A stretch of 64,000 nt of DNA. Origin: an uncultured Fidelibacterota bacterium (GTDB lineage Bacteria; Fidelibacterota; Marinisomatia; Marinisomatales; UBA1611). Position 1 is the stretch's first letter, and each line of letters starts with the position of its first letter. The translations under genes were made by a program, and so were the position numbers. This document shows, piece by piece, positions 1 through 64,000 of the stretch. The stretch is from assembly GCA_902611135.1 (NCBI GenBank), contig CACLYL010000001.1, forward strand, positions 13,141 to 77,140. The letters run 5' to 3'. The notes under the pieces were generated by a model. It ran no database searches. It was not told where the DNA came from and saw nothing but the letters and a program-made list of their open reading frames with translations.

Positions 1-287
1 CAACTAAAATTGAGTCTTCCAAACATTTAGTTTACAATGCTGCTTGGCTTCAAGATCAAGGTTTTGATGTTACAAAAGAAGCTGCAATGGCTAAACTTCA
101 ATCAAGCGAAGCTGCTATGGATATAGCCACAGAGGCGATACAAATAATGGGGGCAAATGGTTATGTTCGTGAGGGAAAAGTTGAGCGTTACTTTAGAGAT
201 GCAAAAATATTAGAAATTGGCGAAGGCACTAGTGAAATACAAAGGATAATAATCAGCCGTAAGCTAATAGAAAATTACAAGTCTTGA
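1..287 (+). CDS. acyl-CoA dehydrogenase, C-terminal fragment (5' end outside window)
   Basis: The frame is open from the window edge. It carries the ACAD C-terminal signature ERYFRDAKILEIGEGTSEIQRIIISR and ends at TGA 285-287. Confidence 0.85.
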   Translation, partial: TKIESSKHLVYNAAWLQDQGFDVTKEAAMAKLQSSEAAMDIATEAIQIMGANGYVREGKVERYFRDAKILEIGEGTSEIQRIIISRKLIENYKS

Positions 288-2596
288 ATTTCTTTAAGAC
301 AATATCTTTAGATAATGTTAAAAAGTCTAATATTAGTAAGTATTGGATTCAACTTTTAATTATTTTCCTTTTAACAATAATAGTCTCGTTTTTATTTCCT
401 GAGGGTAAAGCATTAAAATATTCCTACCAGTTGAATGATATTACTAGAGAGCCAATAATTGCACCATTTACTTTTTCTATACAAAAATCAAAAGAAAAGT
501 TAAAAGCAGACGTAGATGAAAAGAAGAAATTAGTCCCTTATGTTTTTAATAGAGATGATTTAAAAGTAAAGTCGAAAACTAAAGATATAGATGAATTCTT
601 TTCATTGGTTGAAAAAATTATAAAAGCAAATTGGTCTTTTGAAGATTCTAAAAATTTAGTATATGAAAGAAGATATCATAAACAGTATGAAAAAGCTAGA
701 AGTCAATTTATATCAGATAGCTCTGCTTTATCAATATATCTAGATAGTTTTTACAGAAAATATCCATTTTCTAAAGATAATCAATTATGGGAGAGTTATC
801 TACTTAGAGAAAAAAATAATAGTACTTTCAAAGAGCTGAACAAAAACAAACAAAAAATTATCCAAATATGCAGGAATAGGTGGACTGAAGGTATTTTTGA
901 CATCTCACATAAAAAAATAGAAAGCAATAAAGTTGAATTAAATCAAGGTGAAGTGCCAGATTTAACCTTTGCAAAGAACTTTAATGATCTAGACCAAGCT
1001 TGGATTAAAGCAAGGAAAGAACTATTATTAGCTTTTCCTAAAGAAAGTTCCTTTCGAGAAATAGGTTATGATTTAATTATAGAATTTATGAATCCTAATC
1101 TGGTCTATGATAAGGAAATTACTGAAAAAAGACAAATTGCTGAAATCAATAAAATACCCCTGAGCCAAGGTGTTGTACTAAAAAATGAGTTAATAGTGGA
1201 TGCTAATATTAGGATAACTTCAGATGTCCTTCAAAAACTTAATTCATTATCAGTCGCAATTACAAAAGAAAGCCCGGATAAAATTTGGATTAAATTATTG
1301 AGAGGTTTTTTGGGAAGAGTTATACTTCTTTCTGTCACTCTTTCACTTTTCTTCTTTTTCTTAGCAGTATATAAAGAAAATTTGTTTGATGACTGGAAGA
1401 TGGTTCTACTTATCTCGATTATATTTCTTCTTCAATTAGGTTTTGCTTATACGTTTGTAATTCAATTAGGTTGGTCAGAGTATTTAATACCTTTCACAGT
1501 TGGTGCAATGGCCTTAGCTATATTATTTGATGTTCAAGTCGGATTTATGGGTATGACTGCTATTGCAATTTTAATTGGTATAATGATCGGACAAAATATT
1601 GACTTTATAATTGTTTCAATGTGTACATCAACAATCGCTGTTTATAATAGTAAAGAGTTAAGAAAAAGAAGTCAACTTTTTTTTACTATGTTCTCATTAA
1701 TCGCATCGGGTTTTATTACCATAGTGGGATTAGGACTTTTTAAGGAGAACAGCTGGAATATGATGTTTAATGATTTTCAATTTTTTGTTATAAGTAGTGT
1801 TTTAGCTCCACTCTTAACTTATGGGTTAATAGGTCTATTAGAAACACTTTTTGAAGTAACTACCGACTTAACCCTAATAGAGTTACTAGATTATGATCAC
1901 CCTCTATTAAAAAGAGCGCAGCAGGAAACTAATGGGACTTTTAACCATAGTATTGTTGTTGGGAATTTAGCAGAAGCTTGTGCTAATGCAATAGGGGCGC
2001 ACTCCTTATTATGTAGGGTGGGAGCCTATTATCATGACATTGGTAAAATGGCCAAATCAGATTATTTTATTGAAAATCAGTATGGTGGACCAAATAGACA
2101 TGATAAGATAACTCATACCATGAGCGCAAAAATCATTAGATCGCATGTAAATGAGGGTTTGCGTCTTGCTAAAGAATATGGTCTTCCTAAATTGGTGTCA
2201 GATTTTATTCCCATGCATCATGGTACTACAAGAGTGGAATATTTTTATAGAATGGCAATAAAGGAAGCAGAATCAACTGGTGGCAAAGTTGATGAATCAT
2301 CATTTAGATACCCTGGACCAAAACCGAATTCTAAAGAGACGGGAATATTAATGTTGTGTGAAGCAATTGAGGCCGCTGTGAGATCAATTAGAGAACCAGA
2401 TATTCTAAAAATTGAATCAATGATTAATAAAATAATTAAAGATAGAATTGAAGACGGACAACTAAGTGAATGCCCAATAACCCTAGATGAATTAGAGAAA
2501 ATAAAAGGCAAAATAGATGGAAATACTGGAATGCTCCCTGTATTAAGAGGTATATATCATATAAGAGTCGAGTATCCAGATGAAGTCAAAAAATAA
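284..2596 (+). CDS. 7TM-HD membrane phosphohydrolase (PgpH/YqfF-like HDIG protein)
   Basis: 770 aa with a long N-terminal extracytoplasmic region and a block of about 7 TM helices. The C-terminal HD domain has the YYHDIGK and MHHG motifs. It lies upstream of ybeY, as in the phoH-yqfF-ybeY arrangement. The TTG start overlaps the upstream stop (TTGA). Confidence 0.8.
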   Translation: MNFFKTISLDNVKKSNISKYWIQLLIIFLLTIIVSFLFPEGKALKYSYQLNDITREPIIAPFTFSIQKSKEKLKADVDEKKKLVPYVFNRDDLKVKSKTKDIDEFFSLVEKIIKANWSFEDSKNLVYERRYHKQYEKARSQFISDSSALSIYLDSFYRKYPFSKDNQLWESYLLREKNNSTFKELNKNKQKIIQICRNRWTEGIFDISHKKIESNKVELNQGEVPDLTFAKNFNDLDQAWIKARKELLLAFPKESSFREIGYDLIIEFMNPNLVYDKEITEKRQIAEINKIPLSQGVVLKNELIVDANIRITSDVLQKLNSLSVAITKESPDKIWIKLLRGFLGRVILLSVTLSLFFFFLAVYKENLFDDWKMVLLISIIFLLQLGFAYTFVIQLGWSEYLIPFTVGAMALAILFDVQVGFMGMTAIAILIGIMIGQNIDFIIVSMCTSTIAVYNSKELRKRSQLFFTMFSLIASGFITIVGLGLFKENSWNMMFNDFQFFVISSVLAPLLTYGLIGLLETLFEVTTDLTLIELLDYDHPLLKRAQQETNGTFNHSIVVGNLAEACANAIGAHSLLCRVGAYYHDIGKMAKSDYFIENQYGGPNRHDKITHTMSAKIIRSHVNEGLRLAKEYGLPKLVSDFIPMHHGTTRVEYFYRMAIKEAESTGGKVDESSFRYPGPKPNSKETGILMLCEAIEAAVRSIREPDILKIESMINKIIKDRIEDGQLSECPITLDELEKIKGKIDGNTGMLPVLRGIYHIRVEYPDEVKK

Positions 2597-3023
2597 AAGT
2601 TTTAATTATTCAATATTTTGTTTTTCTAAATTTCAAAAACCGCCTGCAACTCAAATTAAATTCTTTTGTGATGCACTTTTTTTAAGTCACAAAATTTATT
2701 TTGCTAAAATTTCTTTTATTTTTTGCGATGATGAATATTTATCTAAACTAAAATTAGAATATTTCAATAAAAATGAACTTACTGATGTAATTTCATTTTT
2801 ACTTAGCAAAAACAAAAGTAATGATTTAGAAGGAGAGGTTTATATAAGTTTAGATCGTGCTCTTGAAAACTCTATATCATTTTCACAAGATTATAATAAG
2901 GAAGTGATGAGACTTATTATTCATGGATGTCTTCATTTAATTGGGTTTGATGATGATACAGAAGATGAGAAGGAGGAAATGACATTGATGGAAGATAAAT
3001 TTCTTGGTTTAAAAAAATGGTAA
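2580..3023 (+). CDS. ybeY: endoribonuclease YbeY (rRNA maturation factor)
   Basis: Zinc-binding motif HGCLHLIGFDD. Size is 147 aa and it overlaps the PgpH-like gene by 17 nt. Confidence 0.9.
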   Translation: MKSKNKSFNYSIFCFSKFQKPPATQIKFFCDALFLSHKIYFAKISFIFCDDEYLSKLKLEYFNKNELTDVISFLLSKNKSNDLEGEVYISLDRALENSISFSQDYNKEVMRLIIHGCLHLIGFDDDTEDEKEEMTLMEDKFLGLKKW

Positions 3024-3041
3024 ACTTTTAAATTAGATTAT

Positions 3042-3800
3042 ATGGGTGTTTTAGAAGACTCTGAATTAAGCATTTTAATTCAAGTAATTAAAAAATTAAG
3101 GTCTCCTCAAGGTTGTCCATGGGATAAAAAACAGAATCATGAATCTTTGATTCCTTACTTTTTAGAGGAAGTATATGAGGTTATTGAAAGTATAGATGAG
3201 AGAAATTGGGAATCATTAGAGGAGGAGTTAGGTGATGTTTTACTGCATATTGCTATTCAAGCAAGAATCGGAGAAGAAGATTCAAAATTTAATCTTATGT
3301 CAATAATAAGAAAATTAAACCAAAAGATAATCTCTAGACATCCAAATGTTTTTAATAAAAACCAAAAAATAGACTTTAATTGGGAGCAACAAAAACATAT
3401 TACAAGTAAAAGAGAGTCTAGATTAGATGGTGTTCCCAAAAAGCTTTCAGCTCTTATTCGTGCTCATAGACTTCAACAAAAAGCATCAAAAACGGGCTTT
3501 GATTGGACCAATGTGGAACCAGTTATAAATAAAGTATATGAAGAGATTAAAGAACTTGAATCAGCAATTAGCTCCGGGGACCAGAAGAAAATTGAAGAAG
3601 AATTTGGGGATGCACTCTTTTCAATGGTTAACTTATCGAGACATTTAGAATTGTCATCAGAGAATGCATTAAGAAAAAGTAATAATAAGTTTATTACAAG
3701 ATTTAAAAAACTTGAAAAAAAGATAGCAAAAAAAGGTAAAAAATTTGAAGAGCTTACTCATGAAGAAATGGATAAAATTTGGGAAAAAGTGAAGTATTAA
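3042..3800 (+). CDS. mazG: nucleoside triphosphate pyrophosphohydrolase MazG
   Basis: Two tandem MazG repeats with EExxE/D motifs (LEEVYEVIESI...EELGDVLL and YEEIKELESA...EEFGDALF). The N-terminal CPWD motif is present. Confidence 0.85.
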   Translation: MGVLEDSELSILIQVIKKLRSPQGCPWDKKQNHESLIPYFLEEVYEVIESIDERNWESLEEELGDVLLHIAIQARIGEEDSKFNLMSIIRKLNQKIISRHPNVFNKNQKIDFNWEQQKHITSKRESRLDGVPKKLSALIRAHRLQQKASKTGFDWTNVEPVINKVYEEIKELESAISSGDQKKIEEEFGDALFSMVNLSRHLELSSENALRKSNNKFITRFKKLEKKIAKKGKKFEELTHEEMDKIWEKVKY

Positions 3801-3810
3801 TGCTTGGTGA

Positions 3811-5054
3811 TTATTTTTCTAAAATTTCAATTAGTCCAACATCTTTTAAACAGTAAAATGATACATTTCTATTGTTAGACAAAAGAGCAGGCTTTGGATC
3901 ACTCTCGCATAAATAGTTATTATCTATAAATAGACCAGTTATTGATATTTTAAAAATATCAACTTCATAACATACATGATAAATAATTTAATTGTTCCTC
4001 TTTATATACTTTTATAAAAGAGAATTATGGTCAAGTGGTTTTACTAATTCCATTGATGGTAAATTATCTGATTCACATAATATAGATCTTACATTCTGAT
4101 TTAAATCAATATTCAAATCTTCTTTTATCTTGAAAATATTATCTGTTTTGTCTTGCCAATTAACTCTAAAAATCGAAATATCTTCCATTTTTATTAACAT
4201 ATTTGGATGTTTATCAAATACTTTTTTTGCAATCTCTTTGGTGTTTTTACTGCATACTGCGAGTATAGATCCTCTATTTTTTAGTTCAAGTATCCATTGT
4301 TGAATTTCTATGTAAATTTCTCCTAAACCTCCTCTACCTAAATCAATTCCATTGATTCCATCGTCCCCTAAGACACCACCCCATAAGGTATTATCTAAGT
4401 CAAGAATCAAGCATTTTTTCATTAGTCCAATATATGAGCAAATAATTTGAACTAAATTCTTTGAAATATAAGAGATTGTTTGAGTATTATATGCAAGTTT
4501 TGAATTGGAACATAACTTTTGATCAAACATCTTTTCACCAAAGATATTCTGAATGGATACTAAATCACAAATGAAAATATTTTGATTTTTTTGGAACAAA
4601 ACCATCAGACCTAGATTAATTTTTCTAATTTGACACAAAAAGGAAAAGGTGACTTTACTTGCATAATTCCCAAATACATTATTATCAATTTCATTGAAAT
4701 TATTTAGAATGATATTTGAACTAAATTCGGAATTTATGTTTTTGATTAGACTATGTATTTCATTTGAAATGTGAAAAAAATTTATCTCCCAATTCATAAC
4801 TGCAAAACTGGTTAAGAAGTTTTTGGGCGGAAAAATTTAAAAAAATATAGTCTGGCTTAAACTTATAAATTGAAGAATTGGTGTCAAAAATTTGTTTCTA
4901 ATATTTTTAAAATTAATCTATTTTTAATTCCATATGCTTTCAAACCCTAAACAAAGAATTGAGAGGTACTATCACTCAGTATGGCCAATTTTAATTTTTT
5001 ATAACTTTTTTCTAGTTTATTGAATTTTGACCTTAGCCTTATAATACTTTCCAT
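3811..5054 (-). pseudogene. FkbH-like HAD-IIIC phosphatase-family gene, disrupted by 3 in-frame stops and 2 homopolymer frameshifts
   Basis: The intact core ORF 4012-4797 contains the HAD motif I block LILDLDNTLWGGVLGDDG and LAVCSKN. An ATG at 5054 lies 7 nt after the upstream stop and opens MESIIRLRSKFNKLEKSYKKLKLAILSDSTSQFFV, which looks like an FkbH N-terminus. That frame hits TAG at 4947-4949. The frame is lost at the A5 run 4886-4890 and again at the A7 run 4774-4780 (plus-strand coordinates). After TAA 4012-4014 and TAA 3988-3990 the same frame stays open for 58 more codons, to TAA 3811-3813. Confidence 0.6.
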
Positions 5055-5060
5055 TATTTA

Positions 5061-6311
5061 TTAAGTCTTTCGCTCTTTTTTCCTAGCAGCTGGGAAAAGT
5101 ATGTTATTAAGAATTAACCTATAGCCCGCTGAGTTTCTATGAAGAGATAAATCGGTAGGCGGGTCTCCGACAAAGTGCTGGTAGTCTTCAGGATCATGAC
5201 CTCCGTAAAATGTAAATGTCCCCTTTCCAAAATTACCATGGATATATTTTACTTGGTCCGAAGCTGGATCCTCCCCCATGATCACGATATGTTTTTTTAT
5301 CTTTTTCTTATTAAATCCTGTAGTTTGTCCCATAAAACCTTTAATTGTTGCCGTATGATTCTGGGTGAGCATGGTAGGAACAGGGTCATACTTAGCAGAA
5401 AACTCAAATAGAGAAAAATAATCAGCATCAGCACCTTTCGATACAGGATTATTACTAGGTGGGAAGTCGATATCAGAAAATTCATAAATCATAGGGTCTG
5501 TAATGATTTTAAAGTCATGAAAAGCAAGTGATTTATTATAATCAATTTTCTTTTGAATGTTGTGATCAATCGGAGTCCCATCAAAAACTTTATGTGCTGC
5601 ATCATTATTATCTATTGCCAATGCAATATCATAGGAATCTGTTGCGGAACACATTGCGAATAAGAAGCCACCATTTCCGACATAATTCTTAATTTTTTTT
5701 GCTGTTGCTTTCTTTTGATCATGAACACTTTTATATCCAAGTGTAGATGCTACTAACTCAAACTGTTTTTTTTGATTTTTATACCATTGTGTGTTTCGAT
5801 GGCTTCTATAAAATTTTCCATACTGCCCCGTGAAATCTTCATGGTGAAGATGAAGCCAATCATAGTTTTGCAATTTCCCATAGTGTACATCTTCGTCCCA
5901 TAAAGTTTCATAATCAACTTCAGCATAGGTTAGCGCTAGGGTAACAGCGTCATCCCATGGCTGTTTATTTGGGGGAGTATAAATAGCAATTTTAGGTTTT
6001 TTTTCTAGTAGAATAATATCCATATTGTTTTGTTCAATAGTAGAATAAATATCAACGAGTTTACTTCCAGAAACATCTTCAAAAGAGACGCCTCTAATTT
6101 TACACTCATAGGTCAATATTTCGACTTCATCTACTAAAAAAGATCCGCCGCGATAATTAAGTAACCATTCAACATTGTGTCCTTTTGAAATAGAAAAGTA
6201 CGCAATACCATATGCTTTTAAATGGTCATTTTGAACATTATCCATTGGAATAATAATTTTTTGGGTTTGCACTAAATTTATTATAATTAAAAAGTAAAAA
6301 TATCTGATCAT
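5061..6311 (-). CDS. exported class-I glutamine-amidotransferase-like (DJ-1/PfpI/ThuA-type fold) protein, function unknown
   Basis: 416 aa with an N-terminal hydrophobic signal-like segment. It has a nucleophile-elbow-like GGFLFAMCSATD (Cys221, codon 5649-5651) and a late YGGHDPED motif (His372, Glu375) resembling the GATase HPE motif. From memory, homologues are often mislabelled asparagine synthetase B. This was not verified. Confidence 0.5.
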   Translation of the reverse strand: MIRYFYFLIIINLVQTQKIIIPMDNVQNDHLKAYGIAYFSISKGHNVEWLLNYRGGSFLVDEVEILTYECKIRGVSFEDVSGSKLVDIYSTIEQNNMDIILLEKKPKIAIYTPPNKQPWDDAVTLALTYAEVDYETLWDEDVHYGKLQNYDWLHLHHEDFTGQYGKFYRSHRNTQWYKNQKKQFELVASTLGYKSVHDQKKATAKKIKNYVGNGGFLFAMCSATDSYDIALAIDNNDAAHKVFDGTPIDHNIQKKIDYNKSLAFHDFKIITDPMIYEFSDIDFPPSNNPVSKGADADYFSLFEFSAKYDPVPTMLTQNHTATIKGFMGQTTGFNKKKIKKHIVIMGEDPASDQVKYIHGNFGKGTFTFYGGHDPEDYQHFVGDPPTDLSLHRNSAGYRLILNNILFPAARKKERKT

Positions 6312-8170
6312 AAATTTTTCTGTTCTAATTTTCTAATATGAAACCTTATTGGTTCCGAAAATACAGAGCTTGGATGTTCATTAATTATTCTTAAATATTG
6401 GGACTCAGCTTCATTGAACTTTTTTAATTTATATTCATAAATTTGTCCTGTTAATATTATTCCTCTATCTGCATAAACGCTATTTTCAAGACTCTGTGCA
6501 AATTTTAAAGACTGCTCAAACTTCCCTAATCTGTAATAGAGTAAACTTGCTCTTAGATTTATTAATGGTAATAATGGAGAATTTGGGTATACCATATCAA
6601 CATAATTTAATTCTGAAATGGCGGAAGCAACTTTTTGCTGTCGCAAATATTGTTCTGACTTAATGAATTTATTGAAAGCATTTATGTTAGTAGAATCTCC
6701 TTTTGAGAATTGCATGAGTATATTTTTAAGTTCCATTAGATCGTTAAAATCTTGGTTTAAGGGGTTTAATCCTAAAATTAGATCATTGATTTTATTAAGT
6801 GTAACTTTTGGAGGTTCATAAAGAAAATATACTAAAATCTTTTTCATATTTAGTCTGTGAGAATCTTGAAAATTTAATTTTCTATCTAAAAATGCAATAA
6901 CTTCATCAGATAGTCCCTTTGAAATCATTACATCTGCAATACGCTCAAAAATTTTTATCCTTAACTTCTCTTTTGGATTATGTTGTAAAGCTTTGTTCAA
7001 GAAGTTTAATGACTGATCAAAATCGTTTAAAATTCTGTATTGAATCTCTCCTAAGTTAAAATAGACCTCTGATGAAAGGTGTGAATTTGGTAGCGTAACT
7101 AAAAGGGAGTCATAAAGCTTAAGGCTTAATTTTAAATTTTCATGAGAAAATTCAGGGACTTCTATAAAGGGATTATGAAAGAAAATATTTTTATCAAAGA
7201 AATAAGGTATTAGATTTGTTTTTTCATATGGAATAATTTGACTCTCAAAAGTTTTTGCTAAACCATAGAGAGCCTTGCCAATGAGATTTCCATGTAATTT
7301 ATGGGCTAAGATGTAGTTGTATGCATTGATCGACAATTCAAATTGCTGCTCCTGTCTTAGTTGCTCCGCAAATTTAAACCAGCTGTTTATACTACTCCCA
7401 ATATACCCTGACCATTTTAACTTTGTGTCGTATGATTTTTGGTATTTTTGTTGTTTAAAATAAAACTCGCTTAATATGTTTAAAGCTATTTTAGGATCCG
7501 TTTTCTCTGCATTAATGAGTTTCTCTTCAATGATTGAAAGAGAAGTTTCATCATCGCTCATCATGAGTATCCTTCTTTCAATAATACTATTTTGATGTGG
7601 GTCATTTAGTAAATTGATCAAAAATTGATCCATGGCCTTACCAAAGTCACTTCTAGATTGATAATAGGTCCCTAATTCATAACTTAAAAATGACTCTCCA
7701 AATTGATCTCTTCCTACATTTAATAAAAATCTTATCTCATTATCTAGAATGAGGCGAAAATAAGTTGATAGCATTAATCTATAGAAAGGTTTTTGTTTTT
7801 TAAACTTTTCAATAGAGGATCTCCATAGCGAAATGGCTTCTACTTCTTGTTTATCAAGATAAAAAATTTCCCCAAGGTAGATGTAATTATCATAATCATT
7901 AGGGAACCTATTAATTCTAGCTTTTATAAATAAAATTCCCTCGCTATATAATTCTTGCTTTTTATAAATAGATTTTATATTTCTAATTGCTATTTTATTC
8001 GAAGGATCTTTTACTAATAAACTTTTATATATCGATATTGCTGATTCTACTTCATTCTTTTTTTCAAGCATTTTAGCTGTTTTTATCGAAGAGTTAATGG
8101 AGCGTTGATCAACTGCATAGAGCGAAGAAATAGAATATATTATCATGAGAATAAGCGCTTTATTCATCAT
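6308..8170 (-). CDS. TPR/helical-repeat protein with signal peptide
   Basis: 620 aa with N-terminal signal-like MMNKALILMIIYSISSLYA. Helix-pair repeats of about 34 aa recur throughout. It overlaps the neighbouring genes by 4 and 11 nt. Confidence 0.6.
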   Translation of the reverse strand: MMNKALILMIIYSISSLYAVDQRSINSSIKTAKMLEKKNEVESAISIYKSLLVKDPSNKIAIRNIKSIYKKQELYSEGILFIKARINRFPNDYDNYIYLGEIFYLDKQEVEAISLWRSSIEKFKKQKPFYRLMLSTYFRLILDNEIRFLLNVGRDQFGESFLSYELGTYYQSRSDFGKAMDQFLINLLNDPHQNSIIERRILMMSDDETSLSIIEEKLINAEKTDPKIALNILSEFYFKQQKYQKSYDTKLKWSGYIGSSINSWFKFAEQLRQEQQFELSINAYNYILAHKLHGNLIGKALYGLAKTFESQIIPYEKTNLIPYFFDKNIFFHNPFIEVPEFSHENLKLSLKLYDSLLVTLPNSHLSSEVYFNLGEIQYRILNDFDQSLNFLNKALQHNPKEKLRIKIFERIADVMISKGLSDEVIAFLDRKLNFQDSHRLNMKKILVYFLYEPPKVTLNKINDLILGLNPLNQDFNDLMELKNILMQFSKGDSTNINAFNKFIKSEQYLRQQKVASAISELNYVDMVYPNSPLLPLINLRASLLYYRLGKFEQSLKFAQSLENSVYADRGIILTGQIYEYKLKKFNEAESQYLRIINEHPSSVFSEPIRFHIRKLEQKNL

Positions 8171-11100
8171 TCCCCAATTGATCTAGTGAATTAAAATAGT
8201 ATTTTATCATATCCTGATGTTCTTTTGAATATCCAGCTCTCATAGCGCTATTTAATGCCTTTAAAGTTATACTTCTTCTTTGCCCTAAATCATTTGGTAA
8301 ACCACTAATGTTGCTTTTGATTATTTTTGTAGAAAAAACAGCTTTTCTTTCTTCTTTATAGTCTCTCTCAGTCATTGATAGTTGACTATCAAGCATTCTC
8401 GATAATATTTTTTCTTGTCTACTTTCTGTTTTTTTATTGAATCTTTTTCTTTGCAAGTCGTTAACTACATCATCAATATCTCTTTTAATTTCATTCATAT
8501 TTCCAAGACCATTTTGCTCACCAGACCCTTTCATCTCTTTTATTAATTGCTCTAATGTTTTTCCGATGCCTTTTTGTTTTTCTAACATTTCTCTCATTAT
8601 TTGGCTCTGCATTGAAGGATTCATTTGTCCTAAGCTTAATTGCATCCCTTGCTGGTTTAAACTTTGCTGCTGCTCGGACATTTTTTGCATCATTGATAAA
8701 AATTGCTCATAGCCGCTAGCAGAACCTGAATTTTGCATTTCTTGCATACTGTTAAATATTTCTAGAGCCGATTCATTTAAGCCTATAATAGCATTATTTT
8801 GATTTTCTTTAGCCATAATCAGGTTCTTATCTGTTAGATTCTTTTTGGCTTCTTGCATTCCATAATTTGCTTTGCCTATCGCACGTCCCATTTGAGGTGT
8901 TATTGAAAAGGTTTCTTTACTTAATTCAAGCATTTTTTGTGTAACGGACTGTAATTGATCTTGTAATAATTGCTGTCTGGATGCAAATTCACGTAGTCTG
9001 GGCGAATTTCGTGAAGATGACCTAATCTGAGATTGCAATTCTTCCTCCTGAGATGAAAGATAAAGAAGATCTTGCAAAATTGCTTGAAATCGACCACTCA
9101 TTTCCTCAACGGTTTGATTTTGAAACTCTTTTTTAATATTGCTCATAGCTTGATTCATCTTTTGGAGATTTTGCGTAGAATTAGCGGCTGATTGTTTTGT
9201 CAAATTCACATTTTTAATTGATAAACTTTTTATAGTCTCTTCTATATTTGAGAAAGTTTGGTTTGTATTATCGCTTTTTTTAAAATCTTTTAAATCAGTT
9301 GATGTCATTTTATTAAATGGTTCCGTCAATTGTTCTGCTTCGGAAATTAATGCTTTGATATTCTCTAACTCTTCCAAAACTCGTTTTTCTTCTTGCATTA
9401 ATCTTTGATTATCAACCAGCTCCTCGTTACGATTAATTTCATTTAACTTTTTGGATAAGGATTCTTGCTGTTTAAATAAACTTTCTATTCTTTTTTGTAA
9501 CTCATCCATCTTTTGTTCGGCTTGGAGCCTTTTAAAAACTTTTAAATATCGATCAAGGTCTTCCTGTATTTTATCCATGTTTTCTGCTAAACTATTGATC
9601 GCTTCGTTCAAAGCATCCATATTCATCTCCTCCATTGAGTCGGTTATGTTGTTGATGTTTTCAAACATATCTTCTGGCATAATATCTTTAATGAGTTCTG
9701 AAAGCTCATTAAATTTTCCTAATAAATCTTCAGAAAACAAATCATGCTTTTCTGCTTGTTCTGATACAGCTTCGATTGCTTCAGAAATCTCTTCAAGTTT
9801 TTTTAATTCAGCTTTAACCTTTTCAATAGAATTATTAATAGATTGCTTTTGTTCCCAAGTAAGTTCAGTAGTTTTTAAGGTTTCTAATTCGATATCCTTT
9901 AATTCGCTCTTAAGATCACTAATATTCTCTGATTCCTCTTTTAAATCTTCGATAAAATTACCTTCTAAAATTTCTGTTTCAGTATATAGATCAGCTAAGG
10001 ATGGTACTTTTGCGACAAACTTCTTTGAAGTGGTTTTTTTGGGTCCTGATACATCATCATTATCAGTAAGCTCAAAATAAAACTGTACTTCATCATCAGG
10101 CATTAAATTTAAATCAGTAAGTTCCCAATAGGTTTGAATTGTTTGTATGAGACTATCTAAGTGTAAATCTGAAATCTTTTTCATTGAAATAAAAGGTTCT
10201 ATGTTTAGGTACTTTGGGCGGTTGACTTGGTACCCAATTTGTAAAGAATTAAATCCAAAATCATCTTGCAGCTCTAAATCAATAAAGAGTGTTTGATCTG
10301 AACCGAGCTCAATATATTCTTTAGGTTCTTTTACGTAAAGCTGAGGATATTGATCCGGGATTAATTTAACTTTATATGGTATAGGATCTCTATTAGTAAT
10401 TCCTCTTTTATCAAATAAATTAACTGTAAACGAACTCTCCTCGTTGACAATAAAACTTCCTGTCGCAGATTTATTTTTGATTGACATTTCTATTTTATCG
10501 CTATTAAAACTAATATTTGCTGATTCTAAAATTCTATTTGACTCTAACTTAATATCAATCTGAGAACCTTTTAATGTTTCGATTGAAGATAAGTTGCCCT
10601 CTTGAATTGTTCTTGGAAGTCTCGAATATTTAGGTGGTTTAATAATAATTTCAAAGCTTTCAAAATCTGGTCTGTCAGTAACATATATTGTTTCAGGAAC
10701 TGAAGAAACTTGCTTCCAAGCTTCCCAGAAGTGCTCTGCTCTAACAACTGCAGTGTAGGAGTAATCTTGATATAATCTAGGAAGTTTAAATTGATAAATA
10801 CCATTAGAGTCTACAGATGAATAAAAATTTAGTTTTAAAGAGTCTCGAGCTTTTATAGACTCCTGGATCGGAGATAGTTCAAGTTCAACTGTATCGGGAG
10901 ATGAACCGAATGCTTTAATATCAATAATTGCAACTTCTCCTCCAAGAATATGAAGCTCTTCAGTTAGATTTATCAAAGAAAATGGCTTAGGGGCATAAAA
11001 TATTTCATCAACTTTTATTAACCTGTTAAAAGCATATTTTGAATCGTGATACCTTAACGAAAAAATAAAGATTGCGCATAGAGAAAATATTAGAAATATT

Positions 11101-11564
11101 TGTTTTAGCGATATAAGTCTATGGTTTTTAAACAAGTCTATTAGATTTGTATGAAATAAGGAGTTTGATATATCTTTTAAAAATAAATTTGCAAGTTGTT
11201 GTGATTCATTTGTTTTTAATGCAGTTTCAATCTGCAACGCATTAAGAATCTTATCGCTTTTATTAGGGTATAACTTTTCACCTAAAAATTTTGAAACTTG
11301 GCTTAGTTTATACTTTTCTATTTTACCATTTATCGCTTGTAGATACTGATATATGTACAGAATAAAAAAACTAATTATTGAGAGAATTAAAAATATTACA
11401 ATTTTCCTTTTAATGGCTGGTGTAAAATAAAAAATAGATTCAAATTGAATATAGAGTAAGAAAAACAATAAGTAAAATAACCCAATATATAGAAGACCAA
11501 TCATACCATCTTGCTTTAAAAGGAGCGATCTCGCTCGAATGATTGTGTGTTTAATATCCTTCAT
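8160..11564 (-). CDS. giant membrane-anchored protein: N-terminal TM helices, beta-rich middle, about 450-aa acidic/Gln-rich coiled-coil region (DUF4175-like)
   Basis: 1134 aa with hydrophobic helices near residues 20-75 and 150-170. A beta-rich segment ends in ELTDNDDVSGPKK. The E/K/Q/L-rich heptad-like region maps to roughly 8567-9962. The C-terminus is YSKEHQDMIKYYFNSLDQL. The DUF4175 assignment is from memory and was not searched. Confidence 0.5.
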   Translation of the reverse strand: MKDIKHTIIRARSLLLKQDGMIGLLYIGLFYLLFFLLYIQFESIFYFTPAIKRKIVIFLILSIISFFILYIYQYLQAINGKIEKYKLSQVSKFLGEKLYPNKSDKILNALQIETALKTNESQQLANLFLKDISNSLFHTNLIDLFKNHRLISLKQIFLIFSLCAIFIFSLRYHDSKYAFNRLIKVDEIFYAPKPFSLINLTEELHILGGEVAIIDIKAFGSSPDTVELELSPIQESIKARDSLKLNFYSSVDSNGIYQFKLPRLYQDYSYTAVVRAEHFWEAWKQVSSVPETIYVTDRPDFESFEIIIKPPKYSRLPRTIQEGNLSSIETLKGSQIDIKLESNRILESANISFNSDKIEMSIKNKSATGSFIVNEESSFTVNLFDKRGITNRDPIPYKVKLIPDQYPQLYVKEPKEYIELGSDQTLFIDLELQDDFGFNSLQIGYQVNRPKYLNIEPFISMKKISDLHLDSLIQTIQTYWELTDLNLMPDDEVQFYFELTDNDDVSGPKKTTSKKFVAKVPSLADLYTETEILEGNFIEDLKEESENISDLKSELKDIELETLKTTELTWEQKQSINNSIEKVKAELKKLEEISEAIEAVSEQAEKHDLFSEDLLGKFNELSELIKDIMPEDMFENINNITDSMEEMNMDALNEAINSLAENMDKIQEDLDRYLKVFKRLQAEQKMDELQKRIESLFKQQESLSKKLNEINRNEELVDNQRLMQEEKRVLEELENIKALISEAEQLTEPFNKMTSTDLKDFKKSDNTNQTFSNIEETIKSLSIKNVNLTKQSAANSTQNLQKMNQAMSNIKKEFQNQTVEEMSGRFQAILQDLLYLSSQEEELQSQIRSSSRNSPRLREFASRQQLLQDQLQSVTQKMLELSKETFSITPQMGRAIGKANYGMQEAKKNLTDKNLIMAKENQNNAIIGLNESALEIFNSMQEMQNSGSASGYEQFLSMMQKMSEQQQSLNQQGMQLSLGQMNPSMQSQIMREMLEKQKGIGKTLEQLIKEMKGSGEQNGLGNMNEIKRDIDDVVNDLQRKRFNKKTESRQEKILSRMLDSQLSMTERDYKEERKAVFSTKIIKSNISGLPNDLGQRRSITLKALNSAMRAGYSKEHQDMIKYYFNSLDQLGNDE

Positions 11565-12208
11565 TGCGTAAGAGCATAATATATTATATTGACACCCATC
11601 TTTAAAGCAGCTTCTCTAATTGGCCAAGGATTTTTATGAACATTTGAGTCCTCCCAGCCATCACCTAAGTCTGATTCATACGTATAAAGAACAATCATTC
11701 TCTCTTTTTCAAATAATGCTAGTGCTTGAGCAGGTTTATTGTCATGTTCGTGTATTTTTGGCAAGCCACCAGGTATATTAAAGTATGATTTAAATATAGG
11801 ATGATCATCCGGTAGGCTAATGAACTTTTTACTAGGGAAAACCTTTTTCATTTCTCTTCTAAATGATTTATCCATCCCATAATTATCATCTGCGTGTAAA
11901 AAGCCTCCATTGAGTAAAGACGACCTTAATGCAATAACCTCTTTATTTGAAAGTTTAATGTTTCCATGTCCATTTAAATACATATATGGATATTGATTTA
12001 AATTTTCAGCAGTTAACTTAATTCTAACCTCATCATCATGAACAGACATAGGTGTATTTGATTTCACATAATTTAGAAGGTTAGGTAAACTGCTGGCATT
12101 ACTGTACCAGTCGCCGCCTCCACTGTAATGGATTCGTGCGATACTGAACGATTGAGCTGTAAGATTTACGAGTAAACCCAAACTTATTATGATACTTTTA
12201 ATGTTCAA
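11561..12208 (-). CDS. DUF4159-like secreted protein
   Basis: 215 aa with a signal peptide, followed by ARIHYSGGGDWYSNASSLPNLLNYV. This matches my recollection of the DUF4159 N-terminal motif. It overlaps the downstream giant gene by 4 nt. Confidence 0.6.
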   Translation of the reverse strand: MNIKSIIISLGLLVNLTAQSFSIARIHYSGGGDWYSNASSLPNLLNYVKSNTPMSVHDDEVRIKLTAENLNQYPYMYLNGHGNIKLSNKEVIALRSSLLNGGFLHADDNYGMDKSFRREMKKVFPSKKFISLPDDHPIFKSYFNIPGGLPKIHEHDNKPAQALALFEKERMIVLYTYESDLGDGWEDSNVHKNPWPIREAALKMGVNIIYYALTQ

Positions 12209-12317
12209 AATAATTTTTAAATGATAGTTTAAATTTTAAAAAAGAATGGTAAAATTTAGGAAAGAATTTGTAAGTATCTCTTTTATAAAATAGTTTATAG
12301 TTAAAGTTAGCATAATT

Positions 12318-14171
12318 ATGTATTCTAATAGATTAAAATATTATATTATTGTTCTAATTACAATATCATTATCAAAAGGCTACGATCAACTGATAATAAA
12401 AAAACCTCTATTGTTTCAGAGCCCTTTCAATAAACGAGATTCTGAAAATTATGAAAGTGGGTATGTTTTAAATAAATTGCTTTTTAATCGACAATTTTCA
12501 CATCCAATAACTAGAATTCCCATCGAAATTCGATATGGAATAGGATTTGATGGGAAGACTGCAGGATCTTTTTCTAAAATAGATACTAATTCTTTTGCTC
12601 AAGATCAATCTAAAATAAAATATGCAGAAAATGTAGAGACTCGAATTAATCAAAAATTTGAAAACATCTTTGGATCTTCCTTAGAAATTGACTTTGGACT
12701 GTTGAATATACCGTATTATTTGACCAAAACGAGCTGGTTAAATGTGTTAACTGGCTTTTCATATAGGCAAAGCAAACTTTTTTATCCAGCAGAGGTGCCC
12801 TATGATGAGTGGACTTTTGATAATTCAAATTGGAGTGATAAATTTTACTTTTCTCCCGCATTAAAAGAGTACTTTTTGACCACACATTTTCAATATCAAC
12901 CTTTTAATAATTGGTATTTTAATGTAAGATATTCATACGGACTAGCTAGTGCGAAATTTTATTCTCCAGACAGAGAAGTCACTAGCTCAGTACCTAGTGG
13001 TAAAGGAACCTCTGCTGCAGGAGCTTTAGGAGTTCGTTTTATTTTAGATCCAGGTAAATTAAACCGTTTTACAGTAGGAATGGATTTAAGAAGATCTTAT
13101 ACGAAAATTCATACTATAAATGATCCTAAAGATATAACACCAATAAAAAGCTTCGTTTTACCAAACTGGGGATTATATTTTACTTTATCTGCGTTTTATG
13201 GTGGTAAAAAAACAAGCGGAGATATAGCAAAAAATCAATATTATAAAAAAGATTATATAAACTCTTTGGATACTTTTAAAAAATTCATATCTGAACACCC
13301 AAAACATTCAAATAGATATCGTGCTGAAAATTATATTAAAAAATGTGAGTTTAAGATACCATATCAAATCATGCAAGAAGGTATTGAATACGAGGAAGAG
13401 GCAAAAACCCAAAAAGCTTTAGAAAAATATATTTTTGCTAGATCTCAAGTAAAAAAGGATTCGATAATATCAATGGCCTTAAACAAAAGGATTAATCAGA
13501 TAGCGATTTTATGGTTAGTTGAGGCAGAAAATCTTTTAAATAAGGGTAATTATTACCAAGCGTATAACTTGGTTAAATTAGTTTCGGAATTTTCTGAAAA
13601 AGGAATGAAAGAATTGAGAAGATTTAAATCTTGGGTAGTTTTATCAGAGGGGATATTATATCAAAATGAAAATTTTATTGGTAAAGCTATGAAAACCTAC
13701 TCTGAAGCTTTAAAACTGAACCCAGATTTAATTTTTGAAGTAAAATCTTTACAATATAAAGCAGGGATACAAATGGTTAACCTTGCTAATAAATCGGATG
13801 AAATTGATGAGATTCAATTAGCAATTTATTCTTTAGAATATGCAAAGGAATTATCTGGTGGAATAGGGAAAAAAAATGAGGAGTTATTAGCGGATTTAAA
13901 GAAAAAGATACAATTATTTGATTATCATAAAACCCAATCAATAATAAATGAAAGAATGGATAGGGCAAGAGAATATCAAAATTTAGCTCGAACAGAAAAA
14001 TTAAAGATAGGACAAACTATTCCTGAGGTCCAAAATTTACTTGGTGATCCCCATGAAAAAATATCATCAGGCTTAAATCAACAACAGCAGTTATGGATTT
14101 ATTTTTTAGTTGACCATACTTTACATTTAACTTTTGATAATTACCGACTTTTTAAAATAGAGCAGATTTGA
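12318..14171 (+). CDS. envelope protein: N-terminal beta-barrel-like region, helical-repeat (TPR/BamD-like) region and C-terminal BamE/SmpA-like module
   Basis: 617 aa. Residues about 60-300 show alternating aromatic/polar beta-strand patterns (YFNVRYSYGLASAKFY, NWGLYFTLSAFYGG). The middle is helical-repeat. The C-terminus IGQTIPEVQNLLGDPHEKI...LWIYFLVDHTLHLTFDNYRLFKIEQI resembles SmpA/OmlA. Confidence 0.4.
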   Translation: MYSNRLKYYIIVLITISLSKGYDQLIIKKPLLFQSPFNKRDSENYESGYVLNKLLFNRQFSHPITRIPIEIRYGIGFDGKTAGSFSKIDTNSFAQDQSKIKYAENVETRINQKFENIFGSSLEIDFGLLNIPYYLTKTSWLNVLTGFSYRQSKLFYPAEVPYDEWTFDNSNWSDKFYFSPALKEYFLTTHFQYQPFNNWYFNVRYSYGLASAKFYSPDREVTSSVPSGKGTSAAGALGVRFILDPGKLNRFTVGMDLRRSYTKIHTINDPKDITPIKSFVLPNWGLYFTLSAFYGGKKTSGDIAKNQYYKKDYINSLDTFKKFISEHPKHSNRYRAENYIKKCEFKIPYQIMQEGIEYEEEAKTQKALEKYIFARSQVKKDSIISMALNKRINQIAILWLVEAENLLNKGNYYQAYNLVKLVSEFSEKGMKELRRFKSWVVLSEGILYQNENFIGKAMKTYSEALKLNPDLIFEVKSLQYKAGIQMVNLANKSDEIDEIQLAIYSLEYAKELSGGIGKKNEELLADLKKKIQLFDYHKTQSIINERMDRAREYQNLARTEKLKIGQTIPEVQNLLGDPHEKISSGLNQQQQLWIYFLVDHTLHLTFDNYRLFKIEQI

Positions 14172-15391
14172 TGTTAAAAAAAATATCTTTGAATAGCACA
14201 ATTAGTAATAAATTTCTTTTATTATTGGTATTTTTAGGTTCTATATGTTCTCAATCAGAAAATCGTGACTATGATGAAGAGCTGCGTTATCAAAATCAGG
14301 CAATAAATGGTCTGAGAAAAGAAATTAATAGTTTAAGATTAAAAATTAAGAAAGCGGAATCTAAGGAGAATTCAGCAAAAAATAGAATATCTTCAATTGA
14401 TCAAGAATTAGCTCTTACAAATAAATTGATTCAATCTTTAAAACGTGAGGAAGCAAAAACTAGAAATACGATAGCAAGTTTGAAGGATAATATAACTTTC
14501 AATGAAAATGAACTTGAGAATTTAAAAGCTCGTTATGAGACTAGAATTAAAAATTCCTATTTAAATGGTAGGATTACAGATTTGGAGAGAGTTTTATCTT
14601 CAACGACATGGAGGCAAGCTGTTTATAGAGCTCAATATTTAAAAGTTATATCAGAAATAGAAAAAAAAATAACAAAGAAAATTGAGAAGCTTTTAATTAA
14701 AATAAGTCAGCAAAAAATAGAACTAGAGGTGACCTTAAGAGAAAATCTAAAACTTACTAGAGCAAAAGAAAAAGAAATTGATTCTTATAGGAATATGAGA
14801 ATTTCTAGACAAAAAGAATTAAACCGTATTCGATCTGATAAAAAAGCTTTGGCTAGTTATGTGGATGAAAAAGAAGCAGGAGTTATTCAGTTAGAAAAAA
14901 TTATAAAAAAAGTTTTAGAAGACAAAGCTCGGTTTGAGAGGGAAGCAAGAATTCGTGAGCAGCAATCAATATTGAAAACTAAAAGTTTTAAAGCACTGAG
15001 AGGTAAACTTCCTTGGCCTGCTGAAGGAAGAGTTATTACAAAATTTGGAAGACAATGGAATTCAAAATTAAAAACTACTACCGAAAATCCAGGTATTGAT
15101 ATAAAAGGACAACCGGGATCGGGCATAAAGGCTGTCATGGGTGGTGTTGTAACAACAATAACATATATAAGAGGTTATGGTACTACTATAATAATTGATA
15201 ATGGGGGAGGATTCTACACAGTATACAGTCATGTTACCAATATACAAACCAGTGTTGATAATCAAGTCCGAACCGGAGATGTCATTGCATATATGGGTGA
15301 CTCGGGCTCAATAAATGGTTCTAAGTTGCACTTTGAAATATGGGGTAAGGGTCAAAAGCTTGATCCAGAAAAATGGCTGACCAAGAGATAA
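14168..15391 (+). CDS. envC: EnvC-like murein hydrolase activator (coiled coil plus degenerate LytM/M23 domain)
   Basis: A signal peptide is followed by about 230 aa of coiled coil and a C-terminal M23 domain. In that domain the HxxxD His is Asn (ENPGIDI) and the first His of HxH is Lys (SKLHFEIW). This is the pattern of non-catalytic EnvC-type activators. Confidence 0.75.
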   Translation: MMLKKISLNSTISNKFLLLLVFLGSICSQSENRDYDEELRYQNQAINGLRKEINSLRLKIKKAESKENSAKNRISSIDQELALTNKLIQSLKREEAKTRNTIASLKDNITFNENELENLKARYETRIKNSYLNGRITDLERVLSSTTWRQAVYRAQYLKVISEIEKKITKKIEKLLIKISQQKIELEVTLRENLKLTRAKEKEIDSYRNMRISRQKELNRIRSDKKALASYVDEKEAGVIQLEKIIKKVLEDKARFEREARIREQQSILKTKSFKALRGKLPWPAEGRVITKFGRQWNSKLKTTTENPGIDIKGQPGSGIKAVMGGVVTTITYIRGYGTTIIIDNGGGFYTVYSHVTNIQTSVDNQVRTGDVIAYMGDSGSINGSKLHFEIWGKGQKLDPEKWLTKR

Positions 15392-16506
15392 AAAATTTAT
15401 ACTTTAGTCATGCAAAAGTATGGAGTTTGTTATCTAAAATTAACAAGTCCAAAAAAATTGGTTCAACTTATCTTTTTTCAGGTCCCCAAGGTTCTGGGAA
15501 AGAGGCTATTTCAATTAAATTTGCTCAGTTAATAAATTGTGAACAACAGTTAGAATATCCTTGTGATAGCTGTGCATCTTGTAAAAGATTTTCACGTTTA
15601 CAGCATGAAAACCTTAATATAATTCTACCTCTTCCAACACCAAATAATTCAAAAAATCCTAAAAAGTTCATAGATAAAAAAATAACAGAAATTCTTTCGA
15701 ATGAAATATCATTTAAAGCTAAGGACCTATTTCATAAAATTAAAATTCCTAGAGCGAATAGGATTCTTATTCAATCTATTAGAAATTTAAGATCAAATAT
15801 TTATTTGAAAAGCCTAACTTCAGGCAGAAAGATTGTTATCTTTTTTGATGCTCATATTTTATCTAGAGGTCAAGGAGAATCTGCCAATTCATTACTAAAA
15901 TTGCTAGAAGAACCTCCAAACAGAACAACATTTATTTTGGTCACAGATAAACCAAATTCTCTTTTTTCTACTATTCGTTCAAGATGTCTAGAAGTTAAAA
16001 TTCAAAAGTTTGATCAAAAATTTATAATTAAATGGTTGAAATTGAAAAATATTAAAGAATCTCATTTATTATTAATTGCAGGGTTAAGTGATGGTAATAT
16101 TCACCATGCAGAATTCTTAATTTCTCAGTCTTTTGAAAAGTTTTTGTCATTATTAGGTGAAACCATTAACATTATCACAAACAAAAATTCAGAAGAATGG
16201 AGAACATTTGTTTTGCATTACTCAAAAATGATCACGCAGGATATTGAACTTTTTTATTTTCACTTTTCTATTCTTAAAATATGGTTTCAAAGTTTGAACA
16301 GATTAAAAATGAATTTAGTGCATTTACTTCATGAGACAGCCTTGAAAAAAGGCATGGATAATGTATATAAAAAGTTTCCTAATGCTGATTTTTTTGAAAT
16401 TGTTTTTGAAATAGAAAGAACTAGAGTAGCTCCAATGAGTCAAATTTATATGCCTCTAGAGTTGACAAATTTTCTCATTAGGGTAAAAAAGCATTTAGAA
16501 AAATGA
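15373..16506 (+). CDS. holB: DNA polymerase III subunit delta'
   Basis: Walker-A-like YLFSGPQGSGKEAISIKFAQLINCE, a Cys-rich zinc module CDSCASCKRF, and TIRSRC (sensor motif). Confidence 0.75.
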   Translation: MADQEIKNLYFSHAKVWSLLSKINKSKKIGSTYLFSGPQGSGKEAISIKFAQLINCEQQLEYPCDSCASCKRFSRLQHENLNIILPLPTPNNSKNPKKFIDKKITEILSNEISFKAKDLFHKIKIPRANRILIQSIRNLRSNIYLKSLTSGRKIVIFFDAHILSRGQGESANSLLKLLEEPPNRTTFILVTDKPNSLFSTIRSRCLEVKIQKFDQKFIIKWLKLKNIKESHLLLIAGLSDGNIHHAEFLISQSFEKFLSLLGETINIITNKNSEEWRTFVLHYSKMITQDIELFYFHFSILKIWFQSLNRLKMNLVHLLHETALKKGMDNVYKKFPNADFFEIVFEIERTRVAPMSQIYMPLELTNFLIRVKKHLEK

Positions 16507-17996
16507 GCAAGAATTTTTACGTAACTACACCGATTTACTATGTTAATGATAAGCCTCATATAGGCCATGCTTATACTACAATATTAGCAGATGTGCTTAA
16601 CAGATTTTATCAAATTAATGGCTATGATACATTTTTTTTAACTGGATTGGATGAGCATGGGCAAAAAGTTCAAGAAGCAGCAAAGAAAAAGAATATTGAG
16701 CCATTAGAGCAATGCGATGAAATGGTTCCTCAATTTAAAAATCTTTGGGAAAAGTTGCATATTTCAAACAATGACTTTATTAGAACTACAGAGCCAAGAC
16801 ATGTTTCTGTCGTGCAAGATATTTTGACTAAAGTTTTTAATAAAGAAGATATTTATAAAGATGAATATGAGGGTTTATATTCAGTTTCAGAAGAAAGATT
16901 TATTACTGAAAAAGAAGCTGAAACTGGAAACTTTCGTGATATAAAAAAAATCAAAGAAAAAAATTACTTTTTTAGAATGAGTAAATATCAAAATAAGTTA
17001 ATCAAGTACATAGAATCTAATCCAAATTTCATTCAACCTGAACATCGTAAAAATGAAATTATTGGTTTTTTAGATAAGCCCTTAAATGACCTTTGCATTT
17101 CAAGGCCTAAATCAAGGTTAAGCTGGGGAATTGAATTGCCTTTTGATAAAGAATATGTTACTTATGTCTGGTTTGACGCTCTAATTAATTATTTAACAGG
17201 GATTGGTTTTAAAAAAGACAAAAAACTCTTTGAAAAATACTGGCCTGCCTCTTATCAATTAATTGGGAAAGATATTTTGACAACTCATGCAATCTATTGG
17301 CCAACTATGTTAATGTCATTAGGAATAGAATTACCAAAAACTATATTTGCTCATGGTTGGTGGCTTATTAGTGAATCTAAAATGAGTAAGTCTATTGGGA
17401 ATGTGATAGACCCAATGGAATTAATTAATGAACACGGGGCAGATCCAGTGAGATATTATCTTATGAGAGAAATGGTTTTAGGACAAGATTCAAACTTTAC
17501 GGTTGAATCGTTTAAAAATAGGTATAATAGCGATTTGGCAAATGACTTTGGTAATTTATTAAGCCGAGTATCAACATTAATGAAAAAAAACTTTGAGGGA
17601 AAAATTCCTTTGCCAAATAAAATGACCAAAATGGAAAAAGAAATTCAACTAAAAAGTAAAAACCTAATAGAGAATGTAAGGGGGAAAGTGAAAAATATGC
17701 GCATTAATGAAGCTATCGAGGATATTATGCAATTCATTCGAGGCATTAATAAGTATGTTGAAGTAAGCGCACCTTGGAAAATGGTTAAGGTCGATAAAGA
17801 GAATGCCGGAACTGTGCTTTTTACCGCTGGTGAAGCCCTGAGAATTAGTGCCTTATTGTTAGAGCCTATAATGCCTAATAGAACATCAGAATTATTAGCA
17901 GCTTTTGATGCAAAAGGAACTTCTTTAAATTGGGGAGGCTTAGTCCCTGGTACTATCCTAAAGGATCACGATCCTTTATTCCCCAGATTAAAATGA
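16503..17996 (+). CDS. metG: methionine--tRNA ligase (short form)
   Basis: Class I HIGH motif (KPHIGHAYTT) and KMSKS motif (SKMSKSIGN). 497 aa. Confidence 0.95.
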   Translation: MSKNFYVTTPIYYVNDKPHIGHAYTTILADVLNRFYQINGYDTFFLTGLDEHGQKVQEAAKKKNIEPLEQCDEMVPQFKNLWEKLHISNNDFIRTTEPRHVSVVQDILTKVFNKEDIYKDEYEGLYSVSEERFITEKEAETGNFRDIKKIKEKNYFFRMSKYQNKLIKYIESNPNFIQPEHRKNEIIGFLDKPLNDLCISRPKSRLSWGIELPFDKEYVTYVWFDALINYLTGIGFKKDKKLFEKYWPASYQLIGKDILTTHAIYWPTMLMSLGIELPKTIFAHGWWLISESKMSKSIGNVIDPMELINEHGADPVRYYLMREMVLGQDSNFTVESFKNRYNSDLANDFGNLLSRVSTLMKKNFEGKIPLPNKMTKMEKEIQLKSKNLIENVRGKVKNMRINEAIEDIMQFIRGINKYVEVSAPWKMVKVDKENAGTVLFTAGEALRISALLLEPIMPNRTSELLAAFDAKGTSLNWGGLVPGTILKDHDPLFPRLK

Positions 17997-18080
17997 AATG
18001 ATTGATCTCTTCTAGGGTTTAGTCTACTGTATTTATTTTATAGACTTGGATTAATTATATCAATAATCTCAACATTGTAA

Positions 18081-18800
18081 TTAAACTTTGGTTTTCCCTT
18101 TGAAACTAATTGGTTTGACTTGGAAGTTATATTCATCTACCTTTGGGCCTGGCCGCTAGCCAGCTTTATCAATTGGCTAGGTTCCTCCTTGAGCGCAAAT
18201 GGAGTTTTTTTGCGCAATCTTTCTGTACATTCTATTCAAAAAGTATCCAATTTTTTAAAAATAAGTATGTGTTTTACTATCCCACACACAACAGTTCCTT
18301 GGTTCCTTATCTCCATGACTATATGTTCTATTCATAACGTTATAACCTTGTGCTTTATTATTAAAATGAATGTAATTTTTTTTAAAAACTTTGTCGTCTG
18401 ATAAAAGTTTATATTCATATTCCCCATAGGAATATATATTTTAGATAGAAATTACATCTCCTTCAGGGCTCCTTTTTGGAAATAAAAACTTTATATAAAA
18501 TAGTCTTATATTATTAACCACAATTAGATTGCATTCGCTATAAAGATATCTATTTGATTTGGTAGAAGAATCGTACTTAAATGCTTGAATTATAAAAGTT
18601 CTATGCCAGATATGCATGATGATTGGCAAATTTAAAACGGTTCTATATTGCTCATTCCATCTAATAAGACTTGGTGTTTCCCATACAATAGGATATATAA
18701 TCAGTATATCATTTTCTTTTAAGTTTTCGATAAATATTAAGCAAGCAAAAAAAATAATATATAAATTTACAGAGTATTCTTTAACAAAAATTTGTGCACC
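18081..18800 (-). pseudogene. decayed gene of unknown family: a 240-codon single frame with 4 internal in-frame stops and no canonical start
   Basis: My own minus-strand translation gives one frame from 18800 to the terminal TAA at 18081-18083. It is interrupted only by TAA 18441-18443, TAA 18255-18257, TAG 18177-18179 and TAG 18156-18158. There is no ATG or GTG in the first 57 codons. The plus-strand ORFs listed here look like shadow ORFs. Confidence 0.4.
18156..18215. repeat. two adjacent perfect 7-bp-stem hairpins in a locally GC-rich island
   Basis: Hairpin 1: CTAGCCA (18156-18162) pairs with TGGCTAG (18174-18180), 11-nt loop. Hairpin 2: GCGCAAA (18193-18199) pairs with TTTGCGC (18209-18215), 9-nt loop. 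Both arms of hairpin 1 supply the two TAG stops of the minus-strand frame. Confidence 0.8.
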
Positions 18801-18834
18801 TTAGTGTATCTACCTTACTATTTAAGATAAAAAA

Positions 18835-19596
18835 ATGCTAACAGATAGTCACTGCCATCTTTATTATGATAATTTAAAAAATAATTTAAAAGATGTTTTA
18901 ATTCGAGCAAATGAAATGGGTGTTGATAGATTTATTTGTCCATCAACAAATATGAAAGATGTTCACGAGTGTTTAATGATTGCCAAAAAATATAATAATA
19001 TCTATTGTTCGGCGGGTGTTCATCCCCATGATACGAATAAAGTTTCTAAAAATTACACGGGTGAAATATTTGAATTGATGAATGAAAAATTAATGATAGC
19101 AGTTGGAGAGATTGGCTTAGATTATTTTAGAAATATCTCAAGTAAAGAAACTCAAATAAAATGTTTTAAAGAGCAACTAAAAATAGCTCAAGAAATTAAA
19201 AAACCTGTTATTATTCATAATCGTAATTCGGATAAAGATATGGCTAGAATTTTAGAACAATTTTCAGAGGTTAAAGGTGTTGCTCACTGTTTTTCAAGTG
19301 ATATTGATATGGCAAAAAAGTTTTTAGAGCTCGGGTATTATATTTCCTTTTCGGGGAACTTGACGTTTAAAAATAGTCACTTACCAGAGGTTGCCAGACA
19401 ATTACCATTAGATCGTATTTTAATTGAAACTGATTCACCATTTTTAAGTCCTGCGCCATACAGAGGGAAGCCGAATGAGCCTGCTAGGGTTAGGTTTGTA
19501 GCAGAGAAATTAGCAATCATATTCAGATTACCTTTAGAAAAAATAGCAGAAATAACTTCTGAAAATACATCTGCAATCTTTGGAATTAATGATTAG
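18835..19596 (+). CDS. tatD: TatD-family metal-dependent hydrolase/DNase
   Basis: N-terminal DSHCHL, internal GEIGLDY and C-terminal ETDSPFL motifs. Confidence 0.9.
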   Translation: MLTDSHCHLYYDNLKNNLKDVLIRANEMGVDRFICPSTNMKDVHECLMIAKKYNNIYCSAGVHPHDTNKVSKNYTGEIFELMNEKLMIAVGEIGLDYFRNISSKETQIKCFKEQLKIAQEIKKPVIIHNRNSDKDMARILEQFSEVKGVAHCFSSDIDMAKKFLELGYYISFSGNLTFKNSHLPEVARQLPLDRILIETDSPFLSPAPYRGKPNEPARVRFVAEKLAIIFRLPLEKIAEITSENTSAIFGIND

Positions 19597-20356
19597 AAAA
19601 AATAATCATACTTTTAGGAGAAAATGGGGTCAAAATTTTTTGGTCGATAAAAATATATTAAAAAAAATAGCGAGTATGATTAATCCAAAAGAGAAAGATT
19701 CAATTGTTGAAATAGGTCCTGGAGAGGGTGCACTCACGGAACATATATTTTCAAAGGTTAAAGAAATGGCTGTTGTTGAAATAGACCCTATTTTGATTGA
19801 ACTATTACGCAGTCGCAAAAATTTTAGTGGGTTAAGAATAATTAACTCTGATATTCTAACTCAGAAAATAGATTCTCTTCCTATTAATAATCCAGTTAGA
19901 ATAGTGGGTAATATTCCATATAATATTACATCTCCAATTATCTTCTGGTTAATTGAGCAATTACACTATTGGGATGATGCATTTATCATGATGCAAAAAG
20001 AAGTTGCAAAAAGATTAACAGCTAATGTTGGGACAAAGTCATATGGGAGACTAACCGTTGTTGCAGGAGCGTATTTAGACTTTGAGTACTGCTTTTCGAT
20101 CCCTCCTACTGTTTTTATTCCAAAGCCTAAAGTAGATTCTGCAGTTGTAAAACTTACTAAGAAGAGTTGCCCTGCTGTTGAAGATAAAAAATATTTACGT
20201 TTCAATAAATTAGTATCGGCTGCTTTTTCTCAAAGAAGAAAAATGTTAAAAAACAGTTTGAAGCCATGGGATATATCTGAGAAGCTAAAACAAAAAGTTG
20301 ATTTTAATAGGAGACCGGAGACATTAACGATCAAAGAATTTTCATCTTTAGTTTAG
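19580..20356 (+). CDS. rsmA: 16S rRNA (adenine1518/1519-N6)-dimethyltransferase
   Basis: WGQNFLVD motif and SAM-binding VEIGPGEGALT. The ORF-track start is TTG 19580. ATG 19589 (ATGATTAG, overlapping the tatD stop) is an equally plausible start. Confidence 0.9.
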   Translation: MELMIRKNNHTFRRKWGQNFLVDKNILKKIASMINPKEKDSIVEIGPGEGALTEHIFSKVKEMAVVEIDPILIELLRSRKNFSGLRIINSDILTQKIDSLPINNPVRIVGNIPYNITSPIIFWLIEQLHYWDDAFIMMQKEVAKRLTANVGTKSYGRLTVVAGAYLDFEYCFSIPPTVFIPKPKVDSAVVKLTKKSCPAVEDKKYLRFNKLVSAAFSQRRKMLKNSLKPWDISEKLKQKVDFNRRPETLTIKEFSSLV

Positions 20357-20431
20357 TACTTGAATGTTTAATAATAATAAGCTAACATTCTCGGATTTTT
20401 ATTTAAGTAATTAAACCACAAACTACACTTT

Positions 20432-20436
20432 GGAGG
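20432..20436 (+). promoter_or_regulatory. Shine-Dalgarno sequence of rpsU
   Basis: GGAGG lies 8 nt upstream of GTG 20445. Confidence 0.6.
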
Positions 20437-20444
20437 TGATTAAG

Positions 20445-20699
20445 GTGGTTGAAGTTCAAGTCAAAGAAAAAGAGTCCTTTGAGAGAGCTCTTCGGCGTTT
20501 TAAGAAAATGTGGGAGAGAGCAGGTGTTTTGAGAGAAATCCGTTCTCGTGCTTTTTATGAAAAACCCAGCGACACTAAACGCGAAGCGAGGAAGAAGACT
20601 GTTAGACGTGTTAAAAGACTTGCTAGAATAGAGGCCTTAAGGAATAACCCTAGAGCAAATCGTATTCGACGTAAAAAGCCTCAGAAAAAACGATATTAA
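20445..20699 (+). CDS. rpsU: 30S ribosomal protein S21 with extended basic C-terminal tail
   Basis: [41 protein letters not shown] is an S21 core. I place the start at GTG 20445 on the basis of the SD, rather than at the track's TTG 20430. The tail is [31 protein letters not shown]. Confidence 0.88.
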
Positions 20700-20707
20700 G
20701 CTGGATT

Positions 20708-20738
20708 TAGAAAGCCTCCGATACTTCGAGGCTTTCTA
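20708..20738 (+). terminator. intrinsic-terminator-like hairpin downstream of rpsU
   Basis: A perfect 11-bp stem, TAGAAAGCCTC (20708-20718) with GAGGCTTTCTA (20728-20738), and a 9-nt loop. Only a weak T tract (aactaattttc) follows. Confidence 0.65.
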
Positions 20739-20790
20739 AACTAATTTTCATCTTAATTCAAAACCTTTTTTAAAAAGAAGATTAAATTAA

Positions 20791-22128
20791 ATGTTAATAA
20801 GAAGCCTTTCCGGTGTCAGAGGTTATGTAAATTCTCACTTTACACCTGAAATAAGTATTAATTATGCTAGAGCATTAAACGAAATGCTCCCAAAGGGCGT
20901 AATCATGGCAGGTAGAGATAGCCGGCCATCAGGTGAGTTTATTATAATTGAAATGATTAATGAATTTAATCGATTGGGACGAACGGTAATTAATTGCAAT
21001 ATAGTTCCCACACCAACAATACAATTTATGGTTAAAAATACAGAGGCTGTTGGTGGGTTTATAGTGACTGCAAGTCATAATCCAATTGAGTGGAATGGAT
21101 TAAAGTTTGTTCGATCAGATAGTACCTTTTTTCATCCAAGTGAATGTGAACGTTTATTCAAGATTGTTGATTTGAACGAGGACTATGGATCATCAGTTGA
21201 AAAAGGACTCCATTGGCCTGAAAATAATGCTATTCAAAAACATATAATTTCATGTGTTGGTTTAAAGACTATCAATTTAAATCGCATTAGAAAAAAGAAG
21301 TTTAAAATCGTTGTTGACGCTGTAAACGGAGCTGGGTCTGTAGCTTTGCCTCAATTATTAGACTCTTTAGGTTGCGATGTTATACCTCTTTATTGTGAAC
21401 CTAATGGGGAATTTATTCGAGGAACTGAGCCATTACCAACTAACTTAGTTGATTTATGTAATGCTGTAAAAAAACATCAAGCAGATGCTGGGTTTGCAAT
21501 TGACCCTGATGCAGATCGTTTAGCTTTAGTAGATGAAAAAGGCACTCCCTTGGGCGAGGAATACACATTAGTTATTGCAGCAGAAGGATATTTAGAGGAA
21601 ATTGAAGATCCTGAAAAATTTGTTGTAAACTTATCTACGTCACTAGCTTTAGAGAAACTCGCAGAAACAAAAGGAAGTGCTGTTGAGAGATCTGCTGTGG
21701 GCGAGATAAATGTTGTAAACAAAATGAATGAATTAGGGTCAAATTTAGGTGGAGAAGGCAATGGAGGTGTAATTCTTAGAGAAAGCCATCTAGGTCGAGA
21801 TTCTTTAGTAGGAGCAGCTATGGTTTTAAATAGGATGTCTCAAGGGAATCAAAAATTAAGTCAAATCTTTAATTCGTTGCCTCAGTATCAAATTGTAAAA
21901 GATAAAATAAAGTTAGAAGGTATTAATTCAGATGAGTTGATTGTTAAAATAAGTAAAAAGTTTAAAAATGCACAAAAAAATACTATAGATGGAATCAAAT
22001 TTATTTGGGAGGACAGGTGGGTACACCTTAGAAAATCAAACACCGAACCGATATTGAGAATTTATGCAGAGGCACCAGATAAAATTCAAGCAGAAGAATT
22101 AGTTAAAGAGGTAAAAAGTTTAATTTAA
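20791..22128 (+). CDS. glmM: phosphoglucosamine mutase (Bacteroidota-type phosphohexomutase)
   Basis: N-terminal IRSLSGVRG resembles the Bacteroidota GlmM SISGIRG motif. Active-site TASHNP, metal loop DPDADR, and C-terminal RKSNTEPILRIYAE. Confidence 0.8.
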   Translation: MLIRSLSGVRGYVNSHFTPEISINYARALNEMLPKGVIMAGRDSRPSGEFIIIEMINEFNRLGRTVINCNIVPTPTIQFMVKNTEAVGGFIVTASHNPIEWNGLKFVRSDSTFFHPSECERLFKIVDLNEDYGSSVEKGLHWPENNAIQKHIISCVGLKTINLNRIRKKKFKIVVDAVNGAGSVALPQLLDSLGCDVIPLYCEPNGEFIRGTEPLPTNLVDLCNAVKKHQADAGFAIDPDADRLALVDEKGTPLGEEYTLVIAAEGYLEEIEDPEKFVVNLSTSLALEKLAETKGSAVERSAVGEINVVNKMNELGSNLGGEGNGGVILRESHLGRDSLVGAAMVLNRMSQGNQKLSQIFNSLPQYQIVKDKIKLEGINSDELIVKISKKFKNAQKNTIDGIKFIWEDRWVHLRKSNTEPILRIYAEAPDKIQAEELVKEVKSLI

Positions 22129-22773
22129 ATGAGGGATATAGCAAAATACATTGATCATACTAATTTGAGACCCTATTTAACAAAGAAAGATATTCAAAGG
22201 ATTTGCAAGGAAGCAAGTCAATATAATTTTGCATCGGTGTGTATTAATCCAATTCATGTTCCTTCAGCCACAAAATATTTAAAAGATTCTTTTTCGGAAG
22301 TAAGTACGGTTATCGCGTTTCCATTGGGTGCAATTTCAACTGAAATAAAATATGCGGAAGCCATGGATGCAATTGATCAGGGAGCAGAAGAATTAGATAT
22401 GGTGATAAATATTGGATACTTAAAGGAGGGAAAGAACAATCAACTAGCAGATGAAATCACAAAAATAGTTAAAGCATCAGAAGATATATGCTTAAAAGTA
22501 ATTATTGAAACCTGTTTGCTGAATACAGAAGAAAAAATTCGTATTTCGAAAAGTGTAAAGGAATCAGGAGCTGATTATATAAAAACCTCTACAGGTTTTT
22601 CACTAAAAGGAGCCGATGCTAAGGATGTTAAAATTATTAGATAAACACTTGGTGATAGTACAGGAATTAAAGCAAGTGGAGGCATAAAATCTTTATTAGA
22701 TTTAAATAAAATGCTAAATGCGGGCGTAAACAGAATAGGCACCAGTTCAGGGATAATTATATTAAATGAATGA
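22129..22773 (+). pseudogene. deoC: deoxyribose-phosphate aldolase interrupted by one in-frame TAA
   Basis: The ORF 22129-22644 (DHTNLRP..., DYIKTSTGF containing the Schiff-base Lys) stops at TAA 22642-22644. The same frame continues for 42 codons: TLGDSTGIKASGGIKSLLDLNKMLNAGVNRIGTSSGIIILNE, ending at TGA 22771-22773. That is the conserved DERA C-terminus. The stop sits where homologues read DVKLMRETVG. Confidence 0.85.
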
Positions 22774-24172
22774 AAAAGTTCTAATAAAACGTAAAGCAGA
22801 GGTAGAATTAAAGATCGAATCACTTGCTTATGGAGGGATGGGAATTGCAAAAAAGGAAAACTTTGTAATTTTTGTGAAAAATGCAATCCCAGGTCAAACT
22901 GTAATTGCAAGAATTTATAAAAAGAAAAAAGGATATGCTGAAGCCAGAGCCTTAAAGATTTTAGTTGAATCTCCAAATGTTGTAAAACCTAAGTGTAATC
23001 ATTTTTACATTTGTAGTAAAATTCAAAATCTATCCTACAAAGAGCAATTGAAAGAAAAAGGGAATCAAGTTATAGATGCATTTCAAAGATTAGGAGGATT
23101 TAAAGATTTTAAGTTAAATAATGTTGTAAAGGGGAATCCAATTTTTAATTACCGCAATAAAATGGAGTTTACATTTTCACCTCACAGGTGGGTTTTAGAT
23201 TCAGAACCAGAAGATGCGAGTAAATCTTTTGCACTTGGGCTGCATATTCCAGGAAGGTATGATAAAATACTTGATATAAATAACTGTTACATACAGCCAG
23301 AAATAGGGAATAAAATTTTAAAGGTTGCGAGAGAGGTCTGTTTATCAAACCCTAAACTAAAGCCATATGATCCAAAGACGCACATTGGGTTTTTACGTTA
23401 TTTAACGCTTAGATATGGATTGAAAACAGGCCAACTCATGGTGAATATCGTAACTGCGTATGATGATATCAATAAACTTTCACCATTAATTGATAGTTTA
23501 CTAGATAAGTTCCCTGAGATTACATCTATGGTAAATAATGTTAATACCAGAAAAGCAGATATTGCGTTTGGAGAATTTGAGAATCTCTTATTTGGCAAGC
23601 CATATATTGAAGAAAAATTAGGAGAATTAACGTTTGAAATTTCAGCAAATTCATTCTTTCAAACGAATACTTTACAAGGAGAATTATTGTACAATGAAGT
23701 ATTAAAGGCAGCTAATTTGAAAGGGGATGAAATTATTTTTGACTTGTATTGCGGGGCAGGAAGTATCGCTCTTTTCTTAGCACATAAAGCCAAAGAAGTA
23801 TATGGTTTTGAAATTATTAGATCTTCTTTGGAGAATGCAGAGAAAAATGCAGAGAAAAATGAAATTAAAAACACATCTTTCTTAAAAGCAAATCTAGATA
23901 CCTTCTTTAAATCAGGCCAACTTCCCCGTAAAGTCCCGAAGCCAAATGTAGTAATCGTCGATCCACCAAGAGCGGGAATGCATCCAGATATGGCTAATTA
24001 TTTATATAAATTCAAAGCTGAAAAAATTGTATATGTGTCTTGTAACCCTACTACCCAAGCAAGAGATGCTAAGTTATTAGTAGAAAAAGGTTATAAAATT
24101 AAAAGTGCTGTTATGGTTGATATGTTTCCGCATACGCCACATATTGAAACGGTGGTTTTATTTTCTAAGTAG
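22766..24172 (+). CDS. rlmD: 23S rRNA (uracil-C5)-methyltransferase, RlmD/RumA family (TRAM plus SAM methyltransferase domains)
   Basis: N-terminal TRAM-like AYGGMGIAK. SAM motif DLYCGAGSIALFLA, then VDPPRAGM and VSCNPTT. Only 3 of the 4 RumA Fe-S cysteines are recognisable. Confidence 0.85.
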   Translation: MNEKVLIKRKAEVELKIESLAYGGMGIAKKENFVIFVKNAIPGQTVIARIYKKKKGYAEARALKILVESPNVVKPKCNHFYICSKIQNLSYKEQLKEKGNQVIDAFQRLGGFKDFKLNNVVKGNPIFNYRNKMEFTFSPHRWVLDSEPEDASKSFALGLHIPGRYDKILDINNCYIQPEIGNKILKVAREVCLSNPKLKPYDPKTHIGFLRYLTLRYGLKTGQLMVNIVTAYDDINKLSPLIDSLLDKFPEITSMVNNVNTRKADIAFGEFENLLFGKPYIEEKLGELTFEISANSFFQTNTLQGELLYNEVLKAANLKGDEIIFDLYCGAGSIALFLAHKAKEVYGFEIIRSSLENAEKNAEKNEIKNTSFLKANLDTFFKSGQLPRKVPKPNVVIVDPPRAGMHPDMANYLYKFKAEKIVYVSCNPTTQARDAKLLVEKGYKIKSAVMVDMFPHTPHIETVVLFSK

Positions 24173-24898
24173 TGCTTTTGAAAATCTAGATTCCGAAATT
24201 TCAGAATCGAACTCAATATCAATTATAATCCATTCTGTGCCTTTACTATTTCTTTTGAGTTCATCTTTAAATCTATAATGGAATGGGAACCATCTACCCT
24301 TTACACTTTTGATATTATTCATTGAGATCGTTTTCAATAGTTTTCCACTCTTTGCGTATCGCTCTTCTTTGATAGGCAAAAAATATTCTTTATCAATCCA
24401 GGCTCTTCTTTTAGGATAAGAGAGTCCTTTAACTTTAGCTTCCATAAAAATCACCCAATGATCACGATCATTTATAAAGGCAGATTTTTCTAGGGTTAAA
24501 TGATAAATTTCACGTATTGGTCGAGTTTCCATCATGTCTTTATAGGACATATCGGAACCATTAATGGATTGTCTTAACATATGCCCAGAAATTTGAATTA
24601 TTCGATCTGTTTGTGGAGAATAGGTCCATAATTTATCTTTTAATTTTAACATTTTAGTTCCCGCTTCTCTAGCGGGCGATAAATTTTCCGTAAATGCCTT
24701 TTCAAAACCCGTACTCCAGCTTTTTGATTTTATTGTTCGACTTTTTCTTCGACCGTGAATAATCATTTCACTTATTAAAACACGGTTATTTGAGTTCAGA
24801 TTTTTATCCATTTCACTAACGATATCATAAACAGATAATTTATTTGATTCTCCAAAGATGCATGATAAAGATGTTAGAAAAACAAAAAATTTATTCAT
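24158..24898 (-). CDS. LolA-like outer membrane lipoprotein-sorting protein family
   Basis: 246 aa with a signal peptide. Motifs are LWTYSPQTDRIIQIS, INGSDMSYKDM and RAWIDKEYFLPIKEERY. These match my recollection of the LolA_like family that accompanies FtsX-type ABC transporters. Confidence 0.7.
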   Translation of the reverse strand: MNKFFVFLTSLSCIFGESNKLSVYDIVSEMDKNLNSNNRVLISEMIIHGRRKSRTIKSKSWSTGFEKAFTENLSPAREAGTKMLKLKDKLWTYSPQTDRIIQISGHMLRQSINGSDMSYKDMMETRPIREIYHLTLEKSAFINDRDHWVIFMEAKVKGLSYPKRRAWIDKEYFLPIKEERYAKSGKLLKTISMNNIKSVKGRWFPFHYRFKDELKRNSKGTEWIIIDIEFDSEISESRFSKALLRK

Positions 24899-26178
24899 GT
24901 TTCTAACTCTTTAAATAACTGTGCCATTTCCCTGCGATAAATTGCAAGTCCTGCTAGCATAGTTCCTAGCACTGTTGCTACAAGTCCAGGTAGTAAACCA
25001 ACATAAAATAAATCAGGAGTGACTTTTGAATAAAAAGTATTTGGCATAATCATATCTGTCAAAGCCATTTCTTCAAGTGCTTCAGCATAACTAATTCCAT
25101 TTTCTTGAAAGTAATAGGTAATACTTATTCCAAGCCCAGTCCCAAGAACTGTTCCTGTTAACCCTATTATAATCGCCTCAGTTATCATAGATCTATAGAC
25201 TTGTCCTTTTGATTCTCCCATAGCAAGTCGTAAACCAATTTCTCCATAGCGCCTTAAGCCATTCATTAGTCCCATATTCCAAAGAACTATCATGACAATC
25301 ACCAAGAAAATTCCTCCAATTACTGCTAATGCAGCATTACTAAAATCAACCATGGTTCCCATCTGGTTTGTATCCCTTAATGCGATCATAATCGGAGAAT
25401 AAATATCAGAGCTATCATTGTTGGTTCTGTTAAAATTTGATCGAATTTCTATTGCACTGTTATCATTATAAAATAAATCATGAGTAAATCCTAAAATTTC
25501 TGTTGCTGCACCTTGCATATCAAGCGCTTCCTGAGCCCCAGAAATATCTAATAAGATCATTTGCTTATCGGTTTGACCTTTATTCAAATTAAAAACACCA
25601 GAGATATTAAAGTTATAGGTTGTAAAAGCATTATCCATTGTCGACCCTATAAAAGTTGCTTCTTGTCCAGTGGAAACCTCTAGTTTTTTAGCTAGCTTTG
25701 AACTAATCAGGATTTCATTTGAAGACTTTGGATGATTTCCATCAATGATGATTTTATTTAGCTCCCACAATTCGGTTTGTCTTGAGTCGTTTGAAAAGAA
25801 ATCAATTCCTATTGCCATAACTGGGCTCTGAGATCGAGTCTCTTTATTGTCATTTGGAATATCGATCAGGCCTCCAAAATTTATCCTAGGACTCCAGAAA
25901 TAATTAGGATAATTTCTTTTTAAATCAGAAATCCTGTCCTCAACATCCAGTAATGCCAGATCGAGAGGGAGCATCTGTATTTCTTCTTTATATGCTTTAG
26001 TTACCACCTTCTGATATCCTGCAATGATAACAGCTGTATCCAAAAAAACACTATTAAGCATACCCCTCATAAAGCCCAAAGCAAAAATAACAATAGCAAC
26101 AGTTGTTGTAATAATAATAGTGGGGAATAGACTTCGAGTCTTATCTCTGATCAGTCCTTTTGCTAAAAATTTTATCAT
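24895..26178 (-). CDS. ABC transporter permease, MacB/FtsX-like
   Basis: 427 aa with an N-terminal TM, a large periplasmic domain and a C-terminal FtsX 3-TM bundle (RRYGEIGLRLAMGESKGQV). Overlaps both neighbours by 4 nt. Confidence 0.8.
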   Translation of the reverse strand: MIKFLAKGLIRDKTRSLFPTIIITTTVAIVIFALGFMRGMLNSVFLDTAVIIAGYQKVVTKAYKEEIQMLPLDLALLDVEDRISDLKRNYPNYFWSPRINFGGLIDIPNDNKETRSQSPVMAIGIDFFSNDSRQTELWELNKIIIDGNHPKSSNEILISSKLAKKLEVSTGQEATFIGSTMDNAFTTYNFNISGVFNLNKGQTDKQMILLDISGAQEALDMQGAATEILGFTHDLFYNDNSAIEIRSNFNRTNNDSSDIYSPIMIALRDTNQMGTMVDFSNAALAVIGGIFLVIVMIVLWNMGLMNGLRRYGEIGLRLAMGESKGQVYRSMITEAIIIGLTGTVLGTGLGISITYYFQENGISYAEALEEMALTDMIMPNTFYSKVTPDLFYVGLLPGLVATVLGTMLAGLAIYRREMAQLFKELET

Positions 26179-27377
26179 GTCGTTATTTTTCCACGAAGAG
26201 CATCTGTAGGGTTCATATTGCTAATTCTCCGTGAAGGGAAATAACTGACAAGGAGCACTACAATTCCAATGAGTATTGTTGTTGTTAAAATCAAACCAAT
26301 TGAGTACACAGGGATAAGGCGCTTTGCAATCATAAGTCCCATCTCACTATAATCCATTGGGAGAGGGATTCCCTTTTCTGCGAAATACCATAAAATAGGG
26401 CCAAAAAAAATAACAGTCATAATCGTAGCTAAAAATGAGTTGAGCGCACCCTCTAAGGTAAATAAACCAACTACTCGAGATCTTGTCATTCCTAAAGCCA
26501 TCAAAGTTCCAATTTCTTTACCTCTTCGGAAAATAGAAAGAACTTGAGCATTAAAAATTCCCATTGCTGTTAAGCAAAGAAGAATGAAAAATAATATTTG
26601 GTTTCCAGGTTTATCCGCTTCGATTGCTGCCTCAATATCAGAAATTAAATAATTAACATCCCTGTGCAACCAGTCTCCAGAGCTTTTTACTTTTTCAATG
26701 CCCTCATTATAAGTCACGTATGTTGCTTCATTTTCCATATTAAGCATATTCTGGGCTTTTTTAATTGGTATCCAAATAGTTCCAATATCTAATTTGAAAT
26801 TTTCTGTATTCATTATGTGCATAACAGTACCTTCCATTGCATCATATGCTTTTTCAGAGTCAAGCCAGCGGATTATAAAGGTATCCCCTTCTTTTAATTG
26901 TGTTTTTTTAGCCATTTCAGAGCCAATTAAAACGGGAATTTCTATTTCATCATGATTAGCGAGCATCTTGGTTGGGTTAACTTTATCCGTATTGTTTCCT
27001 TCCATATTTATTATGGACTGCTCAGGAGGAATGCCCTTCATAGTGACGGGCATCATTCTTCCATTTGGATATATTGATGCTTGACTAACTAGTATCGGGA
27101 AAGCCTCCTTTAAGTTAATTAACTTCTTCAGTGCGATAGGTATTTTCGAATGAGATTTTTCAAATGACATAGGATCAATGGGGTCATAATTAGGATGCCA
27201 ATAAGATCCTCCTGCTATTTCAGTGTCTATGGTTGTTTGTTTGGCATATTGTCTCATCCCATCATACATCCCTGAAATAAAAAGGATAACAAAAAATGAT
27301 ATTGATGTAACAAAGACATTCAAAAAAGTTCGCAGTCTGGCACCGATTAGATTTTTTAGTGCAATTTTAAAAAGCAT
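26175..27377 (-). CDS. ABC transporter permease, MacB/FtsX-like
   Basis: 400 aa. N-terminal MLFKIALKNLIGARLRTFL is typical of the family. C-terminal FtsX domain (RRGKEIGTLMALGMTRSRV). Confidence 0.8.
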   Translation of the reverse strand: MLFKIALKNLIGARLRTFLNVFVTSISFFVILFISGMYDGMRQYAKQTTIDTEIAGGSYWHPNYDPIDPMSFEKSHSKIPIALKKLINLKEAFPILVSQASIYPNGRMMPVTMKGIPPEQSIINMEGNNTDKVNPTKMLANHDEIEIPVLIGSEMAKKTQLKEGDTFIIRWLDSEKAYDAMEGTVMHIMNTENFKLDIGTIWIPIKKAQNMLNMENEATYVTYNEGIEKVKSSGDWLHRDVNYLISDIEAAIEADKPGNQILFFILLCLTAMGIFNAQVLSIFRRGKEIGTLMALGMTRSRVVGLFTLEGALNSFLATIMTVIFFGPILWYFAEKGIPLPMDYSEMGLMIAKRLIPVYSIGLILTTTILIGIVVLLVSYFPSRRISNMNPTDALRGKITT

Positions 27378-27383
27378 GGTATT

Positions 27384-28088
27384 TTATTTTGATTTTTTAA
27401 TCTTTTCATCTTTATTTATCATACCATCCTCAAGGTGTATTATACGTTTGAGGTATCCCATGATCTTTTCATCGTGAGTTGCAAAGACAAAAGAGGTTGA
27501 TATTTCTTTGTTTAACTTTGTCAAGATCTTCATAATATGATGTGAGTTTTCAGCATCAAGGTTTGCAGTTGGTTCATCTGCCAGCACTAAATCAGGTTGA
27601 TGTACAATCGCTCTTGCAATTGCCGTTCGTTGGCATTGCCCTCCACTTAATGTGTTTGGCCGAGAATCTCTCTTGTCAGAAAGCCCAACCCACTCAATTG
27701 CTTGATTTACTTTCTTTTGACGATCTAATGGACTTACTTTATTTAAAATAAGAGGTAATTCAACATTTTCATAAACCGAATAGACAGGTAATAAATTATA
27801 ACTCTGAAAAATAAAGCCCATATGTTTTCGACGAAGAAGAGCTCTTTCATTATGAGAAGTATTATTCAGAGAGTGATCGAGTACACTTACCGTACCTTCT
27901 GAAGCGGAATCAAGTCCACCGATTACATTAAGAAGTGTTGTTTTACCAGAACCAGATGGTCCAACGAGGCCAGTAAATTCACCAGTATTCAATGTTAGAT
28001 TAATATCTTTCAATGCAGTGAAAAAATTATTCCCAATAGGATAACGTTTGACTAAACTTTTTATAGAGATCACAATATGCTTTTTCAT
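27384..28088 (-). CDS. ABC transporter ATP-binding protein (LolD/MacB-type)
   Basis: Walker A GPSGSGKTT, signature LSGGQCQR and Walker B LVLADEPT. Confidence 0.9.
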   Translation of the reverse strand: MKKHIVISIKSLVKRYPIGNNFFTALKDINLTLNTGEFTGLVGPSGSGKTTLLNVIGGLDSASEGTVSVLDHSLNNTSHNERALLRRKHMGFIFQSYNLLPVYSVYENVELPLILNKVSPLDRQKKVNQAIEWVGLSDKRDSRPNTLSGGQCQRTAIARAIVHQPDLVLADEPTANLDAENSHHIMKILTKLNKEISTSFVFATHDEKIMGYLKRIIHLEDGMINKDEKIKKSK

Positions 28089-28099
28089 TTATTAAACCC

Positions 28100-29203
28100 T
28101 CAATAATTATAAATTAACATTATTTTAGCAGTTGAGCCAAAACTTTCAAGTCCAGATGACACAATAACTGGTAAATATTCATCGCGTTTTGGATTTATAG
28201 AAAAAATATAATTTAGGCTGAAATTATCATATGCTGAGCTCCAGCGTAAAAAATTATAACTTTTTTTCTCATTTAGACTTACTTGTTTTATTATACTTAA
28301 TTGATGTGTCATGCCAAATGGAATAGCAGCTAGGATTGCACTGTAGTTCTGATTTGATTTAATTGGTCTTTGTTGTTGAATGGACATGAATTCAGTCATT
28401 AAGTATATTCCATTGATGATGGGTAGGGTGTAATCCAATCCTAAAGTGGCTATTATTTGTTTTAGATTACTAGATGAGATAGCAGAACCTTCATTCCAAA
28501 ATCCAAAAAAACCATCATATCTATAATCTAATCCCCACCTAGTAATCTCATCATTATGGTAAGATATTGCCCATTCTCCTGAATAGTGAGATATTTCAGA
28601 TCGAAAGCCAAAAGACAAATTGTTGAGTTCATTTAATATTGACCATGACCATATTGAGATTGTATTCATCGGGAACCATTTTAATCTGAATGCTCTCACA
28701 CCACTAATTTGTCCAGTGGGATCAGTAACATCAATATAATCAAACCAGGAAAGGTTCCGTAATATTTGTGTTGGCCCAAAAGTTATTTTTTGTAAACCTA
28801 ATCTAGCTTCAAGTTTTTCATTAGAGTATCTTATCCAATACCTGTAAGGTATTCCGTGTCTAGTGTCATATTCTATGCTTTTTTTGAATACGCTAACTTT
28901 AATTGTATCAAGATTTACCATCGATCTTCCAGAATAGACATGGTCGACTATATGGGCATATTCAAAATCAATTAATTGGTCATCAGTTAATTTATTAAAA
29001 ACAGAAAAGGTTGCTATTGTTCCAAATTTTGATTCGAAATGAGAATCATTTTCTGGGATATCATTACCTGTTAAAATGCTATACCATAACTGTCCTTTTA
29101 AAGAATAATTTTGAGAATAAAGAATATTGCTAAATAGAAGTATTGAAATAATATATGTTAAACGATATTTTGCTTTATTAAAAGTTTGTTTCAAAAAAAA
29201 CAT
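28100..29203 (-). CDS. predicted outer-membrane beta-barrel protein, unknown family
   Basis: 367 aa with a signal peptide. Alternating aromatic/polar strands run throughout. The C-terminus is an aromatic beta-signal-like KIMLIYNY. Confidence 0.5.
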   Translation of the reverse strand: MFFLKQTFNKAKYRLTYIISILLFSNILYSQNYSLKGQLWYSILTGNDIPENDSHFESKFGTIATFSVFNKLTDDQLIDFEYAHIVDHVYSGRSMVNLDTIKVSVFKKSIEYDTRHGIPYRYWIRYSNEKLEARLGLQKITFGPTQILRNLSWFDYIDVTDPTGQISGVRAFRLKWFPMNTISIWSWSILNELNNLSFGFRSEISHYSGEWAISYHNDEITRWGLDYRYDGFFGFWNEGSAISSSNLKQIIATLGLDYTLPIINGIYLMTEFMSIQQQRPIKSNQNYSAILAAIPFGMTHQLSIIKQVSLNEKKSYNFLRWSSAYDNFSLNYIFSINPKRDEYLPVIVSSGLESFGSTAKIMLIYNY

Positions 29204-29235
29204 TTAAAATCTGATTATGTGAAACCTTTTTTGTC

Positions 29236-31470
29236 TTAATCCCTTACAGTTTTAGAAAGTACAATGCATAATGCAGGAAGCAAAGTTAAATCACAAATTA
29301 AAGCCAATGCAATCATGAGCGCTGAGAAGAGTCCAAATTGGAAAGTAGGAAGAAAAGCAGATAAAGTTAATACTAAAAAACCTGAAACTAATACCGTGGT
29401 AGTTATCATCAGTGCCGATCCTGTATTTATGATTGTGTTGCGTAAAGCCTCTATAATAGGTAGCCCTCTTGATAATTCCTTTCTATATCGTAATAAAAAA
29501 TGAAGTGAATCATCAACGGCGATACCTAATGCTACAGAAAATGTCATGGCTGTGGGTACACGGATGGGGATATTAAACCAAGCCAATAATCCCATCATTG
29601 TAAAGATGGGTATTAGATTAGTAATTAAATTTATAAACAAAATCGACCCTTTTCGAAACATGATGGTTAACACTAAGCAAATAAAAAATAGTGCAATGCC
29701 AAGTGAGCTTGATAGAGACTTAACTAAATAAGTATTTGTCTTTAAAGCGACAACTGTTGTTCCCGTATACTGAACAGTTAAGTTTGAAGGGAAACTTTTA
29801 GCTAAAGAATCAAGTTTGAGATAAATTTTTTCCATTTGATTTGATGTTTTATTTTCAATCAGTCCAGAAATTCTTAATGTATTTTGTTTGATGTTTATAA
29901 GTTTATTTTTGCTATTTTGATTGTCTTTAATAATTAATTTAATCATCTCATCTTCATTATTTCCTTTATTTGCTTGGAACCTTTTTGAAGATTCAATTAG
30001 GTTGTTTATTGATAAAAATCGACTATTTTTTAATTCAGATTCGAGTAGGGTTTGTGTCCTTTTAAGATAAGGAAGATATTCTATATAGTTAATATTACCA
30101 TTATTAGATGAGTCAGGTTTAATTTGAAATAAAACTTCAAAGGGAAGAACGCCACCAAAGTACTTTTCTGTAAACTTTAAATCTTGATATAGTTGATTAT
30201 TCGGTCTTAAATCATCTAGAAGAGATGCATCAGTAGAAATTTCCACTATTTTAGATATAAATATTGCTGATATGATACTCGGTATAAAAACAAACCACCA
30301 TGGATTAGCAATGATTTTATCTGACAAAATACTTAAAAACTTGTTGAAAGGTTTATAGGATTTATAATTAAAGCCTTTCATTGCAAGAAGCCCTGATGGA
30401 ACCGTTAAAATTGAAACTAACCAAGCCATCATAATACCAATTGAGACTTCCATCCCAAATTCTCTTATAATCTTTATTGAAGTGGTAGTCAAAGCAAGAA
30501 AGCCAATCGATGTAGTTAAACTTGTAATAAAAATTACTTTTGACATCTCTTTGAGGGTTTTTAACATAATCTCTTCAGAGCTTTTATTTAATTTAGTCAA
30601 GTTTTCCTTAAATCGAGCTTGAATGTGTATTGCATCAGCAACACCGATTATAAAAATTAAATTTGGAACAATGTATGAAATAATATTAATCTCAAGATTA
30701 AATAGGCCCATAAAACCGAGTAGCCATATTGCTGTAATAATTACTGTGAGGATTGGGAGGAATACTTGTACCCAATTTCTAAATAAAAACCCTAAAACAC
30801 ATAAAAGAATTACAAGTACAAATGGGACAAAAATAAAATTATCCCTTAACATTAATAAAACAAACTCTGTTCTTAGTACTGTAACTCCCGATAGAACCCA
30901 TTGTATTTCTGAGTCTTTTAGAATGTTTTTGACTTTTTTTATCAGTTGAGTTCGATCACTATGATTATTGGCAAGGTCGTTTAAGGATATTATTATTGCA
31001 CCGAAGTCCAAGTTTTCAGATAAGATTCTATTCCCAATTGTGGGATCTTTCTGTATGTACCTTAAAGCATTATTTAATCTAGTGTTATTCCAATTTGGAC
31101 CCATGAAATCACCAATCCATGCATTGGAATCGATATCACTTAAATTAAACAAGGACACAACGGTATTTACCTCATTAAACTCTTCTAATTGGTATATTAT
31201 ATCGTCAAGCTTTTTGTATAATTCTTGAGATTGAAAATCTTTGGGTTTGTAAATCAACGTGATGATGTTGTCTTCCCTACCAAAATTGCTTTTAAAACTT
31301 TGATATTCTCTTGCGCTTAAATCATATTCTGAGAAAAGATCTTCAACGGAAAAGTCAAGTTTTAAAGAAGGTATAAAAGTAGCCCAAAAAGTTGTTACAA
31401 GTGCTAGTATCAACAACGTCTTTTTTGGGGAATAAATTACTGTTTCAAAGATTTTATGGATCATTTTCAT
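29236..31470 (-). CDS. MMPL/RND-superfamily exporter (COG1033-type, two 6-TM bundles)
   Basis: 744 aa. Two repeated halves each have one TM, a periplasmic domain and a 5-TM cluster (sterol-sensing-like topology). The motif GIAVDDSLHFL is typical of the MMPL/RND proton-relay region. Confidence 0.8.
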   Translation of the reverse strand: MKMIHKIFETVIYSPKKTLLILALVTTFWATFIPSLKLDFSVEDLFSEYDLSAREYQSFKSNFGREDNIITLIYKPKDFQSQELYKKLDDIIYQLEEFNEVNTVVSLFNLSDIDSNAWIGDFMGPNWNNTRLNNALRYIQKDPTIGNRILSENLDFGAIIISLNDLANNHSDRTQLIKKVKNILKDSEIQWVLSGVTVLRTEFVLLMLRDNFIFVPFVLVILLCVLGFLFRNWVQVFLPILTVIITAIWLLGFMGLFNLEINIISYIVPNLIFIIGVADAIHIQARFKENLTKLNKSSEEIMLKTLKEMSKVIFITSLTTSIGFLALTTTSIKIIREFGMEVSIGIMMAWLVSILTVPSGLLAMKGFNYKSYKPFNKFLSILSDKIIANPWWFVFIPSIISAIFISKIVEISTDASLLDDLRPNNQLYQDLKFTEKYFGGVLPFEVLFQIKPDSSNNGNINYIEYLPYLKRTQTLLESELKNSRFLSINNLIESSKRFQANKGNNEDEMIKLIIKDNQNSKNKLINIKQNTLRISGLIENKTSNQMEKIYLKLDSLAKSFPSNLTVQYTGTTVVALKTNTYLVKSLSSSLGIALFFICLVLTIMFRKGSILFINLITNLIPIFTMMGLLAWFNIPIRVPTAMTFSVALGIAVDDSLHFLLRYRKELSRGLPIIEALRNTIINTGSALMITTTVLVSGFLVLTLSAFLPTFQFGLFSALMIALALICDLTLLPALCIVLSKTVRD

Positions 31471-31700
31471 TGATTAAAAATTAATGATTTACCAATTTAT
31501 TAATTCTAATACCGTAACTCTTAAATAAAGAAAAATAATATATGACATTCTTTTGATATTGGATTTGTTCTAAAATGGTAGTCCCATTAAAAGATATTTT
31601 AATGTTTAAATAAGTAATCTTTAAAGTGAAATAGTTTAATAATTATAGTAAAATTAAGAGCCTATTTTAGATCATTGTGCATTAAAATTTCTAGTATTTC

Positions 31701-34337
31701 ATGAAAAACACACCTTTAGATAAAAGATATAAACCTTCCAAGATAGAAGACAAATGGTACCAGCACTGGATGGAAAAGAAATATTTTAAGGCAGATGAAC
31801 ACTCAAAAAAAGAACCTTTTACTATTGTAATCCCTCCGCCTAATGTGACGGGAATTTTACATTTAGGCCATGTTTTAAATAATACAATTCAAGATGTTTT
31901 AATTCGTAAAGCTCGAATGGAAGGTAAAGAAGCATGCTGGATTCCTGGTACTGACCATGCTTCTATTTCAACCGAATCTAAAGTAGTCGAAATGCTAAAA
32001 ATTAATGGTATTAATAAAAAAGATTTAAATCGAGATGAATTTTTAAAATATGCGATGGATTGGAAGAATGAATATGGTGGCATTATCATCAAGCAATTAA
32101 AAAAGTTAGGTTGCTCATGCGATTGGGATCGTGAAACGTTTACAATGGATGAAGGCTATTCAAAAGCAGTTCTAACGGCGTTCGTTAATCTATATAAAAA
32201 AGGAATAATTTATAGAGGAAATCGACTAGTTAACTGGTGCCCTGTATCTCAGTCTGCCATTAGCGATGAGGAAGTTATTTATCGCGAAATCAAAGGGAAA
32301 CTCTGGTACTTTAAATATCCTATAAAAGGCTTAAAAGAATTTATAGTTGTTGCTACTACTAGGCCAGAAACAATGCTTGGAGATTCCGCAGTCGCAATTA
32401 ATCCAGGGGATAAACGATTTAAACATTTAATTGGGGAATCCCTTATTCTACCATTAGTAGGTAAAGAGATTCCAATTATATCTGATGACTTTGTTGATCC
32501 AGAATTTGGGACGGGTTGCGTAAAAGTTACTCCTGCACATGATCCAAATGACTTTGTTATTGGAAAGAGACACAATCTTTTATTTACTAATATTATGAAA
32601 GAGGATGCTTCATTGAATCTAAATGTACCTAAAAAATACCAAGGCTTAACTCGAGAAAAAGCAAGAGAAGTAATTTTACTGGATATTGAAAATTTAGGTT
32701 TGTTAGAGAAGGTAGAAGATTATACTCATCAAGTTGGCTTTTCTGAGAGAGGGAACGTGCCAATAGAATTTTATATGTCCAAACAATGGTTTATGAAGAT
32801 GTCTGATCTATCTAAACCGGCTTTAGAAGCAGTTAATAGAGGGAAAGTTAAATTTTATCCAGAACATTGGAAAAAAACATATAATCATTGGATGAATAAT
32901 ATTAAAGATTGGTGTATAAGTAGACAATTATGGTGGGGTCATCGATTGCCTGTTTGGTACAATAAAAAGGATCCCAAATTAATCCATGTATCAGTAGAAG
33001 GCCCTGAAAATCCAAATAATTGGTTTCAAGATCCAGATGTTTTGGATACTTGGGCAAGTTCGTGGCTTTGGCCTATTGGTGTTCATAATTGGCCAGAATC
33101 AAATAAAAGTTTAGATAAGTTTTATCCCACGAATTCCTTAGTTACTGGGCCTGACATTATATTTTTCTGGGTAGCTAGAATGATCATGTCTGGTTATGAA
33201 TTTAAAAACGAATTACCATTTAAAGATGTTTATTTCACATCCATTTTAAGAGATGAAACTGGGAGAAAATTAAGTAAATCATTGGGTAATTCACCTGATC
33301 CGCTTGACCTATTTGCGGAATATGGAACAGATGCTGTAAGGTTTGGAACTATGTTAATGGCTCCCCAAGGTCTAGATGTTTTATTTTCTAAAGAACGTCT
33401 AGAAATTGGCAGAAATTTTATGAATAAACTTTGGAATGCTTGTCGTTTTGTTCAAATCAATCTTAATGAAACATTCAACACCGAAATAAACTTAAATAAA
33501 GAAGAATTAGGAATTGCAGAGAAATGGATTTTAGGCCAATTATCAAAAACAGTTTTTGCATTTAATAGACATCTAGATCGTTTTCATTTTAATGAAGCAG
33601 CAAAAGTAATTTATGAATTTACCTGGAACGATTTTTGCGATTGGTATATTGAAATAATAAAACTAAGTTTTTCTAACGGTAATGAATTACAAAAAAATAT
33701 TGCGGCATCAGTTGCTATTAAATGTATTCGTACCGTAATTACAATTTTACATCCTTATGCACCATTTATTACTGAAGAATTATGGAGCTGTTTTAAATTA
33801 GATTCTAAACCAGATTTAATAGTCAGCAATTGGATAGGCAAGGAAATTTCATATGATTTTCCTGTTGAAAAAAAAGAAATGTCTTTCTTACAATCAATGA
33901 TTACCTCTATTAGAAGCATACGGAGTAGAATGAATATTCCTTACTCAAAAAAGATAAATTTGAGTATAAGGTGTGATTTAAAAAACGAAAATTTTATCAA
34001 GTCTCAAAAAGCATTGTTAGAGGCCTTTGTTAATACTGATAATATTGAAATTAGTGACAAAATTGACAGGCCATATCAATCTTCTGCGATTGTTTTGGGA
34101 GAGGTTGAAATTTTCATTCCTTTAGATAAACTAGTTGATTTAAATATTGAAAAGTCAAGAATGGGGAAAAGAATTAAAGATATTGAACGAATACTCAGTT
34201 CAATTAATAGTAAATTATCAAATGAAAATTTTATAAAAAGAGCCCCTAGGACTGTTGTTGAAAAAGAGAAATCAAACTTTGATAAATTGACTAAAGAAAT
34301 GAAAAAGATCAATCACAACCTTAATATGTTATCATAA
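31701..34337 (+). CDS. valS: valine--tRNA ligase
   Basis: HIGH-type PPNVTGILHLGH, KMSKS-type KLSKSLGN and a C-terminal coiled-coil arm. 878 aa. Confidence 0.95.
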   Translation: MKNTPLDKRYKPSKIEDKWYQHWMEKKYFKADEHSKKEPFTIVIPPPNVTGILHLGHVLNNTIQDVLIRKARMEGKEACWIPGTDHASISTESKVVEMLKINGINKKDLNRDEFLKYAMDWKNEYGGIIIKQLKKLGCSCDWDRETFTMDEGYSKAVLTAFVNLYKKGIIYRGNRLVNWCPVSQSAISDEEVIYREIKGKLWYFKYPIKGLKEFIVVATTRPETMLGDSAVAINPGDKRFKHLIGESLILPLVGKEIPIISDDFVDPEFGTGCVKVTPAHDPNDFVIGKRHNLLFTNIMKEDASLNLNVPKKYQGLTREKAREVILLDIENLGLLEKVEDYTHQVGFSERGNVPIEFYMSKQWFMKMSDLSKPALEAVNRGKVKFYPEHWKKTYNHWMNNIKDWCISRQLWWGHRLPVWYNKKDPKLIHVSVEGPENPNNWFQDPDVLDTWASSWLWPIGVHNWPESNKSLDKFYPTNSLVTGPDIIFFWVARMIMSGYEFKNELPFKDVYFTSILRDETGRKLSKSLGNSPDPLDLFAEYGTDAVRFGTMLMAPQGLDVLFSKERLEIGRNFMNKLWNACRFVQINLNETFNTEINLNKEELGIAEKWILGQLSKTVFAFNRHLDRFHFNEAAKVIYEFTWNDFCDWYIEIIKLSFSNGNELQKNIAASVAIKCIRTVITILHPYAPFITEELWSCFKLDSKPDLIVSNWIGKEISYDFPVEKKEMSFLQSMITSIRSIRSRMNIPYSKKINLSIRCDLKNENFIKSQKALLEAFVNTDNIEISDKIDRPYQSSAIVLGEVEIFIPLDKLVDLNIEKSRMGKRIKDIERILSSINSKLSNENFIKRAPRTVVEKEKSNFDKLTKEMKKINHNLNMLS

Positions 34338-35683
34338 TGACAATTAAATTATTCACTTTAATATTTATAAGTTTTACTTTAGCCCAGTCTGAAAATGCAA
34401 CTCTAACTCTATATAAGGATGGAACAGCTCTCATTAAACAACCAGTAGCATGGTCTATTCCTTCAGGAAACAGTTATGTTACTTGGGGTGACCTTCCAAA
34501 TGGGATTCATAAAGACACTCCTTTTTTAAATTTAGATGGAGCAAATATTATTTCTCAAAGATTTAACGATAATATATTTACTGAGATTGATTATTTTAGC
34601 AAGTTAAAAGGAGAAGAAATTTTTGTTAAACCGAAAGATGGTAAAGTAGTTAAAGGGAAGCTACTTGAGATTAGTTCTGCAACAGTTACAATATTAAATC
34701 AATCACATATATTTACATTTAACCGATCAGAGTTAGAATATATAAAAAGTAAAAATAAAAGTATTAATATTCCGAATTTTAGTTCTTTTTTATCTTGGGA
34801 TTTATATTCAAAAGAAGGGAAAATAGTAAAAGGAGAATTAGTCTATAAAGCTCGTAATTTTTCTTGGACTACTGTTTATAGGTTAAAAATGTTAAATGAG
34901 GAAAAAGGGGAGTTAGTTGCTGAGGCGGTAATAAATAATAATTCAGATATGAATTTTAACTCAGTCCTTCTTAATCTTGTCGAAGGAAATTTGAATAAAG
35001 CGTCTATGGCAAAGCCCCTTAGTGAAAAACTTTATCGAAACAGTGTCATTCAAAAAAACAATTCTTCTTCATCTACGTTAAGTGTCGATGAATTAGGCGA
35101 TTATCATATCTATTCACTTAATGGTGATCATGATCTAGAATCAAAAGAAAATATTACTATACGAATGTATGGGCCATTAGATGTAAAGTATCAAAAAACA
35201 TATGTTTTTGAAAATAGTGAAAGGAGGCAAAAAGAAGAGCCTCTTGAAGTTCAATTAACATTGAGCAATATGGAAAAAAATGGTTTGGGAATATCTTTAC
35301 CTGCTGGGAAAGTTGAAATTTATGCTCAATCACAATCAACAGGACTTGAATATATTGGAGCAGATAATATGGGACAAGTTCCCAAAGGGCAGTCCACAAA
35401 ATTAATTTCTGGTAGAGCTTTTGATGTCATAGGGAACAGAAAAGTTTTAAATTATGATAGGCAGCGAAAAAGTGAAGAAGCTGTAATTGAAATCGCCTTA
35501 ACTAATAATAGAACTGAAAGCGTTGATATCCTTCTCATTGAACATATAAATGGCGATTGGATTATCAAAGATGAATCTCTCAATTATAAAAAAGAGGATG
35601 CTTCAACAATTCATTTCCCTCTTAGTTTAAATGCTGGTGAGGTTAAGAATGTTTATTATACCTACCGTAAAGAATGGAAATAG
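34337..35683 (+). CDS. DUF4139-like (MuiA/TIGR02231-type) secreted protein
   Basis: 448 aa with a signal peptide. All-beta-looking sequence begins ATLTLYKDGTALIKQ. The assignment is from memory of the family and is not verified. The start overlaps the valS stop (TAATG). Confidence 0.4.
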   Translation: MTIKLFTLIFISFTLAQSENATLTLYKDGTALIKQPVAWSIPSGNSYVTWGDLPNGIHKDTPFLNLDGANIISQRFNDNIFTEIDYFSKLKGEEIFVKPKDGKVVKGKLLEISSATVTILNQSHIFTFNRSELEYIKSKNKSINIPNFSSFLSWDLYSKEGKIVKGELVYKARNFSWTTVYRLKMLNEEKGELVAEAVINNNSDMNFNSVLLNLVEGNLNKASMAKPLSEKLYRNSVIQKNNSSSSTLSVDELGDYHIYSLNGDHDLESKENITIRMYGPLDVKYQKTYVFENSERRQKEEPLEVQLTLSNMEKNGLGISLPAGKVEIYAQSQSTGLEYIGADNMGQVPKGQSTKLISGRAFDVIGNRKVLNYDRQRKSEEAVIEIALTNNRTESVDILLIEHINGDWIIKDESLNYKKEDASTIHFPLSLNAGEVKNVYYTYRKEWK

Positions 35684-35700
35684 TATTTAAAGGATAAGAA

Positions 35701-37773
35701 TTGCATATAAACGATCCAATCATTGTTCTTGATAATATTGGTTCTAAGAGGGTTAGCGTTTTTAATCAACATGGTATACATGTAATACGCGATCTATTAT
35801 ATTATTTGCCTAGAAGGCATCTTGATCGTACATCTATTACAAGCATAAAAGATTTAAAAAAAGGCTATAAGAGTACATTAATAGTTTCTGTTAACTCTTT
35901 TGGAGTTAGGCCTATCAAAAAGGGCAAGATGTTCCAGGTAATTGTTTCTGATTCCAGTGGATCAATGACTTTAGTATGGTTTAATAGCATTAAAATAATA
36001 AAAAACATTTTTAAAGTTGGTGATAAATTAGCGATTCATGGGAAAGTGAATTGGTACAATGGTTACACGATTACACATCCTGAGTTTGATAAATTAGATA
36101 AACAGGACAATCCCCTAAGTACAGGCGAAATAATCCCAATTTACCCTTTAACATCAGAGTTCAAATCTTCTGGAATAGATCAGAGAGTGTTAAGAAAATT
36201 AATTAAAGGTGCGTTTAGTAAAAATCTAGTTATTGATGACTTTCTTCCAGAAAAAATTATAAAGGATAACAATTTAATTTCTTTAAGCAAAGCTATTCAC
36301 AATATTCACTATTCAAATTCATTAAATGAACTTAAACGTGCTATCAACAGATTAAAATTTGATGAACATTTTTTTTTACAACTTTTTATGGCAATTCGAA
36401 GAAGGAATTTTAAATCTTTAAATAGCAAGCCTATTTTAAATATTGGTCCATATTTTAAGTTAATATCTGAATCATTAGAATTTGAATTAACAAAAGCTCA
36501 GAAAAAAGTACTTAAAGAAATTCGTAATGATCTAAAAAGTAAAAAACCTATGAATAGGTTGCTTCAAGGAGATGTTAGCTCAGGAAAAACAATTGTAGCT
36601 ATTTTATCCTCAGCTATAGCAGTTGGGAATAATTTTCAAGTTGCCATAATGGCGCCGACAGAAATTCTTGCGAGGCAACATTACTTATCATTCATAGGTC
36701 AAATGAACAAAGCAAAAGTGACTTGTGCATTATTGATTGGCAATATGAAGAAAAAAGAGCGAACTTCAATAATAAGTGGAATCAAATCAAATAAAATCCA
36801 AATTATAATTGGAACGCATGCTTTGATACAAGAGGATGTAAAATTTAAAAAGTTAAATTTAGTAATTATTGATGAACAACATAGGTTTGGCGTTAATCAA
36901 AGAGCTAGCTTAATTGCAAAGGGTGAAAATCCCAACTTCTTAGCAATGACTGCAACACCAATTCCAAGAACATTATCTATAACATATAACGGGGATATGG
37001 AATTATCAATTATTGATGAACTACCCTTAAATAGAATACCAATAAGGACAAAAGTCATTAATCCAGATCGCTTAAAAAGAGTTTATAGCTTCATGACAAA
37101 ACAGTTTAATGAAGGTAAGCAGGCCATGGTTATTTATCCTTTAGTAGAGGAATCTGAAAAATCTGATCTTGCCGCAGCTGTTCAGGCTCATGAAAACTTT
37201 AGAAATAAAATTTTTAGAAAGTTTAAAGTAGGATTAGTTCATGGTAGAATGGATTCAAGTGAGAAAGACTTAATTATGGAAAAATTTTCAAAAAATCAAA
37301 TTAATTTACTTGTTTCTACTACAGTTGTTGAGGTTGGAGTTGATATTCCAAATGCATCAGTTATGCTTATCGAAAATGCTGAAAGATTTGGCTTAACCCA
37401 ATTACATCAATTAAGGGGGCGTGTTGGTAGAGGTTCTTCTAAAAGTTATTGCATACTTGTGAAAAGAAAAATTCGTGATTCAGGAAATGTTAGACTAAAC
37501 ATTATGGAGGAAAGTAATGATGGTTTTTATATTGCCGACGAAGATCTAAAGTTGAGAGGACCAGGGCAGTTTTTCGGGACGAAACAATCTGGATTTATAA
37601 ATTTTCAAATAGCAAGTTTGACTCTTGATGCGGCAATTATCAAAGCAGCAAGAAAGACAGCATTTAATATTGTCAAGGATGATACTAGTCTAAAGAAGGA
37701 TTCAAATAAAAAGATTCGCGATCGGTTTGAAAATGAATATGTTGATTATCTATCTGAGTTTAGCTTTTCTTAG
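35701..37773 (+). CDS. recG: ATP-dependent DNA helicase RecG
   Basis: N-terminal wedge region (DLLYYLPRRHLDRT). Helicase motifs GDVSSGKT, DEQHRFG, MTATPIPRT and QLHQLRGRVGRG. TTG start. Confidence 0.9.
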   Translation: MHINDPIIVLDNIGSKRVSVFNQHGIHVIRDLLYYLPRRHLDRTSITSIKDLKKGYKSTLIVSVNSFGVRPIKKGKMFQVIVSDSSGSMTLVWFNSIKIIKNIFKVGDKLAIHGKVNWYNGYTITHPEFDKLDKQDNPLSTGEIIPIYPLTSEFKSSGIDQRVLRKLIKGAFSKNLVIDDFLPEKIIKDNNLISLSKAIHNIHYSNSLNELKRAINRLKFDEHFFLQLFMAIRRRNFKSLNSKPILNIGPYFKLISESLEFELTKAQKKVLKEIRNDLKSKKPMNRLLQGDVSSGKTIVAILSSAIAVGNNFQVAIMAPTEILARQHYLSFIGQMNKAKVTCALLIGNMKKKERTSIISGIKSNKIQIIIGTHALIQEDVKFKKLNLVIIDEQHRFGVNQRASLIAKGENPNFLAMTATPIPRTLSITYNGDMELSIIDELPLNRIPIRTKVINPDRLKRVYSFMTKQFNEGKQAMVIYPLVEESEKSDLAAAVQAHENFRNKIFRKFKVGLVHGRMDSSEKDLIMEKFSKNQINLLVSTTVVEVGVDIPNASVMLIENAERFGLTQLHQLRGRVGRGSSKSYCILVKRKIRDSGNVRLNIMEESNDGFYIADEDLKLRGPGQFFGTKQSGFINFQIASLTLDAAIIKAARKTAFNIVKDDTSLKKDSNKKIRDRFENEYVDYLSEFSFS

Positions 37774-37852
37774 TTATTTTCTATATTCAGAGATTTAGAA
37801 GAATTATATTCTGCTTTATTTTTTAATAAAAAATTAGTTCATTGCGATAAAA

Positions 37853-38119
37853 TTGGAAGAAAATCAAAAAAATGATGAAAAGCTTTTTATGTATTTAATT
37901 AATACTTTTCAGTCAAGTGCGCAAATAGCATTAGGAGAAATGGAAAATCCAATGACAAGAAAAGTTGAAACAAATCTAGATCAAGCAGGTTATTATATTG
38001 ATTTACTTGAAATGGTTAAAAAAAAAACCAAAAACAATTTAACTGAATATGAAGAGCAAATGTTGATAAATATCATCAGTAAATTGAAGATGAGCCTTTT
38101 ATTGGAATCAAAAAAGTAG
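37853..38119 (+). CDS. DUF1844-like small protein
   Basis: 88 aa. FMYLINTFQSSAQIALGEMENPMTRKVETNLDQAGYYIDLLEMV resembles the DUF1844 pattern. TTG start. Confidence 0.45.
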   Translation: MEENQKNDEKLFMYLINTFQSSAQIALGEMENPMTRKVETNLDQAGYYIDLLEMVKKKTKNNLTEYEEQMLINIISKLKMSLLLESKK

Positions 38120-38151
38120 TAAAGCTAAAAAATTATAAGATGAGGTAAGTT

Positions 38152-41100
38152 TTGATTAGAAATGATTACATCCGTTTGAATCGCTTGATAGCCACAATAG
38201 TTTTTCTAGTTTCTTTCATAGTTTATTATGATACAATGGCTCCCACCGTATCATATTGGGACTGTGGTGAATTCATTGCTGTATCTCACACTCTTGGAGT
38301 CCCTCACCCTCCAGGAAGTCCTTTTTTCTTGTTACTAGGAAGAATAGCTTCAATGTTGCCAATAACTGAAGATATAGCTTTCAGAGTTAATTTACTTTCG
38401 CCCATCTCAAGTGCATTTGCTGTAATGTTTTTGTACTTAGTGATTGTATTGCTAGTTGCTAATTGGAAGGGGGGAATAAAAAATTATCAAGATTCATTAG
38501 TTTCTTTTGGTGGAGGAGTAATTGGCTCGTTAACTTTTGCATTTACAGATAGTCACTGGTTCAACGCAGTTGAAGCAGAAGTGTATGCTTTTAGCACTTT
38601 TTTTACTGCAATAGTAGTATGGTTGATTTTGAAATGGCATGAGAAAGCCGATGAAATTGGGAATGAGAGATATATCTTAATAATTGCCTATATGATTGGT
38701 TTAGCTACGGGCCTTCACTTATTAAATCTATTGGCAATCCCTTTTATTGCCTTAATTATTTATTTTAAAAAGTATGAATTTAATTGGAAAACCTTTGGGT
38801 ATACAGTCATAATAACAGGAATAGTCTTTTTTCTAATACATAATGTTATTATAAAAGGGATGCCTAAAATTGCAGACTCTATTGGGGTATGGGGTGCAGC
38901 CTGCTTAGTATTATCAGTGTTTGTATTTATGATATGGGCAATCAAAAATCAAAAGTTAATACTTTCACTATCGTTGACTTCAATGGTATTAATTTTGATT
39001 GGATATAGTACATATGCACTAATATTCATCCGTTCAAATCAAGATCCAGGAATTGATGAAAATGACCCCGAGACCATTGAAGCATTCATATCATATTTAG
39101 AGAGAGAACAATATGGAGACGTTGGTATTTTGCCTAGGAGATTTAATGAAATACCTCCAATCCATGAAGTTGTAGGTTACCCAGAAGGCAAAAATCGTGA
39201 GTTTTCATCATCTCAAGAGGCCAAATATAGGAAATATGAATCGGGGAAACAGTTGAGTTACTTTTGGAATTATCAAGTAAAAAAAATGTATAACCGATAC
39301 TTTTTATGGCAATTTGCAGGTAGAGGGCCCTCTAAAGAATCTCATTTAAGGATGGGTGCTAATTCAAGAGAGGATGGCGTTGATTTAACTCAATTTGGTC
39401 TACCACTTGCTTTCATACTAGGGATTATAGGGATCTTATATCATGCGAGCAAAGATCAAAAGATGGCGTTTTCTGTACTATCACTCTTTATAATGACTGG
39501 TTATGCTATTATTATATATTTAAACCAAGATGATCCCCAGCCTAGAGAACGTGATTATTCTTATGTTGGTAGTTTCTTTGCTTTTGCTATTTGGGTGGGA
39601 CTTGGTTCTGTTGCTATAAGCGAAAAAGTAATTGAAAAAATAAAAAATATTGAACTAGCTAAAAGACTCGTCTTAATTCTGATAGTTTTACAACTGATCT
39701 TTGTCCCTTTTGTAATGGCCAAGGCAAATTATCATTCACATGATCGGTCTGGTAATTTTGTTGCCTGGGACTATAGTTATAACCTTTTACAGTCAGTGGG
39801 CCCGAATGGTGTTATTTTTACAAATGGAGATAATGATACTTTCCCACTTTGGTATCTACAGGAGGTTGAAAAGTTAAGAACAGATGTTGCTGTTGTTAAC
39901 TTAAGTCTATTGAATACTCCCTGGTATATTAAGCAATGGAGAGATAAAAGGGAAAAAGGGAAGGAGTTTATTACTCTTTCAGATTTTCAAATTGATGATT
40001 TAACATCAAAGTTAACCCGATGGGAAAAACAAAATGTTCAAATACCAGTAAAAAATGATCCACTAAATGAGGATGGTTATATTGAATGGGAAATGAAACC
40101 CACATATGGAGGTCAAGCACTTCGTGTCCAAGACATGATGATTATGAGAATAATTAATGATGCTAAATGGCGAATTCCAATATATTTTGCAGTTACGGTA
40201 TCACAACAAAATAGAATTGGCCTAGACCGTTACTTAGATATGCAAGGATTGACATTTCAATTAAAAAGTCATGAAACTGAACCAATTGATACAGAAAAAA
40301 TGTATGAAAATTTGATGACTGATGTCGGACCAAAAGATTGGTCTACCAATTTTAATCATGATGTGTTTTATAATGATGATACAGCAGGTTATTTAAACTG
40401 GTCAAAGAATTTTCAATCAGGCTATATGTTTAGAAATTTAGGCAATAAAAATGTTTACTTTAACGATCAAACAAAACGCTTGCTTCAGAATTATCGTAGT
40501 GCATACATGCAGCTTGCAGTTACTTACTATATGGATTATCAAAGAATAGATAGAAGGAAGAAAAATAGAGATGAAAATTTACTATCTTCATTGAAGACAA
40601 AAACGATCGATGTTTTAAAGAAAATGGAAGAAAACATTCCCAGCGAAACTATTCCTATTCAATCGGAAGATTTACATTATCAAGTAGCTAGGATATATGG
40701 AGACCTTGATGAAAAAAACTTAATGAAAGAAATTATTGAAGATCTTGTTGCAAGAAAAAATGGGAAGCCAGTAAATAGAGTTGAATACGCGAACACACTT
40801 TATCAAGAACTAAGTGATCCAGATAAAGCAATTGATATTCTAGAAGAAATGCGGAGCGAATTTCTACAAATAGAAAGTATCTTAAGTATAAAAGGTTTCG
40901 ATAAAAACTTTATATCACGAAGAAGATGGAATCAATGGCAAAAGGCCTATCCTGAAGTTGTTAATTCACTGGTTTATATATATAGAAAAAACGGCAGAAA
41001 TTTTGATGCTGAAATAGTTCTATCTGATTGGGTTTTGAGAAACCCCAAAGACACAAATGCTCAAGAAATACTTGAACAAATTCGTTCCGGTAAAAAGTAA
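38152..41100 (+). CDS. DUF2723 (TMEM260-like) GT-C fold glycosyltransferase with C-terminal helical-repeat domain
   Basis: 982 aa. The N-terminal motif YWDCGEFIAVSHTLGVPHPPGSPFF is characteristic of DUF2723. About 11 or more TM helices are followed by a large soluble C-terminal region with TPR-like repeats. SD GAGGT lies at 38142-38146, before TTG 38152. Confidence 0.7.
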   Translation: MIRNDYIRLNRLIATIVFLVSFIVYYDTMAPTVSYWDCGEFIAVSHTLGVPHPPGSPFFLLLGRIASMLPITEDIAFRVNLLSPISSAFAVMFLYLVIVLLVANWKGGIKNYQDSLVSFGGGVIGSLTFAFTDSHWFNAVEAEVYAFSTFFTAIVVWLILKWHEKADEIGNERYILIIAYMIGLATGLHLLNLLAIPFIALIIYFKKYEFNWKTFGYTVIITGIVFFLIHNVIIKGMPKIADSIGVWGAACLVLSVFVFMIWAIKNQKLILSLSLTSMVLILIGYSTYALIFIRSNQDPGIDENDPETIEAFISYLEREQYGDVGILPRRFNEIPPIHEVVGYPEGKNREFSSSQEAKYRKYESGKQLSYFWNYQVKKMYNRYFLWQFAGRGPSKESHLRMGANSREDGVDLTQFGLPLAFILGIIGILYHASKDQKMAFSVLSLFIMTGYAIIIYLNQDDPQPRERDYSYVGSFFAFAIWVGLGSVAISEKVIEKIKNIELAKRLVLILIVLQLIFVPFVMAKANYHSHDRSGNFVAWDYSYNLLQSVGPNGVIFTNGDNDTFPLWYLQEVEKLRTDVAVVNLSLLNTPWYIKQWRDKREKGKEFITLSDFQIDDLTSKLTRWEKQNVQIPVKNDPLNEDGYIEWEMKPTYGGQALRVQDMMIMRIINDAKWRIPIYFAVTVSQQNRIGLDRYLDMQGLTFQLKSHETEPIDTEKMYENLMTDVGPKDWSTNFNHDVFYNDDTAGYLNWSKNFQSGYMFRNLGNKNVYFNDQTKRLLQNYRSAYMQLAVTYYMDYQRIDRRKKNRDENLLSSLKTKTIDVLKKMEENIPSETIPIQSEDLHYQVARIYGDLDEKNLMKEIIEDLVARKNGKPVNRVEYANTLYQELSDPDKAIDILEEMRSEFLQIESILSIKGFDKNFISRRRWNQWQKAYPEVVNSLVYIYRKNGRNFDAEIVLSDWVLRNPKDTNAQEILEQIRSGKK

Positions 41101-41114
41101 TTGCTTTTAATGAT

Positions 41115-42164
41115 TTGGTAAAAGTAATTCCAAAAGTTTCAATAATTATTCCTCATTGGAATGGAATAGAAACTCTTTCAGAATGTTTGGATTCTATAAT
41201 CTGTAGCGATTTTAAATCTTATGAAGTTATTGTATCTGACAATAATTCCACTGATGGAAGTCAAGATTGGATAAGAAAGAATCATCCCGATGTAATATTA
41301 ATCGAAAATAAAAGTAATTACGGATATGCAGGAGGATGTAACAAAGGAGCTAAAATTGCAAAGGGCAATTACCTTTTGTTTTTGAATAATGATACTATTC
41401 AAGATTCAGGTTGGTTAGAACCAATGATTGAACTATTTGAAAAAGACAAAAAGATTGCTGCTGTTCAACCTAAAATACTGAACTATTATGATAAAAATAT
41501 TTTTGATTATGCAGGTGCTTGTGGCGGACACATTGATATTTTATCTTATCCTTTTGCCAGGGGGAGGATATTCCTGCGGCAAGAGGTAGATAAAGGGCAA
41601 TATAATAATGCTGAAGAATGCTTTTGGGCTTCCGGGGCAGCTATTATGATTAGGAAAAGTATCTTTTACTCATCTGGAGAATTTGATGAAACTTTTTTTT
41701 CTCACATGGAAGAGATCGATTTATGTTGGCGTTTTTATGCAATGGGATATAAAGTCTGGGTTGAACCGAAATCTGTTGTATATCATAAAAATGCTATATC
41801 ATTGCCAATGAATTCTCAAAAAAAATATTATTTAAATCATAGAAATTCACTCATTATGACACTTTCTAATTATACTCTCTTTCGATCGTTTTATTTAGGT
41901 TTAATTCGGATTACATTTGAGTTAGTATCAATTATTTATACTATTATAAAATTAGATTTTAGGCATACCTGGGGGATCATCAAGGCATTAGGATGGATTA
42001 TACTTCACCCAGTAAATATTCTAAAAAAGAGATCTAGGTTTAAAAGGATAAGAAAAGAAAAAGATGAATTAATTATGAAAAGTATGTTAAGAAGAAGCAT
42101 CGTTTTTGAACACTTTTTATTAAAAAAAGATAACTATTCAAAATTACTTTCTAAAGCTTGTTGA
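41115..42164 (+). CDS. family 2 glycosyltransferase with hydrophobic C-terminal segment
   Basis: VSIIIPHWNG, DNNSTDGS, GCNKGA, FLNNDT (DxD-like) and FFSHMEEIDLCWR. Residues about 250-300 are hydrophobic (LIMTLSNYTLFRSFYLGLIRITFELVSIIYTII). Confidence 0.85.
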   Translation: MVKVIPKVSIIIPHWNGIETLSECLDSIICSDFKSYEVIVSDNNSTDGSQDWIRKNHPDVILIENKSNYGYAGGCNKGAKIAKGNYLLFLNNDTIQDSGWLEPMIELFEKDKKIAAVQPKILNYYDKNIFDYAGACGGHIDILSYPFARGRIFLRQEVDKGQYNNAEECFWASGAAIMIRKSIFYSSGEFDETFFSHMEEIDLCWRFYAMGYKVWVEPKSVVYHKNAISLPMNSQKKYYLNHRNSLIMTLSNYTLFRSFYLGLIRITFELVSIIYTIIKLDFRHTWGIIKALGWIILHPVNILKKRSRFKRIRKEKDELIMKSMLRRSIVFEHFLLKKDNYSKLLSKAC

Positions 42165-42976
42165 TAGATTTCTCTTCTGTCTGGATCAAGTTCTTTCATA
42201 TCCTTTAATAATTCAGGTTGATTAAGATCTGTTAAAAGAGAAACTATCTTTTCACAGTTTGCTTTTAAAAAAAATTGAGTATTAAAATCTCTTCCAAGGT
42301 CTCGATAGGATTCTTCAACACCATCTAGCATTAGATTAACTTCTTCAAGAGCACCTCCCATATCTCTTTCTTTAAACATATCTAAAGCTATATACCATGC
42401 TAATCTTGCTTTTCTAAGTCCATTATTTCTGTCGAGGTTATCCACAAGAGTAATACGAGAACTCCAACCTTTTTTAAAATCAGAAGAAGAACCTCTTAAG
42501 GCCAGGTCTCTAGCCAGTTCATATGATGTGTTCCCCCCCTTGAATTCATAAGTGTCAATAGTCCCTGCAACGATAAGATGTCCATAAAAAGCTAAAAACC
42601 CTGATAGTGGTTCAAAAATTACAGGGTCATAGTATAGACTGGTTCCAGAATTGTAATAAAATTGAACACTTTTATCAAAAAATCGGATATCACCGCCGTT
42701 TGAAAATAAGGCTTGGCAAGAAAAGATAGACTGATTCCCTTTTTCAGTTAACCCCTCAAATACTATTTGTATATGAAGAGGAATTGATAAATCGTTATAA
42801 GTATCATCCCATTCTGTTGAAGAAAAAAAATGTTTAATGTCATTTTTTAAATTAAAAACAACTTGTTTTTCATCGCTTCGAAGTAATTTATCATCGATAG
42901 TAACTTTAATATTTCCAAATTGACAGAAGCAAAAAGTTGTAAAACATAAATTAATTATTTGGATTCTTAGTCTCAT
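42134..42976 (-). CDS. DUF4835-like protein (PorD-type, type IX secretion associated family)
   Basis: 280 aa with a signal peptide. It begins KVTIDDKLLRSDEKQVVFNLKNDIKHFFSSTEWDD, resembling DUF4835 N-termini. This is from memory and is not verified. Confidence 0.45.
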   Translation of the reverse strand: MRLRIQIINLCFTTFCFCQFGNIKVTIDDKLLRSDEKQVVFNLKNDIKHFFSSTEWDDTYNDLSIPLHIQIVFEGLTEKGNQSIFSCQALFSNGGDIRFFDKSVQFYYNSGTSLYYDPVIFEPLSGFLAFYGHLIVAGTIDTYEFKGGNTSYELARDLALRGSSSDFKKGWSSRITLVDNLDRNNGLRKARLAWYIALDMFKERDMGGALEEVNLMLDGVEESYRDLGRDFNTQFFLKANCEKIVSLLTDLNQPELLKDMKELDPDRREIYQQALESNFE

Positions 42977-43082
42977 TAATATACCCTATAATATGCATAA
43001 AATATTATATTTTTGGAAATTTTAAAAAAAATAATTTAAACATAGTAATTTAAACGCCCTAATAGTCAAAAGTTTTAGTTAA

Positions 43083-44504
43083 ATGGTCAATATAAAAAGT
43101 TTTTTAGAATCTCCTGATTATAAAGAAATTAAATCTATCTTAAAAATTTCAGGTGAATTGGGTCAAATAGAAGGAGTTGATGTCTTTGCTGTTGGTGGTA
43201 TTGTAAGAGATCTAATTATGGGCGTAAAATCGAATGATATAGATATTATGGTTGTAGGCGATGGTATTAATTTTGCAAAAAAAATTGCAAACAAATTGAA
43301 GAGAAAAAAAGTAGTTGAATTTTCAAAATTTAAAACAGCCATTATTCCAAATGGGAATATACAAGTAGAGGTTGCTAGCGCTAGAAAAGAAGTTTATAAA
43401 AACAGTTCTAGAAAGCCCACAAAAGTTATCCTCTCTGATTTAGAGGGGGATTTGATTAGAAGAGATTTCACAATTAATGCAATGGCTATAAAGCTCCATC
43501 CTGATAATTTTGGAGAACTTATTGACCTTTTTGGAGGGATCAGAGATATTAAATCTAAAAAGTTAAAAACACCTTTAGACCCTGATGAAACATTTTCTGA
43601 AGATCCCTTGAGGATGATAAGGGCAGCATATTTTATATCAAAACTTGGATTTAAAATTGATAATAATTGTTTGATCTCAATTAAAAGACAAGCATCAAGA
43701 ATAGATATTGTATCCTGGGAAAGGATAAGAGATGAATTTATAAAAATCTTAAAAACTGAAAAACCATCTATTGGATTAATACTTCTCCAAAAAACAGGAC
43801 TGATGAAGATAGTTTTTCCAGAAATAGACAGGATGTATGGTATTGAACAGACCAAAGAGTGGCACCATAAAGATATATTTGCACATACTTTACAAGTTGT
43901 TGATAATTCAGCAAAATTATCGAACAAAATGAAAATAAGATTTGCGGCATTAGTTCATGATATCGCCAAACCAAATACTAGAAGAATTGATAAAAAGAAA
44001 GGATATACATTTCATGGGCATGATGCTATTGGTGAGAGAATGTTAAATAAAGTTTCGAAAAGAATGAAACTTTCAAATAACCTTACGCATTATTTAAAAA
44101 AGTTAACGCGGTTGCATTTAAGACCGATTGCATTAGTTAAAGATTCTGTTACAGATTCTGCAATTCGAAGATTAATTGTCTCAAGTGGCGATGATCTTGA
44201 AGATTTAATGACTCTTTGTAGAGCGGATATAACAACTAAAAATCCAAAGAAAGTTAATCGTTATTTAAAAAATTTTGACTTAGTAGAAAAAAGAATAAAA
44301 AAAGTTATTGAAGTTGATGAACAGAGATTATTTCAATCTCCAATAAAAGGCAATGAGATTATGAAATTATGTGGTCTGCCTGAAGGAAGAAAAGTTGGTA
44401 AAATAAAAAGAGCAATTGAAGATGCTATTTTAGATGGGAAAATTGAAAATGATTATGATTCTAGTTTAGAATATTTGAATCAAATTAAAAAAAATTATAT
44501 ATAG
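43083..44504 (+). CDS. cca: CCA-adding enzyme / poly(A) polymerase family nucleotidyltransferase with HD domain
   Basis: Head-domain motifs GGIVRDLIMG...NDIDIMV and RRDFTINAMA. HD domain HHKDIFAHTL...LVHDIAKP. Confidence 0.85.
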   Translation: MVNIKSFLESPDYKEIKSILKISGELGQIEGVDVFAVGGIVRDLIMGVKSNDIDIMVVGDGINFAKKIANKLKRKKVVEFSKFKTAIIPNGNIQVEVASARKEVYKNSSRKPTKVILSDLEGDLIRRDFTINAMAIKLHPDNFGELIDLFGGIRDIKSKKLKTPLDPDETFSEDPLRMIRAAYFISKLGFKIDNNCLISIKRQASRIDIVSWERIRDEFIKILKTEKPSIGLILLQKTGLMKIVFPEIDRMYGIEQTKEWHHKDIFAHTLQVVDNSAKLSNKMKIRFAALVHDIAKPNTRRIDKKKGYTFHGHDAIGERMLNKVSKRMKLSNNLTHYLKKLTRLHLRPIALVKDSVTDSAIRRLIVSSGDDLEDLMTLCRADITTKNPKKVNRYLKNFDLVEKRIKKVIEVDEQRLFQSPIKGNEIMKLCGLPEGRKVGKIKRAIEDAILDGKIENDYDSSLEYLNQIKKNYI

Positions 44505-44543
44505 ATTTATAGCTAAATTTAAGTGAGGAGGATTTAAAAAATT

Positions 44544-45887
44544 TTGGGTAGAACTTTAATATTTTTTACAGCTGTTGCTATTTCTTTTTGTCAAAGTTAT
44601 AGTCTAAACGATTGTGTTAATGTTGCTTTAGAAAATAAGAGAACGATTCTATCAGCTACTTTAGGAATTAAATCTGCAAAAAAGGGTTTCAGTGGTTCAT
44701 TTAATAATGTTCTACCGAGTATTAGTTTTAATGCTAATAATTCAAGAACTAACTTTCCCGAACGAACATCAATTTCAGGAATTAATGTAAATTTAAGTGA
44801 ATTTTCATTAGATACCACTTATAATAAAGCTGATCATTATAGTAGTGTTTCAACTGGTTTGTCGCTGAGTCAAATATTATACAATGGCGGAAGGAATCTT
44901 AACCAAATTAGGCGAGCTAAACTAAATTTAGAAAAGGCAAAATTGAATGAAAGATTAATTAAAATTCAAGTAATTCAGAGAGTTATTCGATCTTATTACA
45001 ATCTCTTTCAAGCTCAAGAGTTATTTGACGTCGCAGATAAAAATTTAGAAATGTCAAATCAACAAGTTGAATTAGTTGAAAAACAATTTAAACTAGGTGC
45101 CGTTAAAAAAACTGACCTTTTAAAGGCTCAAGTAGCTCAGGGGCAAGCAAAAGTAGACTTACTGAATAAAAAGACTAGTCTGGCAAACTCTAGAAGAGTT
45201 TTATTTAATGATATGGGACTTCAAGATTCTGGACAAGAAATATCAGTATCAGAAGAAAAATGGACTCTTAAAACTATACCTTCAAGCAGTGAGTTGTTTA
45301 ATGGTTTAAAAGATCGCAATCCAAGTCTCTTGATATCAGAAAAACAAACTGAGTTGACAAATTATAATTATAAACTAATCAAGGGGCTTAGGTTCCCATC
45401 GATTAATTCATCAATAAATTATTCTGCAAATTCATCAGAGCTAAGTTCAATTAGCGATGCGATTAGGGATGATTGGTCATTAGGCATAAATTTTTCAATA
45501 TCTATTCCAATATATACGGGCAATAGCTTATTAATGCAGCAACAGCAAGCAGAAATTTCAATCGATCAAGCGGAATATGGTTACATTACACTGCTTAATG
45601 ATCTTAGGGTGCAAGCAGAATTAATCAGGGAATCATTAGAAAATTATTCAGAAATAATTCCTATTAATGAATCAGTTGTTAATTCAGCAGAAGAAGACTT
45701 AAAATTAGTCAGAGAGCGATATAGTCTAGGCTCAGCAACTATTTTAGAAGTATTAGATGCTCAAATTTCACTGTTTCGTTCTAATTCAGCGTTAATTAAT
45801 TCAATTCATAATGCGAGGATTCAAGAAGCAAATCTCAAAGCTATAATTGGATCTTTAGACTTGGAATATAAAGTTAAAGAAAATTAA
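44544..45887 (+). CDS. TolC-family outer membrane efflux protein
   Basis: 447 aa with a signal peptide and two repeated OEP halves (LSLNDCVNVALENKRTILSA ...). GAGGAGG lies upstream and the start is TTG. Confidence 0.85.
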   Translation: MGRTLIFFTAVAISFCQSYSLNDCVNVALENKRTILSATLGIKSAKKGFSGSFNNVLPSISFNANNSRTNFPERTSISGINVNLSEFSLDTTYNKADHYSSVSTGLSLSQILYNGGRNLNQIRRAKLNLEKAKLNERLIKIQVIQRVIRSYYNLFQAQELFDVADKNLEMSNQQVELVEKQFKLGAVKKTDLLKAQVAQGQAKVDLLNKKTSLANSRRVLFNDMGLQDSGQEISVSEEKWTLKTIPSSSELFNGLKDRNPSLLISEKQTELTNYNYKLIKGLRFPSINSSINYSANSSELSSISDAIRDDWSLGINFSISIPIYTGNSLLMQQQQAEISIDQAEYGYITLLNDLRVQAELIRESLENYSEIIPINESVVNSAEEDLKLVRERYSLGSATILEVLDAQISLFRSNSALINSIHNARIQEANLKAIIGSLDLEYKVKEN

Positions 45888-45888
45888 A

Positions 45889-47112
45889 ATGATAAAGTTA
45901 TTAAAAAAGAAAAAAGTATGGATACCAATTTCAATCAGTATAATTATAGCAGGTTGGTATTTTATATTTAAATCGGATTCTGAAAAAGTAATTTATGTTG
46001 ATGCTGAAAAGGTTGAGTTAAGAAATATTGTACAAAAAGTAAATGCAAGTGGCAAAATTCAACCTGAAGAAGCAGTACAAATTACATCTACAATAACAGG
46101 CTGGATAACGGAAATAACAGTAGTGGAGGGAGATACAGTTAAGCCAGGCCAGCATTTAATAAGCATTGATGAAAAGCAGATTCGACCTACTTATAACAAT
46201 GCAGTATCTCAGGTAAAATCGTCTGAGGCTAATTTGAAAAAAGTAAAAGCTCAAATGGATAGAACAATCTCTCTTTTTTCTGAAAAATTAATTTCGCAAC
46301 AGGAACTGGAGCAGATAGAAGCATCTTATCAAATAGCTACAAGTCAGGCAGAGCAGTCAAAAGCAAATTTATTATCAGCTCAGGACCAACTCTCAAAAAC
46401 TCGTCTTACAGCTCCAAAATATGGCATTGTGATAAGTATAACAAAGGAAGAAGGAGAAATGGCAGTTGGTGGAATGTTTAATCCTGGAGTTTTAATGACC
46501 GTAGCAGATTTGAGTAGGATGGAGGTAGAAGTAGATGTGAATGAAAATGATGTAGTAAATATTGAAGTTGGAGATACTACAGAAATTGAAATAGATGCTT
46601 ATCCAGATACAACTTTTTATGGTCTTGTTAGCGAAATAGCACACTCTGCGTTATCTCTTAATATGGGCTCTCAGCAACAAGTAACTAACTTCAAAGTAAA
46701 AGTTAAAATGTTATCTGTACCCGATAAGATACGACCAGGTATGAGTAGTACAGTTAATATTATAACAAAAACTATTAAAAATATAACATCTATTCCAATT
46801 CAATCTCTTACTTCAAGGTTAGATAATTATGATGATGAAAGTGGAGGCGCTAAGGATGGTGGCAATAAATTACAAAAAACAAATCCGATCGATATAATAT
46901 TTGTTCTTGTGGATGAATTTAAAGATTTAAAAGCTCCAGAAAATAAAAAATATGCCGTTATTAAACCTATTGAAGTAGGCATATCAGGTGAAAATTATTA
47001 TTCGGTTAATTCAGGCGTAAAAGTAGATGATATCATAGTAACTGGGGGATATCGATTAATAAGCAAAGATCTTAGTCATGGTGACCTAGTATCTTTAAAA
47101 AATGATATCTAA
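45889..47112 (+). CDS. efflux periplasmic adaptor (MacA/HlyD family)
   Basis: N-terminal TM, a lipoyl-like motif (VVEGDTVKPGQHLISID), a coiled-coil hairpin and beta-barrel domains. Confidence 0.85.
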   Translation: MIKLLKKKKVWIPISISIIIAGWYFIFKSDSEKVIYVDAEKVELRNIVQKVNASGKIQPEEAVQITSTITGWITEITVVEGDTVKPGQHLISIDEKQIRPTYNNAVSQVKSSEANLKKVKAQMDRTISLFSEKLISQQELEQIEASYQIATSQAEQSKANLLSAQDQLSKTRLTAPKYGIVISITKEEGEMAVGGMFNPGVLMTVADLSRMEVEVDVNENDVVNIEVGDTTEIEIDAYPDTTFYGLVSEIAHSALSLNMGSQQQVTNFKVKVKMLSVPDKIRPGMSSTVNIITKTIKNITSIPIQSLTSRLDNYDDESGGAKDGGNKLQKTNPIDIIFVLVDEFKDLKAPENKKYAVIKPIEVGISGENYYSVNSGVKVDDIIVTGGYRLISKDLSHGDLVSLKNDI

Positions 47113-47179
47113 AAACAAGCAGAAAATATAGAAGACTTAAAAGGGTTAAATGTGGTAAAAATATTATGAGGTCCGGCTT

Positions 47180-47866
47180 TTGACTTTAATCTCATTAAAG
47201 AGTATTTATAAGATTTATAATGTCGGGGGTGAAGAAGTTAGAGCACTCGATGGAGTAGGTTTAGAAATAAAGGAAAATGAATATTTAGCTATAATGGGTC
47301 CATCAGGATCAGGAAAGTCAACCATGATGAATATGATCGGATGTTTAGATACACCTACTTCGGGCTTTTATCAATTCGAAGGTGAAATGGTTAATGAAAT
47401 GGATGATGACCAATTAGCATCCATTAGAAATAGAAAAATAGGCTTCATTTTTCAAACTTTTAATCTTTTACCTAAAGCGACCTCTCAACATAACGTTGAA
47501 ATCCCTCTCATTTATGCTAATATACGAAAAAATAAAAGAACTGAGTTAGCTATGGAAGCTTTAAATAGTGTCGGTTTATCTGATCGAATGCATCATAAAC
47601 CAAATGAATTATCGGGTGGGCAAAGACAGAGGGTTGCAATAGCTAGGGCATTGGTAAATAGTCCATCCATTATTCTTGCTGATGAACCTACGGGTAATCT
47701 GGATTCTAAAAGTGGACATGAAATAATGGTTATATTAGATAAGTTGCATAAAGCAGGTAATACTATAATCCTTGTTACGCACGAAGATGAAATTGCCCAG
47801 CATGCTCATCGTATTATACGATTATTTGATGGAAAAATAATCGAAGATTCTGAAATAAAAAAGTAA
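47180..47866 (+). CDS. ABC transporter ATP-binding protein (MacB-type)
   Basis: Walker [10 protein letters not shown], signature LSGGQRQR and Walker [15 protein letters not shown] start. Confidence 0.9.
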
Positions 47867-47868
47867 TA

Positions 47869-49077
47869 ATGCTTCTTTTATTAGAAAACTTTCTGATTTC
47901 AATATCTGCGATCTTTGCTAATAAGGCTAGGTCCTCACTTACCGCATTGGGAATTGTGATAGGTGTCTTCTCAGTGACCATGATGGGAACTCTAATTACG
48001 GGTTTAGATAAAACATTTGAAGGGAGTATGTCATTTTTAGGTAAGAATATTCTTTATGTTGGTAGGTGGGAATGGTTTAGTGATATGGATTGGTGGGAGA
48101 TGAAAAATAGGCCAAGAATTAAATTGGAATATATAGATAAAATCAAAAATAAGTCCGATTTGGTATTGGCAGTCGCTCCTGAAAGGAGAAAAGGAGTTTC
48201 AATATCATATCAAGAAAAAAATACAGGAATTGAAATTTTTGGAACAAGTGAAAATTATATGAAAACTATTTCATCAAATATTGTTTCAGGAAGATTCTTT
48301 ACAAATAATGAAGATCGTTCTGGTTCAAGGATAATTGTTATTGGGGATGGAGTAAAAAAAGCTTTTTTTGGAGAAAAAAATCCAATTGGAGAAAAAATTA
48401 AAATAAATAATATAAAGTTTAGAATAATTGGGGTTCTTGAGGAGCAAGGAAAATTTATGGGTATTTGGAGCTTGGATAATAGAGCTATAATACCCTTAGG
48501 GACTTACGAAAGGATTTTTTCGAGAAGAGATTTTCTTACGATGAGAGTTAAGATCCCTGATAAAAACTTAAATGAAGGCAAAGATGAAATTATGACAATA
48601 ATGCGTCATTTGCGTAGTTTAAAACCTAATCAAAAAAATGATTTTTCAATTAATCAAACTAAGGCATTTGAGAAGCAATACAACAGTTTAAAATTAGCTA
48701 TAGGGGGGACGGGTACATTTATAACACTTTTATCATTAATTGTTGGAGGAATAGGAGTAATGAATATTATGTTTGTCTCTGTAAAAGAAAGGACTAGAGA
48801 AATAGGTGTACGTAAAGCTATCGGTGCAACCAAAGGTATGATTATGGGTCAATTTTTAATGGAAGCAATAACAATTTGTCTTTTCGCTGGTCTTACTGGT
48901 TTGTTATTTGCGTACATAAGTAGTTTCTTTTTAAATAAGCTTTTTCCATCAACATTGGATTTAGGATTAGCAACTTTTGCGATTCTAATAAGCATGTTAG
49001 TTGGCGTTGTTTCAGGTTTTATCCCATCTTACCAGGCAGCCAATTTAGACCCAATTGACTCATTAAGGTATGAATAG
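47869..49077 (+). CDS. ABC transporter permease, MacB/FtsX-like
   Basis: MacB periplasmic core domain plus a C-terminal FtsX bundle. It ends AANLDPIDSLRYE. Confidence 0.85.
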   Translation: MLLLLENFLISISAIFANKARSSLTALGIVIGVFSVTMMGTLITGLDKTFEGSMSFLGKNILYVGRWEWFSDMDWWEMKNRPRIKLEYIDKIKNKSDLVLAVAPERRKGVSISYQEKNTGIEIFGTSENYMKTISSNIVSGRFFTNNEDRSGSRIIVIGDGVKKAFFGEKNPIGEKIKINNIKFRIIGVLEEQGKFMGIWSLDNRAIIPLGTYERIFSRRDFLTMRVKIPDKNLNEGKDEIMTIMRHLRSLKPNQKNDFSINQTKAFEKQYNSLKLAIGGTGTFITLLSLIVGGIGVMNIMFVSVKERTREIGVRKAIGATKGMIMGQFLMEAITICLFAGLTGLLFAYISSFFLNKLFPSTLDLGLATFAILISMLVGVVSGFIPSYQAANLDPIDSLRYE

Positions 49078-49079
49078 AT

Positions 49080-50327
49080 ATGGGCTCAAGAAGTCTGAAA
49101 AATATTTTTAAAGAAAGTTTTTGGATGGCAATAGATGCAATAAAAAAAAATAAACTTAGATCAGGTTTAACCCTATTAGGAATTAGCATAGGTGTTTTTT
49201 CTGTGATTGGTGTTATGACTGCAATAAGAACATTAGAATCGTCGGTGGAGTCAGGGTTAAATATTTTTGCTGCAAATAGCTTTATAATTCAAAAGGATCC
49301 AGAGTTTCAATTTGGAGATAATAGAAAAAAATATCGAAATAGAGCGAATATCACACTAGATCAATATAAAAAACTTAAACTTAGATCAAAATTACCATTA
49401 CTGGTTAGCCCTGCAACTGGTAAGGGAAGTAGAAATGCATCATATAAAGCTAATAAAGTAAAGCAAGGCTTTCAACTTGCAGGAGGAGATGAAGGGACAA
49501 TAAGATTCTATAACACTTTCTTAGCAGATGGAAGAAACTTTGTTGCTGATGATATTCATTATTCAAAGAATATTTGCATTTTAGGAATGGATATTGTTGA
49601 TCAACTATTTTTATTTGAGGACCCAATTGGCAAAAAAATAAAAATTGATGGTCTTGATTATCTGGTCATAGGTATAACAGAAAGACAGGGTGAAGCGTTT
49701 GGTGAAAGTAAAGATAACTTCATAGTTATTCCCATCTCTAAATTTATTGAAAAGTATTCAGAAAAGCGAAGAAGTATTAGGATACATGTGGAAGCCCCAT
49801 CTGAAAAGTTATATGATAAAACTAGAGATGAAGTAGTAGGTATTCTTCGATCTATTCGTAAAGTAGACCCAGGAAAAGAAAATGATTTTGAAATTATAAC
49901 TAACTCAGCTATGATAGACCAGTTTTCAGGTTTTACAAAAGGCATCAAATTATTTGCATTATCTGTGAGCATAATTGCTTTAATAGTCGCAGGGATTGGT
50001 ATTATGAATATAATGCTAGTTTCAGTAACTGAGAGAATAAAAGAAATTGGTATTTGTAAAGCTATTGGAGCTACTAAAAAAGATATATTAATGCAGTTTT
50101 TATTAGAGGCCATTTTTTTAAGTCAATTCGGGGGTGTTTTAGGAGTTTTTTTTGGAATTTTAGGGGGTAATATAGTAGCTATAATTTTTAAAATTCCAGC
50201 CGTAATTCCGATTGATTGGGCAATAATTGGGATGGGTGTCTGCTCTTTAATTGGGATAGGTTTTGGCATTTATCCAGCTTGGCGAGCTTCTAATTTAGAT
50301 CCAATCGAATCTTTAAGATTTGAATAA
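49080..50327 (+). CDS. ABC transporter permease, MacB/FtsX-like (paralogue)
   Basis: Same architecture as the preceding permease. It ends ASNLDPIESLRFE. Confidence 0.85.
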   Translation: MGSRSLKNIFKESFWMAIDAIKKNKLRSGLTLLGISIGVFSVIGVMTAIRTLESSVESGLNIFAANSFIIQKDPEFQFGDNRKKYRNRANITLDQYKKLKLRSKLPLLVSPATGKGSRNASYKANKVKQGFQLAGGDEGTIRFYNTFLADGRNFVADDIHYSKNICILGMDIVDQLFLFEDPIGKKIKIDGLDYLVIGITERQGEAFGESKDNFIVIPISKFIEKYSEKRRSIRIHVEAPSEKLYDKTRDEVVGILRSIRKVDPGKENDFEIITNSAMIDQFSGFTKGIKLFALSVSIIALIVAGIGIMNIMLVSVTERIKEIGICKAIGATKKDILMQFLLEAIFLSQFGGVLGVFFGILGGNIVAIIFKIPAVIPIDWAIIGMGVCSLIGIGFGIYPAWRASNLDPIESLRFE

Positions 50328-50485
50328 ATAACCAATTAATTCTTATTAATAATATATCAAAAACTAAATTAAAAACTTTTTATTGGGTCCGTTATTACTA
50401 TGTGTTTTTTAATTTTCATTAAACTACTCTTTCTATATTTATTCTTTTTAAATTTCACAATAAATCACTTTGAAAAAGGCTTTTT

Positions 50486-51208
50486 TTGATGAATATAGGT
50501 ATTATCCCCGCAAGATTAAATTCTTCAAGGTTTCCCAAAAAGATTTTAACCCCTATTTTTGGTAAACCAATGATAGCTCATGTTGCTGAAAGAGCATCAA
50601 AAGCAAAAAAGTTAGATAAAGTAATCTTGGCCATTGATAGTGATGAAACAAGAATGGCATTAAGTGATTTTAATTTTGAAGTTATGATGACAAAAAAAGA
50701 ACATCTTTCTGGAACAGATAGAATAACAGAGGTAGCAAGAAATTTTAAACAAGCAAAAGTTATAATCAATATCCAAGGAGATGAACCGTTGATCGATCCA
50801 GAGGCCATCGACAGTTTAGTAGATGTTTTTAAAAACGATGAGGTTGTAATGTCAACAATTATAACTAAAGAACTTTCAGGTAGAGATTTAATTGATTCAA
50901 ACGTCGTAAAAGTATTGGTTGATGAGAATCAAAATGCAATTAACTTTAAAAGAGAAGTTTTTGATATTGAAATTGGAGGTTTATATAGACATATCGGGAT
51001 ATATGGATTTCGCAAGAAAACTTTATTTCACTTCTCTTCATTGTCTCCTTCAAAGTTAGAATTAAGATATAATCTAGAGCAACTACGCGCTTTGGAAAAT
51101 GGTATCATGATCAAAGCTATTTTAACAGAGAAATCGTTCCATTCTGTTGACACTAAGGAAGATTTAAACAAAATATTATCTTCTTTCAAACAAGAAGATT
51201 TCATATAG
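50486..51208 (+). CDS. kdsB: 3-deoxy-manno-octulosonate cytidylyltransferase
   Basis: N-terminal IIPARLNSSRFPKK and internal NIQGDEPLI. The likely true start is ATG 50489. Confidence 0.9.
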   Translation: MMNIGIIPARLNSSRFPKKILTPIFGKPMIAHVAERASKAKKLDKVILAIDSDETRMALSDFNFEVMMTKKEHLSGTDRITEVARNFKQAKVIINIQGDEPLIDPEAIDSLVDVFKNDEVVMSTIITKELSGRDLIDSNVVKVLVDENQNAINFKREVFDIEIGGLYRHIGIYGFRKKTLFHFSSLSPSKLELRYNLEQLRALENGIMIKAILTEKSFHSVDTKEDLNKILSSFKQEDFI

Positions 51209-51212
51209 TTTC

Positions 51213-52841
51213 ATGGTTAAACAAAAAAACACGAAATATATATTTGTGTTAGGCGGTGTAATGTCAGGACTTGGCAAAGGAATAGCTGCATCATCTGTAG
51301 GTTATTTACTTAAAAACGCAAATGTTAATGTTACAATTTTAAAATTAGATCCTTATTTAAATATTGATCCAGGGACCATGAATCCATATCAACATGGTGA
51401 GGTGTTTGTTTTGGATGATGGATCAGAAACTGATCTTGATCTAGGTCATTATGAACGTTTTATTGATGTTAATATGACAAAGAAAAATAATGCAACTGCT
51501 GGCCATATTTATAGTAGAGTTCTAGAAAAAGAGAGAGAAGGGGAGTATCTTGGTGAAACAGTTCAAGTGATTCCTCATGTAACGGATGAAATAATCAAAC
51601 GAATAAAAGATGTAAATTCTAATTTCTTATATGATGTTGTAATATGCGAGGTTGGTGGTACTGTAGGAGACATTGAAAGTTTACCATTTATGGAAGCTAT
51701 AAGGCAATTATCATTAGAAGTTGGGTATAATAATTACATGATCATACATGTTACGCTTCTTCCTTTTGTCAAAGCAAGCCGAGAATTAAAATCTAAACCA
51801 ACCCAACATTCTGTTATGAAACTTAGAGAAATAGGTTTGTCTCCTGATATGATTTTATGTCGATCGGAGCATGCCATTGATCAATCCGTCAGAGATAAAA
51901 TTGCATTATTTTGTAATGTGAGATCAGACCATGTAATTGAAGGTCGGGATGTGCAAAGTATTTATGAAGTCCCTTTAGTTATGCATGAGCAAAATGCTGG
52001 ACAGTTAATTAATGATAGACTAAAAATAAATAAAGTTCCAAAATTAAATAAATTAAATAATTTTATTAAAAATTTTAAAAATCCAAAATGTCAAGTTGTA
52101 ATTGCAATGTGTGGTAAATATACTGATCTAATTGATTCATATAAAAGCGTTATGGAAGCCTTTATTCATGCTGGTGTGGAAAATAATACAAGTGTCAAAG
52201 TGAAATGGATAAAAACTCAAAAGGTTAAAGATCAAAGTATAGCAAAAAAATTATTCAAAGATATAGATGGAATACTACTACTGCCTGGATTTGGGTCGCG
52301 TGGGGTAGAAGGAAAAATTCATTGTTCTAGATTTGCTAGAGAAAATGATGTGCCTTTTCTCGGGATTTGTCTGGGATTACAGTGTGCAATTATAGATTTT
52401 GCACGCAATGTTTGTGGCTTAAACAATGCAAATTCAACCGAGTTTAATAAAAATACAAGTCATCCAGTGATTAGTTTAATGGAATCTCAAAGGGCAATAA
52501 AAGTAAAGGGTGGGACAATGAGACTAGGTGCATACACATGTGCAATCAAGAAGAAAACTCATCTTTACAGAGCTTATAGAGAGACTAAAATCACTGAAAG
52601 ACACAGGCATAGATATGAGTTTAATAATAAATATTTAAAAAGATTAGAAAAGTATGGACTTATTTTTTCAGGTGTTAATCCTGATCTAAAGGTTGTTGAG
52701 GCAATCGAAATTCCTAGGAATTCATGGTATGTAGCAACACAATACCATCCAGAATTAAAAAGCCGCATAAACAAAGCACATCCTCTTTTTAGAGAATTTA
52801 TAAAAGCAGCGAAAACATTAAAACTTAAGCATGTTAATTAA
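51213..52841 (+). CDS. pyrG: CTP synthase
   Basis: N-terminal YIFVLGGVMSGLGKG. GATase nucleophile GICLGLQ and QYHPE. Confidence 0.95.
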   Translation: MVKQKNTKYIFVLGGVMSGLGKGIAASSVGYLLKNANVNVTILKLDPYLNIDPGTMNPYQHGEVFVLDDGSETDLDLGHYERFIDVNMTKKNNATAGHIYSRVLEKEREGEYLGETVQVIPHVTDEIIKRIKDVNSNFLYDVVICEVGGTVGDIESLPFMEAIRQLSLEVGYNNYMIIHVTLLPFVKASRELKSKPTQHSVMKLREIGLSPDMILCRSEHAIDQSVRDKIALFCNVRSDHVIEGRDVQSIYEVPLVMHEQNAGQLINDRLKINKVPKLNKLNNFIKNFKNPKCQVVIAMCGKYTDLIDSYKSVMEAFIHAGVENNTSVKVKWIKTQKVKDQSIAKKLFKDIDGILLLPGFGSRGVEGKIHCSRFARENDVPFLGICLGLQCAIIDFARNVCGLNNANSTEFNKNTSHPVISLMESQRAIKVKGGTMRLGAYTCAIKKKTHLYRAYRETKITERHRHRYEFNNKYLKRLEKYGLIFSGVNPDLKVVEAIEIPRNSWYVATQYHPELKSRINKAHPLFREFIKAAKTLKLKHVN

Positions 52842-53631
52842 TAATATTTTTAGAAATGAAAATTTAGATATCATTGCTGGCCCTTGTGTCATTGAAAGTG
52901 AAGATCATGCACTCTATATGTCAGATAAGTTGAACAGCATATGCAAAAAATTAAAAGTTAACTTAGTTTATAAAAGTTCTTTTGATAAGGCAAATAGAAC
53001 TTCTCAAGAATCTTTTAGAGGCTTAGGGATTCAAGATGGATTATCTATTCTTCGTAAAGTAAAGAATAATATTGGCGTTTTAGTTTTGACAGATATTCAT
53101 GAACCAATGCAAGCAGATATGGTTTCCGAAGTTGTTGATATTATTCAAATTCCTGCGTTCCTATGTCGTCAGACCGATTTACTTAAAGCAGCAGCTGGAA
53201 CAGGTAAGATTGTTAACATCAAAAAAGGTCAGTTTTTAGCCCCATGGGATATGAAAAATGTAGTTAAAAAGTTAGAAAGTTTTGGTTGTAAAAGAATACT
53301 TTTAACTGATAGAGGAACACAATTTGGTTATAATAATTTAATTGCAGACATGAGGTCGATTCCTTTGATGAAAGACTATGGTTATCCAGTTATATTTGAT
53401 TGCACTCATAGTGTACAGTTGCCTGGAGGTAATAGAACCTTTTCTTCTGGAATGAGGAATATGATACCAACTTTATCAAAAGCTGCAGTTGCTGCAGGAT
53501 GTGATGGTATTTTTATGGAAGTACATGATAATGTAAAAGATGCAAAATCAGATTCAGAAACTCAATGGCCTCTTGATCGTTTTGAATCTCTTGTAAAAAA
53601 GCTTATTGAGATAAGAAGAGTTGTAAAATGA
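52831..53631 (+). CDS. kdsA: 3-deoxy-8-phosphooctulonate synthase
   Basis: IIAGPCVIES, QIPAFLCRQTDLL and FDCTHSVQLPGG. Confidence 0.9.
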   Translation: MLINNIFRNENLDIIAGPCVIESEDHALYMSDKLNSICKKLKVNLVYKSSFDKANRTSQESFRGLGIQDGLSILRKVKNNIGVLVLTDIHEPMQADMVSEVVDIIQIPAFLCRQTDLLKAAAGTGKIVNIKKGQFLAPWDMKNVVKKLESFGCKRILLTDRGTQFGYNNLIADMRSIPLMKDYGYPVIFDCTHSVQLPGGNRTFSSGMRNMIPTLSKAAVAAGCDGIFMEVHDNVKDAKSDSETQWPLDRFESLVKKLIEIRRVVK

Positions 53632-54158
53632 AATCAGACCACAATAATATTAAAATGATTATATCTGACGTTGATGGAGTTTGGACAGATGGAAGCATCT
53701 ATATTGGAAAAAATGGCGATGAAATGAAAAAGTTTAGTGTTTTAGATGGAGTAGGGGTAGCATTGGCAAAAGTTGCAGAATTAAAAATAGTTCTTTTATC
53801 AGGAAGGTTTTCAAATGCGACTGAAAATAGAGCAAAAGAGCTAGGAATCAACGAAGTGTTTAATGGTTTTTTAAATAAATTAACGATTTATGAGAAATTA
53901 AAACAAGAATATAAATTGAAAGACGACCAAATAGTATACATTGGAGATGATTTAATTGATATACCAGTTATGAAAAAAGTTGCCTTTCCTGTTTCAGTTT
54001 CAAATGCAACTCAGGAAGTAAAAGACATATCAGTTTTTATAACTAATTCATGCGGAGGTGAAGGGGCTTTTAGAGAAGTTGTAGAATGGATATTAGATAA
54101 AAAAGGCAAATTAAAACGTACTATTTCTACATTAAATAAAAATGTTAAAAAATTGTAA
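53628..54158 (+). CDS. kdsC: Kdo 8-phosphate phosphatase (HAD-IIIA)
   Basis: DVDGVWTDG (HAD motif I) and GDDLIDIPVM (motif IV). Confidence 0.85.
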   Translation: MKSDHNNIKMIISDVDGVWTDGSIYIGKNGDEMKKFSVLDGVGVALAKVAELKIVLLSGRFSNATENRAKELGINEVFNGFLNKLTIYEKLKQEYKLKDDQIVYIGDDLIDIPVMKKVAFPVSVSNATQEVKDISVFITNSCGGEGAFREVVEWILDKKGKLKRTISTLNKNVKKL

Positions 54159-54672
54159 TTATTTAAACTGGTTAATTTTAATCTTTGTTTCATGTTCTGA
54201 ATTAACAGAGATTGAACCCTTTCCTATTGATAATATTCCAGATCAAGAAAGTTGGGAAGCAATTATAATATTAACAAGTAAAGGTAAAATGAGAGCTAAA
54301 ATACAATCGGAACATTTGGAAAAGTATAATGAAAAGTCACATATCCTCTTAGATACTAATGTGACTGTTGATTTTTTTGATCAAGATGAAAGGCACACTT
54401 CTACTTTAACTTCGGATGCAGCTGAAATTGATCAAAAAACTAATAATATGAAAGCAAGGGGTAATGTGGTGGCAATTTCAGATAGTGGAATTACATTATT
54501 TTCTGAAATTTTGTTTTGGGATTCTAAGAGAGAAAAATTATATACTGAGACAAACATAATGATTACTACATTAGAAAACGATACTTTATTTGGTACTGGC
54601 TTTGAATCAAATTCAAATTTAAAGAATTGGAAGATTTTAAATCTATCAGGAGTATCAGGAGTTGTTTATTGA
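54142..54672 (+). CDS. lptC: LptC-like LPS export periplasmic protein
   Basis: 176 aa with an N-terminal anchor and a beta-jellyroll-like sequence. It lies between kdsC and lptB. Confidence 0.6.
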   Translation: MLKNCNYLNWLILIFVSCSELTEIEPFPIDNIPDQESWEAIIILTSKGKMRAKIQSEHLEKYNEKSHILLDTNVTVDFFDQDERHTSTLTSDAAEIDQKTNNMKARGNVVAISDSGITLFSEILFWDSKREKLYTETNIMITTLENDTLFGTGFESNSNLKNWKILNLSGVSGVVY

Positions 54673-55409
54673 GCAAAAAAAAGAATATATTATCTGTGAA
54701 GGGTTTAGGGCGTCGCTATGGAAAGCGAATGGTAGTGAAAGATATTGACCTTTATGTAAATAGAGGAGAGGTGGTTGGTCTTTTAGGACCCAATGGGGCA
54801 GGAAAGACAACTACATTTTATATGATTACGGGCATGATAACTCCTACAATAGGCGATGTTTTTTTAGATGAAGAAAACATAACAAGATGCGCTATGTATA
54901 AAAGGGCTAGAAAAGGGATCGGATATTTAGCTCAAGAAGCTTCAATCTTTGGAAAGTTATCAGTTAAAGACAATTTGAAGTTAGTTTTACAAATGAGGAG
55001 AAATTTTTCTAAAATAAAGCAAGAAAAAAAATTGGAAAGTCTTTTGGATGAGCTTTCAATTACTCATTTAATAAATAATAAAGGGAGCACATTATCAGGA
55101 GGTGAGAGAAGAAGGGTCGAGATAGCAAGAACGCTTTCTATGGACCCCGATTTTATTTTATTAGATGAGCCATTCGCAGGAGTTGATCCTATTGCTGTTG
55201 AAGAAATACAGGACATCATTTCTTCATTAAAAAGAAAGAATATTGGTGTTTTAATAACGGATCATAATGTTAGAGAAACTTTATCTATTACTGATAGATC
55301 TTATCTCTTATATGATGGAAGAATCTTAAAATCTGGGGATTCTTTATTTTTAGCTAATGATGATGAAGCAAAAAGATTATATTTAGGTGAAAATTTCAGC
55401 TTATCATAA
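54627..55409 (+). CDS. lptB: LPS export ABC transporter ATP-binding protein
   Basis: Walker A GPNGAGKTT, signature LSGGERRR and Walker B ILLDEPFAGVDP. The probable real start is TTG 54669, overlapping the lptC stop (TTGA) and giving MSKKKNILSVKGL. Confidence 0.9.
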   Translation: MEDFKSIRSIRSCLLSKKKNILSVKGLGRRYGKRMVVKDIDLYVNRGEVVGLLGPNGAGKTTTFYMITGMITPTIGDVFLDEENITRCAMYKRARKGIGYLAQEASIFGKLSVKDNLKLVLQMRRNFSKIKQEKKLESLLDELSITHLINNKGSTLSGGERRRVEIARTLSMDPDFILLDEPFAGVDPIAVEEIQDIISSLKRKNIGVLITDHNVRETLSITDRSYLLYDGRILKSGDSLFLANDDEAKRLYLGENFSLS

Positions 55410-56752
55410 TGTCATTATCTTTAAAACAAAAACAAAAACAAAAACAAAAACTTGCTCCTCGCCAAGTATTAAACGCTAGGCTTTTACAACTAAGTAATAT
55501 TAACCTCGAACAAGAAATTATTTTAGAATTAGAAAAAAATCCATTATTAGAGCAAGTTGAATCTGAAACTCATGATTTAGAAAAATCTGAAGAAACACCA
55601 ATTGATGATTTAGATGTATCAATTGAAGATATGTATAGTAGTGAATCTCCGTATTTTATATCAGAGCAAAAAAAAGAGATACCAATTGTCAGTAAGGCAA
55701 CATTTATTGAAAAATTAATAAAACAATTAAATGAATTAGGTTTAAATGACGATGAAATTGAAATTGCGGAAGAAATTGTATGGAATATAAATGAACAGGG
55801 ATACCTTGAAACTGAATTAGTTTTGATAGCAGATAGATTTGAAATCTTGGAAGAGGAAATAGAGCCGATCCTTTATAAAGTTCAAAGAATAGAGCCAAAA
55901 GGCATTGCATCAAGAAATTTACAGGAGTGTCTTTTAATTCAAATGGAAGATACGCAAGGGAGCTTGCATTATAAAATCATCGAAAAATCCTTTGATGATT
56001 TTATGCATAAAAGGTATGAAAAAATTTGTAAAAAATTGGGATGTACGAAAATTGAGCTTCAAAATTCAATCGACTTTATTACACAATTAAATCCTCGCCC
56101 AGGAGAGGGATATAATGATAAATTCCAAACAATAATTCCAGACATTATTATTGCAGAGGACGGTGAAGATTGGATTATAAATACCAACGATAATGGTTTT
56201 CCAGAATTGAGAATAAGCCAATCATATAATGACCAGTTGAAAAATAAAAGTCTGGATTCAAAGACCAGAAATTTTTTCAGAAGCAAGATGGACTCTGCTC
56301 AGTGGTTCATGGAGGCAATAAATCAGAGGAGAAACACATTGATTAATGTCATGGGTACTATAATTAGTTTTCAGCCAGAATGGTTTGCTGGAGATATGAA
56401 CTTTCTTCGTCCTTTGAAACTAAAAGATATTGCAGAAAAATTAGAAATAGATATTTCTACAGTTAGTCGATCAACAAGAGGAAAGTATGTGGATACCCCA
56501 TATGGAGTATTTGAATTAAAGTATTTTTTATCAGAATCAATTACCCTTGATGGAGGAGAAAATGTGGCAACATTTAATGTAAAACGTTGTTTAGAAAAAA
56601 TTATTTTGGGTGAAGATAAAGATAACCCTTTTAATGATGATACTTTGGTATCTAAACTTGCTGATCAAAATTATAAATTAGCCCGAAGAACAGTTGCAAA
56701 GTATAGAGATCAACTAGGTTATCCTGTTGCGAGATTAAGAAAAAAAGTATAA
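55409..56752 (+). CDS. rpoN: RNA polymerase sigma-54 factor
   Basis: Gln/Leu-rich region I, a core-binding region, a C-terminal HTH and the RpoN box ARRTVAKYR. Confidence 0.9.
   Translation: MSLSLKQKQKQKQKLAPRQVLNARLLQLSNINLEQEIILELEKNPLLEQVESETHDLEKSEETPIDDLDVSIEDMYSSESPYFISEQKKEIPIVSKATFIEKLIKQLNELGLNDDEIEIAEEIVWNINEQGYLETELVLIADRFEILEEEIEPILYKVQRIEPKGIASRNLQECLLIQMEDTQGSLHYKIIEKSFDDFMHKRYEKICKKLGCTKIELQNSIDFITQLNPRPGEGYNDKFQTIIPDIIIAEDGEDWIINTNDNGFPELRISQSYNDQLKNKSLDSKTRNFFRSKMDSAQWFMEAINQRRNTLINVMGTIISFQPEWFAGDMNFLRPLKLKDIAEKLEIDISTVSRSTRGKYVDTPYGVFELKYFLSESITLDGGENVATFNVKRCLEKIILGEDKDNPFNDDTLVSKLADQNYKLARRTVAKYRDQLGYPVARLRKKV
55423..55451 (+). repeat. hexanucleotide tandem repeat (AAAAAC, about 4.8 units) inside rpoN codons 5-14
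   Basis: C occurs at 55427, 55433, 55439, 55445 and 55451 with A5 spacers. The repeat encodes KQKQKQKQK in region I. Confidence 0.9.
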
Positions 56753-56763
56753 AAGGAGTAAAA

Positions 56764-57732
56764 ATGGCAGCTAAAAGAGTAATTATTGGAGATCAAGAAA
56801 TTCAAATTCCTGATTTTAATTTTAAATTTATACCTGTATTGACTTTAGTATTAATTGCATGGTTGTTAACAGGTGTATTTATGGTTAACCCGGATGAAGT
56901 TGGTGTTATCCGGACCTTTGGAAAGTTTACTAGAATAGTAGAACCTGGATTAAATTATCACTTCCCTTACCCTATCCAAACGGTTAGTACACCAGCCGTC
57001 ACAGAAATAAAGAGAATAGAAATTGGCTTTAGAACATTGAGAAATGGGCAATATAGAACAATAGAAAAAGAAAGTATGATGCTAACTGGTGATGAAAACA
57101 TTGTCGATGCAGAGATGATTGTCCAATATAAAATAAAAGATCCCGTTCCTTATCTATTTTCTATTGTTGAGCCAGTATTGACTGTTCGAGAAGCCGCTGA
57201 AGCAAGCTTGAGAACTGTTGTCGGAAGAAATAAAATTGATGAAACTCTTACAACAGGGAAATCTTTAATTCAAGAAGATACAAAAATGCAGTTACAGGAA
57301 ATTCTTGATAAATATAATTCAGGAATTCATATTGTTGCAGTTCAATTACAAGATGTTTCTCCACCAAAACCAGTAATTGCTGCTTTTAAGGATGTCGCAT
57401 CAGCTAAAGAAGATAAAAATAGAATGATAAATGAAGCAGAAGGATACAGAAATAATGTTATTCCAAAGGCTAGAGGTGATGCAGAGGCAATGATTTTAGA
57501 TGCTCAAGGATTCAGAGAAGCACGTATTAAAAGATCTGAAGGAGATGTGGCTAAGTTTAATACTATATTAAAAGAATATCGAAAAGCAAAAAGTATAACT
57601 CAGAAAAGGCTTTATTTAGAGACAATGGAGAAGGTTTTGCCCGAAATTGAAAAGATTGTTATTCCAGATAAAGAAGGTGGTAATATGTTGAACTTATTAA
57701 ATTTAAATGCTCCCAAAAAGGAGGTGAAATAA
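56764..57732 (+). CDS. hflK: FtsH protease modulator HflK (SPFH/band-7)
   Basis: N-terminal TM, an SPFH domain (VNPDEVGVIRTFGKF) and a C-terminal coiled coil. AGGAG SD. Confidence 0.85.
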   Translation: MAAKRVIIGDQEIQIPDFNFKFIPVLTLVLIAWLLTGVFMVNPDEVGVIRTFGKFTRIVEPGLNYHFPYPIQTVSTPAVTEIKRIEIGFRTLRNGQYRTIEKESMMLTGDENIVDAEMIVQYKIKDPVPYLFSIVEPVLTVREAAEASLRTVVGRNKIDETLTTGKSLIQEDTKMQLQEILDKYNSGIHIVAVQLQDVSPPKPVIAAFKDVASAKEDKNRMINEAEGYRNNVIPKARGDAEAMILDAQGFREARIKRSEGDVAKFNTILKEYRKAKSITQKRLYLETMEKVLPEIEKIVIPDKEGGNMLNLLNLNAPKKEVK

Positions 57733-58580
57733 TGATTAAAAACATTTCTGCAGTGTTAATTCTGTTCGGTTCTTTAATCGTATTGTCAACTGTTTTCACG
57801 GTTGATGAAACAGAACAAGTTGTTATTCTCCAATTTGGAAAACCCATAAGAACTATAAAAGACCCAGGTTTAAATTTTAAATTACCAGCCCCGATTCAAG
57901 TTTCAAGTTCTTTTGAAAATAGATTATTGCAATACGATGTTCCCCCTGAAGAGGTGTTGAGTAGAGATAAAAAATCACTAATTATTGATAATTATGTTCG
58001 ATGGAGGATAATAGATCCATTAAAATTTTTACAAACTGTTAGAGCGATTCCTACAGCAAAAACTCGTTTAGACGATATTGTGTATTCTGAACTTCGTCAA
58101 GAACTAGGCAATCATGATATGTTTGAGATAATTACTGAAAATAGAGAATTAATCATGAATAAAGTAACGCTAGCAAGTAATGAGGAAACAAGTAAGTACG
58201 GAATTGAAATTATAGATGTTAGAATCAAAAGGGTGGATTTGCCACAACAAAATGAGGCTTCAATATATGCTAGAATGGAAGCAGAGAGAAAAAGACAAGC
58301 AAATAAATATAGATCAGAGGGTGAGGAGGAGGCTCAAAAGATTCGAGCTGCAACAGACAGAGATCAAACAGTAATTATGGCTGAGGCCTACAAAACTTCA
58401 GAAGAAATTCGTGGTGAGGGAGAAGCAAAAGCGCTAGATATTTATGCTTCTAGTTTTTCAAAAGATCCAGACTTTTATGAGTTTTTAAGGACACTAGAGA
58501 CATATGAAAAAATTATTGATAAAAAAACAACACTAGTTCTACCTGGAGACTCAAAGTTATTTAAAAGATTAACTCAATGA
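57732..58580 (+). CDS. hflC: FtsH protease modulator HflC (SPFH/band-7)
   Basis: N-terminal TM and an SPFH domain (VDETEQVVILQFGKP). The start overlaps the hflK stop (TAATG) and GGAGGTGA lies upstream. Confidence 0.85.
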   Translation: MIKNISAVLILFGSLIVLSTVFTVDETEQVVILQFGKPIRTIKDPGLNFKLPAPIQVSSSFENRLLQYDVPPEEVLSRDKKSLIIDNYVRWRIIDPLKFLQTVRAIPTAKTRLDDIVYSELRQELGNHDMFEIITENRELIMNKVTLASNEETSKYGIEIIDVRIKRVDLPQQNEASIYARMEAERKRQANKYRSEGEEEAQKIRAATDRDQTVIMAEAYKTSEEIRGEGEAKALDIYASSFSKDPDFYEFLRTLETYEKIIDKKTTLVLPGDSKLFKRLTQ

Positions 58581-58625
58581 GACTACACAATTTTGAATTT
58601 TTAAGAAAAGGAAAACTCTAAATTA

Positions 58626-59162
58626 ATGAATATCAAATCAACTACAATAATAGGAATTCGTAGAGGCAGGAGTATTGCCATAGCTGGAGATGGTCAAGTA
58701 ACATTCGGAGATATGTCATTTAAACAAAAAGCTGTAAAAGTTAGGCAATTCCAAATTGGGGATAATAAAATTTTAGGAGGGTTTGCTGGCGCAGCAGCAG
58801 ATGCACTGACCCTTTTTGAGAAATTTGAGCAAAAATTAGATCAATATGAAGGTGATATAAAAAGATCGGTAGTTGAATTGGCAAAAGATTGGAGAACAGA
58901 TAAAGTCCTTAGGCACTTAGATGCTATGTTAATAGTCATGGATAAAAAAAACAGTTTTATTATTTCTGGTGATGGTAATGTAATTGAGCCTGATGGTGAG
59001 ATTGTTTCAATTGGCTCGGGTGGAGGTTATGCTCAAGCTGCAGCAATAGCATTTATTGAGTCAACAAAGTTAACAGCTAAAGAAATAGCAAAAAAATCTT
59101 TAGAAATAGCTGCAGGAATTTGTATCTATACAAATGATTCGATCACGGTTTTGGAGGGATAA
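58626..59162 (+). CDS. hslV: ATP-dependent protease subunit HslV
   Basis: TTIIGIRRGRSIAIAGDGQVTFG and GSGGGYAQAAA. The catalytic TT is preceded by MNIKS. Confidence 0.9.
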   Translation: MNIKSTTIIGIRRGRSIAIAGDGQVTFGDMSFKQKAVKVRQFQIGDNKILGGFAGAAADALTLFEKFEQKLDQYEGDIKRSVVELAKDWRTDKVLRHLDAMLIVMDKKNSFIISGDGNVIEPDGEIVSIGSGGGYAQAAAIAFIESTKLTAKEIAKKSLEIAAGICIYTNDSITVLEG

Positions 59163-60496
59163 TGGATAAAATGACTCCAAGACAAATTGTTAAGGAATTA
59201 GATCGCTATATTATTGGGCAAAACAATGCAAAAAAAGCAGTTGCAATTGCATTGAGGAACAGGTGGAGGAGACAACAAGTTGAAGGTAGTATGAAGAGTG
59301 AAATAATGCCAAATAATATAATTATGATTGGTTCAACTGGCGTAGGGAAAACAGAAATTGCTAGAAGAATAGCTTCTTTATCAAATGCACCTTTTTTAAA
59401 AGTGGAGGCGAGTAAGTTTACAGAGGTTGGTTATGTTGGAAGAGATGTAGAATCTATGATTAGAGATTTAATGGATACATCTATATCAATGGTAGAGAAA
59501 GAAAAAGAGAATGAAGTTGTTGAATTGGCAGAAAGTTTGACAAATGAGCGATTATTAGATATTCTATTCCCAAATATAAAAAGTAATAATCAGACAGAAG
59601 AGTCGAAAAGTAGGTATGATAGAACCAGGAAAAAAATGAGAAAAAAGTTAGAAGAAGGCCAATTTGAGGAAAAAATTGTTGAAATTGAAGTTTCGAATGA
59701 ACCTTCAATTGGGATGCAGGTATTTGGACCTACTGGTATGGAAGATATAGGAATGAATATAAAAGAAATGATTTCAAGCTCATTACCCAAATCAAAGAAA
59801 CCAAAAAAAATGAAATTAAAGGATGCACGTGAAGTTTTGATTGAGATCGAATCAGACAAGTTAATAGATCAAGATGAGGTAATTCGTTTAGCTAAAGAGA
59901 GAATAGAAAATAATGGGATTATATTTTTAGATGAAATTGATAAAGTTGTAGGTAATAATAGTGGCCAAGGGCCTGATGTTAGTAGGGAAGGCGTTCAAAG
60001 AGATCTTTTACCAATAGTTGAAGGAAGTAATGTCAATACTAAATATGGTACAATAAAAACTGATCATGTCTTATTTATAGCGGCTGGAGCTTTTCATGTC
60101 AGCACCCCATCTGATATGATTCCTGAATTACAAGGTAGATTCCCAATAAGAGTCGAGCTTTCAAAATTAAGTAAAGAAGATTTTGTAAAAATATTGACGC
60201 ATCCAAAATCTGCTTTAATAAAGCAATATAAAGCATTATTAAAAGCAGAGAATGTAGATCTAGAATTCAATAGAGCCTCTATTAAAACAATTGCTGAGTT
60301 GGCATACGAAGTGAATAGTAAAATGGAAAATATCGGAGCAAGAAGGCTACATACCATTATGACAACACTGTTGGAAAAACCACTGTTTGAACAGCCAAAA
60401 CGCGGAGATAAAAAAATATTAATTACTGCCAAAATTGTTCGTGATTCTTTAAAGGGAATTGTTGAAGATCAAGATTTAAGTAGATATATATTATAA
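59162..60496 (+). CDS. hslU: ATP-dependent protease ATPase subunit HslU
   Basis: TPRQIVKELDRYIIGQ, Walker A GSTGVGKTEIARR, Walker B IIFLDEIDK and the I-domain insertion. Confidence 0.95.
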   Translation: MDKMTPRQIVKELDRYIIGQNNAKKAVAIALRNRWRRQQVEGSMKSEIMPNNIIMIGSTGVGKTEIARRIASLSNAPFLKVEASKFTEVGYVGRDVESMIRDLMDTSISMVEKEKENEVVELAESLTNERLLDILFPNIKSNNQTEESKSRYDRTRKKMRKKLEEGQFEEKIVEIEVSNEPSIGMQVFGPTGMEDIGMNIKEMISSSLPKSKKPKKMKLKDAREVLIEIESDKLIDQDEVIRLAKERIENNGIIFLDEIDKVVGNNSGQGPDVSREGVQRDLLPIVEGSNVNTKYGTIKTDHVLFIAAGAFHVSTPSDMIPELQGRFPIRVELSKLSKEDFVKILTHPKSALIKQYKALLKAENVDLEFNRASIKTIAELAYEVNSKMENIGARRLHTIMTTLLEKPLFEQPKRGDKKILITAKIVRDSLKGIVEDQDLSRYIL

Positions 60497-60504
60497 GAGA
60501 AAAC

Positions 60505-61416
60505 ATGGTCAAACATTTTCTACATATTTCAGATTATTCTAGTGCTCAATTATGGGATATTTTAAATCTTTCAAAAGAATTAAAAATTAAATTTCATAAA
60601 AAAGAAACTTATCGTCCCTTTGAAAACCAATCGCTTGCTATGATTTTTGCGAAACCATCCGCTAGAACAAGGGTTTCTTTTGAAACTGGGTTTGAATGGA
60701 TGGGGGGACATGCCCTCTTTTTAGGGCCAAATGATATTGGAATAGGTAAAAGAGAGGCAATCAAAGATATATCAAGACTGTTCAGCCGATATAATGATAT
60801 GATGATGGCTAGGTTATTCGATCATGCTCATATGGTTGAACTTGCTAAATATTCAAGTATTCCAGTAATTAATGGTTTAACAGATTATAATCATCCATGT
60901 CAAATTATAGCAGATATATTAACAGTTTGGGAGCATCGTAAAACACTGGATGATTTAAAAATAGTTTACATGGGTGATGGAAATAATATAGTCCATTCTT
61001 GGCTTCAATTAGCAACAGTTTTTCCAATGATTTTTGTGTGCTGTGGACCTGAGGGTTTTGAACCAGATCAAAAAACAGTGGAGATGGTAAAAAATTCAAA
61101 CATTTCAGAGTTTGAACTTTCGCATGATCCAGAATCGGCTGTAAAAGGTGCTGATATAGTTTATACAGATGTCTGGACCTCAATGGGGCAGAAGGAAGAA
61201 GCTAAGAAAAGAGAGATAATATTTTCTGATTATCAGGTTAATAAAAATCTAATGTTGAAAACCGGAAAGAAAACTTTGTTTATGCATTGTTTACCAGCTG
61301 AAAGAGGAAGAGAAGTGACAAATGAAGTTATGGAAGCACCGTACTCAATAGTTTTTGATGAAGCCGAGAATAGAATGCATGCTCAAAATGCTATAATGGT
61401 TTATCTAACCTTATAA
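60505..61416 (+). CDS. argF: ornithine carbamoyltransferase
   Basis: Carbamoyl-phosphate motif SARTRVSFE, HPCQ, DVWTSMGQ and HCLPA. Confidence 0.85.
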   Translation: MVKHFLHISDYSSAQLWDILNLSKELKIKFHKKETYRPFENQSLAMIFAKPSARTRVSFETGFEWMGGHALFLGPNDIGIGKREAIKDISRLFSRYNDMMMARLFDHAHMVELAKYSSIPVINGLTDYNHPCQIIADILTVWEHRKTLDDLKIVYMGDGNNIVHSWLQLATVFPMIFVCCGPEGFEPDQKTVEMVKNSNISEFELSHDPESAVKGADIVYTDVWTSMGQKEEAKKREIIFSDYQVNKNLMLKTGKKTLFMHCLPAERGREVTNEVMEAPYSIVFDEAENRMHAQNAIMVYLTL

Positions 61417-62166
61417 ATCTTTGTCTGGTAAACCTTTAAAAATTTTATCTGGTATGCCTCTATTAATTTTATATTTACTGTATAAAATTTTGATATTTCC
61501 CTCGACCATATCATTAGACTGGGGCTTCATATTACTCCCTATTGCTGAAGAAATATCTTTATTCAGCCATTTGGATAGCTTTGCATCTTTGACATAATAT
61601 TTTACATTCGATTCTTTAGGAAGATAATAATCGGAATCGATTTGATCGTACAAATTGCTTATTTCCATAATTTTAAGTGTGTCTATCTTGGTTGTAACTT
61701 TAATAATTACCCACTTTTGCGTATCTATTTTTACATCAACTGTTGGAATAAAGGTTAAACGAGCATATTCATTGGGCATTTTAACTTTTAGACTATCAGT
61801 AATCAATTTTCCTGAAATAATTACATTATTCGAATCAATATTTTCATTTGTAACGATTTCTAATTCTCTTAGGTTATCAAAGTTATCTAATGGAGAAGTA
61901 AATAAACCAGTTTTCGGTAGAACACCAAATCCTCTCGTATTAAATTTTACTTTGTCTGGTTGTTTGAAAAAAACTTTGAACTTTTTTTTGGGCATTCTAA
62001 AACCAGGAACATTAATATTAATTTGCATTTCAACTTGAAAATCTAAAACTTTTTTGTATTGTTTATCAGTCTGATTAATAATCCTATTTATAAACTTGGA
62101 GTCACCTTCAGCAAATAAGGTGGTGTAAAATGCAAGCACAATGTATTTTAGGAGTGAAATCTTCAA
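61411..62166 (-). CDS. secreted protein of unknown function (possibly LolA-like fold)
   Basis: 251 aa with a signal peptide (LFAEG) and a beta-rich sequence. It is the last gene of the ABC-2 operon, overlapping the permease gene by 4 nt. The fold guess is weak. Confidence 0.35.
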   Translation of the reverse strand: MKISLLKYIVLAFYTTLFAEGDSKFINRIINQTDKQYKKVLDFQVEMQININVPGFRMPKKKFKVFFKQPDKVKFNTRGFGVLPKTGLFTSPLDNFDNLRELEIVTNENIDSNNVIISGKLITDSLKVKMPNEYARLTFIPTVDVKIDTQKWVIIKVTTKIDTLKIMEISNLYDQIDSDYYLPKESNVKYYVKDAKLSKWLNKDISSAIGSNMKPQSNDMVEGNIKILYSKYKINRGIPDKIFKGLPDKDL

Positions 62167-63014
62167 TTTAAGATATCCTTAGTTTTAAAGATATGAAATG
62201 AAATAAAAATAAAGATAGATGACCAAAAAAGATTTACAATAAATAAATTCCAAAATTCATTGACTGGTAATGGATCATGAAATGCGCTTAAAAATGTGTC
62301 AATATAGCCAGTAAACAAGAAAGGATTTATCCTTTCAAAAATAGGTATTGGGATAAATGTAACAGCCGTTCCTACAAATACTACACTTATTGTGATTATA
62401 ATGGGTGTTACACTATTTTTAGAAACAGTTGAGATAAGAAAACATAAACATGATACGGATATCATCACTAAGGTTGATAAAAGAAAAGCTAGAAAAAATC
62501 GCCAAACAATATCATCCTCAGCAAGTAGTAATAATCCATTATGAAATACTGCTAAATCGCCAATACCCAGCCATAATAAGCTTGCTAATAAAGTGTAAAA
62601 AAAGAAAAAGAACATCATAGAGATGGTATAAAAAAGAACAATAATTAATTTACTCAGAAGTACATTATTTCGGCTTATGGGTCTTGTTAGATACATTCTA
62701 AAAGTCCCTTTAGAATATTCTCCTGAAACAATTTCAGAGGCAACAATGGTGGATAAAAATGGCATATGGCTTATTAAAATAGCAACTATAATATAAGTCG
62801 CAAGAAATCCATTAATCACACTGCCATAAAATAAAAAAGAGTCTGCTAATTGACCGTAGATTTTTGTTTCAAGTGTCTTACCTCCACTATCAACAGCAAG
62901 TACAATGAATGGTATAAGAACAGTTATCAAAATAAAACTTATGTAAGTTCTTTTTTTATGCAGTGCTTTTAAACCTTCATTTATAATGAGATCTCTAATC
63001 ATAAAAATAATCAA
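62163..63014 (-). CDS. ABC-2 type transporter permease
   Basis: 283 aa with about 6 TM helices. It overlaps the ATPase gene by 20 nt. Confidence 0.7.
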   Translation of the reverse strand: MIIFMIRDLIINEGLKALHKKRTYISFILITVLIPFIVLAVDSGGKTLETKIYGQLADSFLFYGSVINGFLATYIIVAILISHMPFLSTIVASEIVSGEYSKGTFRMYLTRPISRNNVLLSKLIIVLFYTISMMFFFFFYTLLASLLWLGIGDLAVFHNGLLLLAEDDIVWRFFLAFLLSTLVMISVSCLCFLISTVSKNSVTPIIITISVVFVGTAVTFIPIPIFERINPFLFTGYIDTFLSAFHDPLPVNEFWNLFIVNLFWSSIFIFISFHIFKTKDILN

Positions 63015-63873
63015 GAAGGTTCGAATGTCTGGAAATGGAATCTAAAATTACTTTTCCATTAAAAATATTAAAAATTTTTTCAACAGTTGTAGCTCTTTTT
63101 GATGCGATTAAAATAGAGTTAGTATCTATTCTAATAACCCTTATATCACTGTGATTTTCAAATATTAACTTTGCTTTTTCAACATCATCAGTTACAATTT
63201 TGAATTTATTGTTATCCAATTGAGTCTGTTTCATATTTAGTGATTTTAATAATCTTCCATCTCTTAAAATTGAGACATCGGTACAAAGGCTCTCAACTTC
63301 GCCTAGAATATGCGTACTAATTAATATAGTTTTTCCTTCATCATTAAGAAAATTGATCAACTTATCCATATCTCTTATGCCAGGAGGGTCAAGACCATTA
63401 TTGGGCTCATCTAAAATTAAAACTTCAGGATTATGGAGAAGAGATTGAGCAATACCAAGTCTTTGTTTCATTCCATATGAAAATGTTTTCACCTTTTCAT
63501 CCATTCGGTTCTCAAGTTTGACTAATTCTAGGACTTCAAAAATCCTTTTTTTACTGGTTTTAGTTAATTTAGATAATATCGAAAGATTATCATATGCTGT
63601 TAAATATTCATAGAATGTTGGACTTTCTATCATAAACCCAAAATTTTTTAGTATGTCCGTATTCTTGTAATTTAACTCTTTACCCTTATAAAAAATTCCT
63701 CCCTTCCAAGATCTTATTAATCCGGCTAAAATTCTCATTAATGTTGACTTACCGCTTCCATTTGGACCTAAAATACCAAATATAGACTTCTCTGGAATTG
63801 AAAGAGACAAATTATTTAAAGCATGGAAGCTTTCATAATACTTCTCAAGATTTTTGATTTCTAAAATTGTCAC
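62995..63873 (-). CDS. ABC transporter ATP-binding protein (ABC-2/DrrA-like)
   Basis: Walker A GPNGSGKST, signature FSYGMKQR and Walker B LILDEPNNGLDP. GTG start at 63873. Confidence 0.9.
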   Translation of the reverse strand: MTILEIKNLEKYYESFHALNNLSLSIPEKSIFGILGPNGSGKSTLMRILAGLIRSWKGGIFYKGKELNYKNTDILKNFGFMIESPTFYEYLTAYDNLSILSKLTKTSKKRIFEVLELVKLENRMDEKVKTFSYGMKQRLGIAQSLLHNPEVLILDEPNNGLDPPGIRDMDKLINFLNDEGKTILISTHILGEVESLCTDVSILRDGRLLKSLNMKQTQLDNNKFKIVTDDVEKAKLIFENHSDIRVIRIDTNSILIASKRATTVEKIFNIFNGKVILDSISRHSNLLDYFYD

Positions 63874-64000
63874 TATTTGAGATCCATTAATTCTAAAACC
63901 CCATATCCATCAAAAGTGTTTCCTAAAGAATCTTTAATGCTTAAACCACTTTGAAAACGAGTGTAATGTGGATCAATATTGAATGTATTCATAATTTTAC
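63873..64000 (-). CDS. 3' end of an unidentified upstream CDS (open to window edge), or a 39-aa ORF from ATG 63992
   Basis: Minus-strand frame ...KIMNTFNIDPHYTRFQSGLSIKDSLGNTFDGYGVLELMDLK ends at TAG 63873-63875. That stop overlaps the GTG start of the ABC ATPase by 1 nt (TAGTG). There is no in-frame stop before the window edge. Confidence 0.3.
   Translation of the reverse strand, partial: KIMNTFNIDPHYTRFQSGLSIKDSLGNTFDGYGVLELMDLK

Follow-up and report, generated by a model that had tools for sequence, protein, structure and literature searches.

The window, meaning the whole 64-kb stretch of DNA analysed here, from a marine Marinimicrobia bacterium, carries a chain of four intact minus-strand genes, P1-P2-P3-P4, preceded by a presumed promoter region. 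These features are listed below, with their basis in brackets.

12209..12317, unstranded: AT-rich intergenic region of 109 nt between divergent genes, presumed promoter region of the operon (ORF coordinates, sequence)
11561..12208, minus strand: P1, exported DUF4159 protein, 215 aa (Pfam, PDB match, invariant columns, hydropathy)
8160..11564, minus strand: P2, DUF4175 giant membrane protein, 1134 aa, its ATG overlapping the P1 stop by 4 nt (Pfam, AF2 model, orthologues)
6308..8170, minus strand: P3, exported TPR protein, 620 aa, overlapping the P2 stop by 11 nt (TPR matches, orthologue HMM)
5061..6311, minus strand: P4, exported protein with a GATase1-like fold, 416 aa, overlapping the P3 stop by 4 nt (AF2, Foldseek)

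Across the intergenic region from P1 lies a plus-strand gene of 617 aa. The letters shared at the junctions are ATGA for P1/P2, ATGATGAATAA for P2/P3 and ATGA for P3/P4; together with the ORF coordinates, they bear out the 4-, 11- and 4-nt overlaps described in a sequence-only reading of this DNA. That reading also placed all four products in the membrane or beyond it. A hydropathy scan with inspection by eye, rather than a dedicated predictor, agrees, showing signal-like segments at the start of P1, P3 and P4 and three hydrophobic helices in P2. The genes form a real, translationally coupled operon whose products are extracytoplasmic. Profile searches and the AlphaFold model of P4 likewise support the initial family guesses (DUF4159, DUF4175-type, TPR and GATase1-like). 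The four families were said to lack a defined biochemical role, and literature searches indeed turned up no description of a biochemical function for any of P1-P4.

P1 matches Pfam PF13709 (DUF4159) with 206 bits and PDB entry 4i66 at E=5e-8, and its N-terminus, MNIKSIIISLGLLVNLTAQS, is signal-like by hydropathy. Among 11 orthologues from several phyla the motifs YxGGGDWY, GHG and PKxHEHD are invariant. The family also carries GGFLHADD, which places Asp-Asp at the would-be nucleophile position of a GATase1-like fold.

P2 matches Pfam PF13779 (DUF4175) with 78.8 bits over residues 302-992, spanning profile positions 184-761. Its AF2 model is weak globally (pLDDT 72.9, pTM 0.38), and divides the protein into four predicted parts.

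11055..11555, minus strand: N-terminal membrane region, aa 4-170 (hydropathy peaks, AF2 secondary structure)
10005..10982, minus strand: beta-sandwich array, aa 195-520, about three Ig/macroglobulin-like domains (AF2 strands, Foldseek, conservation scan)
8727..9998, minus strand: helical stalk, aa 523-946, 12 helices, rich in E, K, Q and L (AF2 secondary structure, composition)
8178..8714, minus strand: C-terminal part, with a Q/M/G-rich low-confidence stretch (aa 951-1090) and two terminal helices (aa 1093-1129) (pLDDT, conservation)

Hydropathy and AF2 place two long hydrophobic helices at aa 4-45 and 49-78 and a third transmembrane helix at aa 148-170; the helical loop at aa 87-144 would then be cytoplasmic. 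Because this loop is not conserved between phyla in the conservation scan, there is no sign of a conserved cytoplasmic docking site on P2. In Foldseek the beta-sandwich array matches the MG-domain arrays of C3, C5 and alpha-2-macroglobulin at E ~1e-6 with poor rmsd, and it contains the segment most conserved between phyla (aa 481-510, L.P...DN....GP). The stalk had been taken for a coiled coil of ~450 aa, long enough to span the periplasm. AF2 instead breaks it into roughly twelve helices, each 11-63 residues long, which suggests a folded helical stalk or bundle and not a single long rod. Towards the C-terminus pLDDT falls below 50 over aa 951-1026 and 1054-1090, and aa 1053-1061 form a conserved block, ILSRMLDSQ.

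P3 matches the Pfam models TPR_2, TPR_6, TPR_12 and TPR_14, and its orthologues mostly score 350-700 bits with the P3 HMM. An apparent P3-P4 fusion in one locus (L016) was an artefact of masked N bases.

P4 matched nothing in Pfam, NCBIfam or the sequences of the PDB, and is a member of a very large family without a Pfam or NCBIfam model (1510 clusters when grouped at 50% identity, and no fewer than 597 genome loci). The confident AF2 model (pLDDT 93.8, pTM 0.92) predicts a GATase1-like (glutamine-amidotransferase-like) fold, in agreement with GATase class I-like hydrolases such as peptidases C26 (SpuA/PuuD) and C56 (PfpI/DJ-1). Foldseek links it weakly, at query-normalised TM-scores of 0.25-0.35, to STM3548, the GH42 middle domain and SpuA; the structural neighbours fall in the GATase1_like (PF07090, STM3548)/GH42M sub-cluster of the Pfam clan description. 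P4 differs from these hydrolases in lacking sequence-level membership, in an extra N-terminal alpha/beta subdomain (aa 18-105), in large insertions (aa 160-195 and 233-300), and in Sec export and a KKxxKT-COOH tail. Three sites stand out.

5649..5651, minus strand: codon of P4 Cys221, putative nucleophile, motif GGFLFAMCSATD (homologue conservation, secondary-structure position)
5187..5198, minus strand: P4 His372-Asp373-Pro374-Glu375 (GGHDPED), putative triad His and Glu (homologue conservation)
5064..5084, minus strand: P4 C-terminal tail RKKERKT-COOH, one instance of the near-universal KKxxKT-COOH ending (homologue C-termini)

In the model Cys221 sits at the elbow between strand 216-220 and helix 222-232, and the His372-Glu375 segment directly follows strand 364-369. 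As in Cys-His-Glu triad enzymes, the elbow Cys is thus followed far downstream by a His-x-x-Glu after a strand. Among 105 homologues Cys221 is Cys in 103, with His372 kept in 101, Asp373 in 100, Pro374 in 102 and Glu375 in 99. The earlier guess of a Cys-His-Glu hydrolase fits this near-invariance and the predicted fold; the triad is putative, and P4 is probably an enzyme. The tail is similarly constrained, with a K/R-rich xKT end (KKxxKT-type) in 88 of 90 short-tailed homologues. Nearly all homologues have Sec-type signal peptides, and in some Bacteroidota the copies end in a type IX secretion (T9SS) tail, so P4 acts outside the cytoplasm.

Gene order was surveyed in 80 related genome loci anchored on P4. 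The full order P1-P2-P3-P4 occurs in 14 of them, with Neomarinimicrobiota, Latescibacterota, Krumholzibacteriota and Eisenbacteria all represented, and P2-P3-P4 in three more; P2 orthologues are present in 17. P3 is the commonest P4 neighbour in other genomes, lying upstream of it in 47 of the 80 loci, and the third gene was verified as TPR in two of them (L033 and L038). About 30 loci have P3-P4, or P3-ClpX-P4, without P1-P2, and many in Bacteroidota and Kapabacteria have neither P1-P2 nor P3 nearby. P3-P4 and P1-P2 behave as two separable pairs. Since so many loci lack the other genes, and since T9SS-tailed copies must work at the cell surface, P4 has no obligatory need of P2.

MoxR (AAA_3), DUF58, VWA and BatA genes were found nowhere within the 64-kb window, whether by Pfam searches of all listed ORFs that reach 100 aa, 54142-54672 excepted, by a motif scan, or by phmmer with MoxR, DUF58 and BatA seeds against all open frames of at least 70 aa. 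Their absence, correctly noted from the sequence, does not set the operon apart as a system of its own. In three Latescibacterota loci (L033, L022 and L013), the only ones with MoxR-DUF58 beside the module, MoxR lies right after P4 or one gene further on, and DUF58 then follows in L033 and L022; L033 reads DUF4159-DUF4175-TPR-P4-MoxR (AAA_3, 208 bits)-DUF58 (166 bits), a contiguous arrangement. On plasmid 1 of Gemmatirosa kalamazoonensis (L083), a 958-aa protein with DUF4159 at its C-terminus is followed by MoxR, DUF58, a BatA_N and VWA protein with a weak GATase1_like match, and a DUF4175 protein that scores 286 bits with the P2 HMM. The DUF4159-DUF4175 membrane/periplasmic pair is thus common to both systems, whereas in the studied operon DUF4159 is a free 215-aa exported protein, MoxR, DUF58, BatA_N and vWA genes are missing from the window, and the TPR protein and P4 are extra. 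Because MoxR-DUF58 follows the module in Latescibacterota and DUF4159 and DUF4175 flank MoxR-DUF58-BatA/vWA in Gemmatirosa, the most fitting reading makes the operon a variant of the MoxR/Bat-type envelope clusters, themselves poorly understood, and not an independent system.

We lean, modestly, towards regarding the four genes as one version of the MoxR-associated (Bat/Cmd-type) clusters, encoding an extracytoplasmic module conserved in the FCB superphylum, with the following division of labour. P2 would be anchored in the inner membrane by its three helices, its Ig-like array and helical stalk forming a scaffold that reaches into the periplasm. Its dedicated partner would be P1, a GATase1-like protein without catalytic activity, the two being paired in MoxR clusters elsewhere too. 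P3 may be the adaptor that holds P4, possibly by binding the invariant Lys-rich KT-COOH tail in its TPR groove; the near-invariance of that tail speaks for the model, as do two T9SS-tailed homologues that lack a TPR neighbour. Catalysis would fall to P4, as a cysteine amidohydrolase whose target would be an amide or peptide bond in an envelope component. MoxR-DUF58, in genomes that have it next to the module, could build or remodel the complex from the cytoplasm; in the organism studied these genes would be unlinked or missing. We infer this biochemistry for P1-P4, and envelope maintenance as the most likely physiological role.

The operon could instead comprise two independent co-transcribed units, an exported enzyme with its TPR partner (P3-P4) and a MoxR-type scaffold pair (P1-P2), with no four-protein complex. 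We consider this unlikely while giving it real weight: besides the ~30 loci without P1-P2, neither P3 nor P4 lies within 30 kb of the Gemmatirosa cluster, and T9SS-tailed P4 homologues are solitary or among other T9SS cargo. Against it, no fewer than four named phyla retain the full order with its overlaps between stop and start codons, and P1 and P2 occur only upstream of P4, every time with P3, in loci anchored on P4 where P1-P2 pairs elsewhere in the genome are not visible.

Doubt may also attach to catalysis itself. P4 could be a GATase1-like scaffold or binding module (cf. ThuA, the GH42 middle domain, DUF4159 and the BatA-type GATase1-like domain), making the operon a structural tether or sensor. 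Its nearest structural matches, STM3548 and the GH42 middle domain, are non-catalytic or uncharacterised, the nucleophile is lost in its partner P1, and a conserved His-rich motif, HxHHED (aa 154-159), might just as well bind a metal or ligand. However, each of elbow Cys221, His372 and Glu375 persists in at least 94% of the 105 homologues across many phyla, a degree of conservation that is difficult to account for if there is neither catalysis nor metal binding, and the T9SS-exported versions look like typical secreted enzymes. We judge the non-enzymatic role distinctly improbable.

The T9SS link could also mean that the module is an accessory of the type IX secretion/gliding machinery. Por_Secre_tail replaces the KKxxKT ending in 7 of 21 P4 representatives, T9SS cargo genes lie near P4 in four loci (L022, L031, L007 and L086), a PorZ-like propeller gene lies upstream in L033, and the FCB distribution matches that of T9SS. 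But such a tail marks P4 as cargo, not as a component, the T9SS-related neighbours differ from locus to locus, and Pfam/NCBIfam profile searches matched none of P1-P4 to known Gld, Spr or Por families; this role is very doubtful. Chance adjacency, or frames that are not genuine genes, was left without a supporting point and is counted as refuted by strong family scores, thousands of homologues, confident structure models and a four-gene order that recurs over several FCB phyla.

The preferred reading, a MoxR/Bat-type variant, invites comparison with several known systems. The cmdA-D / RL3499-RL3502 operon of Rhizobium leguminosarum presumably has the make-up MoxR-DUF58-BatA/vWA with DUF4159 and DUF4175. 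Envelope-integrity and morphology defects are reported for Rhizobium mutants in MoxR/Bat-type operons (cited in PMC5700661 and PMC3893208). In Rhodobacter the direct targets of the envelope regulator CenR include a MoxR gene and one of TIGR02302 (DUF4175-type) (PMC9275681); FCB DUF4175 proteins do not reach TIGR02302. The Bacteroides aerotolerance (BatI) operon, comprising MoxR, DUF58, BatA, BatB, BatC (TPR), BatD and BatE, is likewise a multi-protein envelope cluster with a TPR protein, anchored proteins with large periplasmic parts, a MoxR-DUF58 link and undefined biochemistry. It differs in that the described Bat set lacks DUF4159, DUF4175 and P4, while in the studied operon vWA proteins of the BatA/BatB kind are missing and nothing matches BatD (PF13584). 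By analogy only, a TPR protein co-conserved with a partner of near-invariant C-terminus recalls the receptors of C-terminal peptides (PEX5-PTS1, Hop-EEVD); P4 ends in a basic KKxxKT tail instead of SKL or EEVD, any contact would take place in the periplasm, and P3-P4 binding is hypothetical. The Acinetobacter baumannii division protein AdvA has a DUF4175 annotation beside two transmembrane helices. AdvA is much smaller than P2, and the paper describes the annotation as near its N-terminus (PMC7481262); functional transfer from AdvA to P2 is not justified.

One further feature adjoins the operon.

4012..5054, minus strand: FkbH-like pseudogene remnant with in-frame stops and frameshifts, 3'-truncated (profile matches, frames, strain comparison)

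A decayed FkbH-like frame beginning 7 nt past the fourth stop had been recognised from the sequence, and is confirmed: the ATG at 5054 is the seventh base past the P4 stop codon (5063-5061), and its frame is closed by a stop after 35 codons. In other frames, in ORF 4012-4797, the similarity to FkbH_N and HAD-IIIC resumes, and the FkbH domain match is partial and below threshold (106.6 bits against a cut-off of 146.65; profile positions 2-104 of 323 only). Its proposed membership as a fifth operon gene fails, as the remnant is absent from two loci (L001 and L004) and mostly gone from a strain 96-97% identical (L081), in which window positions 3803-4886 are deleted. The remnant is a decaying pseudogene outside the four-gene module.

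Four overlapping genes on the reverse strand of the window, whose G+C content is ∼30%, encode a DUF4159 protein (P1), a DUF4175 giant (P2), a TPR protein (P3) and an exported protein with a GATase1-like fold (P4).

Genes of the operon
11561-12208, reverse strand: P1, ORF of 215 aa
8160-11564, reverse strand: P2, ORF of 1134 aa
6308-8170, reverse strand: P3, ORF of 620 aa
5061-6311, reverse strand: P4, ORF of 416 aa
5064-5084, reverse strand: C-terminus of P4, RKKERKT, a KT-COOH ending

At the P1/P2, P2/P3 and P3/P4 junctions, the end of one gene overlaps the start of the next by 4, 11 and 4 nt; the sequences there read ATGA, ATGATGAATAA and ATGA, respectively. The sequence-only reading of this DNA had described the ORFs, these overlaps and a broken frame 7 nt past the P4 stop correctly. 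It had also assigned a signal peptide or transmembrane helices to every product, and a hydropathy scan with inspection, used in place of a dedicated predictor, agrees: P1, P3 and P4 have hydrophobic, signal-like N-termini and P2 has three hydrophobic helices. Almost all P4 homologues carry a Sec-type signal that ends right ahead of a conserved K(I/L)LIPMD strand, and 7 of 21 distant representatives have a type IX secretion (T9SS) C-terminal domain (Por_Secre_tail); both features strengthen the view that P4 acts outside the cytoplasm. Tat export, considered as a hint of a cofactor, was set aside because a loose RR pattern occurs in only ∼6 of 105 homologues and the remainder look Sec-type. Scans for sigma-70 promoters and terminators gave the same counts as shuffled sequence, and Rfam and tRNA scans of the window were empty.

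Gene order was surveyed at 80 genome loci around P4 homologues, the ORFs of which were searched with iterated local HMMs of P1-P4. The full P1-P2-P3-P4 order on one strand was recovered at 14 loci.

Loci with the full gene order
L001-L004, L006 and L007: Marinimicrobia and close relatives
L018, L029 and L048: MAGs
L033: Latescibacterota, complete chromosome
L038: Krumholzibacteriota
L057 and L060: Eisenbacteria
L079: a further locus

Three more loci (L017, L022 and L031) have P2-P3-P4, and Pfam confirms the third gene of the module as a TPR protein in L033 and L038. A P3 orthologue lies upstream of P4 at 47 of the 80 loci, with HMM scores mostly of 350-700 bits, well beyond generic TPR similarity; in Ignavibacteria-type loci, clpX sits between the two. 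The operon thus holds up as an arrangement beyond chance in several phyla. Many Bacteroidota and Kapabacteria loci carry P4 with none of P1, P2 or P3 nearby, so the module gives the impression of two pairs, P1-P2 and the more widespread P3-P4, that are united in only some lineages. The main rival explanation, which takes these pairs as independent units on one transcript, is somewhat unlikely. The only other conserved neighbours of P4 probably reflect housekeeping linkage: ClpX, confined to Ignavibacteria-type loci, and, at 10 loci, a fumarylacetoacetate-hydrolase-like gene recognised by its N-terminal motif.

The DUF4159 and DUF4175 families had been named as companions of MoxR/Bat-type clusters, envelope clusters with MoxR, DUF58 and BatA/vWA genes, and this association is seen in Latescibacterota and in Gemmatirosa. 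The order in L033 is DUF4159-DUF4175-TPR-P4-MoxR (AAA_3, 208 bits)-DUF58 (166 bits). In the Latescibacterota loci L022 and L013, MoxR lies within one gene of P4, and DUF58 comes after MoxR in L022. Gemmatirosa kalamazoonensis plasmid 1, reached via tblastn of plasmid records with P1, encodes a 958-aa protein ending in DUF4159, then MoxR, DUF58, a protein with BatA_N, VWA_2 and a weak GATase1_like match, and a DUF4175 protein (1268 aa; 286 bits with the P2 HMM). Its MoxR-DUF58-BatA cluster is flanked by the same DUF4159 and DUF4175 pair as P1-P2. Because of the Latescibacterota module and the Gemmatirosa plasmid order, this pair belongs with MoxR/Bat-type clusters. The conserved envelope operon proposed in the sequence-only reading survives, but not its separation from those clusters, since the same module is contiguous with MoxR-DUF58 in Latescibacterota.

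The window operon resembles a MoxR/Bat-type cluster in its DUF4159 and DUF4175 pair but differs in having no MoxR, DUF58 or BatA_N/vWA genes. As had been claimed, MoxR (AAA_3), DUF58, BatA_N and vWA genes are missing from the whole 64-kb window, as judged by Pfam (listed ORFs of ≥100 aa, all but 54142-54672), by a motif scan and by phmmer with MoxR, DUF58 and BatA-vWA seeds against every open frame of ≥70 aa; the Gemmatirosa BatA-vWA seed had no match in the window at E ≤ 1. The operon is best regarded as a variant MoxR/Bat-type cluster, with the ATPase genes unlinked or lost and a TPR protein and P4 added. We lean slightly towards an extracytoplasmic module that is conserved in the FCB superphylum and akin to these clusters. 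In it, P2 would be a membrane-anchored scaffold with P1 as its partner, P3 a TPR adaptor and P4, whose family neither Pfam nor NCBIfam models, probably a cysteine amidohydrolase. If this is wrong, a well-delimited conserved operon remains.

Clusters of the MoxR/Bat/Cmd type are widespread and have envelope, stress or aerotolerance phenotypes, with no assigned biochemical activity. The Rhizobium cmdA-D operon (RL3499-RL3502) is one of them, and its make-up, RL3501 and RL3502 included, reportedly matches that of MoxR-DUF58-BatA/vWA clusters with DUF4159 and DUF4175. Envelope-integrity and morphology defects are reported for this operon, as cited in PMC5700661 and PMC3893208. In Rhodobacter, the regulator CenR, which acts on envelope and division, has among its direct targets a MoxR gene and a gene of the DUF4175 type (TIGR02302) (PMC9275681). 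In the module described here, DUF4159 and DUF4175 are tied to a candidate enzyme that has a predicted active site (C221, H372 and E375) and a possible C-terminal sorting signal. It is present in abundant marine Marinimicrobia and in many other FCB phyla.

A DUF4159 gene, 46% identical to P1, is also present on Corynebacterium crudilactis plasmid pCRULAC1 (L082, 11983-13170). It lies beside a dihydrofolate reductase gene, within a resistance island that carries aph, aac and sul2 and has IS26 and ISVsa3 elements at its borders. The gene has the look of chromosomal DNA acquired from an unrelated donor, possibly of FCB type.

P1 matches DUF4159 (PF13709) over its full length in Pfam (206 bits against a cut-off of 25.9; profile positions 2-202 of 202) and has a solved relative, PDB 4i66 (E = 5e-8). 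Its invariant motifs include PKxHEHD and, in GGFLHADD, an Asp-Asp at the position equivalent to the nucleophile. P1 is unlikely to be a Cys hydrolase, as this Asp-Asp occupies the position of P4 Cys221. P3 has TPR matches above Pfam cut-offs (TPR_2 35.6 bits, TPR_6 33.3 and TPR_14 28.2). P2 matches DUF4175 (PF13779) at 78.8 bits (cut-off 27.3), with only profile positions 184-761 of 825 covered. It has no match at E ≤ 0.01 to TIGR02302, the alphaproteobacterial DUF4175-type equivalog (cut-off 394 bits), a cut-off that its relatives miss too: the Gemmatirosa protein scores 9 bits and those of L033 and L038 have no match. The AlphaFold2 model of P2 is locally moderate (pLDDT 72.9) and globally poor (pTM 0.38), and predicts the following layout.

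Predicted layout of P2 (AlphaFold2 secondary structure)
N-terminus: two long hydrophobic helices
aa 87-144: helical loop, inferred to be cytoplasmic
aa 148-170: third transmembrane helix
aa 195-520: beta-sandwich array
aa 523-946: about 12 helices of 11-63 residues
aa 951-1090: Q/M/G-rich stretch, low confidence
C-terminal end: two terminal helices

Foldseek aligns the beta region with macroglobulin/Ig-like domains that stand in tandem in complement C3/C5 and alpha-2-macroglobulins (E about 1e-6, with a high rmsd). The helical part had been taken for a coiled coil of ∼450 aa. In the model it is segmented, which favours a folded stalk over a single 450-residue rod; it could plausibly span the periplasm. 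P2 is poorly conserved across phyla, and best at aa 481-510 and 1051-1075. The putative cytoplasmic loop was considered as a conserved MoxR docking site and rejected, as it is not conserved across phyla. The DUF4175-annotated division protein AdvA proved uninformative as a guide to P2; by the paper's description, its annotated region is N-terminal and the protein is much smaller.

P4 has no match in Pfam, NCBIfam or PDB sequences, even with a 21-sequence profile or at E ≤ 10. Among 21 family members, GATase, Peptidase_C26 and DJ-1_PfpI models found nothing at E ≤ 10, and four had weak BPL_N matches. The family is very large. A word-indexed search returned at least 8000 close homologues; clustering at 50% identity gives 1510 groups from a set of 1.84 billion representatives, and a one-genome-per-species collection has no fewer than 597 stretches that match. 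They come from Neomarinimicrobiota, Latescibacterota, Calditrichota, Ignavibacteria, Kapabacteria, Bacteroidota, Cloacimonadota, Zixibacteria, Eisenbacteria and Krumholzibacteriota. Defining the family would improve the annotation of thousands of genomes. Four Spirosoma homologues (P0398, P0402, P0404 and P0405; 394-423 aa) are named 'asparagine synthetase B' in NCBI and UniRef, probably a propagated misannotation, since no AsnB-type domain is detected in the P4 family.

The AlphaFold2 model of P4, built on a 70-sequence alignment, is confident (pLDDT 93.8, pTM 0.92), and in PDB Foldseek finds only class I glutamine-amidotransferase-like folds. Neighbours include STM3548 (2gk3), STM1381 (3soz), the GH42 beta-galactosidase middle domain, lacto-N-biose phosphorylase and the γ-glutamyl hydrolase SpuA (7d53). 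Matches to STM3548, GH42M and SpuA have probability 1.0 and E values of 5e-6 to 1e-3, with low TM-scores (0.25-0.35 on the query; 0.44-0.55 on small targets). The predicted structure thus places P4, at the level of fold, in the flavodoxin-like alpha/beta class I glutamine amidotransferase-like superfamily. Aligning 105 homologues from many phyla picks out seven residues.

Conserved residues of P4
Cys221: 103/105
His372: 101/105
Asp373: 100/105
Glu375: 99/105
His157: 104/105
Asp159: 104/105
His319: 99/105

In the model, Cys221 occupies the nucleophile-elbow position, exactly between strand 216-220 and helix 222-232, and GGHDPED (H372-x-x-E375) comes after strand 364-369. The HPE motif of classical triad amidotransferases likewise follows a strand. 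Cys221, His372 and Glu375 would make up a putative catalytic triad. By the Pfam clan description, GATase1_like and the GH42 middle domain form one sub-cluster of the glutaminase clan, in which DUF4159 is included on structural grounds (PMC4702930). P4 and DUF4159 share a fold class only, with homology undetectable in sequence: hhalign pairs just 16 columns, at the GGFL elbow, with a probability of 24%. Homology of P4 to the Gemmatirosa BatA-GATase1_like protein was likewise rejected (probability 0.3%).

P4 proteins of different phyla also have a nearly invariant C-terminal end. A Lys/Arg-rich heptad closing in KT-COOH (KKxxKT; for example, KKKKQKT or RKKERKT) ends 88 of 90 homologues with no long C-terminal extension. 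P4 of the window closes in RKKERKT and lacks a Por_Secre_tail/T9SS domain. In some Bacteroidota homologues, the T9SS sorting domain takes the place of KKxxKT-COOH; NCBI names such proteins 'T9SS type A sorting domain-containing protein', and for two examined in their contigs the TPR neighbour is absent. This pattern suggests that the tail is a localisation signal, which the co-conserved P3 may read; KKxxKT-COOH may thus be an unrecognised localisation or TPR-binding signal. In a bolder and improbable version, P4 would represent a new family of Sec-exported candidate cysteine amidohydrolases whose tail, a targeting or retention signal read by P3 and interchangeable with the T9SS tail in Bacteroidota, delivers the enzyme to the DUF4175/DUF4159 inner-membrane scaffold. 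If true, P4 would be the first candidate catalytic effector for the long-enigmatic MoxR/Bat-type clusters.

An apparent P3-P4 fusion, considered as a sign of interaction, was discarded. The 1070-aa ORF (L016 8000-11212) arises from a masked N run that bridges two adjacent genes; the TPR protein of that species is on record as a distinct sequence of 625 aa, and a search for fused homologues gave none. Masked stretches in the genome collection can thus yield false fusions. In other phyla, T9SS-related or T9SS-cargo genes are often close to P4 or the module (L033 2251-4476; L022 467-3727; L007 919-3321; L086 6352-11807). Their products are Por_Secre_tail proteins, a PorZ-like propeller, a CHU_C-tailed protein and a gingipain-like C25 peptidase, with no partner that is consistent.

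A fifth frame had been read as a decayed FkbH-like gene belonging to the operon. The decay is evident. The frame starting from the ATG at 5054, the seventh base past the P4 stop codon, ends after 35 codons; FkbH_N and HAD-IIIC similarity carries on in other frames and ends early. The FkbH model (TIGR01686) scores 106.6 bits, under its 146.65 cut-off, over profile positions 2-104 of 323, and the N-terminal part is interrupted by stops and frameshifts.

FkbH-like debris
Window 3803-5054; 16409-16684 in L081, a strain of 96-97% DNA identity: strain-specific

Membership in the module did not stand. L001 and L004 have the window's flanks (holB-M23-617aa on one side, MazG-YbeY-7TM-HD on the other), with MazG directly after P4 and no FkbH gene between. 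In L081 and the window, the first ∼170 nt after P4 are common to both, and window 3803-4886 (1084 nt) is replaced by about 30 nt. The FkbH gene is being lost in this sublineage. In the L081 assembly (ENA ERZ28548091, 1.22-Mb contig), metG and the genes for the M23 peptidase, rRNA adenine dimethylase, 7TM-HD receptor and 617-aa protein are each split into at least two calls. The window versions are intact, and the splits may be assembly frameshift errors rather than biology.

Several other genes of the window stood out. Divergent from P1 is the gene for an exported 617-aa protein with no Pfam or NCBIfam match (12318-14171, forward strand), upstream of an M23 peptidase (EnvC/NlpD-like), holB and metG; it adjoins the operon only in Marinimicrobia-type loci (L001, L004 and L006). 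Two further ORFs have no Pfam match, one of 367 aa (28100-29203, reverse strand) flanked by a LolCDE-like ABC system and an MMPL transporter, the other of 251 aa (61411-62166, reverse strand) directly downstream of ABC-2 transporter genes. Finally, at 38152-42164 (forward strand), a TMEM260-like homologue of protein O-mannosyltransferases (982 aa, 226 bits) precedes a family 2 glycosyltransferase, a hint of protein O-glycosylation in this Marinimicrobia lineage.

Follow-up and report, generated by a model that had tools for sequence, protein, structure and literature searches.

The window (the whole 64-kb stretch of DNA that was analysed) has a GC content of 31% and is densely packed with about 51 genes, including LPS genes and genes of the DUF4159/DUF4175 and DUF4835 families, a content suggestive of a Gram-negative marine lineage, possibly an FCB-like one. 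Fifty of these genes are uninterrupted, and the remaining one is a deoC gene for deoxyribose-5-phosphate aldolase (DERA), located on the forward strand at 22129-22773. Its frame starts with ATG at 22129 and runs for 171 codons to an in-frame TAA at 22642-22644 (codon 172), past which translation of the window stays open for 42 sense codons until a TGA at 22771-22773. The coordinates and the peptide strings agree with those of the first-pass annotation, which had described one in-frame TAA in this gene. The features of the locus are listed below.

20791..22128, + strand: PGM/PMM-family phospho-sugar mutase of the archaeal GlmM type; intact, abuts deoC (TAA then ATG); used as a control gene
22129..22644, + strand: deoC, very probably a pseudogene, part 1; codons 1-171 plus the premature TAA, from the ORF list and translation
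22642..22644, + strand: premature ochre codon TAA, codon 172 of deoC; the mutated base is T 22642, and orthologues have AAA (Lys) or GAA (Glu)
22645..22773, + strand: deoC, very probably a pseudogene, part 2; former codons 173-214 plus the original TGA stop
22766..24172, + strand: rlmD; intact, TIGR00479 at 371.9 bits, dN/dS 0.09; used as the purifying-selection control

The local gene order is rsmA, rpsU (S21), the mutase, deoC and rlmD, and on the opposite strand nearby are a TP_0789-like gene, two FtsX permeases, an ABC ATPase and an MMPL transporter. The ORF for ribosomal protein S21 (20430-20699, + strand) is 89 aa long when read from a TTG, and most calls in the sister loci (see below) are 84 aa long; the true start is probably a downstream ATG. 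The protein has zero amino acid differences from most sisters (dN/dS about 0). The mutase scored 456 bits against TIGR03990 (cut-off 439), and its dN/dS is 0.12-0.21. Among PDB entries, the phospho-sugar mutase 1wqa matches best (E = 7.7e-72), and a lower-ranked match is 9ix8, whose chain is named “Phosphopentomutase” (E = 6.6e-36). In Thermococcus kodakarensis, a phosphohexomutase homologue acts as a phosphopentomutase (PMC11641776). Judged from its sequence, the intact mutase could be a pathway partner of DERA. No other nucleoside-catabolism genes were found within the 64-kb window.

The rlmD start codon (ATG 22766) overlaps the old deoC stop by 8 nt (ATGAATGA), and the same arrangement occurs in all sister loci. 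The first-pass annotation was right that rlmD overlaps the stop of the extended frame, but the overlap is not of the 4-nt ATGA type that it proposed. It had also read the retained overlap as a sign that deoC may be functional at present. This does not follow, because the overlap is ancestral synteny on which the start of rlmD itself depends, and so is uninformative about the current function of deoC.

The repaired 214-aa deoC product scored 238.8 bits against the TIGR00126 deoC equivalog (cut-off 117.3), matched PF01791 and matched solved DERA structures with an E-value of 4e-61. The 171-aa fragment scored 190.9 bits against TIGR00126 and covered only profile positions 2-169 of 211. Alignment of the repaired product to E. 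coli K-12 DeoC placed the functional residues relative to the stop as follows.

E. coli D102: D90 here, before the stop
E. coli K167 (Schiff base): K152 here, before the stop
E. coli K201: K181 here, after the stop
E. coli G204-G205 (phosphate-binding loop): G184-G185 here, after the stop
E. coli R234 / G236 / S238: R202 / G204 / S206 here, after the stop; G236/S238 form a phosphate-binding loop

The structural context was taken from an AlphaFold model (pLDDT 95.2) of P0001, the nearest intact orthologue, which aligns to the window product without gaps. The predicted fold is an eight-stranded TIM barrel with strands at residues 8-12, 36-39, 57-62, 88-92, 121-125, 150-152, 179-183 (beta7) and 202-205 (beta8). 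Codon 172 falls at the end of helix alpha6 in this model, and the stop removes beta7, alpha7, beta8 and alpha8. Thus part 2 of deoC had encoded beta7 with K181 and G184-G185, alpha7, beta8 with G204 and S206, and alpha8. The translated product retains the D102 and K167 equivalents and is without the K201 equivalent and the phosphate-binding loops; according to the model, it would also fall short of a complete (beta/alpha)8 barrel, as beta7 and beta8 lie beyond codon 172. Both the model and the alignment bear out what had been read from the letters, namely that the last quarter of the TIM barrel is cut off, with the Schiff-base Lys kept and the second catalytic Lys and the phosphate-binding loops lost.

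Experiments have shown that catalysis by DERA depends critically on both Lys167 and Lys201 (review PMC6244999, citing Heine et al., 2001). From the alignment and this published mutagenesis (PMC6244999), we infer that the 171-residue fragment cannot be an active DERA, because it is without two of the eight beta-alpha units, the second catalytic Lys and the phosphate-binding loops. Such a six-strand fragment would be inactive and is probably unstable, and codons 173-214 would now go untranslated. By its sequence, the locus is DERA-derived, yet it does not encode a complete DERA.

Public metagenomes contain many deoC orthologues at 90-94% protein identity, all 214 aa long and uninterrupted. The first-pass annotation had called for a comparison of orthologues at codon 172, and the result is clear: a sense codon is present here in each of the 38 full-length sequences in the close clusters, which come from the same marine population (Lys in 33, Glu in 5). 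As codons for both residues are seen in orthologues, the proposed origin of the TAA by a single transversion from GAA or AAA also holds. None of the members of the close deoC clusters ends at residue 171, the 171-aa form is absent from the best 120 homologues, and the exact 171-aa product has no database record. The TAA allele is private to this genome. Database records likewise lack the exact products of the neighbouring mutase and rlmD, hence no strain-identical contig could be retrieved.

A scan of species-representative genomes (one per species, 185,579 species) gave a closest match to the repaired deoC product of 54% identity. Either the lineage is missing or masked in the representative collection, or its representative genomes are without deoC, and the latter would fit recurrent loss. 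A metagenome scan added one further close locus only (L093).

Syntenic sister DNA was available from Tara and JGI short-read contigs (L174-L177, L179, L180 and L093) and from a marine genome assembly, GCA_902606335.1 (L083). The L095 clade, at about 73% protein identity, served as the outgroup. Three long-read sister contigs (L081, 52 kb; L082, 1.42 Mb; L173, 388 kb), all pilon-polished contigs from ENA, are noisy; they were used where alignments were gap-free and were given zero weight for pseudogene status. In these three contigs, metG, the mutase gene, rlmD and the genes for the ABC ATPase and the MMPL transporter are split into several short or frameshifted gene calls, a pattern commonly left by uncorrected indels in long-read assemblies. 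Short members of the deoC clusters (P0013, P0165 and P0166) look like pseudogenes and should not be taken at face value, as such cases in long-read contigs are unreliable because of residual indel errors. On the short scaffold L179, deoC lies at 11-655 and rlmD at 648-1599, and the alignment of rlmD breaks into two segments (query 1-213 and 321-1011), pointing to a deletion or a misassembly.

The window shares 93-98% nucleotide identity with the sisters in every gene, deoC included. Nei-Gojobori estimates of dN/dS between the window and the sisters are 0.44-0.81 for deoC and 0-0.21 for ten flanking genes compared with the same sisters. Between sisters with distinct alleles, the dN/dS of deoC is 0.17-0.43; with values of up to 0.43 from sister to sister, deoC is weakly constrained across this clade.

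We defined a private change as a site that differs in the window where all sisters agree. In deoC there are 11 non-synonymous and 2 synonymous private changes, a small set of 13, versus 56 and 116 in nine flanking genes pooled (Fisher p = 3.1e-4). The deoC ratio is consistent with the neutral expectation (0.786), and the pooled flanks are far from it. With polymorphisms shared with other alleles (R24 and I210 with P0014; T48 with P0008) and the ancestral P45 set aside, the stricter deoC count is 7:2. A high non-synonymous ratio alone is not proof of inactivation, because the intact allele L179/P0014, from a cluster of nine full-length members, itself has 9 non-synonymous and 2 synonymous private changes. 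Weak constraint on deoC seems to affect several lineages of this population.

The relaxation extends over both parts of the frame. Codons 1-171 have 6 non-synonymous and 2 synonymous private changes (p = 0.02 versus the flanks), and codons 173-214 have 5 and 0 (p = 0.004 versus the flanks), corresponding to a private dN of 0.015 before the stop versus 0.050 after it. In codons 173-214 the pN/pS is 1.84 between the window and the sisters, 0.35 between sisters and 0.17 between the sisters and the outgroup. A relative-rate test (binomial, outgroup L095) assigned 12-15 derived non-synonymous deoC changes to the window versus 1-4 to each of six of the seven sisters (p = 0.003-0.08). As controls, the synonymous changes in deoC are balanced, and the overlapping rlmD is balanced at 7:6 and 6:2.

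Several of the private changes hit positions that hardly vary in the family. K57E replaces a residue that is Lys in 116 of 117 homologues, and A200V, adjoining the phosphate loop, replaces one that is Ala in all 117. I142S lies in a hydrophobic helix at a position that is always I, L or M in these 117 homologues, and I178T at one that is always hydrophobic. The window residues E57, S142, L159, L174, T178, L190 and V200 are each absent from the 38 population members.

The type of change switches abruptly at the boundary between the two overlapping genes. Of the last 12 private changes in deoC, 11 are non-synonymous, and the next nine, in rlmD (22780-23062), are all synonymous (Fisher p = 3e-5). 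Thus deoC evolves in a neutral-like manner on this lineage, and its neighbours are constrained. Two marks of a pseudogene were found: the frame is disrupted relative to intact orthologues (TAA versus K/E in 38 of 38), and, by private counts, relative rate and the rlmD boundary, the relaxed constraint is specific to the disrupted copy.

The same counts bear on whether the stop is a sequencing or assembly error, in which case the true base at 22642 would be A or G and deoC would be intact and functional. An error would show up as just such a private single-base difference, and neither the TAA allele nor the 171-aa product was seen anywhere else, be it in database records, the close clusters or the best 120 homologues. 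The stop is, however, accompanied by 7-11 other private amino acid changes, and four of these, A200V among them, fall at near-invariant sites. The density of private substitutions in deoC (0.020 per bp) lies within the range of the flanks (0.007-0.032), and the transition/transversion counts, 8:5 in deoC versus 133:39 in the flanks, do not differ significantly (p = 0.19). An error patch is disfavoured because its density would be higher and its changes would ignore the reading frame, yet here the private changes turn purely synonymous where rlmD starts. A local patch of errors or of hypermutation was ruled out by the density, the spectrum and this frame-aware switch at the rlmD boundary. A lone base-call error is disfavoured because it would leave the downstream codons constrained; even with an erroneous TAA, deoC would still look unconstrained. 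Given also that the other 50 genes of the window are uninterrupted, we consider an error very unlikely.

Another explanation is that full-length DERA is still made because ribosomes read through the TAA or because it is suppressed, for instance by an ochre-suppressor tRNA whose gene lies elsewhere. The frame is open for 42 codons past the TAA, up to the ancestral stop that overlaps rlmD, and a suppressor tRNA could lie in the genome beyond the 64-kb window. Against this, the stop is not conserved, and the codons after it evolve at a neutral rate or faster (pN/pS 1.84; 5:0), and the invariant Ala200 is among the residues lost. Both release factors, RF1 and RF2, act on UAA, which leaks less than the other bacterial stop codons. 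Among the 51 genes of the window, 28 end in TAA, 13 in TGA and 10 in TAG, so that TAA is the commonest genuine terminator and a suppressor would be costly. The same usage rejects a codon reassignment, as all three codons end ordinary window genes. No tRNA genes, suppressor tRNA or tmRNA and zero matches to Rfam elements were found within the 64-kb window, and the RNA fold downstream of the deoC TAA is unremarkable (z = -1.16). Programmed recoding would show a stop conserved among orthologues and purifying selection downstream of it; here the stop is unconserved and the downstream selection is missing.

The first-pass annotation had raised the possibility that deoC is still functional via readthrough, and had named relaxed downstream constraint beforehand among the results that would speak against it. 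Relaxed constraint is what we found (pN/pS 1.84 versus 0.35; five non-synonymous changes and no synonymous ones; A200V), and readthrough that still supplies full-length DERA is extremely unlikely. Its other suggestion, that full-length deoC was functional until fairly recently, fits the data, as the frame is otherwise open and the deoC DNA is about 97% identical to that of intact sisters.

Equally hard to sustain is the proposal that the 171-residue N-terminal fragment is itself a selected product, be it a truncated protein, a moonlighting one or half of a split enzyme. The fragment does retain D90 and the Schiff-base K152, and the non-synonymous excess is weaker before the stop than after it. 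But codons 1-171 are also relaxed relative to the flanks (6:2), with K57E at a near-invariant Lys and I142S in a hydrophobic helix, and the truncated form occurs in no relative. Neither folding nor catalysis is expected of a six-strand TIM-barrel fragment that lacks K201 and both phosphate loops (PMC6244999). As for a split enzyme, a sequence scan found no in-frame ATG, GTG or TTG between the TAA and M195, hence the second half would not be made separately and the split-gene idea was ruled out. We regard a selected fragment as highly improbable.

In combination, the results indicate that deoC in this genome is very probably a genuine, private nonsense pseudogene that has since been evolving without protein-level constraint, and that the remaining fragment would be inactive. 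A single G/A-to-T transversion at 22642 would have converted the Lys or Glu codon 172 into TAA, where ribosomes would now terminate. After the stop arose, deoC would have drifted without protein-level constraint, most visibly in its last 42 codons, and the neighbours, including the overlapping rlmD, remain under strong purifying selection. The frame has probably escaped deletion because the event is recent and because its 3′ end carries the start and upstream region of rlmD. Because changes are enriched downstream of the stop, the counts suggest that the nonsense mutation occurred early on the private branch, although 13 events do not fix the order of the stop and the missense changes. Gene loss in this compact marine genome (31% GC) would be caught here at its first step. 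The organism would be without DERA activity unless a second deoC copy lies elsewhere in the genome, of which 64 kb was seen.

Two less orthodox scenarios were considered. One, which is very improbable, is partial suppression of the TAA, by a tRNA or readthrough determinant encoded outside the window, which would give a low level of full-length DERA in which the unusual substitutions K57E, I142S, I178T and A200V are tolerated or even adaptive and do not reflect decay. The other, milder and more likely of the two, is repeated shedding of deoC in this marine lineage, which is suggested by the weak constraint on deoC across the clade and by the genome scan that returned nothing closer than 54%. 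If repeated shedding is true, the window may have captured genome streamlining at a rarely seen stage, its onset by a point mutation.

The window also contains a second, older case of gene decay, about 4 kb upstream of deoC. The gap between metG and tatD (17997-18834; 840 bp) has no ORF of more than 93 aa, and within it, at 18090-18752 on the - strand, a 556-aa gene carrying a PF09113 N-glycanase_C domain survives as an eroded remnant. An intact 556-aa gene is located at the same place in the sister contig L084. In tblastn searches with the 556-aa protein, the remnant matched amino acids 144-289 with 39% identity (E = 1.8e-30) and amino acids 8-88 with 33% identity (E = 1.3e-11), the remainder being deleted. 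The assembly GCA_902606335.1 has the remnant too (78% nucleotide identity over 695 bp), and L081 retains an even shorter piece of it. The very probable deoC pseudogene and the N-glycanase-like remnant suggest that gene loss continues in this compact marine genome, with a point mutation first inactivating a gene and erosion following.

For annotation, deoxyribose-5-phosphate aldolase activity, that is, the salvage of deoxynucleoside carbon to glyceraldehyde-3-P and acetaldehyde, should not be assigned to the genome despite a high-scoring deoC match. The analysis also provides a read-free, internally controlled way of separating a real nonsense pseudogene from a base-call error, in which lineage-specific synonymous and non-synonymous changes are compared for the whole gene, for each half separately and on either side of its border with an overlapping gene. 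The case opens no new biological question.

We compared the locus with three known systems. With class I DERA/DeoC (TIGR00126, PF01791; E. coli DeoC, PDB 1JCL; the short DERAs 5DBU and 3NGJ), it shares a repaired frame that is a full-length equivalog, in which D102, K167, K201, G204-G205 and G236/S238 are all alignable. It differs in that the product ends before beta7, leaving the Lys201 equivalent and the phosphate loops untranslated, and in carrying K57E and A200V, which are never or almost never seen in the family. With programmed readthrough or suppressor-tRNA recoding, the locus shares an in-frame stop followed by an open, homologous frame. Unlike in those systems, the deoC stop is unconserved, purifying selection is absent downstream, the codon is UAA, the main terminator, and no stimulatory RNA or suppressor tRNA was found within the window. 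The likeness to ordinary bacterial nonsense pseudogenes is much closer: one premature stop in an alignable frame, intact orthologues in close relatives, non-synonymous acceleration on the affected lineage only, and synteny kept with no deletion yet. There is no qualitative difference from these; what sets the present case apart is its setting in a compact, gene-dense marine genome, in which the 3′ end of deoC carries the start of the essential-looking rlmD. The phenomenon is known, a standard nonsense pseudogene of a well-known enzyme family, and only this instance is new.

Follow-up and report, generated by a model that had tools for sequence, protein, structure and literature searches.

Genes and spacers of the cluster

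The window (the whole 64,000-nucleotide stretch of DNA that was analysed) carries at 24158-31470 a cluster of six closely packed ORFs, all located on the minus strand according to the ORF coordinates. In order of transcription, these are predicted to encode an MMPL (HAE3-like RND) transporter (744 aa; 29236-31470), a porin-like outer-membrane beta-barrel (367 aa; 28100-29203), an ABC ATPase of the LolD/DevA/FtsE/MacB-NBD type (234 aa; 27384-28088), FtsX-type (type VII ABC) permease 1 (400 aa; 26175-27377), FtsX-type permease 2, presumed to be its heterodimer partner (427 aa; 24895-26178), and a LolA-like protein (PF17131, TP_0789-like), a putative carrier (246 aa; 24158-24898). The gene order and spacings given in a preliminary description of this DNA, 32, 11 and 6 nt followed by two 4-nt overlaps, proved to be exact. 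All six ORFs are real genes, because orthologues occur in dozens of genomes, with identities of 56-62% (MMPL), 26-61% (barrel), 51-86% (ABC), 37-87% (permeases) and 45-85% (LolA-like).

The 32-nt spacer between the MMPL and barrel genes (29204-29235, unstranded), where a terminator had been considered, contains neither a terminator-like hairpin nor a T-run. The AT-rich intergenic region of 230 nt between the divergent MMPL and valS genes (31471-31700, unstranded) is the sole sizeable non-coding stretch beside the cluster, and is therefore presumed to be the promoter region. Sigma-70-like matches on its minus strand are weak (9/12), and are located at 31693-31664 and 31625-31596.

Identity of the components

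Profile searches against Pfam and NCBIfam supported five of the six identities proposed earlier (MMPL, ABC ATPase, two FtsX permeases and LolA_like). The MMPL protein matched PF03176 (118.5 bits) and the HAE3 model TIGR00921 (218.8 bits, under the 351.9 cutoff), and carries one intramembrane GxxxD(D)xxH motif per TM bundle, GVADAIH (D279, H282) and GIAVDDSLH (D653, D654, H657), the motif residues being 95-100% conserved among 20 orthologues. The ATPase matched PF00005 (128.7 bits), with all of its motifs intact (Walker A GPSGSGKT, signature LSGGQ, LVLADEPT and FATHD). Both permeases matched PF02687 (53.3 bits for permease 1, 62 bits for permease 2) and scored under GA against MacB_PCD (20.9 bits against GA 27 for permease 1, 24.1 bits for permease 2). 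The two are 24% identical to each other. Permease 1 has a single hydrophobic segment near the N-terminus and three near the C-terminus, and its periplasmic domain measures about 220 aa. Remote matches of permease 2 include MacB (5gko) and YtrF (9o9x).

The LolA-like protein matched PF17131 (165.6 bits, E 1.3e-48), with 3bk5, 3buu, 9tp6 and 4z48 as PDB relatives, while the canonical LolA profile gave no match at E<=0.01 and DUF1329 gave a weak one (E 3.1e-4, score under cutoff). It has a type-I signal peptide without a lipobox, in 38 of 43 orthologues residues 1 to 35 are free of cysteine, and the protein is predicted from its sequence to be soluble and periplasmic.

The sixth identity, the barrel, stood by predicted fold but not by profile. 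The 367-aa protein, of which the N-terminus is signal-peptide-like, matched no profile of Pfam or NCBIfam and no PDB entry by sequence. In the AlphaFold (AF2) model, however, it forms 18 strands (pLDDT 78.2, pTM 0.70), and Foldseek related this model to the 18-stranded MOMP, AlgE and OccD (OprD-type) and to 16-stranded porins with a probability of 1.0 and TM of 0.5-0.57. The family is unannotated and comprises 985 clusters at 50% identity. Fifteen of the 66 conserved positions sit in loop L3 (residues 139-168), which is placed within the lumen by strand parity rather than by coordinates and has a moderate pLDDT of 52-72. R121/W123/R125 and E132/R134 are invariant. The conserved charged residues of the lumen and the porin-like L3 would also fit a channel for soluble solutes as opposed to a lipid acceptor.

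The five-gene cassette and the linkage of the MMPL gene

The order barrel-ABC-FtsX-FtsX-LolA-like was kept, together with the strand, in 44 of the 45 evaluable loci, all from MAGs of Marinimicrobia, Aminicenantes, Calditrichia and Desulfaltia. The median span of the five genes is 4983 bp, and loci with the barrel merely 26-30% identical are included. In addition, a Margulisiibacteriota contig carries all five genes in the same order, and an Elusimicrobiota contig carries the first three before it ends. Median identity within the phylum is 75% for the ABC protein and 64-66% for the permeases. The conservation of order places the barrel with the ABC/LolA-like set, and the division into an MMPL-barrel pair and an ABC-LolA-like set, as considered in the preliminary description, thus falls away. 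By this comparison of loci, the conserved unit is a five-gene cassette starting with the barrel gene, with MMPL as an accessory component. The neighbours of the cassette vary by lineage and are mostly housekeeping genes, and neither the window nor the examined loci show a linked regulator, of TetR type or otherwise, indicating that the cassette is self-contained. No biosynthetic genes are consistently linked to it.

The conserved linkage bears on whether the ABC proteins transport at all. Type VII ABC systems include non-transporters (FtsEX, YbbAP-TesA), and the permeases are about equally near YtrF, LolE and MacB. A mechanotransducer like FtsEX-EnvC or YbbAP-TesA, in which ATP would activate or position the LolA-like partner, with the barrel as a porin unconnected to it, is nevertheless very improbable, since the barrel is the tightest-linked partner of the cassette across phyla, a linkage that a periplasm-only activator leaves unexplained, and the fold of the LolA-like protein contains no catalytic domain.

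The MMPL gene behaves differently from the five. In 19 of the 70 loci that could be evaluated, each of them from Marinimicrobia, it adjoins the barrel gene, and it is not linked to the cassette in any of the loci from other phyla. Since it is not adjacent in the remaining 51 loci or anywhere in the non-Marinimicrobia loci, its coupling is apparently not obligatory and may be mere neighbourhood. The window falls in a clade in which all members have MMPL, while in a mixed clade the adjacency was lost repeatedly (for example, locus L064 compared with L028), and in L045 the MMPL gene lies 8 kb off. It is possible, though we consider it doubtful, that MMPL is functionally unrelated, the adjacency being a conserved neighbourhood in part of one phylum and the system consisting of five genes: besides the low frequency and repeated loss of adjacency, the MMPL-barrel spacing, which ranges from overlap upward, extends to about 123 nt in a number of relatives and to 866 nt in the case of L006, leaving room for separate promoters. 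On the other side, the spacer here lacks a terminator, many relatives have the two genes overlapping or no more than 25 nt apart, and the adjacency holds even at 56-62% MMPL identity. Moreover, Proteobacteria and Bacteroidota each show, independently, RND/MMPL paired with a LolA-like protein and a barrel, and in Treponema an RND pump adjoins a LolA-like gene. The distribution suggests that MMPL is an old yet labile accessory.

Known systems and a proposed route across the envelope

Like LolCDE-LolA(-LolB), the cassette encodes its ATPase apart from the permeases, has a paralogous pair of four-TM FtsX-type permeases whose periplasmic domains are large, and includes a soluble carrier of LolA fold with a signal peptide, all within one operon. 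The top NCBIfam match was LolD for the ATPase and lolCE for permease 1, while for permease 2 ADOP ranked first and lolCE second. This parallel, together with the occurrence of the cassette outside Proteobacteria, speaks for alternative or additional Lol-like lipoprotein sorting, in which the permeases would extract lipoproteins, the LolA-like protein would carry them, and the barrel would replace LolB or serve as a surface-export translocon. Such sorting is, however, improbable as the function: the three Lol equivalog models all scored far under their cutoffs (226.6/307.75 for the ATPase against TIGR02211 LolD, and 48.1/362.45 and 32.6/362.45), the carrier belongs to PF17131 and not to canonical LolA, and proteins related to its family are paired with RND pumps whose cargo is not protein. 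No LolB-like lipoprotein is found in the cassette, its first gene being that of the 18-stranded barrel, and a charged porin-like lumen is not obviously that of a lipoprotein insertase. Canonical LolA and LolB exist in Bacteroidota, which also weakens the earlier argument from a restricted distribution of LolB.

Lipoprotein sorting has also been proposed computationally for Borrelia BBJ25-28. [quoted passage not shown] As in the present case, a barrel, a type VII ABC system and a LolA-like 'OM lipoprotein-sorting protein' are clustered without an adaptor or TolC. In contrast, the cassette barrel is porin/AlgE/OprD-like with 18 strands whereas that of Borrelia is Omp85/BamA-like, the permease is presumably a heterodimer of paralogues instead of a homodimer, and the cassette lacks TPR proteins, lies on the chromosome among housekeeping genes and is accompanied by MMPL in one clade. 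MacAB-TolC likewise employs a type VII ABC protein with FtsX fold and a periplasmic core domain for export to or through the outer membrane, but neither an HlyD-type membrane-fusion adaptor nor a TolC-type OEP gene is present within the cassette. A complete OEP-HlyD-MacB system is located elsewhere in the window (44544-50327); its MacB scores are about 176-186 bits as against 14-24 bits for the cassette.

The precedent cited in the preliminary description, COG1033 exporters with DUF1302 and DUF1329 proteins in Proteobacteria, was supported by AmeABCD (HAE3 RND, DUF1329 of the LolA superfamily, DUF1302 OMP and BNR) and likewise Sama_1588-1591, for which cofitness provides genetic evidence of a joint export function. 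These systems also combine an HAE3-type RND pump with a LolA-superfamily protein, to which the weak DUF1329 match corresponds, and an outer-membrane protein. The cassette differs in that its barrel has no DUF1302 match, no BNR/COG4447 protein is present, DUF1329 stays under cutoff, and the invariant energiser is ABC, the RND pump being optional. The view that such a combination is unusual was overstated, since operons with ABC, MMPL, LolA-like and porin genes, though uncharacterised, are known in FCB-group bacteria. They include P. gingivalis PG1175-PG1181, of which PG1178-81 form one transcriptional unit, and paralogous operons of Prevotella intermedia. Their LolA-like protein is annotated as 'outer membrane lipoprotein-sorting', and the putative counterpart of the barrel as a porin or hypothetical protein. 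Unlike the cassette, they are TetR-regulated and induced by iron/heme limitation (13- to 136-fold in P. gingivalis, about 40- to 220-fold in Prevotella), and their ABC genes are annotated as ATP-binding only, with no FtsX pair reported.

The stress-type regulation of these operons, the monoterpene tolerance conferred by AmeABCD and its contribution to Nile Red efflux, and the polar, charged barrel lumen with its conserved L3 agree with a pump for efflux or detoxification of hydrophobic compounds. Small apolar or amphiphilic molecules (xenobiotics, terpenes, porphyrins or metabolites) would be pumped by ABC and/or MMPL into the periplasm, with the LolA-like protein as adaptor or chaperone and the barrel as exit duct. 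We regard this function as unlikely, because no regulator is linked to the cassette, its housekeeping surroundings and strong conservation within the phylum look constitutive, unlike accessory resistance, and the window already has a classical efflux system.

In mycobacterial PDIM export, MmpL7, DrrABC and the lipoprotein LppX are each required for surface translocation of one lipid, which is precedent, on genetic grounds, for one lipid route being served by two machines of the inner membrane, RND/MMPL and ABC. LppX has a LolA/LolB-like fold. The differences are that DrrABC is a type V exporter and not MacB-type, that LppX is lipid-anchored, that MmpL7 lacks the proton relay retained by the MMPL here, and that the mycobacterial envelope has another architecture with no barrel assigned.

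Movement of some hydrophobic cargo across the envelope is supported as a general idea, with a probability of about 0.5 for the following route: ATP-driven extraction of an amphiphilic cargo, transfer by the LolA-like protein and delivery to the barrel, with MMPL feeding the same route. Its direct support consists of the identities of the genes, their topology, the motifs for catalysis and proton relay, the predicted barrel fold and the cross-phylum five-gene order. Analogous sets for which export of hydrophobic cargo has been proposed or demonstrated, namely Borrelia BBJ23-29, AmeABCD, the DUF1302/DUF1329/COG1033 systems with their cofitness, and MmpL7, DrrABC and LppX in PDIM export, speak for it as well. 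We infer the transfer steps, the direction of transport, the class of cargo and whatever coupling MMPL has, physical or functional. An ATPase dimer would power the heterodimer of the two FtsX/MacB-type permeases. In the manner of LolCDE and further type VII ABC systems, the periplasmic domains of the permeases would draw the cargo, which may be a lipid or glycolipid, a lipidated molecule or a lipoprotein, from the inner membrane's outer leaflet. The soluble LolA-like protein would receive the cargo, shield its hydrophobic part across the periplasm and hand it to the porin-like barrel, where L3 and the charged lumen residues may recognise the polar part as the cargo enters or crosses the outer membrane. 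In the clade of the window, the proton-coupled HAE3-like MMPL, presumably co-transcribed upstream, would supply this carrier and barrel too, acting as an additional extractor or flippase on the same or a related cargo. The cassette most likely carries a hydrophobic envelope molecule outward, from inner to outer membrane, and it is spread over several little-studied, non-proteobacterial diderm phyla.

Gene order and spread of the five-gene cassette

The six minus-strand ORFs named in the preliminary description were all confirmed at their positions: the MMPL gene (29236-31470), the barrel gene (28100-29203), the ABC ATPase gene (27384-28088), the genes for the permeases FtsX1 (26175-27377) and FtsX2 (24895-26178), and the LolA-like gene (24158-24898), separated by gaps of 32, 11 and 6 nt and then by two overlaps of 4 nt. 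The unit is divergent from valS (31701-34337, plus strand) across a 230-nt AT-rich spacer, while the LolA-like gene is convergent with a TRAM/tRNA-U5-methyltransferase (trmA-like) gene (22766-24172, plus strand), the two overlapping by 15 nt. The base composition is about 30% G+C, and the best homologues are found in MAGs of Candidatus Marinimicrobia / Neomarinimicrobiota (SAR406).

The 32-nt spacer between the MMPL and barrel genes, singled out earlier as a place where a terminator might divide the operon, contains neither a hairpin nor a T-run. Scans of the locus for sigma-70 promoters and for terminators gave matches at background frequency only. The Bacteroidetes-type -7 motif TAnnTTTG occurs 108 times in the window where 102 would be expected, which is no enrichment, and a lone, chance-level match at 29281-29288, in the 3' end of the MMPL gene, is uninformative. 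A single transcript of all six genes would be the simplest reading of this arrangement. Among relatives the MMPL-barrel gap ranges from an overlap to about 123 nt, except for 866 nt in L006. This locus, from the nearest relative in the genome collection (61% barrel identity), has about 866 nt between the two genes (L006:2271-3161) compared with 32 nt here, and includes ambiguous bases. At the other end of the unit, a terminator-like hairpin, GATTCTGAAATTTCGGAATC, with a T-rich tail lies at 24179-24208 on the minus strand, within the last 17 or so codons of the LolA-like gene. It might act as a shared or bidirectional terminator for the LolA-like and trmA-like genes; the terminator-like matches of the region number 6 against 4.1 expected, which is background.

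One genome per species was scanned for relatives of the barrel, giving 78 loci, in which the six window proteins were located by tblastn. Of the 45 loci that were long enough for a verdict, 44 have the five-gene core, from barrel to LolA-like gene, in the same order and on the same strand, spanning 4983 bp at the median; in the single exception (L033) only the ABC match was undetected. The conserved core extends to loci in which the barrel is only 26-30% identical, in MAGs labelled Aminicenantes, Calditrichia, Desulfaltia and 'Eubacteriales'. All five core genes are present on a Margulisiibacteriota contig, and the first three on an Elusimicrobiota contig that ends after them. In all, at least five or six phyla carry the cassette, and SAR406, a clade abundant in the ocean, is among its carriers. 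In contrast, the MMPL gene is directly upstream in 19 of 70 evaluable loci, all of them from Marinimicrobia. From the synteny of the core and the patchy linkage of the MMPL gene, the partners of the barrel gene are the ABC and LolA-like genes rather than the MMPL gene. The real conserved system is the five-gene cassette, and the MMPL gene is an ancient, labile accessory in part of one phylum.

These counts do not bear out the modules first proposed, an MMPL-barrel pair joined to an ABC-LolA-like set. The operon itself had been correctly observed and part of its interpretation stands; the division into modules does not, and the remark that two energisers fused in one operon are unusual was overstated, with the lines between the modules drawn wrongly; the unit conserved is the cassette. 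In a tree of barrel, ABC ATPase and FtsX1, the window falls within a clade where every member has the MMPL gene. In a second, mixed clade, linkage to the MMPL gene varies even between sister genomes, and one locus (L045) carries the gene 8 kb away. That the MMPL protein is functionally unrelated to the cassette, a question on a separate axis from the other alternatives, is less likely than not.

The flanks of the cassette vary by lineage and consist mostly of housekeeping genes. No regulator was found near the cassette in the loci examined, and unbiased clustering of the flanking ORFs gave no further universally conserved partner, only lineage-specific neighbours. In many Marinimicrobia without the MMPL gene (L004:3592-5468, plus strand, and 19-22 other loci), a conserved gene pair lies upstream of the barrel on the same strand, about 120 nt from it, encoding a 361-aa protein of the Exo_endo_phos (EEP) family and a 264-aa signal-peptide protein for which no Pfam match was found. 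Neither has a homologue in the window, and the pair may represent a different accessory module or simply synteny of the lineage. The Margulisiibacteriota cassette (L085:1-7681, 14363-17068) lies amid polysaccharide or glycolipid genes, namely those for Wzz/GNVR, Bac_transf, several GT4 glycosyltransferases and radical SAM proteins, and the Elusimicrobiota cassette (L084:460-7813) adjoins genes for GT5, an epimerase and CDP-OH_P_transf. These glycan-gene neighbours are a possible hint of a glycolipid cargo; the pattern was not seen in the Marinimicrobia or Aminicenantes loci. Four source labels are probably binning or taxonomy-label errors: 'Candidatus Woesearchaeota archaeon' for a typical Marinimicrobia cassette with 43% barrel identity (L023, NYYQ01000002.1), and 'uncultured Eubacteriales' for three cassettes of the Aminicenantes/Acidobacteriota type, outer-membrane barrel included (L073, L076 and L081).

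The barrel family and its partners

The assignment of the 367-aa protein as an outer-membrane barrel, which the preliminary description would have counted as refuted by failed profile searches, does fail on that standard; it is supported instead by the predicted structure, an 18-stranded OMP-like fold. No Pfam or NCBIfam match at E<=0.01 was obtained with the window protein, two distant homologues or six family representatives, and a PDB sequence search with a 44-sequence family profile gave no match at E<=1. The source-named homologues are all called 'hypothetical protein', and those listed carry no precomputed Pfam domain. With Marinimicrobia homologues alone, AlphaFold2 gave a pLDDT of 55 and the model was discarded; with the distant Aminicenantes branch added, the pLDDT rose to 78, the input alignment then comprising 143 sequences from two deep branches. 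The model (pLDDT 78.2, pTM 0.70) has an N-terminal signal helix (residues 2-29) followed by 18 beta-strands. Foldseek returned 184 PDB matches at E<=1e-3, with TM-scores of 0.5-0.57 and identities of 7-12%, led by the 18-stranded MOMP of C. jejuni, AlgE and the OccD/OprD family, and including 16-stranded general porins. On this model the protein is predicted to have a generic porin-like outer-membrane barrel fold, outside every named family.

An exhaustive profile search gave a barrel family of 985 clusters at 50% identity, 538 of them at E<=1e-30, nearly all with proteins of 350-400 aa. Fifteen of the 66 conserved positions are located in residues 139-168, a long loop that joins strands 5 and 6; judging from strand parity, it would correspond to L3, which makes the constriction of classical porins. 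Conserved residues of the adjoining strands are R121, W123, R125, E132 and R134, and many other invariant charged residues are located on further strands. The median identity to the window protein is 42% for the barrel, 75% for the ABC ATPase, 64-66% for the permeases and 65% for the LolA-like protein. The barrel thus evolves much faster than its cassette partners, with conservation focused in the putative L3 and strands 4-5; such fast evolution is as expected of a surface-exposed protein. Three barrel entries of about 620-645 aa (P0391, P0405 and P0411) carry unrelated N-termini, namely a PlsY-like G3P acyltransferase, SPOR domains and Pro/Ser-rich low complexity. They probably arose from merged gene calls rather than from true fusions, and extensions so heterogeneous were rejected as evidence of domain fusion.

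The partners of the barrel were assigned by profile. The 234-aa protein is an ABC ATPase of the LolD/DevA/FtsE/MacB group (Pfam, NCBIfam), with Walker A, signature, Walker B-Glu and H-loop intact. Both permeases (FtsX1, 400 aa; FtsX2, 427 aa) pass the FtsX model PF02687 (53.3 and 62 bits, respectively, against 25.5), and each has one N-terminal and three C-terminal hydrophobic segments. Their match to the MacB periplasmic core PF12704 stays under the gathering threshold (20.9 and 24.1 bits against 27) with about 200 divergent residues aligned; they are 24% identical to each other and remotely resemble the structures of MacB, YtrF and LolE. With an FtsX domain, a four-TM topology that has a large loop between TM1 and TM2, and a separate nucleotide-binding protein with intact motifs, the set is by these features of type VII (MacB/FtsX fold), as judged from sequence. 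In type VII ABC systems (MacB, LolCDE, FtsEX, YbbAP) ATP drives motion of periplasmic domains, and the substrate is not carried across the bilayer. Such a mechanism leaves room for a cassette that is a mechanotransducer and transports nothing; next to a carrier-like protein and a barrel kept in the same gene order, this reading is highly improbable.

The 246-aa protein matches LolA_like PF17131 (renamed TP_0789-like) with 165.6 bits against a gathering threshold of 30 (E 1.3e-48), over 183 of 184 profile positions. Its relatives in the PDB are 3bk5, 3buu, 9tp6 and 4z48. A match to DUF1329 is weak (20.6 bits against 23.1), and none to canonical LolA in Pfam was obtained at E<=0.01. The orthologues begin with a type-I signal peptide, and in 38 of 43 the first 35 residues lack a cysteine; these features indicate a soluble periplasmic protein and not a lipoprotein. 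The accessory 744-aa protein belongs to the MMPL/RND proteins (PF03176, 118.5 bits against a threshold of 20.5). Its best RND model in NCBIfam is HAE3 (TIGR00921), with 218.8 bits under a cutoff of 351.9, so that it is HAE3-like, yet outside the curated HAE3 subfamily. Two pseudo-symmetric intramembrane motifs, GVADAIH and GIAVDDSLH, are 95-100% conserved among 20 orthologues, and D279/H282 and D653/D654/H657 fall within hydrophobic stretches; the conservation of the motifs is consistent with a working proton relay.

Relation to known systems

In the searchable literature no description of the five-gene cassette was found. Its known kind is the Lol/MacB-type extractor with a LolA-like carrier, of which it is classified as a variant. 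The closest mechanistic model is LolCDE-LolA. The cassette fails membership, as its carrier is not canonical LolA and the equivalog cutoffs of LolCDE are missed: the ATPase scores 226.6 against 307.75 (TIGR02211, LolD), and FtsX1 and FtsX2 score 48.1 and 32.6 against 362.45 (TIGR02212, lolCE). Between this likeness and these scores, an alternative Lol pathway in which the barrel substitutes for LolB is improbable. The premise that LolB is largely confined to some proteobacterial classes is itself weakened, since LolA and LolB are present in Bacteroidota, together with dedicated LolA2/LolB2 in flexirubin loci. This case also shows that proteins of the LolA fold can become dedicated to lipids as their cargo.

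We regard a pump for the efflux of hydrophobic compounds as unlikely. MacAB-TolC works with an adaptor and a TolC duct. Neither an HlyD adaptor nor an OEP/TolC duct was found in the cassette, here or in the related loci with gene tables read; what the cassette encodes instead is a porin-like barrel and a soluble protein of the LolA fold. The window itself offers an internal contrast to the adaptor-less cassette in a complete tripartite efflux operon (44544-50327, plus strand), encoding an OEP/TolC-like protein (447 aa), an HlyD-family adaptor (407 aa), an ABC ATPase (228 aa) and MacB-type permeases (402 and 415 aa). There the MacB_PCD and MacB equivalog matches are strong (about 176-277 bits), with MacB scores roughly ten-fold above those of the cassette.

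The closest published architecture is Borrelia BBJ23-29, a set in which a LolA-like protein and TPR proteins accompany an Omp85-type barrel and a homodimeric MacB-like ABC transporter, and for which delivery of a non-polar ligand to the outer membrane was computationally proposed in 2026 (PMC13078400). The cassette differs in barrel type, permease stoichiometry and accessories: neither BamA nor TamA is among the best 50 of the 184 Foldseek matches, which are porins, AlgE and Occ proteins, and none of the genes of the window cassette encodes a TPR protein, of which the Borrelia set has two. On the RND side, HAE3 cassettes of the AmeABCD type combine an RND pump, a DUF1302 OMP, a DUF1329 protein and a COG4447 BNR protein; in our cluster the barrel has no DUF1302 match, DUF1329 is under the cutoff and a BNR gene is absent. 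In Proteobacteria, sets of HAE3 RND, LolA-superfamily and OMP proteins have genetic support (AmeABCD; cofitness of DUF1302/DUF1329/BNR/COG1033). Comparable TetR-linked operons of P. gingivalis and Prevotella, induced by iron or heme limitation, include ABC genes, and in T. pallidum the namesake TP0789 adjoins, judged by locus number, the RND gene TP0790. Mycobacterial PDIM export requires MmpL7, DrrABC and LppX together, which sets a precedent for placing three kinds of component, RND protein, ABC transporter and carrier, on one lipid route.

Proposed route to the outer membrane

The most economical model is export in four steps. First, the permease heterodimer would draw an amphiphilic cargo out of the inner membrane, from its outer leaflet; second, the cargo would be passed to the LolA-like carrier; and third, the carrier would deliver it to the barrel, where the conserved loop and the charged lumen would handle its polar part. 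Fourth, where present, the proton-coupled MMPL protein would be a second extractor or flippase loading the same carrier. We give this model a probability of about one half; its parts are present in the locus, while the transfers, the direction and the cargo are what we infer.

Two other functions were considered and rejected. One is LPS transport, as a separate kdsA-kdsC-lptC-lptB cluster is encoded in the window and Lpt-family matches are absent from the cassette. This LPS/Kdo cluster (50486-56752, plus strand) consists of a kdsB-like cytidylyltransferase, CTP synthase, kdsA (DAHP_synth_1), a kdsC-like HAD phosphatase, LptC and an ABC ATPase in the lptB position, followed by rpoN; between lptC and lptB, an ORF of its own for lptA was not noted. 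From the presence of kdsB, kdsA, kdsC, lptC, lptB and rpoN, the organism is an LPS-containing diderm. The other is uptake, set aside as unlikely on general grounds, since neither type VII ABC nor RND transporters are known in any role but export or extraction.

Two further gene groups of the window deserve record. A minus-strand run (5061-12208), encoding a DUF4159 protein (215 aa), a DUF4175 protein (1134 aa), a TPR protein (620 aa) and a 416-aa protein with no Pfam match, is apparently envelope-associated, uncharacterised and unrelated to the cassette. At 38152-42164 (plus strand), 7-10 kb from the cassette, the gene of a 982-aa protein that carries a TMEM260-like protein O-mannosyltransferase domain (E 3.9e-67) is followed by one for a GT2 glycosyltransferase; the two may have a role in protein or lipid glycosylation.

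The more interesting fact is the conserved, multi-phylum five-gene cassette, built around an unannotated barrel family. At minimum, annotation resources should give this family a definition and the cassette a name. Outside Proteobacteria, little is understood of how hydrophobic molecules pass the periplasm and go into or through the outer membrane, least of all of the acceptor at the outer membrane, and here a Lol/MacB-like extractor and a LolA-like carrier are coupled to a dedicated, conserved barrel family. In its widest form, the cassette would be a LolB-independent outer-membrane delivery machine of a number of diderm phyla, deep-branching or uncultured (Marinimicrobia, Aminicenantes/Acidobacteriota, Calditrichota, Elusimicrobiota and Margulisiibacteriota), in which the barrel would accept or translocate a lipid, a glycolipid or a lipoprotein of the surface, and with a PMF-driven MMPL protein acting in Marinimicrobia on the same carrier, one route with two energy sources. 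This reading is distinctly unlikely. The optional link to the MMPL gene is a natural setting in which to ask whether extractors of the ABC and RND types can share a periplasmic carrier, and if the barrel is the acceptor, the cassette would be a new module of outer-membrane delivery and a handle on envelope biogenesis in uncultured lineages.
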